A stretch of DNA of 64,000 nucleotides from Macrostomum hystrix (taxonomy: Eukaryota > Animalia > Platyhelminthes): assembly GCA_950097015.1 (NCBI GenBank), contig CATNEN010000041.1, positions 2,542,001 through 2,606,000 of the forward strand. Direction: 5' to 3'. A model generated the notes under the pieces. It saw only the letters and a program-made list of their open reading frames with translations, searched no databases and had not been told where the DNA came from. Shown one piece after another: positions 1 through 64,000 of the stretch; the stretch's first letter is position 1, and each line of letters starts with the position of its first letter. The position numbers and the translations under genes are program-made.

Positions 1-41
1 CTGTACTCAGGGTGAGTCATCAGCTGGACACCACAATCGGC

Positions 42-843
42 CAACAACAACAACAAAGCACACCGCAGTGGAACAGAGTACAGTTCACAAAGGGCGGTGT
101 CAGATCAGTTTTCTCAGTGCGAGCTCTCTGAAGGCTGCAACAGCGTTTAGCAGGCAAGCAGGCACGTAGCGGCGCGTCCGGCCATGTACCCGGCGCCAGG
201 GACCCTGCATTGTGAGCAGCAGGACGTCCTACACCAATTGGGGGCAGTAGGCTTCCGCGCGGATTATGTGGCCCGCCAGTTCAAGCACCAAGCGGAGGAT
301 CTCGCTTGGTGGCCGCAGCCCTCCGCACTGGTAAAGGACTGCGTTGGAGACTGCGTCCGGGTAGCTGATGCTGAAGGTGGCTCGCAACAGGGCCAAGTGT
401 GCTGCGTCCAGCCTCTTCTCCAGAGCCTCAGTCAACGGCCAGGTCTTGGCATTGTAGGTCAGGACGGTTTCGACTACCGCCTGGAATAGTCGAGCCCTCA
501 GGCGGTCTGGCAGCGCGGTGTTCTGCAGGACGACCCGCATAGAGCGGAAGGCCCAGGCCAGGCCATTGCGTCGCATCAAGTCGTCTTGGACACTGGGTAC
601 AAGACCGCTGAGGTACGTGAAGCGCGTGCATCGAGGAATTATTGATTCGACCTGCTGCAAATGGCTGCATGACCGTCGGCGCCCCGGCAAACGATGTTGG
701 TTGGCAGCTCCGCTGGTACAGTCAGCCTCTAAGTCTTTTCAATGTTCACCGCTAGCCCTACCGATGCCGCAAACGCCACCAGGCTGTCCAGCATGCGCTG
801 AGTTCCTTCAGCCGTCGAGGCAAGCAGCGCCAGCAGCGAGCAG
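42..843 (-). mobile_element. RTE-clade non-LTR retrotransposon, 3' remnant (RT C-terminal part)
   Basis: Minus-strand translation gives LALLASTAEGTQRMLDSLVAFAASVGLAVNIEKT and RFTYLSGLVP..LAWAFRSMRVVL..RARLFQAVVETVLTYNAKTW, typical of RTE RT after YADD. It has stops and frameshifts, and a (TTG)n tail at ~44-58. It probably continues at ~3211-3320 beyond the inserted LINE. Confidence 0.75.
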
Positions 844-3209
844 TGCCGGCGTCACAAGTCTTTGCCACAAGTCTCTTGCAAGCCGGACCGATTGGCAGCT
901 GCAGGAGGACTCAGGTTCGGACCACCTGCTCACCACTCTTCTCACCATCCGCCATAGCCATCCATCATCCAAGATCCATCATCCACCATCCATCAGTGCA
1001 GCTAACCGAGCAGGCGCCGCACGCCGGGCCTGGGCGAAGGCGGACTGGCCCGACTTCCGCTCCCGAACGGAGGCCGCCCTCGCCGGCCTGAAGGAACAAC
1101 CTGATTCGGTCCGTGAAAAAACCGACTACTGACCGAGGCTATTAATGCGGCCGACAAGGCGTCCATCCCATGAGGTGCCCGACCCTCCGCTAAGGTCTGG
1201 TGTACTCTAGAGGTCGAGGAAGCTGTGAAGGCACGCAGGTCCGCCCGGGCTACTGCTGCAAACGAACCGTCGGAACGGCCAGCCTGGAGCAGGGCCTGCG
1301 CAGAAGCTAAGAAGACCATCGCAGACGCTAAGCGCGACAGCTGGAGGGCCGTTGCCAGCAAGGTGGCAGCGGGCACCGAACAATCGAAGATCTGGCGATT
1401 ATTCTGCTCTTTAGACGGAAAGAATGCCAACCCGCAGCGAGATGCGCGGTGCTGCGGGTAGGCTCCGAGGGACATCGCCGATGCTTACGCCTGCGAATAC
1501 GCTGCCGTCAGTCGCCTACCGCAAGACCAGAGGACGTTAGTCCTCCGCCGTGAAATGCACCGTCGACACGACCCACAAGCTAACACTGACCACCAAGAGA
1601 GCTCGGACTTCGGCAAGCCCTTCACGCAGCGAGAATTCGACAGAGCCTTACGCTCCCTCCCACACAGGAAGGCGCCCGGACCAGACGAGATCTGCGCCGA
1701 GCACCTACAGCACCTTGGGCCCACTGGCCGGCGGGCGCTAATGCAACTGATCAATGCGTCTTGGTCTCAAGGGGAGGTCCCCGCGGCGTGGTGTAGAGCC
1801 CACATTGTGCCGATCCTGAAGAAAGGCAAACCGGCCGACCAGATCGGCTCATACCGACCAATTGTCCTGAACTCGACCCTGGCCAAGCTAGCCGAGCGAT
1901 TAGTGCAAGCGAGACTCTACTGGTGGGTCGAATGCCGCCACCTGCCGAACCCTGCGCAGGCCGGCTTCCGCAAGCGGCGTAGCACAGATGATCAGATCGC
2001 AAGACTCACTCAACTCATCAACGACCTCCCGGATCAGATGCCGAACGAGTGCACACCCTTCCTGTACGCGGATGACCTGGCCGGCCATCACAGTCCAGGG
2101 CCTAACCGTAGAGGAGGCAGAGGCAATAGCGCAGCAGGGTATGGACGCAGTTTCTGAATGGTCGAGAAAGTGGCGGATGGAGCTGGCCCCCAGCAAGCGC
2201 GCTGCTTCGCTGTTTACTACCACAGCCACAGCCCGCTGAGGCGTCCTGGCAGTGCTATCCGGCAGCAAGTGGGGAGCCAAGCAGAGCGACGTACGCCAGC
2301 TTTACAAGGCTTTTGTTTGACCAGTTCTAGAGTACGCCGGCGGTGCCTGAATTCCATCGACCTGCAAGACGGCCATCGACCACCTGGACGGGGCGCAGCA
2401 CCTGGGCGCGCACTTCATCACCGGATGCCCGCGGAACACCAAGGCAGAAGTTAGGGAGCGCGAAGCCGGGCTGCCGCCGATGACCCTGCGTGCGGAGATG
2501 TACGCTGGCCTCCTCTACGAACGCGCTGCCCGGCTGCCCCCAGAAAAGCCACTGCGCGAATGTGCCACCAGCGATGGCCCCGCCGCCGCCTACAGAACGC
2601 CCGAGGATGGCCCTAAGGGTCTATGGGTCAGAAATGCTGCAGGACTGAGTGGCCCTGGCTCCTCAGGCGTTACCACGGTCGACAACATCTGCACAAGTCT
2701 CGCCTCACTAGCAGCAGCTGGCACCTCTGTTCACCTCCAGTGGATCCCGGGCCATGCGGGCATCCCCAGCAATGAGGCGGCCGACAGTCTTGCCAAGAAA
2801 GGATCAACACTGACGCAAGACGCTACCTGCATCTCGATCTCTGCGGCGCAGGCGGCCATCCGCCGTCACTGCCTCGGCCGTTGGAACGAGACCTACGGCA
2901 CGGCTGCTGCCGGTGCAGCGGCCTCGAGCTCGCTGTCCTGGCACGCCGCCTGCACCGGTGGGCGCCACCCGAATAAGCCAGCTCAGAACCTCTCGCGGCA
3001 GCAAAAGAGGCTAATTTTTCAGCTGCGCGCCAAACGCTGCTCCGCCCTGCGAGGATTCCAGGCCGTCATCGGCCTTCAAGTGGCGCCAACCTACCGTCTG
3101 GACATTTTCGCCAACTGCAACGCTGTGCTCGAAATCCTTGGGAAGGCGGGCATCCTCTGACACCCGATGCTATAGGCCTTGGCCCGCGCACACCCGAAGA
3201 AGAAGAAGA
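844..3209 (+). mobile_element. Decayed, 5'-truncated Ingi/I-group LINE (APE end, RT, RNase H)
   Basis: Fragments: EDSGSDHLL (APE end), ADWPDF, KAPGPDEI..WCRAHIVPILKKGKP..SYRPI..QAGFR..LYADD (RT) and LQWIPGHAGIPSNEAADSLAKKG (RNase H). Many frameshifts and deletions; (GAA)4 tail at 3196-3207; possible degenerate TSD at 824-843 and 3211-3227. Confidence 0.85.
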
Positions 3210-3541
3210 TGCGGCGCTGGCGAGCAGCCGAAGGCGACGCTGAGGGGAAGGGACGGCTGGGGCAGATGAGGTCGCTTGTTCGAATCTGGCGACTCATGGG
3301 GCGGCTCAGTGGGCTAGTCACAGTGTCAATGGGCTAGTCACAATGTCAGTGGCAGTTGGTGAGCAGATGAGCACAACACTTGCCTGCTGCAGATGCGAGT
3401 GACCCTGTCCAAAAACCTGCGCTGTGACACCACGGGCGCCCCGAACTTTGACTCAGAGGACGATCAGAAAGAATAAATTGAATAGGTAAAACTTTAATCA
3501 CACAGGTAAACCAATGATCGAAATTAAACTATCAATCAGCT

Positions 3542-3830
3542 GGAAGTTCCCCTTTTCTAGAACAATAGAGAGTGTATAAAGTATATGTGGAAGTTCCCCT
3601 TTTCTAGAACAATAGAGAGTGTACTTCGGATAAAGCATATGTGGAAGTTCCCCTTTTCTAGAACGATAGAGAGTGTATAAAGTATATATGGAAGTTCCCC
3701 TTTTCTAGAACAATAGAGAGTGTACTTCGGATAAAGTATATGTGGAAGTTCCCCTTTTCTAGAACAATGGAGAGTGTACTTCGGATAAAGCATATGTGGA
3801 AGTTCCCCCATATGGAAGAACATATGGGGG
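3542..3830. repeat. Minisatellite of 47- and 54-bp units ending in a 10-bp hairpin
   Basis: Units start GGAAGTTCCCCTTTTCTAGAAC at 3542, 3589, 3643, 3690, 3744 and 3798. CCCCCATATG-GAAGAA-CATATGGGGG lies at 3805-3830. Confidence 0.9.
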
Positions 3831-4094
3831 CATGTTCATTCAACTGTACTCTGAATAGGAAGAGCTTGTGCGCGAATCCTCCCCATTACTGTCAAATTCA
3901 CTATTGTCTCTTCAGATTCTGTACTACTCTCTTCCCAATCTTCATCATTTACGTTAAAATCTAATTCTAGAATTTCGTCAACGTCTAATTGGTAAAGTTG
4001 GATTTCTTTCGATCAAGAAATGTAAGTGATACCTTACAATTACAATTACAACCCGATTTATGGGTGGCTTTCACAAGACCGAAATTTCATAAGA

Positions 4095-4470
4095 CCCCAG
4101 TTTATTACAGTGACAGTTTTCCTATTCCCCAGTTTATTGCAGTGTCTGTTTCCTATTCCCCAGTTTATTACAGTGTCAGTTTTCCTATTCCCCAGTTTAT
4201 TGCAGTGTCAGTTTTCTATTCCCCAGTTTATTGCAGTGTCAGTTTTCTATTCCCCAGTTTATTGCAGTGTCAGTTTTCCTATTCCCCAGTTTTTTGCAGT
4301 GTCAGTTTTCTATTCCCCAGTTTATTGCAGTGTCAGTTTTCCTATTCCCCAGTTTATTGCAGTGTCTGTTTTCCTATTCCCCAGTTTATTGCAGTGTCAG
4401 TTTTCCTATTCCCCAGTTTATTGCAGTGTCAGTTTTCTATTCCCCAGTTTATTGCAGTGTCTGTTTTCCT
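4095..4470. repeat. 28-29-bp minisatellite (CAGTGTCAGTTTTCCTATTCCCCAGTTTATTG-like)
   Basis: About 13 tandem copies visible directly. Confidence 0.95.
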
Positions 4471-5246
4471 TCTGACGTGGAGTCGTTTTTAATTCTGCCT
4501 TCGGCCAAGTAGCATTCCTCGAAGGTGTCGAGAGCAGGTGGGGTTGTTGGAATCTGGTGCTTAGCTGTCATTTTCATGGGGCTGCAGAAGTATGTCTAAC
4601 GCAAAACCGAATGACCGCAGAGGGTGCCATGGGCAGAATCAGTGGAACAGGTCCGTGCTCCAGCACGGGTTGAAGCAAAAATAAGTATCTAATCAGCAGG
4701 CAGTTAGCTCGAAAAAAACTGTAGTTTTCAAAGTCAAATCCAGATTACCCTGTGACCCTGTACCTCTAGACGCTCTGACCACTGGAGGAAAGCACTGATA
4801 GCTAACTGATCATTTCATTTCAAAGCAGAAATGTTTCAAACTACAGAATAAATTGAGATTATTTATATATATATATGAGTACAATTATACATTACAATAG
4901 GGCGCGCATGTTCTTCATCTACTCAACTCTCAGTATATTTATTAGTGTTTCTGAGATACGCTAAGTGACCATAGTACAGGTTGTGAATAAAAAATAGAGT
5001 CATGCAACCCTGTAGCGTGCAACTATTGAATTTTCTATAATATCTAAAGACGATAACAGATAACCCAGATAATATTTACATTAGTTACAGCACGAGCTGC
5101 AATTTCAGGCTCAGTCTTCGCAAACATCCGCTTTGAGTCTGTGATCGGCAAAGTCGTCACACCGCCAGCTGCTTCTGTCGCTCGATGCGGTCCGCCTTGA
5201 GCAGCGAGATGCTCGACGACAGCGGCTTGGCGTCCGGACCGCCGTC

Positions 5247-5763
5247 CTAAATCACCTGCGCATCGTTGGCGCCGTGGCAGACGCGGATGAAGGCCAGGTC
5301 CTTGGCGATGTCGTCGAAGCTGCGGCTCTTGGTCTCCGGCATGCAGATGAAGAAGAAGAAGATCCAGATGGGCACCACAACGCCAAGGTGGATGAGGAAC
5401 ACGTAGTTCTCGATGGCCAGCTTCACGAAGGTGGTGGACATCAGCAGGTTGGAGATCCACTGGACGCCCTGGCTGAACGAGTAGGCGGCTCTGCGGGGCT
5501 CCTGGCGGAAGACGATGAAGCCGGGAATCGTGCCCGGGCGGAAGGCGAGGCCGCCGGAGTACACAAAGATGAACACCATGGAAGGTGGTGGAGGCGCCGT
5601 ACTTCACACTGTGGGAGTCTTGACCAGGACGGCGCTGACGCAGCGGACCATGAGGCTGACAGCCAGCACCGCCGACGGCACCATCAGGAGGGTCCGGCGG
5701 CCGAACTTCTCCAGCAGCGGCAGCGAGATGATGGTGCATAGCACGTTGAAGAAGCTGAAACTG
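5247..5763 (-). pseudogene. SLC2A/GLUT-type MFS sugar transporter, C-terminal exon, disrupted
   Basis: Motifs LLEKFGRRTLL, PGTIPGFIV, RQEPRRAA, QWISN and MPETKSRSFDDI match SLC2 TM8-12. A frameshift separates the two ORF pieces and the usual AEL/AEI residues before F-RQ are missing. There is a CCCCAG acceptor at 5764-5765, and no upstream exons were recognised. Confidence 0.75.
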
Positions 5764-6002
5764 CTGGGGAAGAGGCGGGTGTGAGGCGGAGAGGCGGATC
5801 CCCTCCCTGCGCGAGTGTCTGTATGAATTCTCCTCCCGCTCATGCGGTGGGGAGAAGTCAGTGGGGAGAAGTCAGTGGGGAGAAGAGGGTTGGTCATGAA
5901 GAAGACGGCAAACCCCAATCGAAATGTTACAGAGCTGGAATGACTGTGAGAAAGCGGACCTTTGGTCACTTTGGGTGCCTCTTGAAAATACTGAATCAAC
6001 TG

Positions 6003-6098
6003 CATGACTCATGACATGACCCATGACTCATGACCCATGACTCATGACCCATGACTCATGACCCATGACTCATGACCCATGACTCATGACCCATGACT
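6003..6098. repeat. 7/14-bp tandem repeat (CATGACT/CATGACC)
   Basis: Direct tandem copies. Confidence 0.9.
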
Positions 6099-6579
6099 CA
6101 AAAAGGCTAAATTCCAATCATAAAAAAGTCATTTTCCCATTTTGTAAAATGTGAGACATTTTAACAGTGTCGGGAGCATTTTGAAATGTTAGACATTTTG
6201 TAAACCCTGTTACACGGGGGAACTTAACGCTATTCTGTCAGTCTCCATTGTTCTCTGAAAAATGTGAAAGGGAACTACGTTGTCTATACGTGATAGAGTC
6301 TCCAATTATTCTCTGAAAAAAGAAAATTGCCATATGTGTACTCTCAAAACGTTGCCTATACGTGATCCAACAGTACTCAAAATGTCTTCCAATATTCTAG
6401 TCGCTATTGAAAACCATTTTATTCTCCCAACCGCCTATGAAAAAAGTCTAGCCTGCCTGCCAGCTAGCTATGCATTGCAAGTTCAGTTACCAAGATTATT
6501 GATTTTGCTTGCTGTTGAGGCAGCTTCTCTTCCAGGCTAATTCTATGGCTGAACAGTTAAGCAATGCAGGGCGGCGTGG

Positions 6580-6803
6580 GCTTTTGGGCTGGGGGACGGG
6601 GCAGGTGGGGCTGGGGCGTCACTGCGGTCCTGCTGTTGCCTGCCACGTCAGTCCGTGAGCAAAGAGGGGTTTTGAGAATATTATATAAGTCGGAGCGGAG
6701 CGCGGAAAAAACGTTATTGAAGAGCTAGAGCCTTGAACTTGCGTCTCTGACCTTCGGCTTTGCTGCGACCCGGCTTTAGAAGACTCCGCTTTCAGAGGTG
6801 AGT
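6580..6803 (+). promoter_or_regulatory. Putative Pol II promoter and non-coding first exon
   Basis: GC-box-like G-runs at ~6580-6620, TATATAAG at 6682-6689, and a consensus donor AG|GTGAGT at 6798. The link to the ORF at 12804 is inferred. Confidence 0.4.
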
Positions 6804-7303
6804 CTGAAAATCCAAGTAAAGATTCCAATTGCCATTCATCGCTAATAGGAAGATAGTTGGCAGATCCCCCGTGAGAACTGTGCTCAGTTTCGGAGTTCTA
6901 AGGTGCCTAGATAAAGTAGTTTGCCTGAATGAACTTTCGGCTGAAGTTCGGCTAAGCGTCAGAAATATGGTTTCAGTGCTTGTTTGCTTGAGCGCTTCTC
7001 TCCATCGCTGCCTTTCAGGTTTCCAACTCTGGCAGTCGTGCTTGCTTGACTGACTGTTGACCAGTTGAGCCAGCTTTCCCAGCTGCTCAGGTCCCTGTAT
7101 GCTAGCCAGAAGCGCTGAGAAGAATTAGGAATAGCTGTCAGATCACCTCTGAGAACAGTGCTCAGCTTGAGTCTTCAAACTCAATCTGTAACTGCTTCAA
7201 GGCTAGGAGTTCGATGGAGCCTAGTTCCATTGGATAAGCTAAATACTCTTAATTAAGATTCGTTCGCAGTCAACCATTCCCAAGTGAGAAGGAAGTCCAA
7301 TAG

Positions 7304-10300
7304 AGGGAAGACATTGCGGTTCTGGATTCTGGAGGGAAGACATTGTGGTTCTGGATTCTGGAGGGAAGACATTGTGGTTCTGGATTCTGGAGGGAAGACA
7401 TTGCGGTCCAGGATTTCTGGAGGGAAGACATTGCGGTCCAGGATTTCTGGAGGGAAGACATTGCGGTCCAGGATTTCTGGAGGGAAGACATTGCGGTCCA
7501 GGATTTCTGTAGGGAAGACATTGCGGTCCAGGATTTCTGGAGGGAAGACATTGCGGTCAAGGATTTCTGGAGGGAAGACATTGTGCTTCTGGATTCTGGA
7601 GGGAAGACATTGCGGTTCTGGATTTCTGGAGGGAAGACATTGCGGTCAAGGATTTCTGGAGGGAAGACATTGCGGTTCTGGATTCTGGAGGGAAGACATT
7701 GTGGTTCTGGATTCTGGAGGGAAGACATTGTGGTTCTGGATTCTGGAGGGAAGACATTGCGGTCCAGGATTTCTGGAGGGAAGACATTGCGGTCCAGGAT
7801 TTCTGGAGGGAAGACATTGCGGTCCAGGATTTCTGGAGGGAAGACATTGCGGTTCTGGATTTCTGGAGGGAAGACATTTGGTTCTGGATTCTGGAGGGAA
7901 GACATTGTTTCTGGAGGGAAGACATTGCGGTCAAGGATTTCTGGAGGGAAGACATTGTGCTTCTGGATTCTGGAGGGAAGACATTGCGGTTCTGGATTTC
8001 TGGAGGGAAGACATTGCGGTCAAGGATTTCTGGAGGGAAGACATTGCGGTTCTGGATTCTGGAGGGAAGACATTGTGGTTCTGGATTCTGGAGGGAAGAC
8101 ATTGTGGTTCTGGATTCTGGAGGGAAGACATTGCGGTCCAGGATTTCTGGAGGGAAGACATTGCGGTCCAGGATTTCTGGAGGGAAGACATTGCGGTCCA
8201 GGATTTCTGGAGGGAAGACATTGCGGTCCAGGATTTCTGGAGGGAAGACATTGCGGTCCAGGATTTCTGTAGGGAAGACATTGCGGTCCAGGATTTCTGG
8301 AGGGAAGACATTGCGGTCAAGGATTTCTGGAGGGAAGACATTGTGGTTCTGGATTCTGGAGGGAAGACATTGCGGTTCTGGATTTCTGGAGGGAAGACAT
8401 TGCGGTCAAGGATTTCTGGAGGGAAGACATTGCGGTTCTGGATTCTGGAGGGAAGACATTGCGGTTCTGGATTCTGGAGGGAAGACATTGCGGTTCTGGA
8501 TTCTGGAGGGAAGACATTGCGGTTCTAGGATTCTGGAGGGAAGACATTGCGGTCTAGGATTTCTGGAGGGAAGACATTGCGGTTCCAGGATTTCTGGAGG
8601 GAAGACATTGCGGTCCAGGATTTCTGGGAGGGAAGACATTGTGGTTCTGGATTCTGGAGGGAAGACATTGTGGTTCTGGATTCTGGAGGGAAGACATTGT
8701 GGTTCTGGATTCTGGAGGGAAGACATTGCGGTCCAGGATTTCTGGAGGGAAGACATTGCGGTCCAGGATTTCTGGAGGGAAGACATTGCGGTCCAGGATT
8801 TCTGGAGGGAAGACATTGCGGTCCAGGATTTCTGTAGGGAAGACATTGCGGTCCAGGATTTCTGGAGGGAAGACATTGCGGTCAAGGATTTCTGGAGGGA
8901 AGACATTGTGCTTCTGGATTCTGGAGGGAAGACATTGCGGTTCTGGATTTCTGGAGGGAAGACATTGCGGTCAAGGATTTCTGGAGGGAAGACATTGCGG
9001 TTCTGGATTCTGGAGGGAAGACATTGTGGTTCTGGATTCTGGAGGGAAGACATTGTGGTTCTGGATTCTGGAGGGAAGACATTGCGGTCCAGGATTTCTG
9101 GAGGGAAGACATTGCGGTCCAGGATTTCTGGAGGGAAGACATTGCGGTCCAGGATTTCTGGAGGGAAGACATTGCGGTCCAGGATTTCTGTAGGGAAGAC
9201 ATTGCGGTCCAGGATTTCTGGAGGGAAGACATTGCGGTCAAGGATTTCTGGAGGGAAGACATTGTGCTTCTGGATTCTGGAGGGAAGACATTGCGGTTCT
9301 GGATTTCTGGAGGGAAGACATTGCGGTCAAGGATTTCTGGAGGGAAGACATTGCGGTTCTGGATTCTGGAGGGAAGACATTGTGGTTCTGGATTCTGGAG
9401 GGAAGACATTGTGGTTCTGGATTCTGGAGGGAAGACATTGCGGTCCAGGATTTCTGGAGGGAAGACATTGCGGTCCAGGATTTCTGGAGGGAAGACATTG
9501 CGGTCCAGGATTTCTGGAGGGAAGACATTGCGGTCCAGGATTTCTGGAGGGAAGACATTGCGGTCCAGGATTTCTGGAGGGAAGACATTGCGGTCCAGGA
9601 TTTCTGGAGGGAAGACATTGCGGTCAAGGATTTCTGGAGGGAAGACATTGCGGTTCTGGATTCTGGAGGGAAGACATTGCGGTTCTGGATTCTGGAGGGA
9701 AGACATTGCGGTTCTGGATTCTGGAGGGAAGACATTGCGGTTCTGGATTCTGGAGGGAAGACATTGCGGTCTAGGATTTCTGGAGGGAAGACATTGCGGT
9801 CCAGGATTTCTGGAGGGAAGACATTGCGGTCCAGGATTTCTGGAGGGAAGACATTGTGGTTCTGGATTCTGGAGGGAAGACATTGTGGTTCTGGATTCTG
9901 GAGGGAAGACATTGTGGTTCTGGGTTCTGGAGGGAAGACATTGCGGTCCAGGATTTCTGGAGGGAAGACATTGCGGTCCAGGATTTCTGGAGGGAAGACA
10001 TTGCGGTCCAGGATTTATGGAGGGAAGACATTGCGGTCCATGATTTCTGGAGGGAAGACATTGCGGTCCAGGATTTATGGAGGGAAGACATTGTGGTCCA
10101 GGATTTCTGGAGGGAAGACATTGCGGTCCAGGATTTATGGAGGGAAGACATTGCGGTCCAGGATTTCTGGAGGGAAGACATTGCGGTCCAGGATTTCTGG
10201 AGGGAAGACATTGCGGTCCAGGATTTATGGAGGGAAGACATTGCGGTCCATGATTTCTGGAGGGAAGACATCGCGGTTCAGGATTTATGGAGGGAAGACA

Positions 10301-12588
10301 TTGTGGTCCAGGATTTATGGAGGGAAGACATTGCGGTCCAGGATTTATGGAGGGAAGACATTGCGGTCCAGGATTTCTGGAGGGAAGACATTGCGGTCCA
10401 GGATTTATGGAGGGAAGACATTGCGGTCCATGATTTCTGGAGGGAAGACATCGCGGTCCAGGATTTATGGAGGGAAGACATTGCGGTCCAGGATTTCTGG
10501 AGGGAAGACATTGCGGTCCAGGATTTCTGGAGGGAAGACATTGCGGTCCAGGATTTATGGAGGGAAGACATTGCGGTCCATGATTTCTGGAGGGAAGACA
10601 TCGCGGTCCAGGATTTATGGAGGGAAGACATTGTGGTCCAGGATTTATGGAGGGAAGACATTGCGGTCCAGGATTTATGGAGGGAAGACATTGCGGTCCA
10701 GGATTTCTGGAGGGAAGACATTGCGGTCCAGGATTTATGGAGGGAAGACATTGCGGTCCATGATTTCTGGAGGGAAGACATCGCGGTCCAGGATTTATGG
10801 AGGGAAGACATTGTGGTCCAGGATTTATGGAGGGAAGACATTGCGGTCCAGGATTTATGGAGGGAAGACATTGCGGTCCAGGATTTCTGGAGGGAAGACA
10901 TTGCGGTCCAGGATTTCTGGAGGGAAGACATTGCGGTCCAGGATTTATGGAGGGAAGACATTGCGGTCCAGGATTTCTGGAGGGAAGACATTGCGGTCCA
11001 GGATTTCTGGAGGGAAGACATTGCGGTCCAGGATTTATGGAGGGAAGACATTGCGGTCCATGATTTCTGGAGGGAAGACATTGCGGTCCAGGATTTATGG
11101 AGGGAAGACATTGTGGTCCAGGATTTATGGAGGGAAGACATTGCGGTCCAGGATTTATGGAGGGAAGACATTGCGGTCCAGGATTTCTGGAGGGAAGACA
11201 TTGCGGTCCAGGATTTATGGAGGGAAGACATTGCGGTCCATGATTTCTGGAGGGAAGACATCGCGGTCCAGGATTTATGGAGGGAAGACATTGTGGTCCA
11301 GGATTTATGGAGGGAAGACATTGCGGTCCAGGATTTATGGAGGGAAGACATTGCGGTCCAGGATTTCTGGAGGGAAGACATTGCGGTCCAGGATTTATGG
11401 AGGGAAGACATTGCGGTCCATGATTTCTGGAGGGAAGACATCGCGGTCCAGGATTTATGGAGGGAAGACATTGTGGTCCAGGATTTATGGAGGGAAGACA
11501 TTGCGGTCCAGGATTTCTGGAGGGAAGACATTGCGGTCCAGGATTTCTGGAGGGAAGACATTGCGGTCCAGGATTTCTGGAGGGAAGACATTGCGGTCCA
11601 GGATTTCTGGAGGGAAGACATTGCGGTCCAGGATTTATGGAGGGAAGACATTGCGGTCCATGATTTCTGGAGGGAAGACATCGCGGTCCAGGATTTATGG
11701 AGGGAAGACATTGTGGTCCAGGATTTATGGAGGGAAGACATTGCGGTCCAGGATTTCTGGAGGGAAGACATTGCGGTCCAGGATTTCTGGAGGGAAGACA
11801 TTGCGGTCCAGGATTTATGGAGGGAAGACATTGCGGTCCATGATTTCTGGAGGGAAGACATCGCGGTCCAGGATTTATGGAGGGAAGACATTGTGGTCCA
11901 GGATTTATGGAGGGAAGACATTGCGGTCCAGGATTTATGGAGGGAAGACATTGCGGTCCAGGATTTCTGGAGGGAAGACATTGCGGTCCAGGATTTATGG
12001 AGGGAAGACATTGCGGTCCAGGATTTCTGGAGGGAAGACATTGCGGTCCAGGATTTATGGAGGGAAGACATTGCGGTCCAGGATTTATGGAGGGAAGACA
12101 TTGCGGTCCAGGATTTATGGAGGGAAGACATTGTGGTCCAGGATTTATGGAGGGAAGACATTGCGGTCCAGGATTTATGGAGGGAAGACATTGCGGTCCA
12201 GGATTTCTGGAGGGAAGACATTGCGGTCCAGGATTTCTGGAGGGAAGACATTGCGGTCCAGGATTTCTGGAGGGAAGACATTGCGGTCCAGGATTTCTGG
12301 AGGGAAGACATTGCGGTCCAGGATTTATGGAGGGAAGACATTGCGGTCAAGGATTTCTGGAGGGAAGACATTGTGGTTCTGGATTCTGGAGGGAAGACAT
12401 TGCGGTTCTGGATTTCTGGAGGGAAGACATTGCGGTCCAGGATTTATGGAGGGAAGACATTGCGGTTCTGGATTTCTGGAGGGAAGACATTGCGGTCCAG
12501 GATTTATGGAGGGAAGACATCGCGGTCCAGGATTTATGGAGGGAAGACATTGCGGTCCAGGATTTATGGAGGGAAGACATCGCGGTCC
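7304..12588. repeat. 5.3-kb satellite of 29-30-bp units (AGGGAAGACATTGCGGTCCAGGATTTCTGG) with higher-order structure
   Basis: More than 170 tandem units. Mixed 29/30-mers in the left half; pure 30-mers from ~9930 to 12360 with a recurring 6-unit (180-bp) variant pattern. Confidence 0.98.
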
Positions 12589-12803
12589 CGGAGTAAAAAA
12601 ACTAACGCACTGCATGGGTCAGAAATATAAATTCAGAGCTTACGCACTAAGTTGATAAATTGCTGTCAATTTTCACTGCTGTCTTTCAGGTTTCCAACTC
12701 GGCCTGTCGTGTTTGCTTCACTGGCTACTGAGCAGTTGAGCCTGCTCTCCCAGCTGCTCGGTTCACTGTTTGCCGGTTAAAAGCGCTGAGTTGGACTCAC
12801 GCG

Positions 12804-14417
12804 ATGGCTTTGCCAGCTATGGTGAATTTTTCCCTGACCTTTCGAACTCATTATCGGACTGATTGGGGTCAGACGGTCGCAATTCTTGGAAACTGCCAGG
12901 AGCTTGGCAATGGAAACACGATTGGTCAAGGAAACAAGCTGACATGGAAAGGCAACAATGTCTGGGAGAAAAAAATCAGAATTCATATGGCTAGAGACAA
13001 GCGGCTTTCATTTAAACTTGTCATTTGTGATGATGAAAACAACCAATTAAGACAGGAAGAAACCAACCGAGAAGTGAATTTCGATCAAGGTGCCAATCTA
13101 AATGAAACTCTTTTCAAATTAGAAACCAACTGGGATCAGCCGGAAGTTCGTCTCTTCCCGAAAGTGGCAACCCAGTCAGTAAGCATTTTAATTTACGCTG
13201 AGTACAAAAGAGGACCTAATGAACCTGAACCCGAGAAGCTGCTCGTTCTCGGCAACTATGTCAGGCTGGACAATGTCGACCACAATGAAATGAACTTCAT
13301 CCAGCGTGACCTGGCAAAAGGAATTTCGAAATGGTGGCTGAAGGTCACGCTGCAAATGACGCGAAGGATCATTGATGATCGATGGAAGCTGCCAGAAACT
13401 GGCCCTAACGGAGAATTTAAGCCGCTTTCCCTGAGACTCATGGCGATAAGAGAAGGCGAGCAAATTAAGCTTGAAGAAGACCAGTTCGAGCCAAACCTAG
13501 CGATTATTGAAGAGTTCAGAAACAAATTTAAATTGCAGTGCACCTTCAATCACAGTCTGATTCTAAGCCCATATAAACGCTGGGTCTGCATTCCAATGCC
13601 CATTGAAACATGCCTGATCCTACGAGACAGCATACTTACTCTGCTCCTCAACATACTGAAGGTGCACCTGCCTGACCCAAACAATACATATGAAAATGTC
13701 AAAAATAAGTATGCCCAGTGCCTGGTTCCGAAGATTAAATTGGATGGCGGTTACGATGGGAGGACTAGTAGAACAAGCGGAGCACCTCATACATTCCACG
13801 ACATTTGGGGAGACGGGCTGGTTGATGAAAGTGGTGCCTTCGCAGACCAAACATGCAAAATAAGAAGTGCGATAGAGTATGTTCGACTGCGAAAAGAAAC
13901 AAATCTGACGGGAAACCGATACAAAGTATGCACACGCCTAACCATAAAGTATCACGCTAGGCAAGGCAACGTGCATGAGCTCTTTAATGGGGCCGGAGAA
14001 AACCAATGGTCCAGCTTCCTGCAGGGAGAGCATTCCGATCCTGAGTACAAAAACGCTCTGATCAAACTGGCGCACTGGGTCAGGGATCAGAGTACTGGAG
14101 AGAACGTGTTGCAGCTGTTCTGCCACAGCGCCGCCATCGTCCGCGGCCGCATGGAGGCCTCGCTGGTGAGCAAGGAGTGCGACGTCATGCACAGCGACTG
14201 GTACTGGTTCTGGAAGAAACACATGGAGGTGGCCGCCTGCTGGTTCGTGCTCATGATGGCTGCCTGGCGACGGCTTAATCAACTTAATCCTACTGAATAC
14301 CCGATCCTAAATAACGAAATTTTCAAAGAAAAAATGAAAGAAGACCGCGCGCCGTTTCGTCCAAACTTTTACGGACGTGAACCTGAACCTGCACAGCTAC
14401 CTGCAAATCAAGCTTGA
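12804..14417 (+). CDS. Intronless 537-aa protein: N-terminal CBM20-like (starch-binding fold) domain, probable second degenerate CBM20, unrecognised C-terminal domain
   Basis: Uninterrupted non-repetitive ORF from ATG to TGA. FRTHYRTDWGQTVAILGNCQELGN...VWEKKIRI...FKLVI...TNR follows the CBM20 pattern. Upstream acceptor TCTTTCAG|G at 12689/12690. Confidence 0.8.
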   Translation: MALPAMVNFSLTFRTHYRTDWGQTVAILGNCQELGNGNTIGQGNKLTWKGNNVWEKKIRIHMARDKRLSFKLVICDDENNQLRQEETNREVNFDQGANLNETLFKLETNWDQPEVRLFPKVATQSVSILIYAEYKRGPNEPEPEKLLVLGNYVRLDNVDHNEMNFIQRDLAKGISKWWLKVTLQMTRRIIDDRWKLPETGPNGEFKPLSLRLMAIREGEQIKLEEDQFEPNLAIIEEFRNKFKLQCTFNHSLILSPYKRWVCIPMPIETCLILRDSILTLLLNILKVHLPDPNNTYENVKNKYAQCLVPKIKLDGGYDGRTSRTSGAPHTFHDIWGDGLVDESGAFADQTCKIRSAIEYVRLRKETNLTGNRYKVCTRLTIKYHARQGNVHELFNGAGENQWSSFLQGEHSDPEYKNALIKLAHWVRDQSTGENVLQLFCHSAAIVRGRMEASLVSKECDVMHSDWYWFWKKHMEVAACWFVLMMAAWRRLNQLNPTEYPILNNEIFKEKMKEDRAPFRPNFYGREPEPAQLPANQA

Positions 14418-14496
14418 AGACAGACTTATCGCTGTGAAACTTGCCGAACCGAATCAAAACTGAAAGTTAATTGTTTTCCCATCCATTAATCATTGT

Positions 14497-15270
14497 TGCA
14501 GTGTCTGTTTTTCCTATCTACTGTTTGAATACAGCGTCTGTTTTTCCTATCCACTGTTTGAATACAGTGTCTGTTTTTCCTATCCACTGTTTGAATACAG
14601 CGTCTGTTTTTCCTATCCACTGTTTGAATACAGTGTCTGTTTTTCCCATCCACTGTTTGAATACAGAGCCTGTTTTTCCTATCCACTGTATGAATACAGC
14701 GTCTGTTTTTCCAATCCACTGTTTGAATACAGTGTCTATTTTTCCCACCCACTGTTTGAATACAGTGTCTGTTTTTCCTATCCACTGTTTGAATGCAGTG
14801 TCTGTTTTTCCCACCCACTGTTTGAATACAGTGTCTGTTTTTCCCACCCACTGTTTGAATACAGTGTCTGTTTTTCCTATCCACTGTTTGAATGCAGCGT
14901 CTGTTTTTCCCACCCACTGTTTGAATAAAGTGTCTGTTTTTCCTATCCACTGTTTGAATACAGTGTCTGTTTTTCCTATCCACTGTTTGAATACAGTGTC
15001 TGTTTTTCCCACCCACTGTTTGAATACAGTGTCTGTTTTTCCTATCCACTGTTTGAATACAGTGTCTGTTTTTCCCACCCACTGTTTGAATACAGTGTCT
15101 GTTTTTCCTATCCACTGTTTGAATACAGTGTCTGTTTTTCCCATCCACTGTTTGAATACAGAGCCTGTTTTTCCTATCCACTGTTTGAATACAGTGTCTG
15201 TTTTTCCCATCCACTGTTTGAATACAGTGTCTGTTTTTCCCACCCACTGTTTGAATACAGTGTCTGTTTT
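14497..15270. repeat. 33-bp minisatellite (CAGTGTCTGTTTTTCCTATCCACTGTTTGAATA)
   Basis: About 23 tandem copies. Confidence 0.97.
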
Positions 15271-15272
15271 TC

Positions 15273-15487
15273 AGAGCCTGTGTTCCTATATCCTGTTATA
15301 CTGCAGTGCCTGTGTTCCTATATCCTGTTATACTGCAGTGCCTGTGTTCCTATATCCTGTTATACTGCAGTGCCTGTGTTCCTATATCCTGTTATACTGC
15401 AGTGCCTGTGTTCCTATATCCTGTTATACTGCAGTGCCTGTGTTCCTATATCCTGTTATACTGCAGTGCCTGTGTTCCTATATCCTG
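15273..15487. repeat. 32-bp minisatellite (CTGCAGTGCCTGTGTTCCTATATCCTGTTATA)
   Basis: 6-7 near-identical copies; the same unit recurs at 25550-25636 and ~26330-26357. Confidence 0.95.
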
Positions 15488-15612
15488 CTCTAGCTTTAAG
15501 AAAGCGGCTTTTTCTTCTTTCTAAACGTTAAAAAGTCTTCCTCTTTATTTTTTTGCACCAAAGTCTGTAAGCTCTAAGCAGTAATAAGCTCTTGCTAGAA
15601 ATCACAGACTTA

Positions 15613-15701
15613 GTTACAGGTGCAGTTACAGACTCAGGTGCAGTTACAGACTCAGGTGCAGTTACAGACTCAGGTGCAGTTACAGACGCAGGTGCAGTTA
15701 C
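15613..15701. repeat. 18-bp minisatellite (GTTACAGACTCAGGTGCA), left flank of the Gypsy element
   Basis: The same unit resumes at 24179. Confidence 0.9.
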
Positions 15702-16013
15702 TGAAATAACTCTAGACTGGTGGTATTTAGAACGAAACGTAAACAGTCAGAGCTCCACGCTCCTGAGAACAGCGATATATATTTTATGCGACGGCACGTT
15801 GGGTGTAAGGATTAGGGGGTGATAAAATAGAGCGAACAATGATTTGAAAGTCAGCCAGTTAACCAAACGGCTGCCAGCGCGGTGTACTCAGCGTACGCGC
15901 GCTGGCTGCACATGGCTGCACCGCACAATGAAATGATATTCAGCCAGTTAACAGACAGCTGCCAGCGCGGTGTACTCAGCGTATACGCGCTGGCTGCAAG
16001 TCACTACATAACA
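15702..16013 (-). repeat. 3' LTR of the Gypsy element (312 bp)
   Basis: Starts TGTTATG right after the PPT and ends TTATTTCA. Contains a duplicated ~55-bp segment with GCCAGCGCG..CGCGCTGGC hairpins. Confidence 0.85.
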
Positions 16014-17865
16014 CTTCTCCCACCATAGTTCAGACGGTCTGGGCTCTTGCGGATCCTGGTCGATCTTCGAGGCACGTGCTGCGGTGATTGATCCCGCCGC
16101 TGCTGCTGCTGCGGTGCCATTGTTGGAGGCGTTGGAGGCGTTGGCGGTGGCTGATGTAGTGATGTCGGCGGCGGCGGCGGCGGTGGGGGCGGCGGCGGCG
16201 GCGGCGGCAGCGGTGTTGTCGGTGTCGACGATGGCGGCGGTGCCAGTGGTAGGGGCGGTGGCAGTTGTGGCGGCTGACAGACCAGCCCCCGAGGCTGTTG
16301 GTCCACATTGCGGTGAGTCGTATCGCACCGCATCTGGTTTGCATGGCGCCGAACCGTTCTGTTGTCCGGCAGGTTGCACTGGTACCAGTTGCTGCCTTCA
16401 ATGCCCACCACCGTTGCTCGCGTCTAGCTCCGTTCCTTTCCACAGCTGAAGTCTTGAACGAACACTGCCTCGCCCTCCGCGAAGCTCCGCCCGTGCGCCC
16501 CAGAGTCATGCTGCAGCCTTTGCTTCTCCTGGTTCTCGAGGACCCGCTTGGCAATGTCTGGCCTGGGTACATCGAGGAGCGTTCGCAGCGAACGGCGCAT
16601 CAGTAGCTCACAAGGAGCCACTCCTGTCGTTGGGTGCGGCGTTGTGCGGTAACTCAGCAAGAATCTCGCCAGCTGCGTCTCCAGAGAGCTGCCATCGCTC
16701 GCTTGTTTTTTCAGAGAGCTCTTGACTGTCTGCACAGTTCGTTCGGCTTGGCCATTCGAAGCTGGGTGGTAGGGCGGCGTGCGGATGTGCCGAATGCCGT
16801 TCTTAGCACAGAAGGTTTCGAACTCCGAGCTTGCGAAGCAGGGACCGTTGTCCGAGACAATAGCATCCGGCAGGCCGTGGGCACTGAAGGTCTGTCGTAG
16901 CTTCTCTATCGTTGCAGAGCTTGTCGTTGCCGACGTCACGTGAACGTCGATCCACTTGGAGTAGGAGTCGACTACCACCAGGAGCATTCTTCCTTGGACG
17001 GGCCCTGCGAAGTCGATGTGAATCCGCGACCAGGGCCTTGTCGGCAGCGGCCACGGTTGCAGTGGCACCTCCGGACCGACTCGCTGGTGCTTCTGGCACT
17101 CCTGGCATCCCGCTGCCTTCGCCTCGATATCACGGTCCATGCCGGGCCACCAGATGTAGCTCCTGGCCAGCGACTTCATGCGGGACGCGCCAGGGTGTGC
17201 GACGTGCAGCGATTCCAGGAGACTGGATCGACAGGCCTCCGGAATGACGACGCGGCAGCCCCAAAGAATGCAGCCGTCTTGGACCGAGAGCTCCTGTAGG
17301 CGTTTGCCGAAGGGCGTGAGGTCAGGGGACAGGGATCCCTTGTCCGGCCAGGCAGAGAGACAGAAACGAATTACCTGAGACAATGTGGCATCGCGGCGTG
17401 ACCAGTTACGCACATCTGATGAAGTCACCGGACCGGCGTCGAGGCAGTCCATCACTTAAATGACTTCCGGTGGCACTGGAACGTCCTTGGGCCCGCTTGA
17501 TGCAGGAAGGCGGCTCAGGGCGTCCGCCCGGAGCATAGAGGTCCCGCTACGATGTACTAGACGGTAGCGATAGGCTGTCAGGAGCAGCGCCCATCGTTGA
17601 ACTCGGCCGGACGCCAACGTTGGAAGCGGCCGTTCCTGCCCAAGGAGGCCTAACAGCGGCCGATGGTCCGTCAGCAGGTTGAACTCTCGGCCAAACAGAT
17701 ACTGGTGGAATTTTCTGACGCCAAAGACCAGCGCGAGTGCCTCCTTCTCCAGCTGACAGTAGTTCTTCTCAGCGGCACTGAGACTGCGCGAAGCGTACGC
17801 GATCGGTTTGTCCATGCCGTTCTGACGATGGAAGATGACAGCGCCCAGGCCGTACTGCGAGGCGT
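16004..17865 (-). pseudogene. Gypsy pol 3' half (RNase H, integrase, Pro-rich tail)
   Basis: ORF pieces 17456-17815, 16424-17455 and 16004-16411; in-frame TAA at 17456-17458 and a frameshift near 16420. Confidence 0.9.
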
Positions 17866-17893
17866 GTGTGTGTGTGTTGGTTCAGATCCCTCG

Positions 17894-20800
17894 CTAGGCA
17901 TACGGGGGGCGCGCCAGCGCGCCCGACGCCTCGACGAAGGCCCGCACCCCTTCTGGGTCGTTCTGCAGTGGGGACATAGAGCCGTTGATAGCCTCTGGGA
18001 TGTGAAGCCGGCGCTCCTCCGCCCACCTGGGGCAGTCTAACAGGAAATGCCGGGTGTCTTCTTCGGGGGCATTGCAGTGCGGGCAGGCAGCGGTTGGGTC
18101 GCGGCCCCAACGATGCCGGGTGGCCTGCAGGAAGGGCGCCCGGTTGGCCCGAAGCTGGTACAGCGCCACCTCGGCCGTCCGCGGCCAGCCTGGCCGGTGG
18201 ATGAACTGCGCTCCGCCGCAGAGCCTGTGGGGGTGGTCCGCCGGAACTAGCTGATTATACTCAGCCAATTCGGCCGCTCGTCCCTGGCGACGGAGGGCGG
18301 CCCTGGCGGCCGACACGGGGACAGGCTGGGGGTCTTGCTGCATGGCGGACCCTCTCCGGGCCAGCTCATCGGCGGCCTCGTTAAGCGCAAGGCCTGCATG
18401 CCCTGGGATCCAGATGACCGTTGGCCTGTGCTCGCTGGCCAGCTGTTGGAGCAGGATCGCGGCTTGCGCGGTGGCGTGGTCTTGCAGGCACTTGGTCGAG
18501 GACTGCAGCCGCTGGAACAGGGCTCGTGAATCGAACAGCAGCCAGATCGCCGAGCTCGGCTTCCCCCGAAGGAGACCGAGGGCTGCCTCGAGCCCCGCCG
18601 CCGCCGCGGCCGCTTCTGAAGTGGTCGAACTGGTCCACCGTCCGGTCGGGATACTGCCCTTGACGTCGGGGCCGATAGCATTACGCCGGATGATGTAGCC
18701 TCCACCGCCATTTCTGAAGCCTTCTTCCGCCGCCCCGTCTGTCCAGACTTCGAGGTACGGCGGGTCGCTCCGGTGAAGGGAGTCCAGCAGTTCTAAGGCC
18801 CTCGCGCGTCGGACCTCCGGGGGCTCCTCGCGCCCAGCATCCGCCGCAGCGAAGCGGGCCGAGTGATGAGGGGTCCACGGCCGGTGCAGGCAGGAGAGCG
18901 GAACGCACCCCTCAATGTTCCGAGCGTGACATCCCGCCTCCTCCAGGGCCGCAAGCGCCGTCTCTCTCCAGCACCCGCGGGTCCCGCCCCCTCTCGACCG
19001 CAGTCTCGTCGTGTTCGGCGGGGCGTCGGTTAGCTTCCGCAGCGGGTGGCCCTCGCTGAACTGGCGGCATCGCAGGTAGAGCTCAGCCGCCCGAATCCGG
19101 CAAATGATGTCCAGGGGCTGTAGCCCGGCGTCCGCGATCAGCGCAGCAGCCCGGGCACCGGGACTGACACCGGTGATGGCCCGGGCCGCGGCGTAATTCA
19201 TCGACTCCAACCGCTCCCGGTGGGTACGAGCCAGAAAAGGCCACCACACCTCCGCCGCGTACAGCCCCGCCGGGCGAACGTAGCCGCAGTAGAGCCGACG
19301 AAGCGTATCAGCGTCAGCTCCCCACCGGCGGGAAGCCACAGCCCGCAGGGCGTTGAGCCGGCTCCGCATGGCAGCCAGCGCGCGACGGGCCTGCTCGGCG
19401 AAGGTGACCTGGGAGTCCACGAACACCCCCAGGATGCGCGCCTCCTTCCGGCAGCTGATCGTCTGCCCACCGACCTGGAGCTGAACAGAGTTGCGGAAGG
19501 CCTCGGTATTCTCCACGGGATGGGTACTCACCAGCAGGGCCTCGGTCTTGTTTGGGGCCAGTTCGAAGTGATGCTGCTGGCACCAGGTTTCTGCCGCTTC
19601 CAGCGCTTGTTGCATGTTCTCCGCCGCTGCCGCCGCAGTGCCCGCCGACGTCTTGATGGACAGGTCATCGGCGTATTGCAGCGGCTTACAGAGCGGGGCG
19701 GCGGACTGGATGGCGTCTGGCAGGGTACAGGTCGCAATGTTGAATAGCAGCGGGGACAACGGACTGCCTTGCGGGACTCCCTCCTTCAGGATCTTGGGCC
19801 GGCTCATGCTATCAACCCAGCGCACTCGAGCTCTCCGGTCAGCCAGAAACGCGCGGATCCAGCGCAGCCACCGTCCCGGGGCGCTCGCTCGAGCCAGTTG
19901 CCGCAGCACCCCGAGGCGCCAGGTTCGGTCAAAAGCAGCGAAGAAGTCGATCGCTGCCACCAGGGTCCTCGTCATCGGCCGCGTCTGCAGGTCGTCAAAG
20001 GCCGGCTGGGCCAGCTGCGCTAGGGCGTCAACCGTGCTGCGGCTGGCGCGAAACCCGGACTGCGCGTCCGGGAGCAGGCCGATCTCCTCCGCCCAGGCCG
20101 CCAGCCTGCGCTGCACCATCGCTTCTAACGTCTTCCCGACACAGCTGAGCAGCGAGACAGGTCGGAAGGATGCCGGGTCGCTCTTGGGCTTGCCCTTCTT
20201 GGCAATGGGCGTGATGATGGCCGTGCGCCAGCCCGATGGAACCTTGCCCTCCAACCAGCTCCGGTTGAGCAGGGAGAGCAGGGCGACCCGTCCGATCGAC
20301 GGGAGGTTTTGAAGAAAAGCCGGGAGAACTCCGTCTTGACCCGGCGCCTTCCCCTCGATCTCCCTCAGAACGACGTCCAGCTCTGCCAGGTGGAACGGGG
20401 TGGACCGCAGGTCGTCCGTCTCGTTCTGCAGAGCGCGGCGGACCTCCCTCCTGGCAGCCTGCTGATCTGTCTTCGGAACGCGGAGTCGGCTTGCCTCCGC
20501 ATAGGTCGCCATCGCCATGTCTGCCTTCTCCCGGTCAGAGGTCGCGGTCTTGTTGCCCTTGCGGAGCGGGGTGTCAGGGAGCGGCTCATGCGCTCGGCCA
20601 TCGAGGGCCCTGATGGTGTTCCAGACCTTGTTGTCTGGGGACCTGGCCGACAGCTCCGCGACGAAACCTTGCCAGGACTCGGTCTTCGCCTGTTGGTACA
20701 CTCGGTCGGCTTGGTCGCGGGCAGCGCGGTACCTCGCCGCGGCTTCCAAGTCCCCTGGCGCGGCTCTGGATGCCGCTAAGGCGCCGCGAGTGGCGCCCTG

Positions 20801-21847
20801 GGCCCGTCTGCATCGCTCGTCCCACCAGCTCTTGGCCTTCTTAACTCTGCCCTTGGGGATGCAGCTCGCCGCGTCCAGGATCCTGCGGCAGAAGTCTGCA
20901 TTGGCGGCCTCCACGGACCGAAAGCCGTCCGCCGACCAGCCCAGGAAAAAATCACCCGCCCGCGTCGCGTAGGTCGGCCAGTCCGCCCGTCGCAGGTTGA
21001 AGCCAGCTGGGCGGCGTCGCTCATGGGTTTGGGTGAAGGCGATGGTCAGCAGCAGAGGAAGGTGGTCCGACCCCATGGCGTCCCCCACGCGCCAGCTGAT
21101 CCGGCTGGACCAGACAGCACTGCAGAGCGACACGTCGGGCGCCGACTCACCACCCCCCGGGCTCACTCTAGTGGCACTGCCGTCGTTGAGCGCCATCCAG
21201 CCGTGGTCGCTCAGCCAATCGTCGAGCTCGCTTCCAGGGGGGTCCGGATCAGCATTCGGGTCCCAGCTACCGTGAGCGTTGAGGTCGCCCATCAGCAGCC
21301 AGTGCCCATCGGTGGGCCAGCCGTTGGTGTGTAGGGCCCCGTCTCGGTCGTCCGCGTCGGAGTGCCGTACAGGTGGGCGGTAGAGGTTGGTGAGGTGCAG
21401 CGGCTTGGACTTGTCCCCGAACAGACGGATGGTCAGCTGCTCCAGGGCCGCGTTGACGGGGGTCCGCAGACCCGCCTCCACCTCTTCATGGGCCAGGCCT
21501 TGTTTGACCAGAGTGAGCAGGCCTCCATGGTGACCGCCACCCCCCCGGTGGACGACCCGGTCGCGGCGGTGGACGGTGTAACCGCGGAGCTTGGGTGTGG
21601 GCTCTCTCTCGGTGAGGTTAGATTCCTGCAGAAGGGCGATGTCTATTTTGTTTTCCTCCAGCAGCCGTTCAAGTGCCGGTCGACGCGCCTGTAGCCCGTT
21701 GAGGTTCCACTGCAGGACACGGAGATCGGCCTGGATAGGACCGGGGTTCGGCTCAACATCCCCCGACAACAGAACCCGGCGGCGAGACCAGTCGGGGTTG
21801 GCCTGCCACCCTCCCAAAAACCCGCCAGCGGGTTGGGGTGCGGACAT
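17894..21847 (-). CDS. LINE polyprotein (1317 aa from first in-element ATG): 2A-like peptide, AP endonuclease, RT, RNase H, CCHC knuckle
   Basis: GDVEPNPGP; APE motifs QWNLNG, LLQE, NLYRPP, MGDLNAH, GSDHLP; RT GVPQGSPLSP and QYADD; RNase H TDG..SEA..FDS..WIPGH..NEAAD; CPHC..H..C. No stops or frameshifts. Confidence 0.95.
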   Translation of the reverse strand: MSAPQPAGGFLGGWQANPDWSRRRVLLSGDVEPNPGPIQADLRVLQWNLNGLQARRPALERLLEENKIDIALLQESNLTEREPTPKLRGYTVHRRDRVVHRGGGGHHGGLLTLVKQGLAHEEVEAGLRTPVNAALEQLTIRLFGDKSKPLHLTNLYRPPVRHSDADDRDGALHTNGWPTDGHWLLMGDLNAHGSWDPNADPDPPGSELDDWLSDHGWMALNDGSATRVSPGGGESAPDVSLCSAVWSSRISWRVGDAMGSDHLPLLLTIAFTQTHERRRPAGFNLRRADWPTYATRAGDFFLGWSADGFRSVEAANADFCRRILDAASCIPKGRVKKAKSWWDERCRRAQGATRGALAASRAAPGDLEAAARYRAARDQADRVYQQAKTESWQGFVAELSARSPDNKVWNTIRALDGRAHEPLPDTPLRKGNKTATSDREKADMAMATYAEASRLRVPKTDQQAARREVRRALQNETDDLRSTPFHLAELDVVLREIEGKAPGQDGVLPAFLQNLPSIGRVALLSLLNRSWLEGKVPSGWRTAIITPIAKKGKPKSDPASFRPVSLLSCVGKTLEAMVQRRLAAWAEEIGLLPDAQSGFRASRSTVDALAQLAQPAFDDLQTRPMTRTLVAAIDFFAAFDRTWRLGVLRQLARASAPGRWLRWIRAFLADRRARVRWVDSMSRPKILKEGVPQGSPLSPLLFNIATCTLPDAIQSAAPLCKPLQYADDLSIKTSAGTAAAAAENMQQALEAAETWCQQHHFELAPNKTEALLVSTHPVENTEAFRNSVQLQVGGQTISCRKEARILGVFVDSQVTFAEQARRALAAMRSRLNALRAVASRRWGADADTLRRLYCGYVRPAGLYAAEVWWPFLARTHRERLESMNYAAARAITGVSPGARAAALIADAGLQPLDIICRIRAAELYLRCRQFSEGHPLRKLTDAPPNTTRLRSRGGGTRGCWRETALAALEEAGCHARNIEGCVPLSCLHRPWTPHHSARFAAADAGREEPPEVRRARALELLDSLHRSDPPYLEVWTDGAAEEGFRNGGGGYIIRRNAIGPDVKGSIPTGRWTSSTTSEAAAAAAGLEAALGLLRGKPSSAIWLLFDSRALFQRLQSSTKCLQDHATAQAAILLQQLASEHRPTVIWIPGHAGLALNEAADELARRGSAMQQDPQPVPVSAARAALRRQGRAAELAEYNQLVPADHPHRLCGGAQFIHRPGWPRTAEVALYQLRANRAPFLQATRHRWGRDPTAACPHCNAPEEDTRHFLLDCPRWAEERRLHIPEAINGSMSPLQNDPEGVRAFVEASGALARPPYA

Positions 21848-21867
21848 CGAAGCGACATCCGGGGAGC

Positions 21868-21935
21868 CGGAGCATTTGGCACAGAACGCATCTGTGACAC
21901 CTGTCCCCACGTGAAGGGAGCTCCGTTTGACAAGC
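21868..21935 (-). ncRNA. HDV-like self-cleaving ribozyme at the LINE 5' end
   Basis: Manual fold: P1 GCUUGUC/GACAGGU (G1.U wobble), P2 CGGAGC/GCUCCG, P3 CCC/GGG, L3 UUCACGU, 1-bp P1.1 (C-G, with U.U), P4 CACAGA/UCUGUG, J4/2 CCAAAU with candidate catalytic C. Confidence 0.85.
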
Positions 21936-21947
21936 ACTGCGAGGCGT

Positions 21948-24156
21948 CGCACTCCAGGTAGAGGTCCTCTGCCGCATTGTAGTGCACCAGGACACTTGGG
22001 TGCGTGAGTAGCTGCTTTGCTGCGGCAAACGCTTTGGCCTCACCGCGGTCCCACCGCCACTTCGAGTTTTTCTCCAGTAGCCGGTGTAGCGGTGCCAGCA
22101 CGCTGGAGAGATTCGGCAGGAACTTCCCGTAATAGTTGATGAGGCCCAAGAAGCTCCTGAGCTGAGTCGTGTTCGTCGGTGCTGGTGCATCTAGCACGGC
22201 TTGGACTTTGTCATCGAGTGGGTGCAGTCCCTCTGCGTCGATGCGGTGACCCAGGTACGTGACCTCGTCCTGGAAGAATCTGCACTTCTCGAGCTTGCAG
22301 GTCAGGCCGGATTCCTTGAAGACCCTCAGGACCTCTCTGAGATTGTGCAGATGGCTCGCGTCGTCCTCTCCCGTGATGATGACATCATCGATGAAGGATG
22401 CTGTGTGCGGAATTCCACGCAGCAGGTTGTCCATCACTCGTTGGAAGACGCTTGGGGCAATCGACACCCCAAAAGGCAGTCGGGTGTAGCGCAGGAGTCC
22501 GACGGAAGTGTTGATTGTACAGACCTCTTGGGCTTCCTCGTCCAGCGGAAGCTGCATAAATGCGTTGGTCAGGTCCAGCTTAGAGAACTTTTGCCCGCCA
22601 GTCAGCCGGGCGAACAGTTCGTCGATGTTTGGCAGGGGGTACGCCTCCGGCCGAATCGCTGTGTTGACTCCCTGCTTGAAATCTGCACAGACGCGGACGC
22701 TGCCGTCCGATTTCATCACTGGCACGATCGGTGACGCCCAGTCGGAGTTCTTGACCGGCATCAGCACTCCTTGGTCGATTTCCTTCTGCAGCTGCTGTTC
22801 GACTTTTTCACGCAGCGCGAAAGGAACAGGTCGCGCCTTGAAGAACTTCGGTCTGGCGGTCTCCTTGAGACTGATAGACACTGGCTTGCCGTTGAACTCT
22901 CCCAGGCCTTGGAAGACATCTGAGAACTCCTTGATGAGCTTCTCAGCAGGGTCACCGATGCGCTTGACGGACTGCCAGTCCAGGCGCAGCTGAGCCAGCC
23001 AATCCCGACCGAGGAGGCTCGGACCGTCGCCGGCGACAACGAGAAGCCGCAGTTGCGCTTCATCAGAGTCGGCGGACACTCGCACGCGGACGGACAGCTG
23101 GCCGAGCACGCGCACGGTCTGACCGGTGTAGGTGCTGAGTTGAATCGTTGACCGGGACAGTGTAACCAGTCCGTCCAGGTTCGCCTTGAATGTGCGCTCA
23201 GACATCAGCGATACAGATGCACCTGTGTCTACCTCCATCTCGTGCTGCCGCCCTTCGATAAAAACCGATGTCCTGATCGGTGGAAAACTTGACTGCGGCC
23301 GATCCGCCCCCAGATGATAAAACGGATACGACACCTCATCTGGACTCGCGCTCGTGGTCACCTGCTCCACCAGCTGGTGTGTCTGCTGCTGCCGCAGTGC
23401 ATCTGTCTTACAGGCCTTCGCTGTGTGTCCGGTCTTGCTGCACTTAAAGCAGCGCTTGTCCACGAAGGGGCACTTGCTGGCCAGGTGACGGGTTGAGAGA
23501 CAGCGAAAGCAGCGCCGACGACTTTCGGCTCCCAGCTGTCTGCTGTCTTCCTCTGGTCGCTGCCGCTCCATCCGTAGCACAGCGTCGCTTTCCGTCGATG
23601 GCGTCGGTGCTGCCGAGTTCGCTGATCCCAGCGACCGGCAGTTGATGGCTGCCGATTCGCCCGCCCGAGCGATCTCCTTTGCTGTGTCGAGGGTGAGGGT
23701 CGGCTCCATCAGCAGCCGGCGTTGGATTTGCTGATCCGCGATGCCGCACACCAGTCTGTCCCGCAGCATGTCCGACAAGCTGTTGCCAAAGTTGCAGAAC
23801 TCGGCCAGCTTCCGCAGCTCTGCCAGAAACTCTGCCACAGTCTCTCCAGCACGCTGGGCTCGGTTGTTAAAGTGGAACCTTTGGACGATCTCACTTGGTC
23901 TCGGGTTGAAATGACCGCTCAGCAGCGAACAGATGTCGTCGTACGATTTGCCAGCAACTTTGGCTGGAGAGCACAGGCTTCTAGCCAATTGAAACGTCTT
24001 CCTTCCACAGACACTCAGCAGGGTTGCTCTCTTCTTGCCCTCGTCAGTGATGTCCTGGGCGAGAAAATGCTGCTCCAGGCGCTCCTGGTATTCATCCCAG
24101 GTTTCGACGGAGTCTTCAAATTCTCCGATTCCGTGGGCCGGCATGGCTGGGCCCAA
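21948..24156 (-). CDS. Gypsy gag-pol 5' half (gag, protease, RT, start of RNase H)
   Basis: ORF 21643-24156 is open up to the LINE junction at LECDASQ; CFRCLSTRHLASKC and CFKCSKTGHTAKAC knuckles. Confidence 0.92.
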
Positions 24157-24178
24157 GTCTCGTCGCCACTGAAATAGA

Positions 24179-24388
24179 GTTACAGAGTTACAATCTGAGT
24201 TAACTACAAACCTGAGTTACAGACTCAGGTGCAGTTACAGACTCAGGTGCAGTTACAGACTCAGGTGCAGTTACAGACTCAGGTGCAGTTACAGACTCAG
24301 CTGCAGTTACAGACTCAGGTGCAGTTACAGACTCAGGTGCAGTTACAGACTCAGGTGCAGTTACAGACTCAGGTGCAGTTACAGACTC
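24179..24388. repeat. 18-bp minisatellite (GTTACAGACTCAGGTGCA), right flank of the Gypsy element
   Basis: About 10 copies, same unit as 15613-15701. Confidence 0.95.
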
Positions 24389-25394
24389 TTTTTCACTTCT
24401 TGGAAATGTACTTCTTTTCCAGCGCTTTGTCAAGGACATGAACAAATTCTTTCCTATTCTCATCCTTCATGCCAGTCTTTGCAGCTCCAAGAAGAACAAT
24501 AGCCGCTTATAGATGTTTGGGGTGTTTATGATTCCTGTTCCAGGTGGGGTTGATTGTTGTTGAACTGGGCATTCAAATGACTGGTCAGTTCCGGATGAAG
24601 CTGAAGTGTCAGGTAGGGGTGTGTGATGGGGTGTGAGAACATTTTGCTTGATTCTATTCATTCGGTCTGGGAGAACTGCTCCATGTGTTGCCGCTCTGTT
24701 GGGTATTGTTCCTTGGGTATTAAGCTACTTTCAAGCGGTCGGACTGCTCGAGTTGACTCAGCACTTCTTCTTCTGTGAAATGTTGCTACTGCTGTGGCGG
24801 TTGTTGCTGTTGTTGTGTGTGTGACTTCGAACAAAACGTTCCTAACATCGGAGCCACTCGGGGTGACACCGCTGCAGAAACTGCTCCACCTTCCGCTCGT
24901 CTCTGAGGCTCTCGCAACCATTGAAGCCTAAGTCAGCTCGAACGGCGTCCCATCTCGGGCAGGCGAACCAGTGGTCGGGCAGGCGAACCAGTGGTCGGGC
25001 AGGCGAACCAGTGGTCGGGCAGGCGAACCAGTGGTCGGGCAGGCGAACCAGTGGTCGGGCAGGCGAACCAGTGGCGCCAGTAGTCAGTCTTTCTGCAGTG
25101 TCCGGTCCGGAGCTGCGCCATCAGAACCTCGCGGCTGTTGTTGTTGCTGTTCTCGATATTTCATGACTTTTTAAATCTAGTCAGGTTGACACCGTTGTCG
25201 CACATTATTTTCAGAACTTGTGGGTCCCTTAGTATTTCCATACCTCTAGCAAGAGCAAAAGTCACCAGATCTCTGTAGTTCTTTAGCTGCTTCTCGGAGA
25301 TTTTCTCTTGGTTCTTAGTCATAAAAGTCAGTATTGTTTCTGTGAAAAGTGCTCTTTTAGTTTCTTGTGAGCCAGACAGAAATACTGCTTTCAT
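24386..25394 (-). pseudogene. Decayed Lys-rich ORF(s) of unknown identity, possibly part of the Polinton-like remnant
   Basis: Pieces MKAVFLSGSQETKRALF...RFKKS (25161-25394) and ..MKDENRKEFVHVLDKALEKKYISKK* look protein-like and A-rich like the capsid ORFs; stops and a repeat insertion interrupt them. Confidence 0.3.
24957..25077. repeat. 20-bp tandem repeat (GGGCAGGCGAACCAGTGGTC) x6
   Basis: Direct tandem copies. Confidence 0.95.
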
Positions 25395-25636
25395 TCATGT
25401 TAGTTCATTATAAATGTTTTTTCTCCATAAACTAACCCAAAAACATATTTCCCCTCGTTCTACTGGTCCAAAAATGTTATCCGTCACTTTTAGTTGTGAT
25501 TCTGTGTGTGGTGGTTGCGGCTGTATCGGTGCCTTTTGCACCTGGGTTTCCTGTATGTCGTCTCCCTTATACTGCAGTGCCTGTGTTCCTATATCCTGTT
25601 ATACTGCAGTGCCTGTGTTCCTATATCCTGTTATAC

Positions 25637-26241
25637 TGTTGTGGTGCCGGTGTCTCTGGCCTTGTGGTTTTGTTAGGCCTTCCTCACCCAGCGCCGTCTT
25701 GGCTGCCCGGTGCCCAGTGCCGCCATCTGATTGGCTGGGCGCGGGCATTGTGTGCCTATCCTACCCCAGCCCTGCGTGGCTTTGCCCTCACGCCAATCAG
25801 CTCTGCGTAGCTTTGCCCGTCCACCCGTCCAGCGCGTACAACCCTACCCCCCAGCGCGCTGTAGGCTTTGTTTGTGCTCCGCCCCTGTCTGCCCCCTTGT
25901 CAGCCCTTAAGGTATCGTTTTCTGCCCGGGCCAAGGCTACCTCTCTCCCCCCTTGCGAACTTTAAAAGATCGTGCCGTAAAGACGGTCTCTTACGGCGAA
26001 GGCTCAATTTATTGCATAGCGAAGTGATTATTGACGAGTGATTCCGAGCGTATGGTTTATTAAAGTGCAAAAATTGCCGACAAATACATTCAGCGTCATC
26101 CTGCCATCCTATCGTGCGTCCCGACCGGTAAGCACTGTATTTGTGTCTGTCCTTTCGGGGTGCCAGGTCCGCACGGAGTACTGTAATAATCTTAGAAGTA
26201 CTGTGTGAGCGTCCTAACGCCACCAGTCCCTGACTGCAACA
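25637..26241 (+). mobile_element. Probable solo LTR (~605 bp)
   Basis: Begins TGTTG and ends CAACA, is non-coding, contains ATTAAA at ~26057, and interrupts the 32-bp minisatellite. No clean TSD; the right edge has a 15-bp local duplication. Confidence 0.45.
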
Positions 26242-26607
26242 GAGCGTCCTAACGCCTGGTTCAGTGATCGATAATATTTTACTTAATAGGGCTGTGGGCC
26301 GGGGATCTCAAACCGACCACTGTCACTACACTGTAGTGCCTGTTTTCCTATATCCTGCACTCTAGGAGGGCGGGTATTGACAGGGAGTGACAATAGTGCC
26401 TTTGACTTGATAAATATTTTTCTTAGCTTCTCCATACCCGGGTTTATGAAACTCTGTGGCTGCTTGGACAAACTCATTCTAGGATTGTTGCTCCTTATTG
26501 ATTAGCCCGGTAACTCTCTTTTCTGCTTGTGCTAGCTTCTCCAATTCAGATATTTGCTTTGCATTTTTTCTCTTCATTTCTTATTTTATTTTTTTTAGTT
26601 TAAAAAA

Positions 26608-27642
26608 ATGAACGACCCACTGACACCAGTTTTCTACAAAATTAACAAGCCTATTTTGAGTGATGATAGCACAATCAAAGCGACTCAAGTAAGAGTTCCC
26701 AGTCAGGAAAATCAGAATGAAACTAATCTTGGTCTGATCGAGAATCCAGATTTTATTCAGTTGGGGAGTGGTGCAGGTTTCATTGCAGATGAAAAAGAAG
26801 GAGATATCAATGACAGTGGCTATAAAAAGAGGAAGAAGAGATACAACTATGCATTGCAAGGTGCTGATGATGCTGCTAAGAACCCGCTGTATCGGTCTGT
26901 TGATGTATTCGTACCACTGAGATTCATGAGTGGATTCTGTAATACATTTAATCGACTGACTAGTAACTTCAGCTACACCTTTAAGATGACTAGAGATGAT
27001 CTCAGTAGAGTGTTGTGGACTGGGGCGGACCACACTAGGATGGAAGTGAAGCTAACCGGAATCGAGCTGTATTTGGAAGTCATTGAGCCAAAGACCGCAC
27101 TAAAAGCAGATTATCTCAAGGCAATAGAGAAGGACATTGATGTCGCCTACACGGCCTACATGTGTCGAGATGAGCGAAACGAAACCAGAACAAACATCTG
27201 CATTAAAGAGGGATCATGCAGCAATCCAAGGTATATTATTATTAACCTGAGAAACCCAAATAGCATTATACGCTACATGCATGGAGATGTGCGGTCCATT
27301 CAGCATGAAATCAGTGATAATCTTTACCCTGCACTGCCACAAAATGGAAATTTCAAAGAAAACAAGATAAGCAAATTTTACAGCGAGTTGGTCGACTTGG
27401 CTGTGAAAGAGAACAATGGAATTGCTATCACTGCTCTTCAGTATGGAACTCTTTATCCGATGTTTGGCGCTGATGTGTCTGCCAGACAAATGCCTACTGA
27501 TAACAGCCCTGTGAATATCGTGACTAACATTGAGATGACTGCCGCAACACCAACACCAAATAACAGGTTTTATTACAAATGGAAAAATGCAGAAGCAGAA
27601 GCTGATATTCCCTGTGAGCACACAGAGCGCGGACACCTATAA
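26608..27642 (+). CDS. Polinton/adintovirus-like double jelly-roll major capsid protein (probably internally deleted or truncated)
   Basis: Colinear family-like motifs: ILSDDSTI, SGYKKRK, VPLRFMSGFC..F..MTR, VKLTGIELYLEVIEP, NPRYIII, NLYP..NF....SKFY, YGTLYPMFGADVS. Intronless and AT-rich. Confidence 0.8.
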   Translation: MNDPLTPVFYKINKPILSDDSTIKATQVRVPSQENQNETNLGLIENPDFIQLGSGAGFIADEKEGDINDSGYKKRKKRYNYALQGADDAAKNPLYRSVDVFVPLRFMSGFCNTFNRLTSNFSYTFKMTRDDLSRVLWTGADHTRMEVKLTGIELYLEVIEPKTALKADYLKAIEKDIDVAYTAYMCRDERNETRTNICIKEGSCSNPRYIIINLRNPNSIIRYMHGDVRSIQHEISDNLYPALPQNGNFKENKISKFYSELVDLAVKENNGIAITALQYGTLYPMFGADVSARQMPTDNSPVNIVTNIEMTAATPTPNNRFYYKWKNAEAEADIPCEHTERGHL

Positions 27643-28018
27643 CTATTTCTTGGAAAATGTTTTTACAAAGAGAAATCATTTTGAGTCACCTGATGCGAGC
27701 AAGCCAGAGAATAAACTATTCCCTGTTAAGTTTTCCTATGACCTCACAGTTATGAGAGTGGTCATGCAGGTTCACAAAGATGCAGAGGTAAATTTTAAAG
27801 ATGACACGTGGTATAGGGCAATGGGATTCGAGAAGAAAGTTTATAAGGCGGAAGCACAGACTGCATCTCCTTCATCGTGGGCTGTTTCGAGGACCCAGCT
27901 AAGCGGTTTGTTCTTAGCACCCAATATCGCAGACATTGTAAAGGGTTTGAATATTCTAATCAGAAGTAATCGCAGTCTTGATTGGGTATTTAAGGGAGGG
28001 CGAACGAATATTTTGTAG
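27587..28018 (+). pseudogene. Polinton/adintovirus-like minor capsid (penton) fragment
   Basis: FSYDLTVMRVVMQV..VNF..AMGFEKKVY..NIADIVKGLNILIRSN..VFKGGRTNIL resembles the penton pattern and lies directly downstream of the MCP. True start unclear; 3' truncated. Confidence 0.65.
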
Positions 28019-28129
28019 AACATCTCAAAATCTCAAATTACTAACAATATCCAATGTTTCTTGGATATTGTGGAATATGTACTTAAAAATAAAGTAGAGA
28101 ACAGCTGCAACCTTTGCGCAGTCGACCAA

Positions 28130-28262
28130 GGAGCGTCTGCTTCAAGCCTTTGAGGCAATCCGTATAGCAACTCGGACAGTCCAGAAACGGCAGAAGCATT
28201 ACTATGACCTGAAAGCAAAGAAGGTGAAGTTCAAGGTGGGAGATATGGTATGCTTTATGGAT
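28130..28262 (+). mobile_element. Gypsy integrase C-terminal fragment
   Basis: Translates EAIRIATRTVQKRQKHYYDLKAKKVKFKVGDMV, the typical Q..YYD...F.VGD.V motif. Confidence 0.65.
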
Positions 28263-28334
28263 TATGGTTATGCGGATTATGGTCCCAGATAGCCCCTCTC
28301 GCATACTATTGGGTTGGCACATGCTGCGGAGCAA

Positions 28335-28500
28335 CCTTAGGCATCTTCTCCAATGGCGATTACCAGTGTCGCAACCTTGACCTCATCTTTGATTTCCTTG
28401 TAGGTGAAGTAGTGCTCGAGCCGCTCTAGATAGACCTCGACATCGGAGTTTGCAGAGAGTGCAGGAATTGTGCCAAGGGCCGCCATCCTCGTCGCCAATG
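28335..28500 (-). mobile_element. Second Gypsy (Mag-like) 5' remnant: LTR end, PBS, gag start
   Basis: CA-T-TGGCGACGAG (PBS 28488-28497), then ATG at 28486 giving MAALGTIPALSANSDVEVYLERLEHYFTYKEIKDEVKVATLVIAIGEDA*. LTR extent beyond 28500 is undefined. Confidence 0.75.
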
Positions 28501-29030
28501 TGAGATAACGAAGTAACGAGCAATTTTGATTTTGCTAAATATATATTAAATATATTTAGGTGAGGTCGTCCTATATAGACTACTTAAAGTGGCAGTATTT
28601 TTGTTCCATGTTTATTTAGTAGCAATTTATTCTAAGTAATCCGACACGAAATGTTTCGGACTAAAGATAAAAGACTCCAACTTTCCAAGAAATCGAGTCT
28701 CTATCATTATCGCTCGAGATACTTAGCTCAGATAGGCTGATCGGGTTCACCATCATTGATTGGAATCACAACAATGAAAAGTCATCTTTTCAGATCTTTA
28801 TAATGGGGTACCTATTGTTTCAGATCCTCAAATTTTGGCACCACGTCATTCCAGATTTACAGATATGTACATCATGATACACTCAGATCATGGAAAACAT
28901 TGAATTGTGCAATATGGATTGCTCCGCAGCCTCCCGAATAACCTGATTAATCAAAACTTCCCTGACTTTTTGCTTATTTTATGAGTTCGCTTGGTTGCTA
29001 TGCCATTGTCGTGGCATCAATAGGCGTCAA

Positions 29031-29360
29031 TAGGCTAAGAACAGGCCTTACGTGTTCCAGCGTACTGGTTTAAATATAAACTACTTAGGCTAAGAACAGG
29101 CCTTACCTGTTCCAGCGTACTGGTTTAAATATAAACTACTTAGGCTAAGAACAGGCCTTACCTGTTCCAGCGTACTGGTTTAAATATAAACTACTTAGGC
29201 TAAGAACAGGCCTTACCTGTTCCAGCGTACTGGTTTAAATATAAACTACTTAGGCTAAGAACAGGCCTTACCTGTTCCAGCGTACTGGTTTAAATATAAA
29301 CTACTTAGGCTAAGAACAGGCCTTACCTGTTCCAGCGTACTGGTTTAAATATAAACTACT
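29031..29360. repeat. 55-bp tandem repeat x6
   Basis: TAGGCTAAGAACAGGCCTTACCTGTTCCAGCGTACTGGTTTAAATATAAACTACT, near-identical, no spacers. Confidence 0.97.
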
Positions 29361-30039
29361 TATAAAGTAAACTTCTTACAAGTGATAAGCAAACTAGTCA
29401 GAACGTACATTGGGGAGAGAGTGAAATTAGCGAGGGTGGCTCGCTAGCCAATAGCAAGAAAGAGGGAAAAACAGGGAGAGAAAGAGGCGGATTAATTAAC
29501 TTGAGCAGTTTAAGTTATAGTTCAGGTCAAGCTCAAGTCAAGTCGATACGAAACACAGTACAGTGCCAGTGCTCAGTGTCCTGGCGCCTCAGTTTTACTA
29601 TCTTTGCGCCCCATCACGTTGCTCTCCCCAGCCGTTGTAATTGAGAAGTGGTGGTCGAACCGAACGACTTTACCACGCTCACATGCCGGCCTGCCAGGAG
29701 CTGGTCGATGAGCGCAGCGTCGATGGTGCGCCAAGAACTGTCGAACTGCTCGGCCGCGAGGTCCTGTTCTTTCACGAAAACAATTACCGAGGGTTGGAGC
29801 ATGGCACCTTGCAGGCAAATGAGTCCTTGGCCTTGGTTGATGGCTGGCTGGCCGGAGCCACACCTGTGGTGGCTCCTGATGGCCTAGCCGCGCTGACTAT
29901 AGGCTTGCTGGCTGGTCATCAAGCGGAGGTGGTTCCTGAGAGGCTGGTGCCGCACTGGCCAAACCGAACTTTAGTTCACCCTCCCGAGGTAACCAACACC
30001 GCCGACTTGCGGCCTCACACTAGATAATATATATTCAGG

Positions 30040-30180
30040 GAGTGACTGACAGAGGACTGAGCGAGTGAAAGACAGGGAGTGACAGACTGAGGAAGTGAGA
30101 GACTGAGCGAGTGAAAGACAGGGAGTGACAGACTGAGGAAGTGAGAGACTGAGCGAGTGAAAGACAGGGAGTGGAAGACT
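30040..30180. repeat. ~46-bp purine-rich tandem repeat (~3 copies)
   Basis: GACTGAGCGAGTGAAAGACAGGGAGTGACAGACTGAGGAAGTGAGA units. Confidence 0.85.
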
Positions 30181-30664
30181 GCAGGAGAACTGAGATAGAG
30201 ATGACAGACTCCCACGCTCTACACAGATGGGGTCAGCAGGTCAAGCTAATGTGACACAAGCGGCTCTATGATACAATAATCTGTGATTAGGCTGCATAAG
30301 CAGGCAGTGGGGCTGATTGTTCTGTCATCAGACCGCACCTCAAAGTACATTCAGCCACCTGCCTGACCATTCGTCAGCAGCAGAGCAAATTGCGTGGGCA
30401 GAAGACATTTGCAGCCCTATGAAACACTTTTCTGTCTGTTCTGAGACTCGATTGGGGAGACGAAATGAATAACGAGTTCGACGGATTCCCTGCGATGTTG
30501 AACCTTCTTTCTGATGTTATATTTTCAAATCAAGATGTTAACAAACAAACAAGGTGTTACAATCGAATAAGTAGGTAAGTTAGGTAAGTCTTAGGTGGAA
30601 GGCGGTTGTAGCAGCCAGGCGCGGTTCAGTCGAGGCGTCGACAATGATACTGCGCAAACTGCGG

Positions 30665-31010
30665 AGTTACAGACTTCCAGGTGGAGTTACAGACTTTCAG
30701 GTAGAGTTACAGACTTTCAGGTAGAGTTAAAGACTTTCAGGTGGAGTTAAAGACTTTCAGGTGGAGTTAAAGACTTTCAGGTGGAGTTAAAGACTTTCAG
30801 GTGGAGATAAAGACTTTCAGGTGGAGTAACAGACTTTCAGGTGGAGTTTAAGACTTTCAGGTGGAGTAACAGACTTTCAGGTGGAGTTTAAGACTTTCAG
30901 GTGGAGTTACAGACTTTCAGGTGGAGATAAAGACTTTCAGGTGGAGTTACAGACTTTCAGGTGGAGATAAAGACTTTCAGGTGGAGTTACAGACTCAGTT
31001 GCAGTTAAAC
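30665..31010. repeat. 20-bp minisatellite (GTTACAGACTTTCAGGTGGA), related to the 18-bp unit
   Basis: About 16 copies; ends with GTTACAGACTCAGTTGCA, almost the 18-bp unit itself. Confidence 0.95.
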
Positions 31011-31559
31011 GCTCAGGTGCGGCACGTCGAGGTTTTTACAGATACTGTCCAAAAAAAATACTCGCAGCCTACTGCGAGTAGGCTGCTTAGAATTCTCCGG
31101 GCATTGTGGGTCACTGAAATGGCTTTGAAATCCGAATGGAACAGAATTGCAGCTGCTGCACTGGGAAAATTTTCCCACTGGGCTGAGTGGCTTGTGTGGG
31201 CTGGTGGAGGCGGTCTGAGATTTCTCAGTTGGGGAAAGGGAACAGCTAATGGAATATCGAATTTCCAGGAAGTCAGCTAGATTCACCTGCCTCAGTAGAG
31301 AGCGAGTTCGACTTACCGAGGGAGCTGCTCTGGCCGAACCCTTCACTACGGAAATCCCTAACTGCAGCCTCATGGGGATCTGGCCAATGTGGGATTTTAT
31401 CCCCCGCACTGATTAGGCTAAGCCCACCTGGACTTTGCTGAGCTAAGCGAAGCCAGTGATTAATGAAACTCACCTGGAAGATGCCGAATTTCCGTGACTA
31501 GCTCATGGCAATACACGCTGCTCATGAAATTACAGCTCACTTCTTATTTATTGACTTCT

Positions 31560-32620
31560 CGTGCTCGTCTTCTCTCCTCTCCTCTGATCTCATCTCCTGT
31601 CCACTCATCTCCTCTCATCTCCACTCCTCTCCTCTCCTCTCATCTCCTCTCGTCTCCTCTCCTCTCATCCCATCTCCTCTCATCTCCTCTCATCTCCTCT
31701 CCTCTCCTCTCCTCTCATCTCCTCTCATCTCCTCTCATCTCATATCCTCTCGTCTCATCTCATCTCCTCTCCTTTCCCCTCATATCCTCTCTCTCATCTC
31801 CTCTCCTTTCCCCTCATATCCTCTCTCTCATCTCCTCTCATCTCATCTCATCTCATCTCATCTCCTCTCATCTCCTCTCATCTCCTCTCATCTCATATCC
31901 TCTCGTCTCATCTCATCTCCTCTCCTCTCCCCTCATATCCTCTCTCTCATCTCCTCTCCTTTCCCCTCATATCCTCTCTCTCATCTCCTCTCCTTTCCCC
32001 TCATATCCTCTCTCTCATCTCCTCTCCTTTCCCCTCATATCCTCTCTCTCATCTCCTCTCCTTTCCCCTCATATCCTCTCTCTCATCTCCTCTCCTTTCC
32101 CCTCATATCCTCTCTCTCATCTCCTCTCATCTCATCTCCTCTCATCTCCTCTCATCTCATCTCCTCTCCTTTCCCCTCATATCCTCTCTCTCATCTCCTC
32201 TCATCTCATCTCATCTCATCTCATCTCCTCTCATCTCCTCTCATCTCATCTCCTCTCCTTTCCCCTCATATCCTCTCTCTCATCTCCTCTCCTCTCATCT
32301 CATCTCATCTCATCTCATCTCATCTCCTCTCATCTCCTCTCGTCTCATCTCATCTCCTCTCCTTTCCCCTCATATCCTCTCTCTCATCTCCTCTCCTCTC
32401 ATCTCATCTCATCTCCTCTCATCTCCTCTCATCTCATCTCCTTTCCCCTCATATCCTCTCTCTCATCTCCTCTTTCTCATCTCCTCTTTCTCATTTCGTC
32501 TCCTCTCCTCTCCTCTTATCTTTCGTCTCCTCTCCGCTCTTCATTTCTCCTATCCTCTCTTTTCTCCCCTCTAATCTTGTCTCCTCTCATTTCATCTCCT
32601 CTCGCCTCCTCTCCTCTCAT
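31560..32620. repeat. Pyrimidine-rich (TCTCC/TCTCA)n low-complexity array
   Basis: Direct inspection. Confidence 0.95.
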
Positions 32621-32993
32621 CTGCTCTTACATTCTATTATCTCCTGGACGCACAGAGACAACCAAAGCCCTGACTTCACCAAGAAAGCCACTGACTGCCA
32701 TCGAGCCGCAAGGGTCACTCAGTGCCGCCCCTGCTGTCCAATCGGTCTCTCAGCCAGTCACATTGAAAGCCATCGCTGCTCTGGTCTCGCCACTCGCATC
32801 GAAGCTTGACAGCCCCTCAGCCATTGGCCTGCCCGCTGCTCCGCTCCTTGTGGGACAAAACCGAGGGCCAGGTTTGGGGGCGAGTGACCTGCGAGATTGG
32901 AAAGCGCTAGCCAGACCCACCTAGCCCAGCAGCATCTCCCGCATCAGCTCCAGTTTCATCGCGCGGCCGCAGAGTCCAGCTGCCAGCTGCCTG

Positions 32994-33122
32994 ATGGCCT
33001 GGGTGAAGTGCTGCTGCGAGACGAAGTTCCAGATCTTCATCGCCATCATCACCTGCCTGGCCATGGCCATCACAATCTTCATCATCCTGGCCATGGGAGA
33101 CGTGTTTAAGTCCTGGTGGTAG
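32994..33122 (+). CDS. Putative 42-aa single-pass membrane microprotein (or terminal coding exon)
   Basis: MAWVKCCCETKFQIFIAIITCLAMAITIFIILAMGDVFKSWW*; nearly all codons end in G/C like the host genes; one clean hydrophobic helix. Confidence 0.55.
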   Translation: MAWVKCCCETKFQIFIAIITCLAMAITIFIILAMGDVFKSWW

Positions 33123-33284
33123 CGGCGCCTGCTCGGAGTCGCTGCAGCACCTGGTCACGTGATTAACTGGTTGCTGTTTGCTGGACATTTCGATGCGCAT
33201 GATCGGTTTGAGGAAGCAGCTGATGCGAGCAGGCTTTGGAACTGATCTTGAGAACACAATTGAAAATTCACATGGTTAGAGACG

Positions 33285-34500
33285 GTGAGAACTGCGTGAG
33301 AGACGGTGAGAACTGCGTGAGAGACGGTGAGAACTGCGTGAGAGATGGCTGAGAACTCGGTGAGAGACGGTTGACAGTTCTCACACAGTGAGAACTGTGT
33401 GAGAAACGGTCGAGAACTAGGTGGGAGATGGGAGAGGTGAGAACTAGGTGGGAGATGGGAGAGGTGAGAACTGCGTGAGAGACGGTGAGAACTGCGTGAG
33501 AGATGGCTGAGAACTCGGTGAGAGACGGTTGACAGTTCTCACACAGTGAGAACTGTGTGAGAAACGGTCGAGAACTAGGTGGGAGATGGGAGAGGTGAGA
33601 ACTAGGTGGGAGATGGGAGAGGTGAGAACTAGGTGGGAGATGCGAGAGGGTGAGAACTAGGTGGGAGATTGGAGAGGTGAGAACTAGGTGGGAGATGCGA
33701 GAGGGTGAGAACTAGGTGGGAGATGGGAGAGGTGAGAACTAGGTGGGAGATTGGAGAGGTGAGATCTAGGTAGGAGATGGGAGAGGTGAGAACTAAGTGG
33801 GAGATGGGAGAGTCAAGAACTAGGTGGGAGATGGGAGAGTTGAGAACTAGGTGGGAGATGGGAGAGTTGAGAACTAAGTGGGAGATGGGAGAGGTGAGAA
33901 CTAAGTGGGAGATGGGAGAGGTGAGAACTAGGTGGGAGATTGGAGAGGTGAGAACTAAGTGGGAGATGGGAGAGGTGAGATCTAGGTGGGAGATGGGAGA
34001 GTTGAGAACTAAGTGGGAGATGGGAGAGGTGAGATCTAGGTGGGAGATGGGAGAGTTGAGAACTAGGTAGGAGATGGGAGAGTTGAGAACTAAGTGGGAG
34101 ATGGGAGAGGTGAGAACTAGGTAGGAGATGGGAGAGTTGAGAACTAAGTGGGAGATGGGAGAGTTGAGATCTAGGTGGGAGATGGGAGAGTTGAGAACTA
34201 AGTGGGAGATGGGAGAGTTGAGATCTAGGTAGGAGATGGGAGAGGTGAGAACTAAGTGGGAGATGGGAGAGTTAAGAACTAGGTGGGAGATGGGAGAGTT
34301 GAGAACTAGGTGGGAGATGGGAGAGTTGAGAACTAAGTGGGAGATGGGAGAGTTAAGAACTAGGTGGGAGATGGGAGAGTTGAGAACTAGGTGGGAGATG
34401 GGAGAGTTGAGAACTAAGTGGGAGATGGGAGAGTCGAGATCTAGGTGGGAGATGGGAGAGGTGTGAACTAGGTGGGAGATGCGAGAGGTGAGAACTAGGT
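33285..34500. repeat. ~22-bp minisatellite (GAGAACTAGGTGGGAGATGGGA-like) with a duplicated left block
   Basis: Direct inspection. Confidence 0.95.
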
Positions 34501-34979
34501 AGTTAAGAAGTAGTTAAGAAGTGGTTGAGAACTCACAAATATTGGAAATGCAAGATTTGAGTCCTGCACAGCATCGCTGCTGCCTCATTCACCTCATGAA
34601 GTGCAAAGTACATTGTGAAGTAACTGAGCCGAGATCTCCACCGAATTCACTGTAAATCACAAGCACAGATTCTTTCGCATAGGTCCGGTCGTGTAATTTG
34701 ATGCATTGAAACTGTAAATAGCCGATACCTACCAAACAGGCACTCAGATAGCAACTGACTTGTATTTCAATTTCGCATGTGACCTGCTGCGTGTGTAGGA
34801 TGCGATGCGCAGCAACCAACCAACCAAGGCTCACATTGATTTGCAGCATAAAAGTACATCATGGACAAATTTTCTACACTCAGTGGGCAGGGTTGCCCTG
34901 TCTGAATCAATCCGCAGCGATTTCACCTTCTCGAGTCTCCTGTCCCATCTGCCTTTCAGTTCTGCCCTGTTACAATTTG

Positions 34980-35330
34980 TCTCTCTTTATCTCCCCTCCT
35001 GTCTCCCTCTCCCCTAATGCCCCCTCTCCCCTCCTGTCTCCCTCTCCCCTAATGCCCCCTCTCCCTCCTGTCTCCCTCTCCCCTCCTGTCTACCTCTCCC
35101 CTCCTGTCTACCTCTCCCCTCCTGTCTCCCTCTCCCCTAATGCCCCCTCTCCCTCCTGTCTACCTCTCCCCTCCTGTCTACCTCTCCCCTCCTGTCTACC
35201 TCTCCCCTCCTGTCTCCCTCTCCCCTAATGCCCCCTCTCCCTCCTGTCTACCTCTCCCCTCCTGTCTCCCTCTCCCCTAATGCCCCCTCTCCCCTCCTGT
35301 CTCCCTCTCCCCTAATGCCCCCTCTCCGCT
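34980..35330. repeat. C-rich ~18-bp repeat (CTCTCCCCTCCTGTCTAC variants)
   Basis: Direct inspection. Confidence 0.9.
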
Positions 35331-35804
35331 CCAGTCTCCCACTCGCCTCTTGCCCCCCTCTCTCCTCTTGCCACATCCCCTGCCTCGCTCTTTGTCTTGT
35401 CAGCCAGTCAGTCGGCGCTAAGCTCAGAGTTGCCATAAGCTCCAAATGGGAAATGCAGTCCCGCCCAATCGATAGGATTGAAAGCGAGAGATGAGGCAGT
35501 GTCCGGGATGCTCCCCAACTCGAGAATTCACTGAGAAATCCCAGAAATTCTTATTTCCCCAATAGCTGTCCACACCTACATGGCCGAGACGCAGACGCCG
35601 ATTCTAAATATGGATTTCCGATTTCCACAAGCAGCATACCCCAGACTCCCACGAGGATGCTCACTGCCGCATCCTTTAGATAGTCCAGCACAGCTGGGCG
35701 GATGCGCTGCGGCGGGGACACCGCGGCTTGCCATGGGAACCCCAGCTGGAATGCAGTCCGCCGAGTGCGACTCAAAGCTGTGAGAGTGTAAGGCGAGGGG
35801 GAGG

Positions 35805-36845
35805 TTCAATGAGATGGGTAAGACAGAGTGTGAGATGGGTGAGACAGAATGTGAGATGGGGGAGACAGAATGTGAGATAGGTGAGACAGAATGTGAGATG
35901 GGGGAGACAGAATGTGAGATAGGTGAGACAGAATGTGAGATGGGGGAGACAGAATGTGAGATGGGGGAGACAGAATTTGAGATGGGTGAGACAGAATGTG
36001 AGATAGGTGAGACAGAATGTGAGATAAGGGAGACAGAATGTGAGAGAGGTGAGACAGAATGTGAGAAGGGTGAGACAGAATGTGAGATGGGTGAGACAGA
36101 ATGTGAGAGAGGTGAGACAATGTGAGACAGATAAGAAAGAATGTGGGATAGGTGAGAAAGAATGTGAGATAGGTGAGACAGAATGTGAGTGAGATGGGTG
36201 AGACAGAGTGTAAGATAGGTGAGACAGAATGTGAGATAGGTGAGACAGAATGTGAGATGGGTGAGACAGAATGTGAGATAGGTGAGACAGAATGTGAGAT
36301 GGGTGAGACAGAATGTGAGATAGGTGAGACAGAATGTGAGATGGGTGAGACAGAATGTGAGATAGGTGAGACAGAATGTGAGATAGGTGAGACAGAATTT
36401 GAGATAGGTGAGACAGAATGTGAGATGGGTGAGACAGAATGTGAGAGAGGTGAGACAGAATGTGAGAGAGGTGAGACAATGTGAGACAGATAAGGAAGAA
36501 TGTGGGATAGGTGAGAAAGAGTGTGAGATAGGTGAGACAGAATGTGGGATAGGTGAAACAGAATGTGGGATAGGTGAGACAGAATGTGAGATGGGTAAGA
36601 CAGAGTGTGAGATGGGTGAGACAGAATGTGAGATGGGGGAGACAGAATGTGAGATAGGTGAGACAGAATGTGAGATGGGGGAGACAGAATGTGAGATGGG
36701 GGAGACAGAATTTGAGATGGGTGAGACAGAATGTGAGATAGGTGAGACAGAATGTGAGATGGGTCAGACAGAATGTGGGATAGGGGAGACAGAATGTGAG
36801 ATATGCGAGACAGAATATGAGATAGGTGAGAGAGAATGTGGGATA
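35805..36845. repeat. 21-bp minisatellite (GAGACAGAATGTGAGATGGGT)
   Basis: About 48 copies. Confidence 0.95.
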
Positions 36846-37221
36846 GACGAGTGCTACAGGCCGAGAAAGCAGAATTGGGGGCTGTGAAGCTGGGCGCACA
36901 CGGGAGCAATGAGATGAGAGCCGTGAGCAGTCAGCGAGAACCGTGAGCAGTCAGTGCAAAAGAAGCTTAGCAGCCCCCCAAATCCGACAGGCAGGCAGAG
37001 CTGCTCAGCATCGCCTTTCAGTCGCTGATGAGGCCGCAGCTCGCTCTTATCGGGCACTGGCAGGGCCTTGCCTAGCAGCCAGCAGCGACCCGCCCAGATT
37101 TAATCCCAGATTTCACGCTCAAGCAGCCAGGGCTGGCCCGAGCATCTCACAAGAAAATGATGGCAGTTTATAGAAAATACAATGCTCAGCCATTAGATAG
37201 AAGCAGTGCGGTGAAGTACTA

Positions 37222-38250
37222 CTCCATCCTCTGCCCACCCCACAGCTCCACTTCTCCATCCTCTGCCCACCCCACAGCTCCACTTCTCCATCCTCTGCCC
37301 ACCCCACAGCTCCACTTCTCCATCCTCTGCCCACCCCACAGCTCCACTACTCCATCCTCTGCCCACCCCACAGCTCCACTTCTCCATCCTCTGTCCACCC
37401 CACAGCTCCACTTCTCCATCCTCTGTCCACCCCACAGCCCCACTTCTCCATCCTCTGTCCACCCCACAGCTCCACTTCTCCATCCTCTGCCCACCCCACA
37501 GCTCCACTTCTCCATCCTCTGCCCACCCCACAGCTCCACTTCTCCATCCTCTGTCCACCCCACAGCTCCACTTCTCCATCCTCTGTCCACCCCACAGCTC
37601 CACTTCTCCATCCTCTGTCCACCCCACAGCTCCACTTCTCCATCCTCTGTCCACCCCACAGCTCCACTTCTCCATCCTCTGTCCACCCCACAGCTCCACT
37701 TCTCCATCCTCTGTCCACCCCACAGCTCCACTTCTCCATCCTCTGTCCACCCCACAGCTCCACTTCTCCATCCTCTGTCCACCCCACAGCTCCACTTCTC
37801 CATCCTCTGTCCACCCCACAGCTCCACTTCTCCATCCTCTGTCCACCCCACAGCTCCACTTCTCCATCCTCTGCCCACCCCACAGCTCCACTTCTCCATC
37901 CTCTGCCCACCCCACAGCTCCACTTCTCCATCCTCTGCCCACCCCACAGCTCCACTTCTCCATCCTCTGCCCACCCCACAGCTCCACTTCTCCATCCTCT
38001 GCCCACCCCACAGCTCCACTTCTCCATCCTCTGCCCACCCCACAGCTCCACTTCTCCATCCTCTGCCCACCCCACAGCTCCACTTCTCCATCCTCTGCCC
38101 ACCCCACAGCTCCACTTCTCCATCCTCTGCCCACCCCACAGCTCCACTTCTCCATCCTCTGCCCACCCCACAGCTGCACTTCTCCATCCTGTGCCCACCC
38201 CACAGCTCCACTTCACCATCCTGTGCCCACCCCACAGCTCCACTTCTCCA
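37222..38250. repeat. 32-bp minisatellite (CCACTTCTCCATCCTCTGCCCACCCCACAGCT)
   Basis: About 32 highly similar copies. Confidence 0.97.
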
Positions 38251-38666
38251 TCCTCGCCAGCCGTGCCAGTGGTGAAAGAAAAGCCAGGTTTACAGTTGTT
38301 TTGCTAAATGATTAATGAATGAATTCGCTCGTATATAAAATTATGTTGCTTTGAGGGCAAGGGAGTGTTTGCACTATTTGAATTTACCTGTATTTTGAGT
38401 TAAGCGGCAGCATCATCGTGTTAGTTCTTATCAGTTTATAAAATGCCAGCTTGAGACTAACAGGTATTCAGTCACCGATTTAATAATGGAACTCTGCGGC
38501 ACAGACAGCAACACACGTGGCCGCATATTACACAACTGCTCGTATATTGAAATAAACTGGCCAATCAGTCGGACACAAAATCGAGACTTTCATTTTGTTT
38601 ACGGCTGAAAGTTGCTCAAATTCGAATGAAATCATTTCCGCTTTCCTGCGTTTCAACAGAAAGCGA

Positions 38667-38832
38667 CACAGGTGTCTGGCAAGCTGCACAGGTGTCTGGC
38701 AAGCTGCACAGGTGTCTGGCAAGCTGCACAGGTGTCTGGCAAGCTGCACAGGTGTCTGACAAGCTGCGCAGGTGTCTGGCAAGCTGCACAGGTGTCTGGC
38801 AAGCTGCACAGGTTTCTGGCAAGCTGCACAGG
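38667..38832. repeat. 20-bp repeat (AAGCTGCACAGGTGTCTGGC) x8
   Basis: Direct inspection. Confidence 0.95.
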
Positions 38833-39534
38833 CACTTGGCTTATCCATGACAAATCTGTGGCCTGCTCTGAACCTACATTTAGCCATAGACCGCAGAAAG
38901 CAAGGGAAATGAAAGCGCACACGAGCATGCCAAAGGACGTGTATAAAAAAAGCAACAAAATTACATCCATATCATCAAATGAGTCACATCAGCTGTTGAA
39001 CACTTCGCGGTGTAACAAATCTACAGGTCGGGAGCAGCAACTGCTACTAAATCTAATCTGCGTTCACGGGAATACTGGCACAATAGTGCAAAATAGGCTG
39101 CAGTAGCTACTGTACACAAAATATGACCTTGCAGAACTCTGTGAGCATGAGAACAGCAATGAGCTACAGTGAGGCATAGAGCTACACTAGAACAACACAA
39201 AGCCGATACAGGTTGTGTATCGGCTGAACACTGAACACGCAGATGCAATCAAATGAAATATAAAACATGCAGCATTAATAGCAAGCAAAGCCTAACCGGG
39301 AATCAGATTCCTGCGCCTTGGGCGACTGCAGCGATAATATTTTATAGTTGCATCGAATCCGGCCAGCCCATATCAGCTGCTGTTCGCCTGATCACCGCTG
39401 CGCTTCGCCTCCGAGGCCAGGCTGACCACCTGCGAGTGAGATTCAAAATATGGCTTTTTGAGATTTTCTGAGCACCGTTGGGGCACTCATTCAACAGTTT
39501 GAGAACGGCATCAGCACTGATTAAAACACGGCTT

Positions 39535-39662
39535 GAACATTGCTTGAGCACGATTTGAGCACTGCTTGAGCACGATTTGAGCACAGCTTGAGCACTGGTT
39601 GAGCACGATTTGAGCACTGCCTGAGCACGATTTGAGCACTGCTTGAGCACGATTCGAGCACT
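39535..39662. repeat. 11/22-bp repeat (GAGCACGATTT/GAGCACTGCTT)
   Basis: Direct inspection. Confidence 0.85.
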
Positions 39663-40399
39663 GTTTAAATGCGGATATCTCTGGGAGCATTCCAGTGTCT
39701 AGGCATGGGATCAGGGTCACCGATTCTGATGGCCCAATTTAGCTAGCCGGGTGGCACGAAGGATCTCGTGGAGAAATCACCGCGGAGCTGGTACTAGCGC
39801 TAACGCACTTAGGGGATAAGTAGGGAATCCAGCCTTGTGGATAAGTAGGCAGCTCAGAGCTCTACCTTGGCAGGGCCGCCGGCTCACTGGGGGATCAGGA
39901 ACTGGGGAGTAGGAAAAAGAGCCGAGGCTGGGGGCAGGACAAAAAAGGCCAGGGAAGAAGAATTGGCTGATCTGTATCTCCCCGCCCGGCCCGGGCCGCA
40001 ATCAATGAGCCCAGGCCCAAGCCGGGGCCTAATTAACTGCTAAGGCAGAGGGGACGGCAGTGCGGCGATGAAATCAGGCGGAAGCGGCGAGGCCCCGGCC
40101 GGGCAGCTCGTCGAATGTCGGCGAGGAGGGCGAGGAGGAGGGAGCTGGCAAAGGAGGGCAGCGCGAAGGGAAATTAGTTTCGTTTGGCGTTTGGCATGGG
40201 CGGCCTCGGAGAGCTGCGGGCACCGGTGCAGCTGAGTCCAAGTGAAGACTGCTGGCTGCGGCCAGAGTCTTACGCTTGTGTTGGCAGATAATTTCAGGTG
40301 AGACACAGGTAAATGGATACATAATCTGAGGACCCATGCACATGCGAACAGAAGACTTGAATATATGCACAGTGAGGCTAACTCTGCAGGCATCACAAT

Positions 40400-40875
40400 T
40401 CACATGAAATCCCAAAAGATCCCAATACATGAAATCCCAATAGATCCCAATACATGAAATCCCAATAGAACCCAATACATGAAATCCCAATACATGAAAT
40501 CTTAATAGATCCCAATACATAAAATCCCAATAGATCCCAATAGAATCCAATACATGAAATCCCAATAGAACCCAATACATAAAATCCCAATAGATCCCAA
40601 TACATAAAATCCCAATAGAAATCCTAATAGATCCCAATTCATGAAATCCCAAAAGATCCCAATACATGAATTCCCAATAGATCCCAATTCATGAAATCCC
40701 AAAAGATCCCAATACATGAATTCCCAATAGATCCCAATACACGGACTTCCAATAGATCCCAGTACATGAAATCCCAAAAGATCCCAATACATCCCAATAC
40801 ATAAAATCCAAAAATATCCCAGTACGTAAAATCCCAATACATGAATCCCAATACATGAAATCCATATAGATCCCA
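40400..40875. repeat. Degenerate repeat (CCCAATACATGAAAT/CCCAATAGAT)
   Basis: Direct inspection; abuts the 3' end of the SUCLA2-like exon. Confidence 0.9.
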
Positions 40876-40879
40876 ACAG

Positions 40880-43268
40880 GACCAACCAGCTTGGCAGCCT
40901 CGTCCAGGCACTCGCAGACACTGACAGAGGGGCCGGCCTCCCTAGCCAGCAGCTCCCGAGCCTCGCGCCCGCGGTTGCCCTGCAGGCGGACCACCACGGG
41001 CAGGCCGGGGCGCAGGCTGCGCATCGCAGTCAGGAGGCCCTCGGCGACAATATCGCAGCGAACGATGCCGCCGAAGATGTTGATAAGGGCGGCGGTGACC
41101 CTGCCGTCGCTGCCGATGATGTCCATGGCCTGGGCGACCTGCTTGGCGGTGACGGTGCCGCCGACGTCTAGAAAGTTGGCGGGCTGGCCACCGTGCAGCT
41201 GCACAATGTCCATTGTGGCCATAGCCAGGCCTGCGCCGTTCACCAGACAGCCGATGTCGCCCTCCATGCCGACGTACTTCAAGCCGCAGCTGGCGGCTGT
41301 GGCGTCTCGCGGGTCCTCCTGAGCCCAGTCGCGGGCGCTGAAGAGTTCCGGCTGGCGGAAGTGGGCGTTGGAATCCACGTTCAGCTTGCAGTCCAGGCAT
41401 AGAACTGGAAGAGTGGGGTGGTGCATTGCATTCATTTATAAACTTTATTGCAAATATCTTATTGCGATTGCAAAAAATGCACCAGATGCTCTAATACACG
41501 CATCCACTCCTACTCAAAGTAGTAAAGTTCAAGTGCGAAGGCTGTTACCTTAGAAGGAATAATAGCAAGTGCGAAATTTAGTCGAAAAGAAAACTATACA
41601 GTGCTAAAACTGCAACTAAATCAGCCCAACCCTGCTTCAAGCTCGCCTCATCATTTTCGCCGCCTCTCAAACGCCACTCCATCCGCCACCTACTCACCCG
41701 GCCCCACCATCCACCCCCAGACTCACCCTAACCAACTATATACTCCCTAGGACTCACCCCGCCCCTTCATCCGCCCCCAGACTCACCCTCCCACCCGCCC
41801 CTACTGACCCGGCACTCCATCCGCCAATACTCACCACGGCACTCAATCAGCACCTACTCACCCCGGCACTCAATCAGCACCTACTCACCACGGCACTCAA
41901 TCAGCACCTACTCAGCCCGGCACTCAATCAGCACCTACTCACCACGGCACTCAATCAGCACCTACTCAGCCCGGTACTCAATCAGCACCTACTCACCACG
42001 GCACTCAATCAGCACCTACTCACCCCGGCACTCAATCAGCACCTACTCACCCCGGCCATGCGCGTCCACCGCAGCCGGGTTGACCTCCAGCAGGGTGGCA
42101 TCAGAATTCCTGAACATGCCGCAGAGCCGCTGCGCGAATTCCGCAGCCGCTTCCGCCTCTCGCCCGGACAGGCCCAGCAGCCGCTCGGCCACCTCGGCAG
42201 CAGCGGAGCCGGTCAGGGCAGCCTCGGGGCAGAGCGGCTTGGCGACTACGCTTGAAGCTGCCTCCTCGATGCCGATACCGCCGAGCCGAGCGGCCATGAG
42301 GATCGGACCGCCGGCGCCGCCGACGTCCATGGCGACGGCCAGGTAGAACTCGCGCACCGGCTTGGCGGGCTCGCACACCAGCAGGCGGTGGCAGGGCCGG
42401 CCCTCGGGCCCAGTTTGCCGGGTGCGCAGCCGATGGCCCAGCATGCCGGCGGCCAGACGGCGGGCCTCGTCGGCGTCGGTGGCCAGGCGGACGCCGCCGC
42501 CGGACAGGCCGCTGCTCCACTGGCCGCGTGACCGGCCACCTGCAAGCACCTGCGCCTTCAGCATCACCTGTGGCTGGCCGGTGCGGCGCTCTGCAATTCG
42601 ACATCAGAGTGACATTGCGCTTTACAGAGTGAAAAATTTATTAGCCCCGGATTGCACTCTCAATTCACAGGGCGTGGCCGCACACAAGCAGGAACGAATG
42701 AAGGCCGTTATGTAAAACGCCTCGAAAAACTGGCACCACTTTGGACTCGCTTACCGCCAAGCAAGGGCGCAGTGGACTTCCTGCGCTTTTTTAAAGTCAA
42801 CAAACCGCTAGTTTACGATACGATAAGATTCAGCTGTTTGAGATAAAACTTTCTGCCGGATGGCCGGGCAGGCTAGCAGAGCATTTTGCTGCAGACTGAA
42901 AAGACAGCAAAGCGACATTGCGCTCCTAGAATAGTGAGATTGCGATCCGGAGTGACATTGTGGATCAGAGTGACATTGTGGATCAGAGCAACATCGTGGA
43001 TCAGTGTGACATCAGAGTGACATGTCTGAAATTGTGGATCATAGTGACATTTTAGTGACATTGTGGATCACAGTGACATTTCGGATCAGAGTGGCATATA
43101 CTCTAACCAGCAGCGGAAGCTCTCACCAAACTGTCTGGCAAATTCGTAGACCTCGTCAGCTGAGCTGGCCAGCTCAAAATCTGGTACCAGGATGCCGTTT
43201 TTCCTCAACAGGGACATGGCCGTGTGCTCGTGAACATTGAACCGGCGCTTCTGGTGTCGCATTGCAGT
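40880..43268 (-). CDS. SUCLA2: Succinyl-CoA ligase beta subunit, ADP-forming-like, divergent
   Basis: Exons 43268-43127, 42590-42051 and 41404-~40880 splice in frame with GT-AG. Motifs NVHEH, KAQVLAGGR, TRQTG, LEVNP, DSN, DWAQEDPRD, GCLVNGAGLAMATMD, PANFLDVGG, NIFGGIVRCD, VVRLQG, LDEAA. DSN/QED favours SUCLA2 over SUCLG2. First and last exons not resolved. Confidence 0.9.
41690..42050. repeat. ~28-bp intronic repeat that reiterates the exon-2 splice donor
   Basis: Minus-strand unit (C/T)CGG(G/T)GGTGAGTAGGTGCTGATTGAGTG, degenerating away from the exon. Confidence 0.9.
42950..43092. repeat. 18-bp degenerate intronic repeat (GTGACATTGTGGATCAGA)
   Basis: Direct inspection. Confidence 0.8.
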
Positions 43269-43727
43269 CTGAAAGTACAAGTGGGTCAGAGTGTCAGCTA
43301 GCTTATGTGAGCAGCAATTGATTCGCGCTGGAATGATCGCCAGGTACACAGAACAGAGAATGAGAAAGTCTTGACATCCTGACAACTGAGGGACAGACCT
43401 GAGGTTTTTGGGACACAAAATGAGGAAATTTGGACTGGCTAGCCAGGAATAGGATATCTTGATTTATGAGCTCCTAATTTATGACTTTCAACCAAGCAGC
43501 TTAGTTCAAGCCTTAGCTAGCAAACAAACAGAACAGAAACATCAGCAGGCCCTATTAAGCATAACTAGGATGGTCTACATGTAAAGTTTTCTTACAGAAT
43601 GTGACTAATATCAATCACTATTAACACTAGCTAGAACAGCAACTTAATATTCCATAACAAAATGAGAACCAATTTGAAGCAGTAAAATATACTTTTCTAT
43701 TCTAAGTAGGCATAATGCCTAAACACA

Positions 43728-44098
43728 GGGGGTCAGTGGCAGGGCAGTTAACATGTTTGCCCTCTGGCACCATGGTCCCTGAGTTCGATTCCATGGCAAG
43801 GCCACATTCATTTGGGGAGCAGCTGCGGAGAGAAGGCTTGGGAGCTTGTCATGAAAATTTATGCCCTTGAGGGCCAACCTCCAAGGCACAGTGAAATATA
43901 CACTGCCTGATGATTAAAAAGTCAGGGCAGATGTACACACCTACATGAGTGTGTGCCTGCATAGGCCTACAGTATCTGTGTATGTGCTCAGGAGTCAGCA
44001 AAATGGGCAGAATTGCCTCCTTGCTAGCTGTGGGTCTAGTTTCACTAAATGATATGCCTTTGCTCACAGCCCTCCTGCAATTATTATTATTATTATTA
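43728..44098 (+). mobile_element. tRNA-derived SINE (family 1), (TTA)n tail
   Basis: A-box-like TGGCAGGGCAG, B box GAGTTCGATTCC at 43781; body shared with 45973-46135 and 63583-63870. Confidence 0.8.
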
Positions 44099-45972
44099 GG
44101 ACTTAACACATAGCTCAAAAATGTAATTGATAGATAAAGAAAAGATTTAAGAGAAAAAATTAAGTGGAATATAATAAAACATAATTTTATACCTATGATA
44201 GATTCTGAAACTTATCTATCTATACTTAGTCTATAATTACTAAGGAAAATATACTAGGCCTACTAAAATATTTTAAATATGAATTATAGGCCTAGAAATA
44301 AGTAAACTTTCTAAAATAAATCATTTAGCATTTAGGAGCCTACAAGTAGGGCCTAGTCAATATCCCTAGCTTTATTAACTTTTATCTAGTGAAAAAAACT
44401 AAGTATTTGAAATTTTTTTTCCATATTTGTCTTTATTTATATTCAATATCCTTGCAATTAATATGCCTATTCAACAGCAAGGCCTAACTTATTTAGTTAT
44501 AAGCTAAGCAAACATAATTAAGATAGCTAGACATACCTTCAGAAAACTAGCCTATAATGGTAGATAGCAGAAGGCTATAGAGCAGTCATAAGACCTACAT
44601 TTGTGAATAATTGCAAGAAGAATAAACCACTACACTATAATTTTTAAAGGGAATAAAAAGCAAGCTAATATAATTGGTTGTTAATAAGTTTCATTACTTA
44701 CTGAAGATCCCACCGAAAGCAGCTGTCGACCACATTGGTACAACATCCGTGCATACATCTCTTATTTATGATGAGTATTTTCCCTTGGTCTTACTATAAT
44801 TATGATTTGATTAACACATTAATCTGATTGAGTTTGACCTTCCACTTAGACTTATAATAAGCTACTCAAGCTAACCATAGTGAATTGCTGGGTGAGAGAA
44901 ATAAATCAATGTCAATGGACCATTTCAGAATTATAAAAAGTCCAAATTGTTATATTTATTAGTTTATTAATCAATAATAAATATGGACCAGGTAATAAGG
45001 CAAACTTAAAGTTTTCTGAATGACAGGTAAATATCGCACTCAGTAAAGTACTACAGAGTTAAGTACAATATATAAAAACGAGATCGTTACAATAAAAACC
45101 GGGTTCAAATGAATGTTATTCTTGTAACCTACTTATTCGAATTCGTGGCATGGCTTGGTGCCGCATGGGCCTTTTTATAGTATAACAAACGCAAAAATAA
45201 AAAAAGTAAAAAAATTGAAACAAGTACATAGGATAACTCTAATTACCGCAGTATCTGTTTACTCTAAGATAAGGAATAATCTTACAGTGGGGCCAAGGAA
45301 TGCGTTTTGGGGATAAGTGTTGTAAATATTTAAAGCAAAAATATATATAAAACGCAACTCTGTTATGCCTAAACTAAACCTTTTGGTTCTCGACTACAAA
45401 CACAGCCTTTGAGTTTGCGCCTTGTGCCCAGACAGCAGAAAGCATGCACAGCAGTATATACAGTATGTATACAGTTGCTGCATAATTGACTATAGTTTAC
45501 GAAGTGACCAGCACCCAATCTTACACTACGTATTGCAGGCCACAATTACAACGCAGCGTTTATCACATGGAAACGATTTTTTCCATCGAATCAAGGCCCA
45601 GTGGACAATCACGAAACCACAAGCTAAAGTTTTTGTTGCACATGAGGAAACTGGAGGAGAAAAGCTCGTCACTAATTAGACACAGAAAATTCCCATCGAT
45701 TCTCTACGGAAGACTAATTGCGAAGTTCGTAGTAGTAGTAGTAGTATTAGTAGTAGTAGTTAGTAGTTATATTAGTCGTCCTTGGCACACAATATTCAGA
45801 CGAAATTGTCATGTTCAGAGTTATTACTAACATACGTCGTTATAGTTTTTCTATTAATCCCCCTTTATATTGAATTAACAACATTGAAAAGTCGCCACCT
45901 TTGCATGTGAGAATCAAGCATCACAACTTACGCTAACTTTAAACGGTGTAATAAGTTAGGCGATGAGAAAGT

Positions 45973-46135
45973 CGGGGCAGATGTACACTGCGCTGTGTGC
46001 CTGCGTACGGTATCAGTGTGCGTGTGCTCAGGAGTACATCTGCCCCGGCAGCGAAATAGACTGAATGGCCTCCTCGCTGGCTGCGGGTCTACTGTCACTG
46101 ATGAAATGTGTGCCCACAGCTCTCTCGCAGATGAT
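45973..46135 (+). mobile_element. 5'-truncated copy of SINE family 1
   Basis: GGGCAGATGTACAC..GTGCTCAGGAGT..CCCACAGC shared with the other copies; 14-bp perfect inverted repeat at 45973-45986 and 46034-46047. Confidence 0.7.
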
Positions 46136-47269
46136 ATCACAATACTACTGAGTCCCTTAGTCCGTAAAAAAGGCAGACACTGAAGGCAAAGCAGAGCAAG
46201 TCGTGTCGATATTGATAGCAGAGATTTAACAAAAGTGCAAGAGCATGTCGCTCTAATCGTGGTCTTTGATATTAGTCATAAAGAGGCGGATAAACATGGT
46301 AATAAATATGCAAAAAACAAAAAACATATAGAGCAATTGATACTCAGAAAGATGCAGACAGAGCAGGGACTGGGGCAGTAGAATGAAAGGTAGTGGACCA
46401 CTGGGCACAAAGAAAAACAAATAGAATTAACACAAAGCGAATCAGATTCCAGTGTTAAAAATGTTCTCTGACCCTGAACACAAGCTGGGCCTCACAAACT
46501 TGAGAAGAGAGCTCACGAATGACCAGGTCGGACTGATATGAATGCATGAATGAGTACATTGACAACTGTAGGCAAAGCAGACGACATTCGATCTAAGATT
46601 GGTGCCCCAGTGCAGCTGCTGTTGGTGTTGCTTGAGGTGGGCAGTAGGCCCTCGCTCTTTGATTGGCTGGTGCAGTGTGCAGCCAGGCAGCCTCTAAGAT
46701 AAATCAGGAATCAGTGAATCAAAAATGACGGAGGAGTTTGCAGAATCTGCCCCCATGATAAGTTTCTCAAGACAATAGCTTCACAAAACCTATCTTGGAA
46801 ATTTGCTGGGGGAAAAGAAACATAGAAAGTACATTTCAAATCAGAGAAGCGAGAATAGTGAGAGAAAAGCACAACAAACAACACAACTGGGCTTCATTGT
46901 AAAGCGACGTTTAAAAAACATGGTCAGATATCAACTACTGAAAGTAGTGCACACTAACAACAGTGAACTGGGAAAATCCAAAAATGTAGGACGCCTGGGA
47001 ACTGTCTAAAACAACGAAAAGCTTGAAGTCTACTAACAGTAGTTAATGCGAATGCGACAATGTTAGGGAGCGAACCGTAGTAGAAAAAATAAACAAGGCG
47101 GTAGCTCAAAGAAGAACGGAACAGTACCTTGGGTCCCTAAACTGCCTACTAGCACAAGTAGTCTCTGAGGGCCGCCGGACCAGACCAGACAGACAGGAAT
47201 GCAGAGTGACAAGCGAGCGACACAATGCCTCAGCCCTTCGCTGAATAACCAGCCCCAGCCCCCTTTGAG

Positions 47270-47515
47270 CAGATCAGAGTTCAAATTCACCCGCCCCAGC
47301 CCCCTTTGAGTTGTGTTCAGATTCACCCGCCCCAGCCCCCTTTAAGTTGTGTTCAAATTCACCCGCCCCAGACCCCTTTGAGTTGTGTTCAAATTCATCC
47401 GCCCCAGCCCCCTTTGAGTTGTGTTCAGATTCACCCGCCCCAGCCCCCTTTGATTTGTGTTCAGATTCACCCGCCCCAGCCCCCTTTGAGTTGTGTTCAA
47501 ATTCACCCGCCCCGG
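47270..47515. repeat. 36-bp minisatellite just downstream of the GLG1 stop
   Basis: GAGTTGTGTTCAGATTCACCCGCCCCAGCCCCCTTT x6-7. Confidence 0.92.
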
Positions 47516-47559
47516 CACAATGGCCCCAAATCCGTTGCCAAGCCGGTCTCCGGTGCCGC

Positions 47560-50500
47560 TCAGCGGTTCTTCATGTCCACACGGACCCGCTTGGTGACGC
47601 GGCCGGCGCACACGCCGACAACCAGCAGGCCGAGGACCAACAGCAGGCCGACCAGCAGGAAGTACGTGCGCGACGGCGAGGCCGACATCTGGATCATCAC
47701 CTCGTGGAAGCTCTCCGGTGGTGACGCCTTGTAGGCTGACTCCATGAGCTGCACGCGCTCGCTGAGGCGCCGGCGGCACTGATCGGTGATCATCAGGTTG
47801 GCTTGGCTGTCCTTGAACAGGCTGATGGCGCAGGACATCTGCCGGCCATTGCCCAGCGGCACGCCGCGGCACAGGTTGCGAATCTCGAACAGGCAGGCCT
47901 GGTACAGAACGGGATCCACGTGAATGTCGGCGCCTATGTCCTTGAACAGCAGCACCACCTGTTTCTGGCATTCCGAATACTCCTTCGGGATTTTGTTCTG
48001 GGCGGCGGTCCGCTTCAGGCACTCCGTGACGCTCAGCAGGCTGCCGGAGGAGCCGGTGTCCGGCTCAGCGTCGGCCATCTCCTCGGAGCAGAACCTCTGC
48101 ACCACCGGCTTGCAGGCGCGGGCCAGGTGCGGCTCCAGCCTGTAGTTCATGTTGTACTCGAATAGCATGTCCCGCAGGAACCGGTGGCAGCGCTCCTGTA
48201 GCGGCTTGCCCTCCAGCTTGACGCGGCGCAGGCACTGCATCACCGTGTCCTGCAGCTGGTCCTGCGTGGACTTGAATCGTTTGTCACCGGCCAGCTTCAG
48301 CTCACTGGAGCAGTACCTGCGGGTGGCCGAGGGTGCGAGCGGAGTGACACAGGGTTCAGCGGAGTGACACATGGTACAGCGGAGTGACACGGCACAGCGG
48401 AGTGACATTGGGTACAGCAGAGTGACACAGGGCACAGCGGAGTGACAGGGTTCAGCAGAGTGACACAGGGTACAGCAGAGTGACACAGGGCACAGCGGAG
48501 TGACACAGGGTTCAGCAGAGTGACACAGGGTACAGCAGAGTGACACAGGGTACAGCGGAGTAACACAGGGTACAGCAGAGTGACACAGGGTTCAGCGGAG
48601 TGACACAGGGTTCAGCGGAGTGACACAGGGTTCAGCGGAGTGACACAGGGTACAGCGGAGTGACACAGGGTACAGCAGAGTGACACAGGGTTCAGCGGAG
48701 TGACACGGTACAGCAGAGTGACACAGGGTTCAGCGGAGTGACACAGGGTACAGCAGAGTGACACAGGGTTCAGCGGAGTGACACAGGGTACAGCAGAGTG
48801 ACACAGGGTTCAGCGGAGTGACACAGGGTACAGTGGAGTGACTCAATGGCATCGATGGCTCACTGGGTGACGTCGGGCTGGCAGGAGTGCTTGAGGTCGG
48901 GGTTGAGCTCGTAGTCGGTCTGCTGGACGCGCAGTCGCTTGTAGATGATGCGCCGGCAGCGTTTGTCGAAGTCGTCGTCGTGCATTCGCTCGCGCAGGCA
49001 GGAGAATATCTCGGTTGGGCTGCCAGTCTTCTGCGAGCAGTGCCGGCTGATCATGGCGGAGCAGCGCTTCATCAGGCGAGCATCGTAGGTGGGCATCTCC
49101 ATCTGCAGCTTCTGGCGGCGGAACACAACCCGATGGCAGGCGGGGCTGAGCGCCCCGACGTTATCCTTCAGGCAGGTCAGAGGCTCCTTGGACTGGTGAC
49201 AGAATTTCTTCAGGTCTTCGTTGCACTTCCCTTTGAGGATCGGGTCCAGCTCCACGGACTGGGAGCGTTGCAGCATCTCCAGTGTGAGCTTGGCACGGCA
49301 CTGGGTCGGCACCCGCTGCTCACTGTCGGTCAGGGTGTCGTTGCGCACCATCTCAGACAGGCAGCGGACTGCATCCGTCTTGGTGGCCAGGCCTCGGCAG
49401 CGGAGGGTGATCGTCTCGCCGCATGCGCGGGAGAAGGCGTACGAGAATTTCACGTCGTTTAGGGCGATGAGCTGGTGGTGGTGAACCCCGGCGCGGCATT
49501 TCTCAGGCATGTCCGGGTGCTTCTTGAATCGGATGAGGCACTCCATCACAGTGTCTGGGCGGGTCGATAAGTGAATGACTTAACAAAGTGAACATAACAA
49601 AGACTGGAGTGAGATGCTGGCTGACCCGACACAACAAAGACTGGAGTGAGATGCAAACCAGCAAAGCGGCAAATCACAAGGTCACCAAAGGCTCACCGTC
49701 GGATACGGAGTCGGTGTCCTTGCTGCAGTGGGACTGGACGAACGGCAGACAGCTGCGCACCATGATCACGTCAGGGCTGAGCCGGATGTCCCGGCTGGCT
49801 GCCGCCGTCAGCTCGCGCACCGCCGCGCGGCAGGGCTGAGACAGCTCGCTCATCTTGTCCTGCAGGCAGCGAAACTCCTGGCCGTTGCCGGACTGTTTCA
49901 TACACAAGGAGGACAGTTCCGTGATACAGGGGCCGTACAGGCGCGGGTCCAGCTTCACCCGGTTGGCGCGCTCCTCCAGGCTGCGCCGCAGCTCCTTGCT
50001 GCAGGCCTGCGGTACTCTGCGGGTGGACAGGCGAAAATTTCAAGAACTGATTGCGGCACAGCTGTGAACCGGTGGGAACTAGTGATTGAAAGGTGGGAAC
50101 TTGCGATGGACATGAGCGAACTAGTGATGGACAGGTGGAAACAGTAGGGTGATTAGTGAGCAGCCGTACCTGTCGCCAGCCTTATCGTGCATGTGGTGGA
50201 AGAGGCAGTTGTAGACTACTGCGGCAGGCTGGTAGCCCTGGTCGCGGTCGGTCTGGAACCAATCCTTGGAGGCGTTGCACAAGGCGGTGGCAGGCTCCTG
50301 GCAGGCTCGGTACAGGCGGTAGTTCAGCTTGAAGTCGCGGTTCTCGAAGTACTCGAGCTCAGCGATGCGGTCGGCGCATTCGCGACCGACGGAGTCCGGC
50401 TCGTTAGCGATGAGCGCCTTTAAGCACACGTAGCCGTTCTTGTGCTGCGACTGCATGCACCTGGAGTTCAACTCGCCCCGGCAGCTCTCCGACACCACCG

Positions 50501-53500
50501 GGTCCACCTGAGAGAAATGAAAGCAATCAGATCACCAAATTGCACCCCACTTCCTTCCGATGCAACCCACTTCCTTCCGATGCAACCCACTTCCTTCCGA
50601 TGCAACCCACTTCCTTCCGATGCAACCCACTTCCTTCCGATGCAACCCACTTCCATCCGATGCAACCCACTTCCCATGACACCCACTTCCTTCCTATCCC
50701 ACCCACTTCCTTCCTATGCCACCCACTTCCTTCCTATGCCACCCACTTCCTATGTCACCCACTTCCACCTCGTTGGTCGCTGACCTGGAGGTCCCTCGTT
50801 GGCATGGCAACACGGAGCAGGCGGGCCACGGCGGCGCCGCAATCGGCCACTATGGACGCGTTGGTGGCGTCCTGCACTAGGCGCATGACGCAGTGCAGCA
50901 GCTGCTGCTCCGGTGTGGCCTCCTTGCGACAAACATTCAGCTGCTCGGCGCACTTCTTAGCCAGCTCGGGTTCGAGCTCCGGCTCGGACAGGTACTCCGC
51001 CCGCACCTGCGGTCAATCGGGCAAGTATTGGGTCATTTATTGGGTCATTTATCAGATAGGCCAGAAACCTGAAGTCCAGAAGTTGCGTGGCCAGTGGACT
51101 GGAAATGTCTTTAGTCTGATAATCCCTGGACTGAAAGTGTCTGGGGGAATGGTCAGTCCGATAATCCCTGGATTGAATGTGTCTGGGGGAATGGCCAGTC
51201 TGATAATCCCTGGATTGAATGTGTCTGGGGGGAATGGCCAGTCCGATAATCCCTGGATTGAATGTGTCTGGGGGAATGGCCAGTCTGATAATCCCTGGAT
51301 TGAATGTGTCTGGGGGGAATGGTCAGTCCGATAATCCCTGGATTGAATGTGTCTGGGGGGAATGGTCAGTCCGATAATCCCTGGTCTGAAAGTGTCTGGG
51401 GGGAATGGCCAGTCCGATAATCCCTGGTCTGAAAGTGTCTGGGGGAATGGCCAGTCCGATAATCCCTGGATTTAATGTGTCTAGGGGAATGGCCAGTCCG
51501 ATAATCCCTGGATTGAATGTGTCTGGGGGAATTGCCAGTCCGATAATCCCTGGTCTGAAAGTGTCTGGGGGAATGGCCAGTCCGATAATCCCTGGATTTA
51601 ATGTGTCTAGGGGAATGGCCAGTCCGATAATCCCTGGATTGAATGTGTTGGGGTCCGGCATTGACGCAGGCCTCGCTGATTGCTCACCTTGAGCATCTGG
51701 CGCTTGCACTCGGTGTCAACCGACTCGCCACCCTTGGTCATGATGGCATTCTCCAGGCAGAGCAGGGCCCGCACCATGCCGTGCTCCTTGCCGTCCTCCT
51801 CGGTGCCCAGGTCGCACCGGTGCTTCTCAAGGTCGTCCTGGCAGGCCTGGGCGAAGCGGTGCTCAACGCGGTAGTCGTACTGCATCAGCGAGTGCACTCG
51901 CTTGAGCTCGGCTTTGCAGCGGTTCGACAGGGAGCTGGGCGACTGCCGGCTGAGGCAGCTGAACACGCGGCCGTCTCCTGAGGTGACGCCAGAGCAGAGG
52001 CGCTCGCGGTCATCGCGGCAGGCGTAGAACAGCTGCCGGTCATTGTGATAGTCGTCAGACTGCAGCTCGGCCAGGCGGAGCAGCTGGCGCCGGCAGTCCT
52101 GGGCGAGCTCGCCAGCCCGGCGGCTCAGGCAGGCGATGGTCTGGCCCTGTGGGGTGGGGAAAATGGGCCTCTATGAGACTGCCCGCTCAAAGCTCAAAGC
52201 AGTCACTGAGAGTTTCAATAGTTACTAGCCTTAGTGTAAAGCAACTAAATGAGTCTTAAAAGTTTGTGGACTAGATTTAACTGTTCCATTACTGGAATCC
52301 ATGATTTTACCTGTTTCTATTACTGGAATCCATGATTTTACCTGTTTCTATTACTGGAATCCATGATTTTACCTGCTTCTATTACTGGAATCCATGATTT
52401 TACCTGTTTCTATTACTGGAATCCATGATTTTACCTGTTTCTATTACTGGAATCCATGATTTTACCTGTTTCTATTACTGGAATCCATGATTTTACCTGT
52501 TCTATTACTGGAATCCATGATTTTACCTGTTTCTATTACTGGAATCCATGATTTTACCTGTTTCTATTACTGGAATCCATGATTTTACCTGTTCTATTAC
52601 TGGAATCCATGATTTTACCTGTTTCTATTACTGGAATCCATGATTTTACCTGTTTCTATTACTGGAATCCATGATTTGACCTGTTTCTATTACTGGAATC
52701 CTGGATTTTACCTGTTCCATTACTGGAACCCAGGATTTTACCTGTGCCATTACTGGAACCCAGGATTTTACCTGTTCCATTACTGGAACCCAGGATTTTA
52801 CCTGTTCCATTACTGGAATCCAGGCTTTTACCCGTTCTATTACTGGAAACCTGGGGAGACAGACGCAGCAATTGAAAATCCGCAGACTCACCTGGCTTTT
52901 TGGCAGGCTGTTCTCGACTTCGTCAGACTCGCTGGCGGGCAGGGTGCCCAGGCGCCCGCAGTGAAACTTGGTCACATCGTCAGCGCATGCCTTGGCAAAG
53001 GGCTGCACCATGCGGTAGTCGCTGAACACGATGGGCTCCAGGCGGTTGAGCAGGGCCACGCAGTCGGGGGAGCGGATTTTGCGCTTGTTCTCGATCAGGC
53101 AGGACACGCGGAGGCCCTGGCCGGGCCGGAGATGGCGGCACTCGGCGAGCTGCTGCAGCTCTGTCTGGCAGGCACCGTTGGCAGCCAGGTCAAACTTGAC
53201 ATTGTGGGTGAGGTTGAACTTCAGCTGCCAGATCTCGTGCTGGCAAGCGGATGGGACGCGGTCAGCCACGGTCTGGTCGCGCTGGAGGCAGTCGAGCACG
53301 GCGAAGTTGTTGTCCAGCACTGAGCGGCTGCACAGGAGGCGGACGGTGGAGGCGCAGGCTTCGCTGTCAGCCAGGCGGCGCTCCGGCCAGGGCGAGCGCC
53401 GAGGCGTCGGGGCGGCGGCGGCGGGGGCGGCGGGAACGACGGCGGGGGCGGCGGGGACAGCACCGGCCCGGTCAGCATTGACAGCTGCAGTCTGGCGAGG

Positions 53501-53513
53501 CTTGCCCTTGTTT
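47560..53513 (-). CDS. GLG1: Golgi apparatus protein 1 (MG-160/ESL-1/cysteine-rich FGF receptor)
   Basis: Exons 53513-52892, 52146-51688, 51006-50785, 50507-50170, 50016-49697, 49554-48864 and 48316-47560 join in frame with GT-AG (~1135 aa). Serial Cys-rich GLG1 repeats, C-terminal TM and the tail GRVTKRVRVDMKNR*. A candidate upstream exon ends at 54001. Confidence 0.95.
48338..48842. repeat. 20-bp intronic minisatellite (GAGTGACACAGGGTACAGCG)
   Basis: About 25 copies in the last GLG1 intron. Confidence 0.95.
50543..50765. repeat. 20-bp intronic repeat (ACCCACTTCCTTCCGATGCA)
   Basis: Direct inspection. Confidence 0.9.
51112..51648. repeat. 39-41-bp intronic minisatellite (CAGTCCGATAATCCCTGGATTGAATGTGTCTGGGGGAATGGC-like)
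   Basis: About 13 copies. Confidence 0.95.
52288..52850. repeat. 31-bp intronic minisatellite (TTACTGGAATCCATGATTTTACCTGTTTCTA)
   Basis: About 18 copies. Confidence 0.95.
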
Positions 53514-53561
53514 CTGAAAGCAGTGGATGCCAATAAATACCTGATCTCACTGAGCTCATGC

Positions 53562-54003
53562 ATCACCTGATATCATGCACACAGATCCTTGCATCACCTG
53601 ATATCATGCACAAAGACCCTTGCATCACCTGATATCATGCACAAAGACCCTTGCATCACCTGATATCATGCACAAAGACCCTTGCATCACCTGATATCAT
53701 GCACAAAAACCCTTGCATCACCTGATATCATGCACACAGACCCTTGCATCACCTGATATCATGCACAAAAACCCTTGCATCACCTGATATCATGCACACA
53801 GACCCTTGCATCACCTGATATCATGCACACAGACCCTTGCATCACCTGATATCATGCACACAGACCCTTGCATCACCTGATATCATGCACACAGACCCTT
53901 GCATCACCTGATATCATGCACACAGACCCTTGCATCACCTGATATCATGCACACAGACCCTTGCATCACCTGATATCATGCACAAAAACCCTTGCATCAC
54001 CTG
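53562..54003. repeat. 31-bp minisatellite (TGCATCACCTGATATCATGCACACAGACCCT) containing a reiterated minus-strand donor ATCAG|GTGATG
   Basis: About 14 copies. Confidence 0.95.
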
Positions 54004-54589
54004 ATTTTAACTCGATTCGCGGGTGCCAGAATGGCATTCAAATTTTTTAAATTTGCCAGTTGTGGAGGCCGCGTCAATGCAGCAGCTGCTGCAGCCAGCG
54101 CCTTATCAGGGCGTCGGACGCCATTAGCGACATCCACAACGTCTTCTTCGTCGCCAATTGGCGGAGCACCTAGTTTTGTTCGCAGGGGTTCAAGAAGGTC
54201 CAGTTTAAGCAAGTGCAGTGCAATGATCAGTAAAGAGCTTGACAGCTTGAGATTAATGACAAACCAACCATCTTGGACCAGCTACCCAGACTTTGCTAAT
54301 AAGCTTATTGTAGAATTCATCTTTCTGCTTTTCTTGCTTTTCACAAAACCGAGCTTTTCAACCTTTTTGTCACAAAGAAGTTTAAAGGGCAATTAACTAA
54401 CTAGACTTACCATTATACTGGTATGATAACATTTTAGCTTTCAATCATGCCATCTCATTACTACCCTCAATAGTTTGATTATTTTTCCTTAGCTATTAAA
54501 CAATTTATGATTCTCAAAACATACGCATAAATCTTTTCTGCTAGGCATATATTTATAGTTTTTACTAAATGCTAAGTATGATACTAGAT

Positions 54590-54790
54590 AAAACTAGATG
54601 GTAGAGGTTGTAGCCTCGCGACTTGAAGGTCGGGGGTTTCGATTCCCGACTCCACTGTAACAATTTGTGCCCTTTAGCAAGACACTTAACTCCATGGACT
54701 GAACAGCTGTATGCAGCCTTCAGATGTGCTATGCAATAGCTGCAGCTGTGCTGTTGGCTGCACATCTGGCCCAATTGGGGGCAGGTGTAA
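54590..54790 (+). mobile_element. tRNA-derived CORE-SINE-like element
   Basis: A box TGGTAGAGG, B box GTTTCGATTCCC, then TGTGCCCTTTAGCAAGACACTTAAC resembling the CORE/MIR domain start. Confidence 0.65.
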
Positions 54791-57647
54791 TCAATTCAAT
54801 GAGATAGTACTAAGCATACAATATAGTAGTTCTTAAAAATATGCAATTAGCTACCTTTTTAGAATTGAAAATGTTTCACTTATTATACCTAGTTACTTAG
54901 AAGAATATAAGTAAGTGTTATATGAGGTTAAAAAAATTAAAAAATTTTCAAAATGAGCTAATTTTAACTCAACATTAATTCATTAAGTCAATTCATTCAA
55001 TCATTAGCAATCGATCTCACAAATTCATAAAGTCTTATGAAAAAAAACAACTCAGTTATCATAGTGGTATGCTCAGATGCTATAGTAGTGTTCTACTCTG
55101 AATCATCTAACTCTCCCTGTCCCTTTTTATATTTTATTTTTACCTTTTTATATTTTACCTATCTTCTACATCTTAGGCATAGCCATGCTACACTGCCTTG
55201 TCCACTGCAAATCGGCAATTGAAATAACTCCATACAATGACAGTAATTTCAAAACTTGCTAAAGTTTTATTTTCACCTGTTACTATGTGTGAAGGTCATT
55301 ATCTTTTATAAAATAATTAAATGAGCACAACTAGAAGATTGCTGAAAAATCAAATGCCTTTAGAAAGAGGCAACTACCAATACTAACAATAGTCTTAAAT
55401 GAAGAAATATAGTTTCTTAAAGTCTAATTCATGCAACTGGCTATACATAAAAGATTAAATAAATCAATACTTCTAAGAGTTCTTTCAATAAAAAAGAACT
55501 ATTTTTTATAAAGACATTGCTATAGACCAAAGTTATCTAGGCTTCTTAATAAAAGCTGAATTCAGAATAGCACTAGAAAGAGTACAGGAAATGGACAGAA
55601 AATATTTAATTTCAAATTAAAAAACAAAGCTACAAACAAGGACAACAATAAAAAATGATAGCTTTAAACATTTCTTACACAATGAATTGCCAAAAAGTTG
55701 GACAACAACCACGTAGATAATAAAACTTAACTGAAGTTTATGCATTGCTTTTATGTTGCCGAAAATGGCTTATGATCTTTTAGTATAAGGATAATAAGGG
55801 GCAAAAAAACTTGTAGGAAAATAAAGAAACACTAACTATAACGTTCAGGTGCTTTTTCACTAGAAGCTTTAAGCTAAAATGAATAAAAGACTAGCTAACG
55901 AAGTGTAAAAAACTTGTGAAATTTTTAAGCTGAGTAAATTAATACGGCTGTGATAAGTCCTACTAAGAATTAAGATTGTGCGGTTTAATATACGCTAGCT
56001 TCTTGTTTGTGTTCCTGTTGAATTTAGGTTCACCAGGGCCTATTAAATAAACACACACCAATACAAAAATCTAAGGAATTAATATTTACTATTTTACTGG
56101 ATTTGTAAGTTTTCCATGACGCAAATAAAAATGTTTCAAATTATAACAAACCTTTTAGCTTGAATACATAAAATAGTTCATACAGGTGCTTTTACTTGCA
56201 GTAAGAACAGTATATGTTTGTATTAATGCAATATTAGTAGCAGTTTAGAGCTTGATTTCCCACAATTCTGAACTTGCATCCACGGCAGTAATAAAGGTTG
56301 GAGTTGAACATTTTTACGTCAAAATGACAATTTGACAATTTTTTCATATTTACAAACTGGCCGTCGACAAATTATACCCGATTCACTTTTTATTTAACGT
56401 CGATTAATTGCAGCAGAGATGTAGTAAAAGCCTTTCTAGGTGGTAAACATTGAATATTTAGTTATATAATGCTAGTGGTCCTTGCTTATTTCCTTTTCCT
56501 CGCACAACCACTCTGATAAATAGCATTTAGAAGTTTTTTAGTTATTTATATGAATTTCTTTAGTATAGTTATTTATTTAGTGATAGAAACAACATACGTA
56601 TCTACGTTTTTTACCAAAATAACGTATTTAAAAGATTCGATCTAGGAAAGTTTTTTTATTAAAAAACCTAATTGTTTAATTAATTCTGTAATGACGAAAA
56701 CCAAAAAGTAAAGACAAGAAACTAATGGCGTAGCCAAGAATTTTGTCTAGAGTACGTGAGATGAGCGCGGATGAGAGCAACGCTTTTATAACCCATTATA
56801 TTTGGCTTCAGCCGATACGCAGAGCCAGAAGCGATATAACACTCTGGCTCTGGCTTTGAGAGAGAGCATGAGAATATTGGTAGCATGAGAGAGAGAACGT
56901 ATAGCTGTATACCTAGACTGGTGTACACAATTGTGCTACACATTACATAGGGGCCGCGCATTTTGGTGGTGCTGCACTACTAGAGGATCGCCACTATACC
57001 ACACGGGGGTGCCAAGCTACTGCACATGGTGGCGCCACTATATCACGGGTGCGCCACAACAACATGGGGGTGCCACTACCAAAAGAGGGCACCAATACCA
57101 CATGGGAGCGCCACTATCACGAGTGCGCCAAAACCACATGGGTGCGCCACTATCAAGGGGTGCACTTGCTCACAATAGCTCCTTAATGTAATATAGCGAT
57201 TTGTACAGCTTGCAGCTTGCAGTTTGCAGCTGAGTTGGATATGCTATAGCTATAGTCAGTAATTTTTATAAAGTAAATAAAATATGACTTGCAAATAACA
57301 AAATAATCATATATATACATAGAAAAAAGATATCCAGCGTTTAGTTTGGTTAGTTTTATTTTGCATGCCAAGAAACGTACGTACTGCGTGAACGCAGCCA
57401 GATTTTGAAATTCATTTTTCTTGTCGTTTTCCGAGAAACTTAATAGCTTTATCATGACAATTTGTGATTGGCTACATTATGAATAATAAATATTGATCCC
57501 TATTAAAATTTTTGACAATGGTTTTAATTTAATTAAATTTAATTTAATCTACCCTCTTAAGAGTATAAATAGAATATAATTAAGCTATAATCAAAGTATT
57601 ACATTTCAAGCATATGAAGCATATTAGATGCAATATATATATACCAC

Positions 57648-57716
57648 TGTACACAGATGGTACATCAGATGGTACACAGATGGTACACAGATGGTACACA
57701 GATAGTACATAGATGG
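57648..57716. repeat. 11-bp repeat (TACACAGATGG)
   Basis: About 6 copies. Confidence 0.85.
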
Positions 57717-58689
57717 TATCTGTGAGATTATAACCGTGTATTCAAATTCAATGCAAGCATTCTGTGCATGTATTGAAGGCGAAAATATGCTCAGCTTAAA
57801 GTAGTATTTATTAAGTTTCTACTATCGAAACTTAACTAGATCAAATTGGGTCTATTTTTCACTGCATTGTTAGTTTTGCTACTGTGTGTAGCATGACCGG
57901 GCTTAATATTGAGTTTTCAAAGTATAGTGCATGCATTATTCAACTGAGACGAATATACAAAGAAACTGATATAGCTTTTAAGGATGCATCAATCACACCA
58001 ACAACAAAAGATCATACTTGGACATCATTATCAGGTATAATTTTTTTGACTAATCATTTGTGAGCTTTTATTTTTATTCACCCATGTTTTGAAGTCAAAT
58101 TATTACTTTTCTAGCTATAGTTTTTCTGATTGATCTCCACTTTAAAGTATGGGACTTTTAGTAAGAGTCCTGTGTTTTTATTGACCAAAGAAGAAATGTG
58201 TTACAAAGGTTATATTTAAATTATAAATCATTTTGTAAGAATATTAAATGTAAGTTTTAAAAATGTATTACTATAATATAAATTTGAATTTTTATCTGAA
58301 TTTCAAAGTATTGCTTAAAAAACAAGCTTCATAGTAGCTAGAGCAATAGCCAATGTCAAATATAATACAGATAGCAGTATAGCTAACAAATCATTTTCTA
58401 TGACTACCAATACACACCAATACAATACATACCAATTTTTTATGTTATTATTTGTTTCTTGCCTTAACAAAAAAAATTCAGTAATAAATTGTGTAAAATT
58501 GAATTAGGTCCTGTCCTGAGTTGTGACTAGCTCAGTGTTCTAGTTCAGTTCTATCCAGTTAAACCAATTTTATAACTTTGCTTTGAGCCTCAGCAAAATC
58601 CCAGCCTGCCACCCCATCTACCTCACCAAGAGCGGCACACTCGCGAGGTTGCTGCCCACCTGGACCCCTTAGTCGAGGCGCAGCTTCAA

Positions 58690-61600
58690 ATGCTCCTACA
58701 GCAACCGCCTGTCCTGATGGTGCTGGGCCGAAGCCGACGGGCGCGAGCTCTGCTGGCCAATCACCTGCTGCACTGCCGCCTTCTCCCCCTGCCACCGACC
58801 GGTAACCTATGAGTGACTGCTTTCTAAGCACTTTTGAGCAGACACCAGGCACTAAAAAATAACCCCTTGGCCCACCGGCCACCTTCAGATGACAGCGAAG
58901 ACGCTAGCGCCTCCTGGCGCCCCGTTCGGCTGCGCTTCTCCGCCGCTGCGTCCACCGCAGCCACCGTCGTGACGCTTAACGAAAGCGATCTTCGACCGCT
59001 GTCGGATGACGCTGCCGCAGAGCTGGAGGTTCCGCTGAATCACCCGCTGCTGCGGGACGGCGCCGACCTGCTGGTTGCCGACGCCAGACCCTCCGAATTT
59101 TCCTCGCCTTTGATCTGCCTGTACGCCCTGCCGCGCAGTCGCTGCCTGACCCCGGTCGAGGCGCGCGACCTTCAGCGCCTGCACTCAGCATCGGCCGCCG
59201 GCCCCTGCTGTCCAGTTTTGTTCGCTCGACCACCTGCCGAATCGTCGGGCTCGGATGCTCCAGCTGCGGCGTCGACCAAGTCGCCGACATCCAATCGCCT
59301 GTGTGATCAGCTGAGTGAGCTCGGCTTCCTGCGGTCTGAGGATGCCGCCGCAGCAGAAGACGAAGATGTCGAAACGTCGGGTGCCACTGCGGCCTCCGAG
59401 CTGTTGGACGACTTCCAGGCCGGCTGGCCCCGCGTGGTCGCCTTCGTCCGTCGGGCTCTGCAGCGGATTCTGGTGCGGGTAGCTGCCCTGCTGAATGAGA
59501 GCCACTGCGCCGTGCTTAACAGCTTCATCCTGCTGGCATTCGACTTGTCCCGGTGGGTCAGGCTGCAGCTCCGCCAAGCTAATTTCTGTATTTACTTGCC
59601 TATCCGTGGTGAGTCTTCATAATCTGCTTCAACTTTCTCCCCAATTCCTGTCCGCAGCGACCTAATGGTGACGCCCCAGAAGGTGCAGTTCGCCCGCCGC
59701 CAGGAACAGCAACTGTTTAACTTGCTGTGTGAGGTGGCGGACAGCAAGCAGGAGGAGATGCGGCAGCTCGTAGCAGCCACCCTCGCCAGTATGCGCGACA
59801 GCCTTCTGAGCGACGCCGCCGAGTACCAGTTCTCAGGCGGCGGCAACGGCGCCGGAGCCACCGACGGCGACTGCAAGCGATGCGCCGGCGAGATTCGCGA
59901 CCTGGTGATGTCGCGGCTGGGCGCGGCCATCGGGGAGCAGCTGGTGCAGTCGGTCAGCCTGTTCCGCGACGCCTACGCGGGCACCCTTAGCCGCTGCCTA
60001 GAGGGCCTAGAGGAGGGCGGTGACGCTGAGGCCACAGCGGGCGGCGGCGGCGACTGCAGCGCTACGGAGGCTCTGCGGCGAATCGTCAGTGCCGCCTACC
60101 AGGTGGAGGTGACTGCCAGGTCGGGCTCCTCTTATGCGCGCTCGCTTCGTGACCTGCTGTGGGAGGTGAGCGATCTGAGATCTGCAATCTGAGAGCTCTC
60201 GCTGCCAATTTGATGCTCACTAGAGAGCTCTCGCTGCCAGTGTGATGCTCACTAGAGAGCTCTCGCTGCCAGTGTGATGCTCACTAGAGAGCTCTCGCTG
60301 CCAGTGTGATGCTCACTAGAGAGCTCTCGCTGCCAGTGTGATGCTCACTAGAGAGCTCTCGCTGCCAGTGTGTGCTCACTAGAGAGCTCTCGCTGCCAGT
60401 GTGATGCTCACTAGAGAGCTCTCGCTACCAGTGTGATGCTCACTAGAGAGCTCTCGCTACCAGTTTGATGCTCACTAGAGAACTCTCGCTATCATTGTCC
60501 ACAATGCATTACACCAATGCAATAGCATTTTGATTGCGTACTATTGTAATTTCCCGTGCTCGAAATATCCCGCATCCGCTTAACTGCCCTCGGACCAACC
60601 CGCAGCTGGCTGGCGCGCTGCCCTGGTCCTCGGCGCCAAAGCTGGACGCAGACTGGCGCCGCCGCGTAGCCTCGGACATGCTGGACGGGCTGTCCGACCA
60701 CCGGCTGGCCAGGCACATGTGCGCCCAGCTGTCCGAGCGAATTCGAGCCGCGCACGAAACATTCCTCGTTGCGATGCGCCGCCTGGAGGAGCGGGCGGCT
60801 GCGCGCACTCGCGCCTGCGAGGAGCAGCGGGACCTCATCCGCGTGCGACATGCGCCCCGCATCGCCCGGCTGGCACTGGAGTCCGCCTCCATCCGGGACA
60901 TGATCCTCTACGGTGCGCCAAGCAGAATCATCCCCTGCTGTTTACCCAGGATAAATCCCCCCAGAACTGGCCACCCATGAGAAATCATTTTAAACGACTT
61001 ACCACTGAGAAGAATTTTCTCATTTTCTCGCCGCTCCCCTTTGATACAGCATGGGATTACCGGACATGGCCTTTCCCTGTTCTCCTATTTCCATTCGGTA
61101 CAGGCATGCCGCAGTTCTCCCGCGAGATCGGTCGCGGGCAGTACGGCATCGTTTACTCCTGCGACTCCTGGGGCGGCCGCGGTCCGGTGGCCATCAAGTC
61201 CGTTGTGCCGCCGGATGACAAGCACTGGAACGACCTGGCTTTGGAGTTCTACTATACCAAGTAAGCACTGCTCAGCCTGATTCTCAGCTAGAAACTTCAG
61301 GGAAGTGAAACTTCAGGGAAGTGAATCTTCAGGGAAGTGAATCTTCAGGGAAGTGAATCTTCAGGGAAGTGAAACTTCAGGGAAGTGAATCTTCAGGGAA
61401 GTGAAACTTCAGGGAAGTGAAACTTCAGGGAAGTGAATCTTCAGGGAAGTGAAACTTCAGGGAAGTGAATCTTCAGGGAAGTGAAACTTCAGGGAAGTGA
61501 AACTTCAGGGAAATGAAACTTCAGGCTAGCAAGTCACCCAGCCATTGTCTCCTCCGAATGCCGGTTAAAAAACTCCCCGCTCCCTTAGGCAGCTGCCGCA

Positions 61601-63025
61601 GCACGATCGCATTGTGCCTGTGCTCGGAGTTGTCACCAACTACGCCTACGGCTGCGGCGGCAGCGGCGGAGGAGGTGGCGGCTGCGGAGGTGGCGGCCTG
61701 ACGGACTCGGAGCTCCTATTGATCAGCTCCACTTCAGCACCGGCTGCTAACACGTCAGCTTCGCCGGAGATCCTCATCATCTCGGAGCTGATGGGCTGGG
61801 ATCTGCACCGAGCCATCCAGGCCGGCTCGCTCAGCCTCGCAGCCAGGTGAAGCCGGCAGGCGCTGGCTCCGTGACAGTCGCGCTTTCTGAATGCTTCCGC
61901 ACCAGCAGCTGCGTTCCCATCGCTTTTCCCATTGTGCCGCATCATCCCAGATCCCACTGTAGCACAGGCTTTGCTCCCGTCAATCAATCCCAGATCCCAC
62001 TGTGGCACAGGCTGTGCTGCCGTCAATCAATCCCAGATCCCACTGTGGCACAGGCTGTGCTCCCGTCAATCAATCCCAGATCCCACTGTGTTCCCCGCCC
62101 ATAGACTAATCCCGATTCTCCACTCGCGCCTCCCAGGCTGCAGGTGGCTTGCGATGTGGTGGAGGGCATCCGGTTCCTGCACAGCCGCGGTCTGGTGCAC
62201 CGTGACGTGAAGCTGAAAAATGTGCTGCTGGACAGGCGCAACCGGGCCAAGCTGACGGACCTGGGCTTCTGCAAGCCGCACGCCATGATGAGCGGCAGCA
62301 TCGTGGGTACCCCCATCCACATGCCGCCTGAGCTCTTCACCGGCCGCTACGACTCTTCGGTTAGAGCAGTGCTGTCAGGGGTGCCATTCTGTATTGTCCG
62401 TGGTGCCATTTAATTCTATCAGTTGTGCCATTCTGTGCTGTCAGTGGTGCCATTCTGTATTGTCAGGAGTGCCATTCTGTGCTGTAAGGGGTGCCATTTA
62501 GTTCTATCAGTGGTGCCATTTAGTTCTATCAGTGGTGCCATTTAGTTCTATCAGTGGTGCCATTCTGTGCTGTCAGGGGTGCCATTCTGTGCTGTCAGGG
62601 GTGCCATTCTGTGCTGTCAGGGATGCCATTCTGTGCTGTCAGGGGTGCCATTCAGTTCTGTCAGTGGCCATGCCCATCGAATCGGCTCTACCCAGGTGGA
62701 TGTGTACGCCTTCGGCATTCTGTTCTGGTACGTCTGCGCCGATACGGTCCGCCTGCCGTACAACTTCGAGCAGTGCAGCAGCCGGGATGCTCTCTGGAGC
62801 TCCGTGAAGCGCGGCATTCGCCCGGAGCGGCTGCCGGTTTTCTCCGACCAGTGCTGGGACCTCATGCGCCAGTGCTGGGACGGCCTGCCCGACCGCCGGC
62901 CCCTGCCCGGCCACCTCCTGCCCACCCTGCAGGCCCTGCTGGCCGAGGCCCAGACCGCCCCTGCCTCCGCTGCCTGCGCCACCGGCGGCCCGGCGTCAGG
63001 ACATCCCGTGAATGACCTACTTTGA
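58690..63025 (+). CDS. DSTYK: Dual serine/threonine and tyrosine protein kinase (Dusty/RIPK5)
   Basis: Exons ~58690-58801, 58889-59552, 59658-60165, 60606-60912, 61104-61260, 61589-61846, 62137-62359 and 62696-63025 splice in frame. Motifs [86 protein letters not shown]. Start codon uncertain. Confidence 0.95.
60190..60490. repeat. 32-bp intronic minisatellite (GAGAGCTCTCGCTGCCAGTGTGATGCTCACTA)
   Basis: About 9 copies; each has the palindrome GAGAGCTCTC. Confidence 0.95.
61295..61520. repeat. 16-bp intronic repeat (GAAACTTCAGGGAAGT)
   Basis: About 14 copies. Confidence 0.95.
61928..62090. repeat. ~43-46-bp intronic repeat (TCCCAGATCCCACTGTGGCACAGGCTG...) x3-4
   Basis: Direct inspection. 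Confidence 0.85.
62383..62665. repeat. 21-bp intronic repeat (GTGCCATTCTGTGCTGTCAGG)
   Basis: Direct inspection. Confidence 0.9.
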
Positions 63026-63140
63026 CCGTGAAGGATCTACATTGACCCGTGAATGACCTACATTGACCCCGTGACTGACCTACTTTGACCCGTGAATGAC
63101 CTACTTTGACCCATGAAAGACCTACTTTGACCCCGTGAAT
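63006..63140. repeat. ~21-bp repeat overlapping the DSTYK stop (GTGAATGACCTACTTTGACCC)
   Basis: Direct inspection. Confidence 0.85.
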
Positions 63141-63582
63141 ACATATTTTGACGCGTGTAAATCTGTCGTGACTCACCTGACAAGTGAACTGTTAGCGGTA
63201 ATCCCTTCATCCTGCAGCTGACCCTATATGTTTTGCGCATCTTTACTTCTTCGTCTTTCCTTAACAAACTGAGGCCTCGCGAAGCTCCCGGCGACATTCT
63301 TGTGGCCTCCAGCAAGATCAGGCGCTAACACCGTTGAGTTCCTGGCCCATCGGATGTGAGCTGTCTGCTGGAGTTGCAAGAGTGCTGACAAAAGTAGTAT
63401 CTTTCTTAATAATTTGTAAACGAGTTATTTATTCAGTATTCCGGTTCGTGTATGCAGTCCAACAGATTTTATATATCACTATCGAATTGGCTAAATATAT
63501 TAAATTGATTCACTTCCAGTTTACGATTGTTTATTGTGTTCAAGTGCCTCTTTTTAGGGCTGGTAACGTATAGGCGACTATA

Positions 63583-63870
63583 GGAGGTGAGTGGCAAAGC
63601 GGTCTAATGCCTGTTGCACCAAGGTCCCTGAGTTCGATTCCTAGGAGAGGCCACAGGCGCGGAGAGATGAGTTTGGGGGCTTGTCATGCAATCAACTCCC
63701 TCAAGGGCCAACTTCCAAGGCAGTGAAAGAGCCTCACGAAAAAATTGAGGGCAGATGTACACCGCTGTGGACTGCGTACAGAATCCCTGTGCGTGTCTGC
63801 TCAGGAGTCAAACAGGAGTGCTGAGGAGTGAAAATGTCTAATTGTTTGCCCACAGCCCTCCAGCAAATAT
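63583..63870 (+). mobile_element. tRNA-derived SINE (family 1)
   Basis: A box TGGCAAAGCGG, B box GAGTTCGATTCC at 63630; body similar to 43728-44098. Confidence 0.8.
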
Positions 63871-63907
63871 GAATGCTTGTACAGGTGGCTATACGGCAGG
63901 ACAAGTA

Positions 63908-64000
63908 AATGGACAGGTGACTCTATACCAGGTCTGGTAATGGACAGGTGACTATATACCAGGTCTGGTAATGGACGGGTGACTCTATACCAGGTCTGGT
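63908..64000. repeat. 31-bp repeat (AATGGACAGGTGACTCTATACCAGGTCTGGT), runs off the window
   Basis: 3 copies visible. Confidence 0.85.

Follow-up and report, generated by a model that had tools for sequence, protein, structure and literature searches.

In trypanosomatids, the L1Tc/ingi retrotransposons (Ingi clade) carry a single ORF with an N-terminal 2A peptide, an AP endonuclease (APE), a reverse transcriptase (RT) and an RNase H, followed at the C-terminus by a Cys/His motif. They have no ORF1, bear an HDV-like ribozyme in their first ~70-77 nt and are flanked by target site duplications (TSDs) of about 9-12 bp (PMC5814959, PMC3185411, PMC6765202). The first 77 nt of L1Tc act as promoter and ribozyme (PMC5814959). 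In animals, 2A sequences have been described in single-ORF APE-type LINEs of molluscs, cnidarians, echinoderms, amphioxus and frog, such as Ingi-1_AC of Aplysia and members of CR1, L2, Rex1 and Crack (Odon et al. 2013, PMC3708506). There, the 2A immediately precedes the APE, at 40-80 aa from the N-terminus, and ORF1 is absent; a 5' ribozyme is mentioned neither in that report nor in its companion review (PMC3894237). HDV-like ribozymes have been described at the head of R2, Baggins and RTE LINEs (Ruminski et al. 2011, reviewed in PMC6765202; PMC3774820). These ribozymes cut at the first base of elements that are promoterless, are co-transcribed from introns or LTR elements and have an ORF without a conserved AUG, and they were proposed to aid cap-independent initiation; these elements are not reported to carry a 2A. 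In flatworms, the 5' end of Schistosoma non-LTR elements is also made by a self-cleaving ribozyme, which belongs to a twister-variant class, unlike the one described below, and no 2A is mentioned alongside it in the abstract (PMC8501958). In the searchable literature, the terms HDV-like, 2A-like and retrotransposon occurred together only in a Trypanosoma cruzi review. Each part is thus known separately, and the pairing of an HDV-like fold with a 2A has been described before only in trypanosome elements. An earlier sequence-only reading of the present locus overstated its novelty, since 2A in animal APE LINEs (PMC3708506) and HDV-like ribozymes heading promoterless animal LINEs (PMC6765202) are both published.

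The window analysed here, a 64-kb stretch of Macrostomum hystrix DNA, contains on its minus strand a non-LTR retrotransposon (LINE) of 4,070 nt with a single ORF (17866-21935). The 12-bp TSD, ACGCCTCGCAGT, was read directly from the letters on the same strand, with its 5' copy at 21936-21947 and its 3' copy at 17854-17865. It is perfect over the 12 bp, and the 5' end of the element is untruncated. Empty-site contigs from four runs independently confirm these boundaries, since they join 17853 to 21936 and the 12 letters fit either side; such contigs may equally derive from further copies of the LTR element that hosts the LINE as from a polymorphic site.

The ORF (17894-21847, minus strand) comprises 1317 codons plus the stop, as established by translation, Pfam and family alignment. 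It codes for an APE (21062-21715; Exo_endo_phos, E=3e-12, also Exo_endo_phos_2), an RT with a YADD motif (19490-20188; RVT_1, E=2e-31) and an RNase H (18347-18754; RNase_H, E=3e-9), followed by a C-terminal zinc knuckle of the form CX2CX8HX4C (CCHC; 18032-18085), recognised from the sequence together with a weak match to zf-RVT. The RT matched L1 ORF2p and R2 RT in PDB at 1e-13. In a 12-sequence family alignment, the APE residues E, D, N, D and H, the YADD motif and the RNase H residues D, E, D and D were invariant, and the knuckle residues C1255, C1258, H1267 and C1272 were invariant or nearly so. ORF1 is absent: the stretch before the ATG measures just 88 nt, and beyond the stop come ~16 nt and the tail. 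The 16-nt 3' UTR and the (AC)n tail occupy 17866-17893 (minus strand). The tail is (AC)7, and its final AC is common to the tail and the TSD, which provides microhomology for priming; related elements end in other microsatellites, namely (GAA)n, (GA)n or (AAC)n. With its APE and RT domains, TSD, 3' repeat tail and lack of LTRs, the element is an APE-type non-LTR retrotransposon. The gene order, the 2A motif, the intact catalytic motifs, the perfect TSD, the absence of ORF1 and the (AC)n tail all agree, coordinates included, with what had been read from the sequence. We interpret the element as an autonomous single-ORF retrotransposon of this type with a three-part 5' expression module, and estimate the probability of the whole explanation, including the mechanism of ribozyme cleavage and 2A skipping, at roughly 0.72.

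The first 68 nt of the element (21868-21935, minus strand) adopt an HDV-like nested double pseudoknot with its helices in canonical order. The element opens with G1, at 21935, which adjoins the TSD. P1 is a 7-bp helix (GCUUGUC/GACAGGU) with a G1-U wobble, which was also seen in L003, L004 and L068. P2 is formed by CGGAGC/GCUCCG, the 3-bp P3 by CCC/GGG and P4 by CACAGA/UCUGUG, with UUCACGU (7 nt) as L3 and CCAAAU as J4/2. The CCAA directly after P4 was invariant in 8/8 aligned sequences and includes the candidate catalytic C. Between the fold and the sole in-frame AUG lies a leader (21848-21867, minus strand) with a CCNGG motif that is kept in relatives.

A similar fold precedes nine related elements, which share 37-57% protein identity. 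Covariation was evaluated on eight sequences, seven from this group of elements and the eighth L068, a match in an unrelated context. Since MAFFT misplaced P1/J1-2 and P4, model-guided alignments were used. Compensatory double changes were found at 17 of the 22 base pairs, supporting all four helices, and 92.3% of the pair cells were standard pairs vs 36-50% in slid controls. The observed covariation value was reached by none of 500 shuffles. When P2 was left out of the model it was still 100% paired, with 4/6 pairs covarying. L004 and L089, which are 88% identical, differ in P3 by a double change from G-C to A-U. A covariance model built from two sequences recovered the fold at the start of L003, L004 and L001, and a second model matched L086, L085, L089 and L090, all outside the training set and each upstream of a 2A. 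A sequence-blind descriptor matched the window copy, L003, L004, L005, L086 and L089, vs 1 of 130 shuffles. The 5' fold is therefore conserved and covarying. The plain MFE fold of 76 nt was unremarkable (z = -1.0), as is expected because the fold is a pseudoknot. Weak model matches elsewhere in the window (59750-59815, 58640-58697 and 59933-59992) were attributed to chance.

HDV-like self-cleavage of this fold is predicted from its architecture. We find it quite improbable that the fold is structural and non-catalytic (protective, RT-binding or IRES-like), with the 5' end set by an internal promoter at G1 as with Pr77 of L1Tc. This alternative draws on the lack of any match to the Rfam HDV-type models (cmscan, E<=1 over 6 kb and E<=10 over 121 nt) and on the weakness of P1.1, for which, of the two pairs of the HDV-like class, a single G-C pair is possible by eye on the alignment, between the G after P1' and the third base of L3. 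Moreover, covariation proves a fold and not catalysis, and the most conserved stretch, TCACGTGG, holds an E-box. However, all HDV-like helices are present in the right order and size, with P1 starting at the first base, a short P3 closed by the 7-nt loop and a C-rich J4/2 that does not vary. Compensatory base changes would be unnecessary for a pure promoter, and L001, L005, L085 and L086 have no E-box yet keep the fold. Promoter and ribozyme functions coexist in L1Tc; by analogy, the CACGTG E-box in the L3/P3 stretch may belong to an internal promoter here. Under the preferred catalytic reading, some copies would not cut, as L001, L002 and L085 have an imperfect P1 and L3 of L090 holds a 48-nt insert.

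Downstream of the fold, the ORF begins with a 36-codon 2A leader peptide (M1-G36; 21740-21847, minus strand). Its core, DVEPNPG|P, is coded by 21760-21737, so that Pro37 follows the 36-aa leader, and it is preceded by a hydrophobic tract; the sequence, VLLSGDVEPNPGP, agrees with D(V/I)ExNPG|P. DVEPNPGP is the sole such motif in the six-frame translation of the window, and the APE domain starts 8 residues past the skip site according to Pfam. NPGP was kept at the same place in 12/12 relatives with 5' DNA and was N-terminal in 37/154 representative homologues. About 30 residues before NPGP are conserved as peptide, including a Phe 24-25 codons upstream of the Asn and a Pro-Asp; in the window copy a conserved Phe/U-run lies 72 nt upstream of the NPGP Asn codon, and the leader also contains a conserved hairpin. 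Ribosome skipping is predicted at this motif. Considering the models, the covariation and the retention of the 2A, this LINE family carries ribozyme fold, 2A and single APE-RT-RNase H ORF together as one conserved unit, as had been proposed. In contrast to the animal 2A LINEs of Odon et al., for which no ribozyme is mentioned, the 2A of this family is linked to one both physically and in evolution; it also sets the family apart from R2, Baggins and RTE. R2 further differs in its restriction-like endonuclease and rDNA specificity.

The start codon is not conserved. The first in-frame ATG of the window copy, at 21847, is its only in-frame AUG. In-frame AUGs lie 17-20 nt after the ribozyme in the window copy and L001, none occurs from the ribozyme start to the conserved Phe in L002, L003, L085 and L086, and the position varies among the remaining relatives. 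This agrees with a ribozyme-assisted start at non-AUG codons, the 2A setting the N-terminus. A variable start of this kind had been anticipated in the sequence-only reading and is suggested by the family comparison. The same reading had noted that the frame is open through the ribozyme. This is true (17894-21952, minus strand, is open), but it was rejected as a sign of translation: 11 of 14 alternative frames were open as well, so that the open frame does not exceed chance in this GC-rich leader, and the frame stands in a different register to the ribozyme core from one family member to another. A -1 frameshift (G GGU UUU plus downstream hairpin, with the out-of-frame AUG at 21858) was also rejected, as relatives do not keep the heptamer, and in L003, L085 and L086 an AUG is missing from every frame.

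Alternatively, the window copy could simply start at AUG 21847, the 2A serving as a translational attenuator or releasing a small functional leader peptide instead of correcting the start. The nearby AUGs of the window copy and L001 would suit this, as would the conservation of the leader as peptide and the reported role of L1Tc2A in regulating relative protein abundance (PMC5814959). We hold this to be rather unlikely, because the four relatives without an AUG upstream of the Phe still have ORFs of 1,280 aa past the 2A. It is also compatible with the 2A setting the N-terminus, and both can hold.

The element is inserted in a host LTR retrotransposon (15240-25670, minus strand; gag-PR-RT-RNase H, then the insertion, then RNase H-IN, from Pfam on the flanking ORFs). 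The LTR-like repeats of the host lie at about 15240-15740 and 24190-25670 and share repeat families D3 and D4. Both elements have the same orientation, and the pol reading runs on across the empty site. The window copy and L002 are each sense-oriented inside a different LTR-element pol (n=2), matching the published promoterless ribozyme LINEs (PMC6765202).

Copy number and identity were assessed on the run contigs. In run X1, 30 of 73 contigs were at least 99% alike, and the window copy differs from every X1 contig at no fewer than 4 element positions, about 0.1%. Different flanks were joined at 17864 in runs X2, X5 and X6. The window copy is therefore young and its family multi-copy, which bears out one part of the claim of a recently mobile family; the other part, present mobility, is suggested by the state of the copy. 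It could be that the family is young but now immobile and the window copy an intact-looking fossil. In favour of this, some contigs have internal deletions (skips of 436-1461 nt) or represent 90-95% variants, and no filled/empty polymorphism appeared among the run contigs. This possibility seems doubtful to us, as the 3.95-kb ORF is intact with every catalytic residue kept, the TSD and the 5' end are complete, and the copy departs from the majority contig sequence by ~0.1%, with many contigs at least 99% alike.

The closest relatives found were metagenome proteins. No clade label for the RT was obtained from the cluster look-up, the protein atlas or the PDB comparison. The unit has limits among more distant homologues. 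L087 and L088 (32-33% identity) have the 2A and no ribozyme, even by unfiltered model search and descriptor. L006-L084 from the metagenome scan (22-44% identity) had no N-terminal 2A and no such ribozyme upstream of their ORFs; the only ribozyme-like matches in that set, L068 and L060, lie beyond the matched ORFs and have no link to them. The element had been described as an L1Tc-like cassette. The single ORF, the 2A and the HDV-like fold agree with this, the likeness being one of features. However, L1Tc has two C2H2 fingers (CX2CX12HX3-5H) with chaperone function (PMC5814959), a poly(A) tail and the Pr77 promoter function, whereas the present element has one CX2CX8HX4C motif and an (AC)n microsatellite.

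Based on these features, the following expression cycle is proposed. The LINE would probably be transcribed within a longer host transcript, here that of the LTR retrotransposon, and would thereby be promoter-independent. The first 68 nt would fold and cut the RNA just 5' of G1, giving the precise 5' terminus that reverse transcription would later restore to DNA. Ribosomes would start on the uncapped RNA in or just past the ribozyme, at an AUG where present (21847 here) or else at a non-AUG codon. At the end of the ~30-aa leader, DVEPNPG|P would make the ribosome skip one peptide bond, releasing the APE-RT-RNase H-CCHC protein with a fixed Pro N-terminus regardless of the start site. This protein would nick the target, prime on the (AC)n tail via the AC microhomology and leave the 12-bp duplication. 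A more far-reaching version can be put forward only tentatively, and we think it may well prove wrong: the fold, the AUG-less leader and the extended ~30-residue 2A would be one co-evolving translation module. In it, ribosomes would be drawn by the cut fold to an uncapped RNA that lacks a fixed start, and the 2A would act as an 'N-terminal eraser' giving the same Pro start, so that a promoterless 4-kb LINE could be expressed from any host transcript; the module would be common to a widespread GC-rich LINE family in many metagenomes.

The natural variants with and without AUG, and with intact and broken P1, make the idea testable with reporters. More speculatively, RNA-templated insertion tools might be built on a self-processing retrotransposon of 4 kb with a single ORF. 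For the biology of LINEs, 2A peptides and 5' HDV-like ribozymes have been separate published themes, unlinked outside trypanosomes. If the coupling holds, it would offer a simple reason for the presence of 2A in LINEs: a ribozyme-made 5' end comes without a cap and without a fixed start, and the 2A would restore a defined N-terminus.

The LINE lies on the minus strand of the window at 17866-21935 (4,070 nt), beginning with a G at 21935; an (AC)n tail closes it at 17866. A perfect 12-bp target-site duplication, ACGCCTCGCAGT, was read from the sequence on either side, at 21936-21947 and 17854-17865. Contigs of four public sequencing runs from the same organism join 17853 straight to 21936, with 12 letters fitting either side. 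Such contigs represent insert-free copies of the surrounding sequence, so both boundaries are fixed independently of direct sequence reading. The perfect duplication and (AC)n tail described in the sequence-only reading are both present. The 3' UTR of the window copy comprises about 16 nt after the stop, followed by the tail. Very short 3' UTRs with a common (G)GGNCCAGAA-like motif were observed in the window copy (17866-17893, minus strand) and in four of the related LINE copies found in metagenomic sequences (L001 4128-4160, L002 4148-4185, L003 5445-5505, L004 4283-4350). The microsatellite tail varies among family members, being (AC)n, (AAC)n, (GAA)n or (GA)n.

A single minus-strand ORF of 1317 codons extends from the ATG at 21847 to the stop at 17894. 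Pfam domains were assigned as Exo_endo_phos (AP endonuclease), RVT_1 (reverse transcriptase) and RNase_H, together with a weak zf-RVT match. Across an alignment of 12 family members, invariant or nearly invariant positions were the E/D/N/D/H residues of the endonuclease, YADD, D-E-D-D of RNase H and a CX2CX8HX4C knuckle. With just 88 nt ahead of the ATG, and about 16 nt and the tail after the stop, there is no space for an ORF1. The description of a single APE-RT-RNase H ORF with intact catalytic motifs and no ORF1 was thus correct. The same applies to the D(V/I)ExNPGP motif reported directly before the endonuclease: DVEPNPGP is encoded at 21760-21737 (minus strand), preceded by VLLSG, and its predicted skip site G36|P37 lies 8 residues ahead of the endonuclease domain. 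No further 2A motif was found in a six-frame translation of the 64-kb window.

By eye, the first 68 nt of the element fit the plan of a hepatitis-delta-virus-like (HDV-like) ribozyme, with P1 GCUUGUC/GACAGGU (G1-U wobble), P2 CGGAGC/GCUCCG, P3 CCC/GGG, L3 UUCACGU, P4 CACAGA/UCUGUG and J4/2 CCAAAU. Rfam returned no HDV-type match, either for 6 kb at E ≤ 1 or for 121 nt at E ≤ 10, and the fold was therefore tested by comparison with relatives. A first covariance model, trained on the window copy and L002 with P1, P3 and P4 as pairs, recovered this structure from L003, L004 and L001, in each case at the 5' end. In the resulting five-sequence alignment P2, unknown to this model, paired in 100% of cases, and four of its six pairs showed double changes. 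A second model, with P2, P3 and P4 as pairs, found four sequences outside its training set (L086, L085, L089 and L090), each upstream of a 2A motif. When seven family copies were aligned with the ribozyme-like match L068, 92.3% of pair cells held standard pairs, against 36-50% with the partners slid; compensatory changes occurred in 17 of 22 pairs, a value reached by none of 500 shuffles. A sequence-blind descriptor, requiring perfect P1, P2 and P3, a P4 hairpin and a C in J4/2, matched the window copy, L003, L004, L086, L089 and L005, and 1 of 130 shuffles. L005, which carries an inverted P3 (GGG/CCC), had been missed by the covariance models. Although L004 and L089 are 88% identical across the fold, both bases of a P3 pair have changed between them (G-C to A-U). 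Since the models, the covariation, the descriptor and this double change agree, the comparative evidence establishes the fold as real and of the HDV-like class, and it would be expected to self-cleave.

Departures from the plan were observed in several copies. L002 has lost the first three P1 pairs, apparently by truncation of 3 nt at the 5' end, P1 is disturbed in L001 and L085, and L3 of L090 is interrupted by 48 inserted nt. Conservation within the fold is highest at L3/P3' TCACGTGG (21906-21913, minus strand). This stretch contains a CACGTG E-box and may serve as an internal promoter by analogy with Pr77 of L1Tc. Another HDV-like fold, with a near-complete P1 (6/7 pairs, G1-U) and full P2 and P3, was observed beside more distant LINE relatives, at L068 6501-6576 (plus strand) and L060 6953-7037 (minus strand). 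No 2A is visible there before the contigs end. The L068 fold lies 3' of an RT ORF and is perhaps the head of a neighbouring element.

The NPGP motif was found at the same place in every relative with 5' DNA (L001-L005 and L085-L090; 32-57% protein identity), and was kept in L089 despite a later 1-nt deletion that shifts the frame. An N-terminal xNPGP was present in 37 of the 154 proteins retrieved by the first two protein searches. Conservation extends about 30 residues upstream of the 2A. In nine of ten members a U-run (G/U)UUUU (window 21776-21832, minus strand) codes for a Phe 72-75 nt upstream of the NPGP Asn codon; this Phe codon is always UUU, against an ORF preference for UUC over UUU of 24:9. 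The conserved U-run and Phe might reflect either an extended 2A contact or a signal in the RNA. Downstream of the U-run and ahead of the 2A core there is a conserved hairpin with the loop CCCGAC, which also codes for a conserved Pro-Asp (window about 21770-21815, minus strand; columns 123-167 of alignment A9). This hairpin forms the main helix of the predicted consensus structure, in which 9 of 16 pairs overall show compensatory changes. Immediately 3' of the HDV-like fold, a CCUGG that is likewise conserved (21848-21867, minus strand) may form pairs with CCNGG in the 2A Pro-Gly codons (21737-21748, minus strand), a pairing that covariation cannot show with both sides fixed. A -1 frameshift was also tested as an alternative for the leader and was dropped: the heptamer G GGU UUU is not conserved, and L003, L085 and L086 have no AUG in any frame.

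As had been pointed out, the 2A frame is open through the ribozyme, from G1 in all seven members tested. Nevertheless, 11 of 14 alternative frames are open too and the register relative to the ribozyme core varies among members, so that the open frame by itself is uninformative. The first in-frame AUG lies 20 nt past the HDV-like fold in the window copy and 17 nt past it in L001. In L004 and L090 in-frame AUGs occur inside the fold only, and L002, L003, L085 and L005 have none at all. In L086 the sole in-frame AUG follows the conserved Phe, 12 codons ahead of NPGP. Judged from these leaders, several members must either initiate without AUG or be defective, because the conserved peptide begins well upstream. 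For R2 and L1Tc, the ribozyme fold has been proposed to act like an IRES (PMC6765202); the AUG-less members parallel this description, and they fit the idea of the sequence-only reading that the 2A would fix the N-terminus of the protein.

The LINE belongs to a multi-copy family with very young members. In sequencing run X1 of the same organism, 73 contigs lie on the stretch; the similarity is at least 99% for 30 of them, 95-99% for 21 and 90-95% for 22. The window copy departs from all X1 contigs at four or more positions within the element, which places it about 0.1% from the majority sequence. Contigs of runs X2, X5 and X6 end at 17864 with unlike flanking letters, and thus represent other insertion sites. 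Internal deletions occur in some copies. The proposal of a recently mobile family is supported to this extent, but the insert-free contigs do not demonstrate insertion polymorphism, because their source may be other copies of the surrounding LTR retrotransposon.

This host element has the same orientation as the LINE. Its gag, protease and RT lie upstream of the insert, the remaining RNase H and the integrase downstream (Pfam), and joining across the empty site restores the pol reading exactly. Its LTR-like repeats lie at about 15.2-15.7 kb (15240-15740) and 24.2-25.7 kb (24190-25670), with 18-nt and 32-nt tandem arrays of unequal copy number at the two ends. RNase H is separated from integrase by a stop codon at about 17455. 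Long tandem arrays adjoin the element at 12025-12682 and 14398-15390, with repeat periods of 30 and 33 nt. The GC content is 66-68% in the LINE and about 60% in the host element (16000-24000), against 34-35% at 44000-46000 and 54000-58000; all the metagenomic relatives of the LINE are GC-rich. L002, the closest relative (57% identity), is likewise nested in sense inside the pol of an LTR retrotransposon (L002 1-84 and 4186-5221), the two host elements being different (integrases 31% identical). Published Baggins and RTE elements with a ribozyme at their head have been described as promoterless and transcribed from introns or LTR elements (PMC6765202). The sense nesting seen here would match such LINEs, although two cases are only suggestive.

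In L1Tc, too, an HDV-like ribozyme and a 2A occur together with an APE-RT-RNase H ORF (PMC5814959, PMC3185411). The comparison with L1Tc in the sequence-only reading holds for these three parts and not for the CCHC knuckle and microsatellite tail, in place of which L1Tc has C2H2 fingers and poly(A). Single-ORF APE-type LINEs with 2A, including activity assays, have been described from molluscs, cnidarians, echinoderms, amphioxus and frog (PMC3708506); ribozymes are not mentioned there or in the companion review (PMC3894237), nor in recent 2A surveys. In the searchable literature, HDV-like, 2A-like and retrotransposon terms occurred together only in a T. cruzi review. Each part is already known, and so is their combination in trypanosomes; what appears undescribed is such a module conserved in a different LINE family. 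The original observation is borne out as anatomy and as conserved architecture. On comparative grounds, the HDV-like fold, 2A and ORF together are a conserved functional unit of this family, and the proposed mechanism, by which ribozyme and 2A would act in its expression, is well motivated.

Follow-up and report, generated by a model that had tools for sequence, protein, structure and literature searches.

The 64,000-nt stretch of Macrostomum hystrix DNA analysed here (the window) carries a LINE inserted into a Ty3/gypsy gag-pol gene (Table 1). The LINE lies in the same orientation as pol and splits the gypsy RNase H motif between DAS and QYGLGAV. In contigs from four public runs the gypsy site is uninterrupted and the LINE absent; these contigs follow the gypsy side to 21936 and continue into the reverse complement of the sequence beyond the 3' TSD, showing that the insertion and its limits are real. 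The mechanical ORF of the element (21952..17894, minus strand) comprises 1352 codons without internal stops, and Pfam assigns full-length APE, RT and RNase H domains to the 1352-aa product (Exo_endo_phos 80-297, RVT_1 589-821, RNase_H 1067-1202). Its first in-frame ATG is at 21847, 21 nt past the ribozyme fold described below. The stretch from +1 to the APE domain holds no distinct ORF1, and an exact-protein look-up of the ORF product gave no record. The element, apparently intact, thus has the organization of an L1Tc-like LINE: a single ORF with APE, RT and RNase H domains, a C-terminal nucleic-acid-binding motif, an N-terminal 2A and no ORF1. It can be called Ingi-like in architecture only. 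Two plus-strand ORFs, one with a CBM_20 starch-binding domain (12804-14417) and one with five colipase-like stretches (14471-15493), adjoin the gypsy/LINE block. An array of 30-bp tandem repeats (~7235-12600; 133 copies in register, strong GC skew) reads on the minus strand as the 10-aa repeat NPGPQCLPS(R/I), whose NPGP strings are not LINE 2A sites.

Table 1. Coordinates of the features described in the text; those of the relatives refer to their own loci
Feature	Position	Strand	Remarks
LINE insertion, whole	17866..21935	-	4070 nt; ends in (CA)n tail; bounded by TSD copies
Single LINE ORF from first in-frame ATG	17894..21847	-	1317 aa; APE, RT, RNase H, weak zf-RVT
2A 'stop-go' motif LLSGDVEPNPGP (translation)	21737..21772	-	Just before APE domain; kept in relatives
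5' TSD copy ACGCCTCGCAGT	21936..21947	-	12 bp; matches 3' copy
3' TSD copy ACGCCTCGCAGT	17854..17865	-	Directly after (CA)n tail
Host Ty3/gypsy gag-pol, upstream part	21936..24156	-	Zinc knuckle, protease, RT, start of RNase H (Pfam)
Host gypsy pol, downstream part	16424..17865	-	Remainder of RNase H, integrase; rve, Integrase_H2C2 (Pfam)
HDV-like ribozyme	21868..21935	-	68 nt; nested double pseudoknot; predicted cut 5' of G21935
P1 5' strand GCUUGUC	21929..21935	-	Partner GACAGGU 21899-21905; 7/7 pairs (script)
P2 5' strand CGGAGC	21920..21925	-	Partner GCUCCG 21868-21873; 6/6 pairs (script)
P3 CCC/GGG around L3 UUCACGU	21906..21918	-	3 bp, 18-20/28-30 (script)
P4 hairpin CACAGA/UCUGUG, loop UGCGU	21880..21896	-	6/6 pairs, 0 mismatch (script)
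J4/2 CCAAAU	21874..21879	-	Candidate catalytic cytosine C21879 or C21878 (C57 or C58)
Fold in relative L001	81-148		Upstream of 2A
Fold in relative L012	1397-1477		Upstream of 2A
Fold in relative L002	77-150		Upstream of 2A
Fold in relative L018	165-229		Upstream of 2A
Fold in relative L017	331-400		Upstream of 2A
Fold in relative L016	161-225		Upstream of 2A; hand-parsed, missed by models
Fold in relative L003	359-425		Upstream of 2A

HDV-like ribozymes are nested double pseudoknots that cleave at the first nucleotide of P1; they have a P1 of 6-7 bp, a P2 of ~7 bp, a P1.1 of 1-2 bp, a core formed from L3 and J4/2, and a necessary J1/2 spacer (PMC4908430). The first 68 nt of the LINE (minus strand, 21935..21868) read GCUUGUC AAA CGGAGC U CCC UUCACGU GGG in the first half and GACAGGU GU CACAGA UGCGU UCUGUG CCAAAU GCUCCG in the second, and contain P1, P2, P3, P1.1 and P4 in canonical order, as do seven relatives. 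P1 (1-7/31-37) is made up of G1.U37, C-G, U.G (U3.G35), U-A, G-C, U-A and C-G, P2 (11-16/63-68) of 6 bp, P1.1 of the single pair C23-G38 (C21913 with G21898) beside U22.U39, and P4 spans 40-45/51-56; J1/2 is 3 nt long. By sequence, the core of L3 and J4/2 is present, with a candidate active-site cytosine in J4/2. Cleavage sites of this family typically have G in a G.U wobble; at the site predicted here G1 pairs with U37 and directly follows the TSD. The sole odd detail is U17, a one-base bulge at the P2/P3 boundary that canonical HDV and CPEB3 ribozymes are not known to have. The nested part (P2, P3 and P4) is the minimum-free-energy fold of the sequence, a modest gain over shuffles (z -1.8).

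The initial annotation had proposed these elements from P1 to J4/2, and a script recovered every one of its pairings on the minus strand; the fold also proved to be the only match to a generic HDV descriptor on both strands of the window (128 kb). This descriptor, composed after the sequence had been seen and somewhat tailored, calls for G at +1, a 7-bp P1, a 3-bp P3, a 6-9-nt L3 with C in third position, paired to a G directly after P1, a P4 of at least 4 bp, C-N-R-A in J4/2 and a P2 of at least 6 bp. In 100 dinucleotide-preserving shuffles it matched on average 0.08 times per window, and a chance match would also need to fall on the first base of a LINE. A relaxed descriptor gave false matches in GC-rich loci. 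No HDV-family model of Rfam (HDV, CPEB3 or drz-type) matched the window at the gathering score, nor, with the CPEB3 model included, positions 21700-22100 at E<=10. Such models have no means of representing the pseudoknot and are tuned to a narrow range of sequences, and the HDV family has little primary-sequence conservation, so the Rfam result weighs little against the fold. The window holds no further copy at up to three mismatches, and a weak match to the first covariance model at 59933-59994 (minus strand, E 0.75), which lacks P3/L3 and a downstream 2A, was rejected as a false positive.

Relatives of the LINE were retrieved from metagenome contigs by two protein searches with the ORF, one a word-index search and the other an exhaustive HMMER scan of cluster representatives. 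An N-terminal NPGP motif is present in 37 of the 156 proteins retrieved, and DNA was fetched for ten NPGP-bearing relatives. A covariance model built from the nested helices of the window and L001 blindly found the fold in L012 (E 2.7e-10) and L002 (3e-10), and a model of these four sequences did the same for L018 (1.6e-9) and L017 (7e-8) and placed L003 at E 0.006-0.01, the best match in its search. Matches in relatives always fell on the coding strand, upstream of 2A, and the protein identity of the seven fold-bearing relatives is 31-57% where measured. A seven-sequence model additionally found L004 (E 4e-4). In this related 5' element (L004 81-186) P2 is CGGUGCUC/GAGCACCG, P4 and J4/2 (UCGAA) resemble those of L003, and a 45-nt insert occupies the place of P3/L3; the element could be a variant of the HDV type that carries an additional domain, or else a degenerate copy. 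No clean HDV fold was found in the more distant relatives L013-L015 (32-33% identity), by eye or by model. L015 encodes a 1683-aa LINE ORF (227-5278) with an OTU domain (PF02338) besides APE, RT and RNase H in precomputed Pfam annotation. The L003 contig ends in CTGTCTCTTATACACAT (5317-5333), presumably a Nextera adapter, which indicates that its assembly was not fully trimmed.

Three of the LINE copies examined, all in sense orientation, lie within LTR-retroelement pol genes: that of the window in the gypsy RNase H, one in an integrase zinc finger (L001 4180-5221) and one in an RT-RNase H linker (L003 1-358). Such sense insertions may reflect dependence on read-through transcription, or sampling alone. 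Site-specific targeting of the gypsy RNase H is ruled out by the position of L001 and by L012, which lies in a tandem repeat, and is also contradicted by the unrelated flanks of sister copies.

Comparison of the window with its seven relatives shows that the fold has been maintained through compensatory changes. MAFFT alignments of the ribozymes are non-structural, so a model-guided alignment of five sequences (pseudoknot included) was used together with a script-checked hand parse of all eight, each parse being an exact substring of its locus. Of the 184 pairs in the hand-parsed set, 180 are standard; three of the four defective pairs are in P1 of L001, whose first bases appear to have been replaced by target sequence after a 3-nt truncation, and the fourth is in P1 of L002. 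In the five-sequence alignment 93.9% of cells are paired, a share that falls to 37-55% if the 3' partners are shifted by 1-3 columns. Both sides have changed in 13 of the 23 pairs, and every pairing measure lies above its value in all 500 shuffles. P2 is paired in 100% of cells and P1 in 82.9%, the latter despite an out-of-register L002 row and the defective L001 row; four pairs have changed on both sides in each of P1, P2 and P4. P1 lay outside the covariance model, so its alignment was not fitted to pairing. P3 in relatives is GCC/GGC or GGG/CCC; in L016 both of its strands are flipped (GGG/CCC), and U-A replaces the C-G of P1.1.

Invariant or nearly so are the parts from which the HDV active site is built, namely L3, the nucleotide that follows P1, and C-N-R-A in J4/2. 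L3 is UUCNCGY in five of the eight sequences, C23 is kept or covaries with position 38, and C-N-R-A occurs in all eight (CCAA in six, CCGA in L016, CGAA in L003). Position +1 is G in six, four of them with the G.U pair, and C in L016 and L017. Beyond L3 and J4/2 the primary sequence is poorly conserved. The reading frames across the ribozyme differ between the window (…SLHVG…) and L001 (…APFTWG…), which are 86% identical in nucleotides without gaps, indicating that conservation acts at the RNA and not the protein level. The homologues thus back the HDV-like pairs by covariation, and the compensatory changes support the reading as a functional ribozyme that the initial annotation had proposed for the window. 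A diverged sister lineage, present in a single run, has 16 changes over 150 positions, 3 of them in the 64 ribozyme nucleotides covered and 13 in the next 86 nt. Two of the three fall in the P4 loop and one breaks G13-C66: C66>A at 21870 disrupts the middle P2 pair in a contig of depth 55, compared with 413 for the main unitig. The lineage may be an inactive branch.

The predicted cut had been said to match the TSD boundary to the nucleotide. The coincidence with the TSD and the empty site stands, with an ambiguity of 0-2 nt. The target reads ...CGCAGT/ACGG and the 5' junction ...CGCAGT/GCUUG, so the inserted DNA cannot start 3' of G21935; with a TSD of 10 bp, the GT that ends the duplication could formally be assigned to the element. 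Two contigs of other copies, with unrelated flanks, match the window 1-2 nt further 5', through 21937 (GT) and 21936 (T, within a T-run). In the deepest run the main unitig aligns over 21782-21932 and has three more letters that do not align; if colinear, it ends at G1. The common DNA 5' end therefore falls 0-2 nt from the predicted cut, and a match to the nucleotide is the parsimonious reading. Extending P1 to 9 bp from the GU preceding G1 (G-2.U39, U-1.G38) is feasible in the window and L017 but not in the other six sequences, and was rejected also because it would abolish P1.1. The TSDs of L001, L002, L003, L012 and L017 are short or ambiguous and place the 5' end to ~3 nt or not at all. 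Two RNA-labelled public runs cover the gypsy side only, and low-depth contigs of three further public runs end at 21853 and 21889 and are uninformative on 5' ends.

A fold kept with covariation and placed at the insertion boundary argues for catalysis. Alternatively, the conserved HDV-shaped leader could serve chiefly another role, such as cap- or AUG-independent entry of ribosomes or binding of the element's own protein (the R2 protein binds its 5' pseudoknot), with cleavage weak or absent. The reading frame between the ribozyme and the 2A lends this some support: the 2A frame is free of stops from +1 to the 2A (21935-21737, minus strand, in the window) in all eight elements, while 10 of the 16 other frames over this span contain stops and three elements (L001, L012 and L016) lack an in-frame AUG there. 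NPGP lies 173-197 nt from +1 in seven of the elements and 240 nt from it in L018. The HDV-like ribozyme of R2 has IRES-like and protein-binding roles (PMC6765202). A chief or exclusive role of this kind is nonetheless improbable: parts needed only for catalysis are retained (C-N-R-A in J4/2, and the L3 cytosine with its covarying P1.1 partner), G or G.U persists at +1 in the proportions given above, the DNA copies begin at the P1 base as cleavage predicts, and in R2 both roles coexist. Many distant relatives share the short motif GF(L/F)xxG...P ~20 aa before the 2A (AGGFLGGWQANPDW in the window), which indicates that the leader peptide is partly conserved at the protein level.

A second alternative, considerably less probable, is a DNA-level internal promoter like Pr77 of L1Tc that starts transcription at +1, the HDV-like fold being incidental. 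Such a start would also account for the common 5' ends, and the same 77 nt of L1Tc act as promoter and ribozyme (PMC3383444). A promoter, however, predicts neither the changes on both sides of 13 of 23 RNA pairs across five helices nor a pseudoknot kept in register, and sequence outside L3 and J4/2 is poorly conserved. Least credible of all is a functionless chance fold in GC-rich sequence, which could appeal to the modest z-score and to the errors of the relaxed descriptor in GC-rich loci, but which is already contradicted by the same fold at the same place in seven diverged relatives, as predicted by a functional HDV-like ribozyme and not by chance, and by a strict expectation of 0.08 matches per window when the match falls on the first base of the LINE.

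A conserved HDV-like ribozyme fold is thus a real feature of the 5' end of this apparently intact LINE, and comparative sequence evidence makes it very probable that selection maintains this fold as an HDV-type ribozyme setting the 5' end of the LINE RNA. The LINE lies in sense orientation inside gypsy pol, no upstream sequence of its own was seen, and it is probably transcribed within longer transcripts of the host or of gypsy. The first 68 nt of its RNA would act as a self-cleaving ribozyme with a CPEB3-like core, folding into a nested double pseudoknot in which P1, P1.1 and P4 stack on one another and P2 stacks on P3. A J4/2 cytosine (C57 or C58), with Mg2+, would cut the bond 5' of G1, and the released RNA would begin at the first base of the element with a 5'-OH. 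This RNA would be the template for target-primed reverse transcription, which would explain why full-length copies start at or within 2 nt of G1, and likely also the mRNA for a 2A-led APE-RT-RNase H polyprotein.

Rather more doubtfully, the ribozyme might double as a translation entry site, with the 2A serving to discard the leader peptide that the ribozyme encodes. If so, translation of the uncapped cleaved RNA would begin inside the HDV fold or immediately downstream of it, with no need of an AUG, and 2A 'stop-go' would free a ~60-aa leader to leave a clean APE-RT-RNase H protein. This would explain why ribozyme and 2A accompany each other at a constant spacing in the single-ORF LINEs of organisms as far apart as trypanosomes and animals. 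It would also tie the core of this LINE clade, whose L3 is identical to that of CPEB3, to the as yet unexplained source of the CPEB3 ribozyme in mammals. The eight aligned examples provide a ready covariation data set, and the window copy, being apparently intact, is a direct test object for both cleavage and AUG-independent translation.

HDV-like ribozymes are established at the 5' ends of R2, RTE and trypanosome L1Tc elements. The present elements add an animal family of single-ORF LINEs, and relatives from several unrelated metagenome samples, to these ribozyme-headed LINEs; the 5' ribozyme is of a known type and the animal LINE family that bears it is new. No report of HDV-like ribozymes in animal Ingi-like elements was found in a literature search of limited scope. 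A close parallel is L1TcRz/Pr77 of Trypanosoma cruzi L1Tc (Ingi clade), an element with TSDs usually of 12 bp, whose ORF combines APE, RT, RNase H and a DNA-binding domain and whose first 77 nt contain an HDV ribozyme (PMC6765202). As in the window, the ribozyme occupies the first nucleotides of a single-ORF APE-RT-RNase H LINE with ~12-bp TSDs, and the ORF bears an N-terminal 2A peptide; the role of L1TcRz is to free the element RNA from longer transcripts. The two differ in host (kinetoplastid or animal) and in ribozyme length (77 or 68 nt). Within the literature covered, the pairing of a 2A with an HDV ribozyme has been described for L1Tc only.

At the level of the core, the window ribozyme resembles that of CPEB3 in detail: its L3, UUCACGU, is that of the proven CPEB3 ribozyme as given by a mouse Cpeb3 primer (GTTCACGTCGCGGCC) 18 nt from the cut site, and both have a 3-bp P3 and a compact length of ~68 nt. 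The CPEB3 ribozyme likewise has a single C-G P1.1 beside U.U and a GU after P1. It differs in being intronic in a host gene instead of at a transposon end, and in its J4/2, which is CGAA where the window has CCAAAU, and it is not known to have a bulge like U17 of the window; the Rfam CPEB3 model does not match the window. R2 and RTE elements also carry a 5'-terminal HDV-like ribozyme that processes a co-transcript to the exact 5' end of the element, with a proposed role in cap-independent translation of an ORF possibly lacking an AUG. R2, however, inserts site-specifically into 28S rDNA, uses a restriction-like endonuclease and has a ribozyme of ~184 nt with peripheral domains, whereas the LINE described here has an APE endonuclease and several insertion sites.

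Animal LINEs with 2A peptides have been described (Odon et al. 2013; Luke et al. 2013), among them a mollusc element of the Ingi clade. Like the window element, they have a single ORF without ORF1 and a 2A 40-80 aa from the N-terminus. Ribozymes are mentioned nowhere in these two papers, whereas in the eight elements compared here an HDV-like fold always precedes the 2A at a near-fixed distance. Given that silence, this 5' expression cassette may have a much longer history, or a wider distribution, than is on record.
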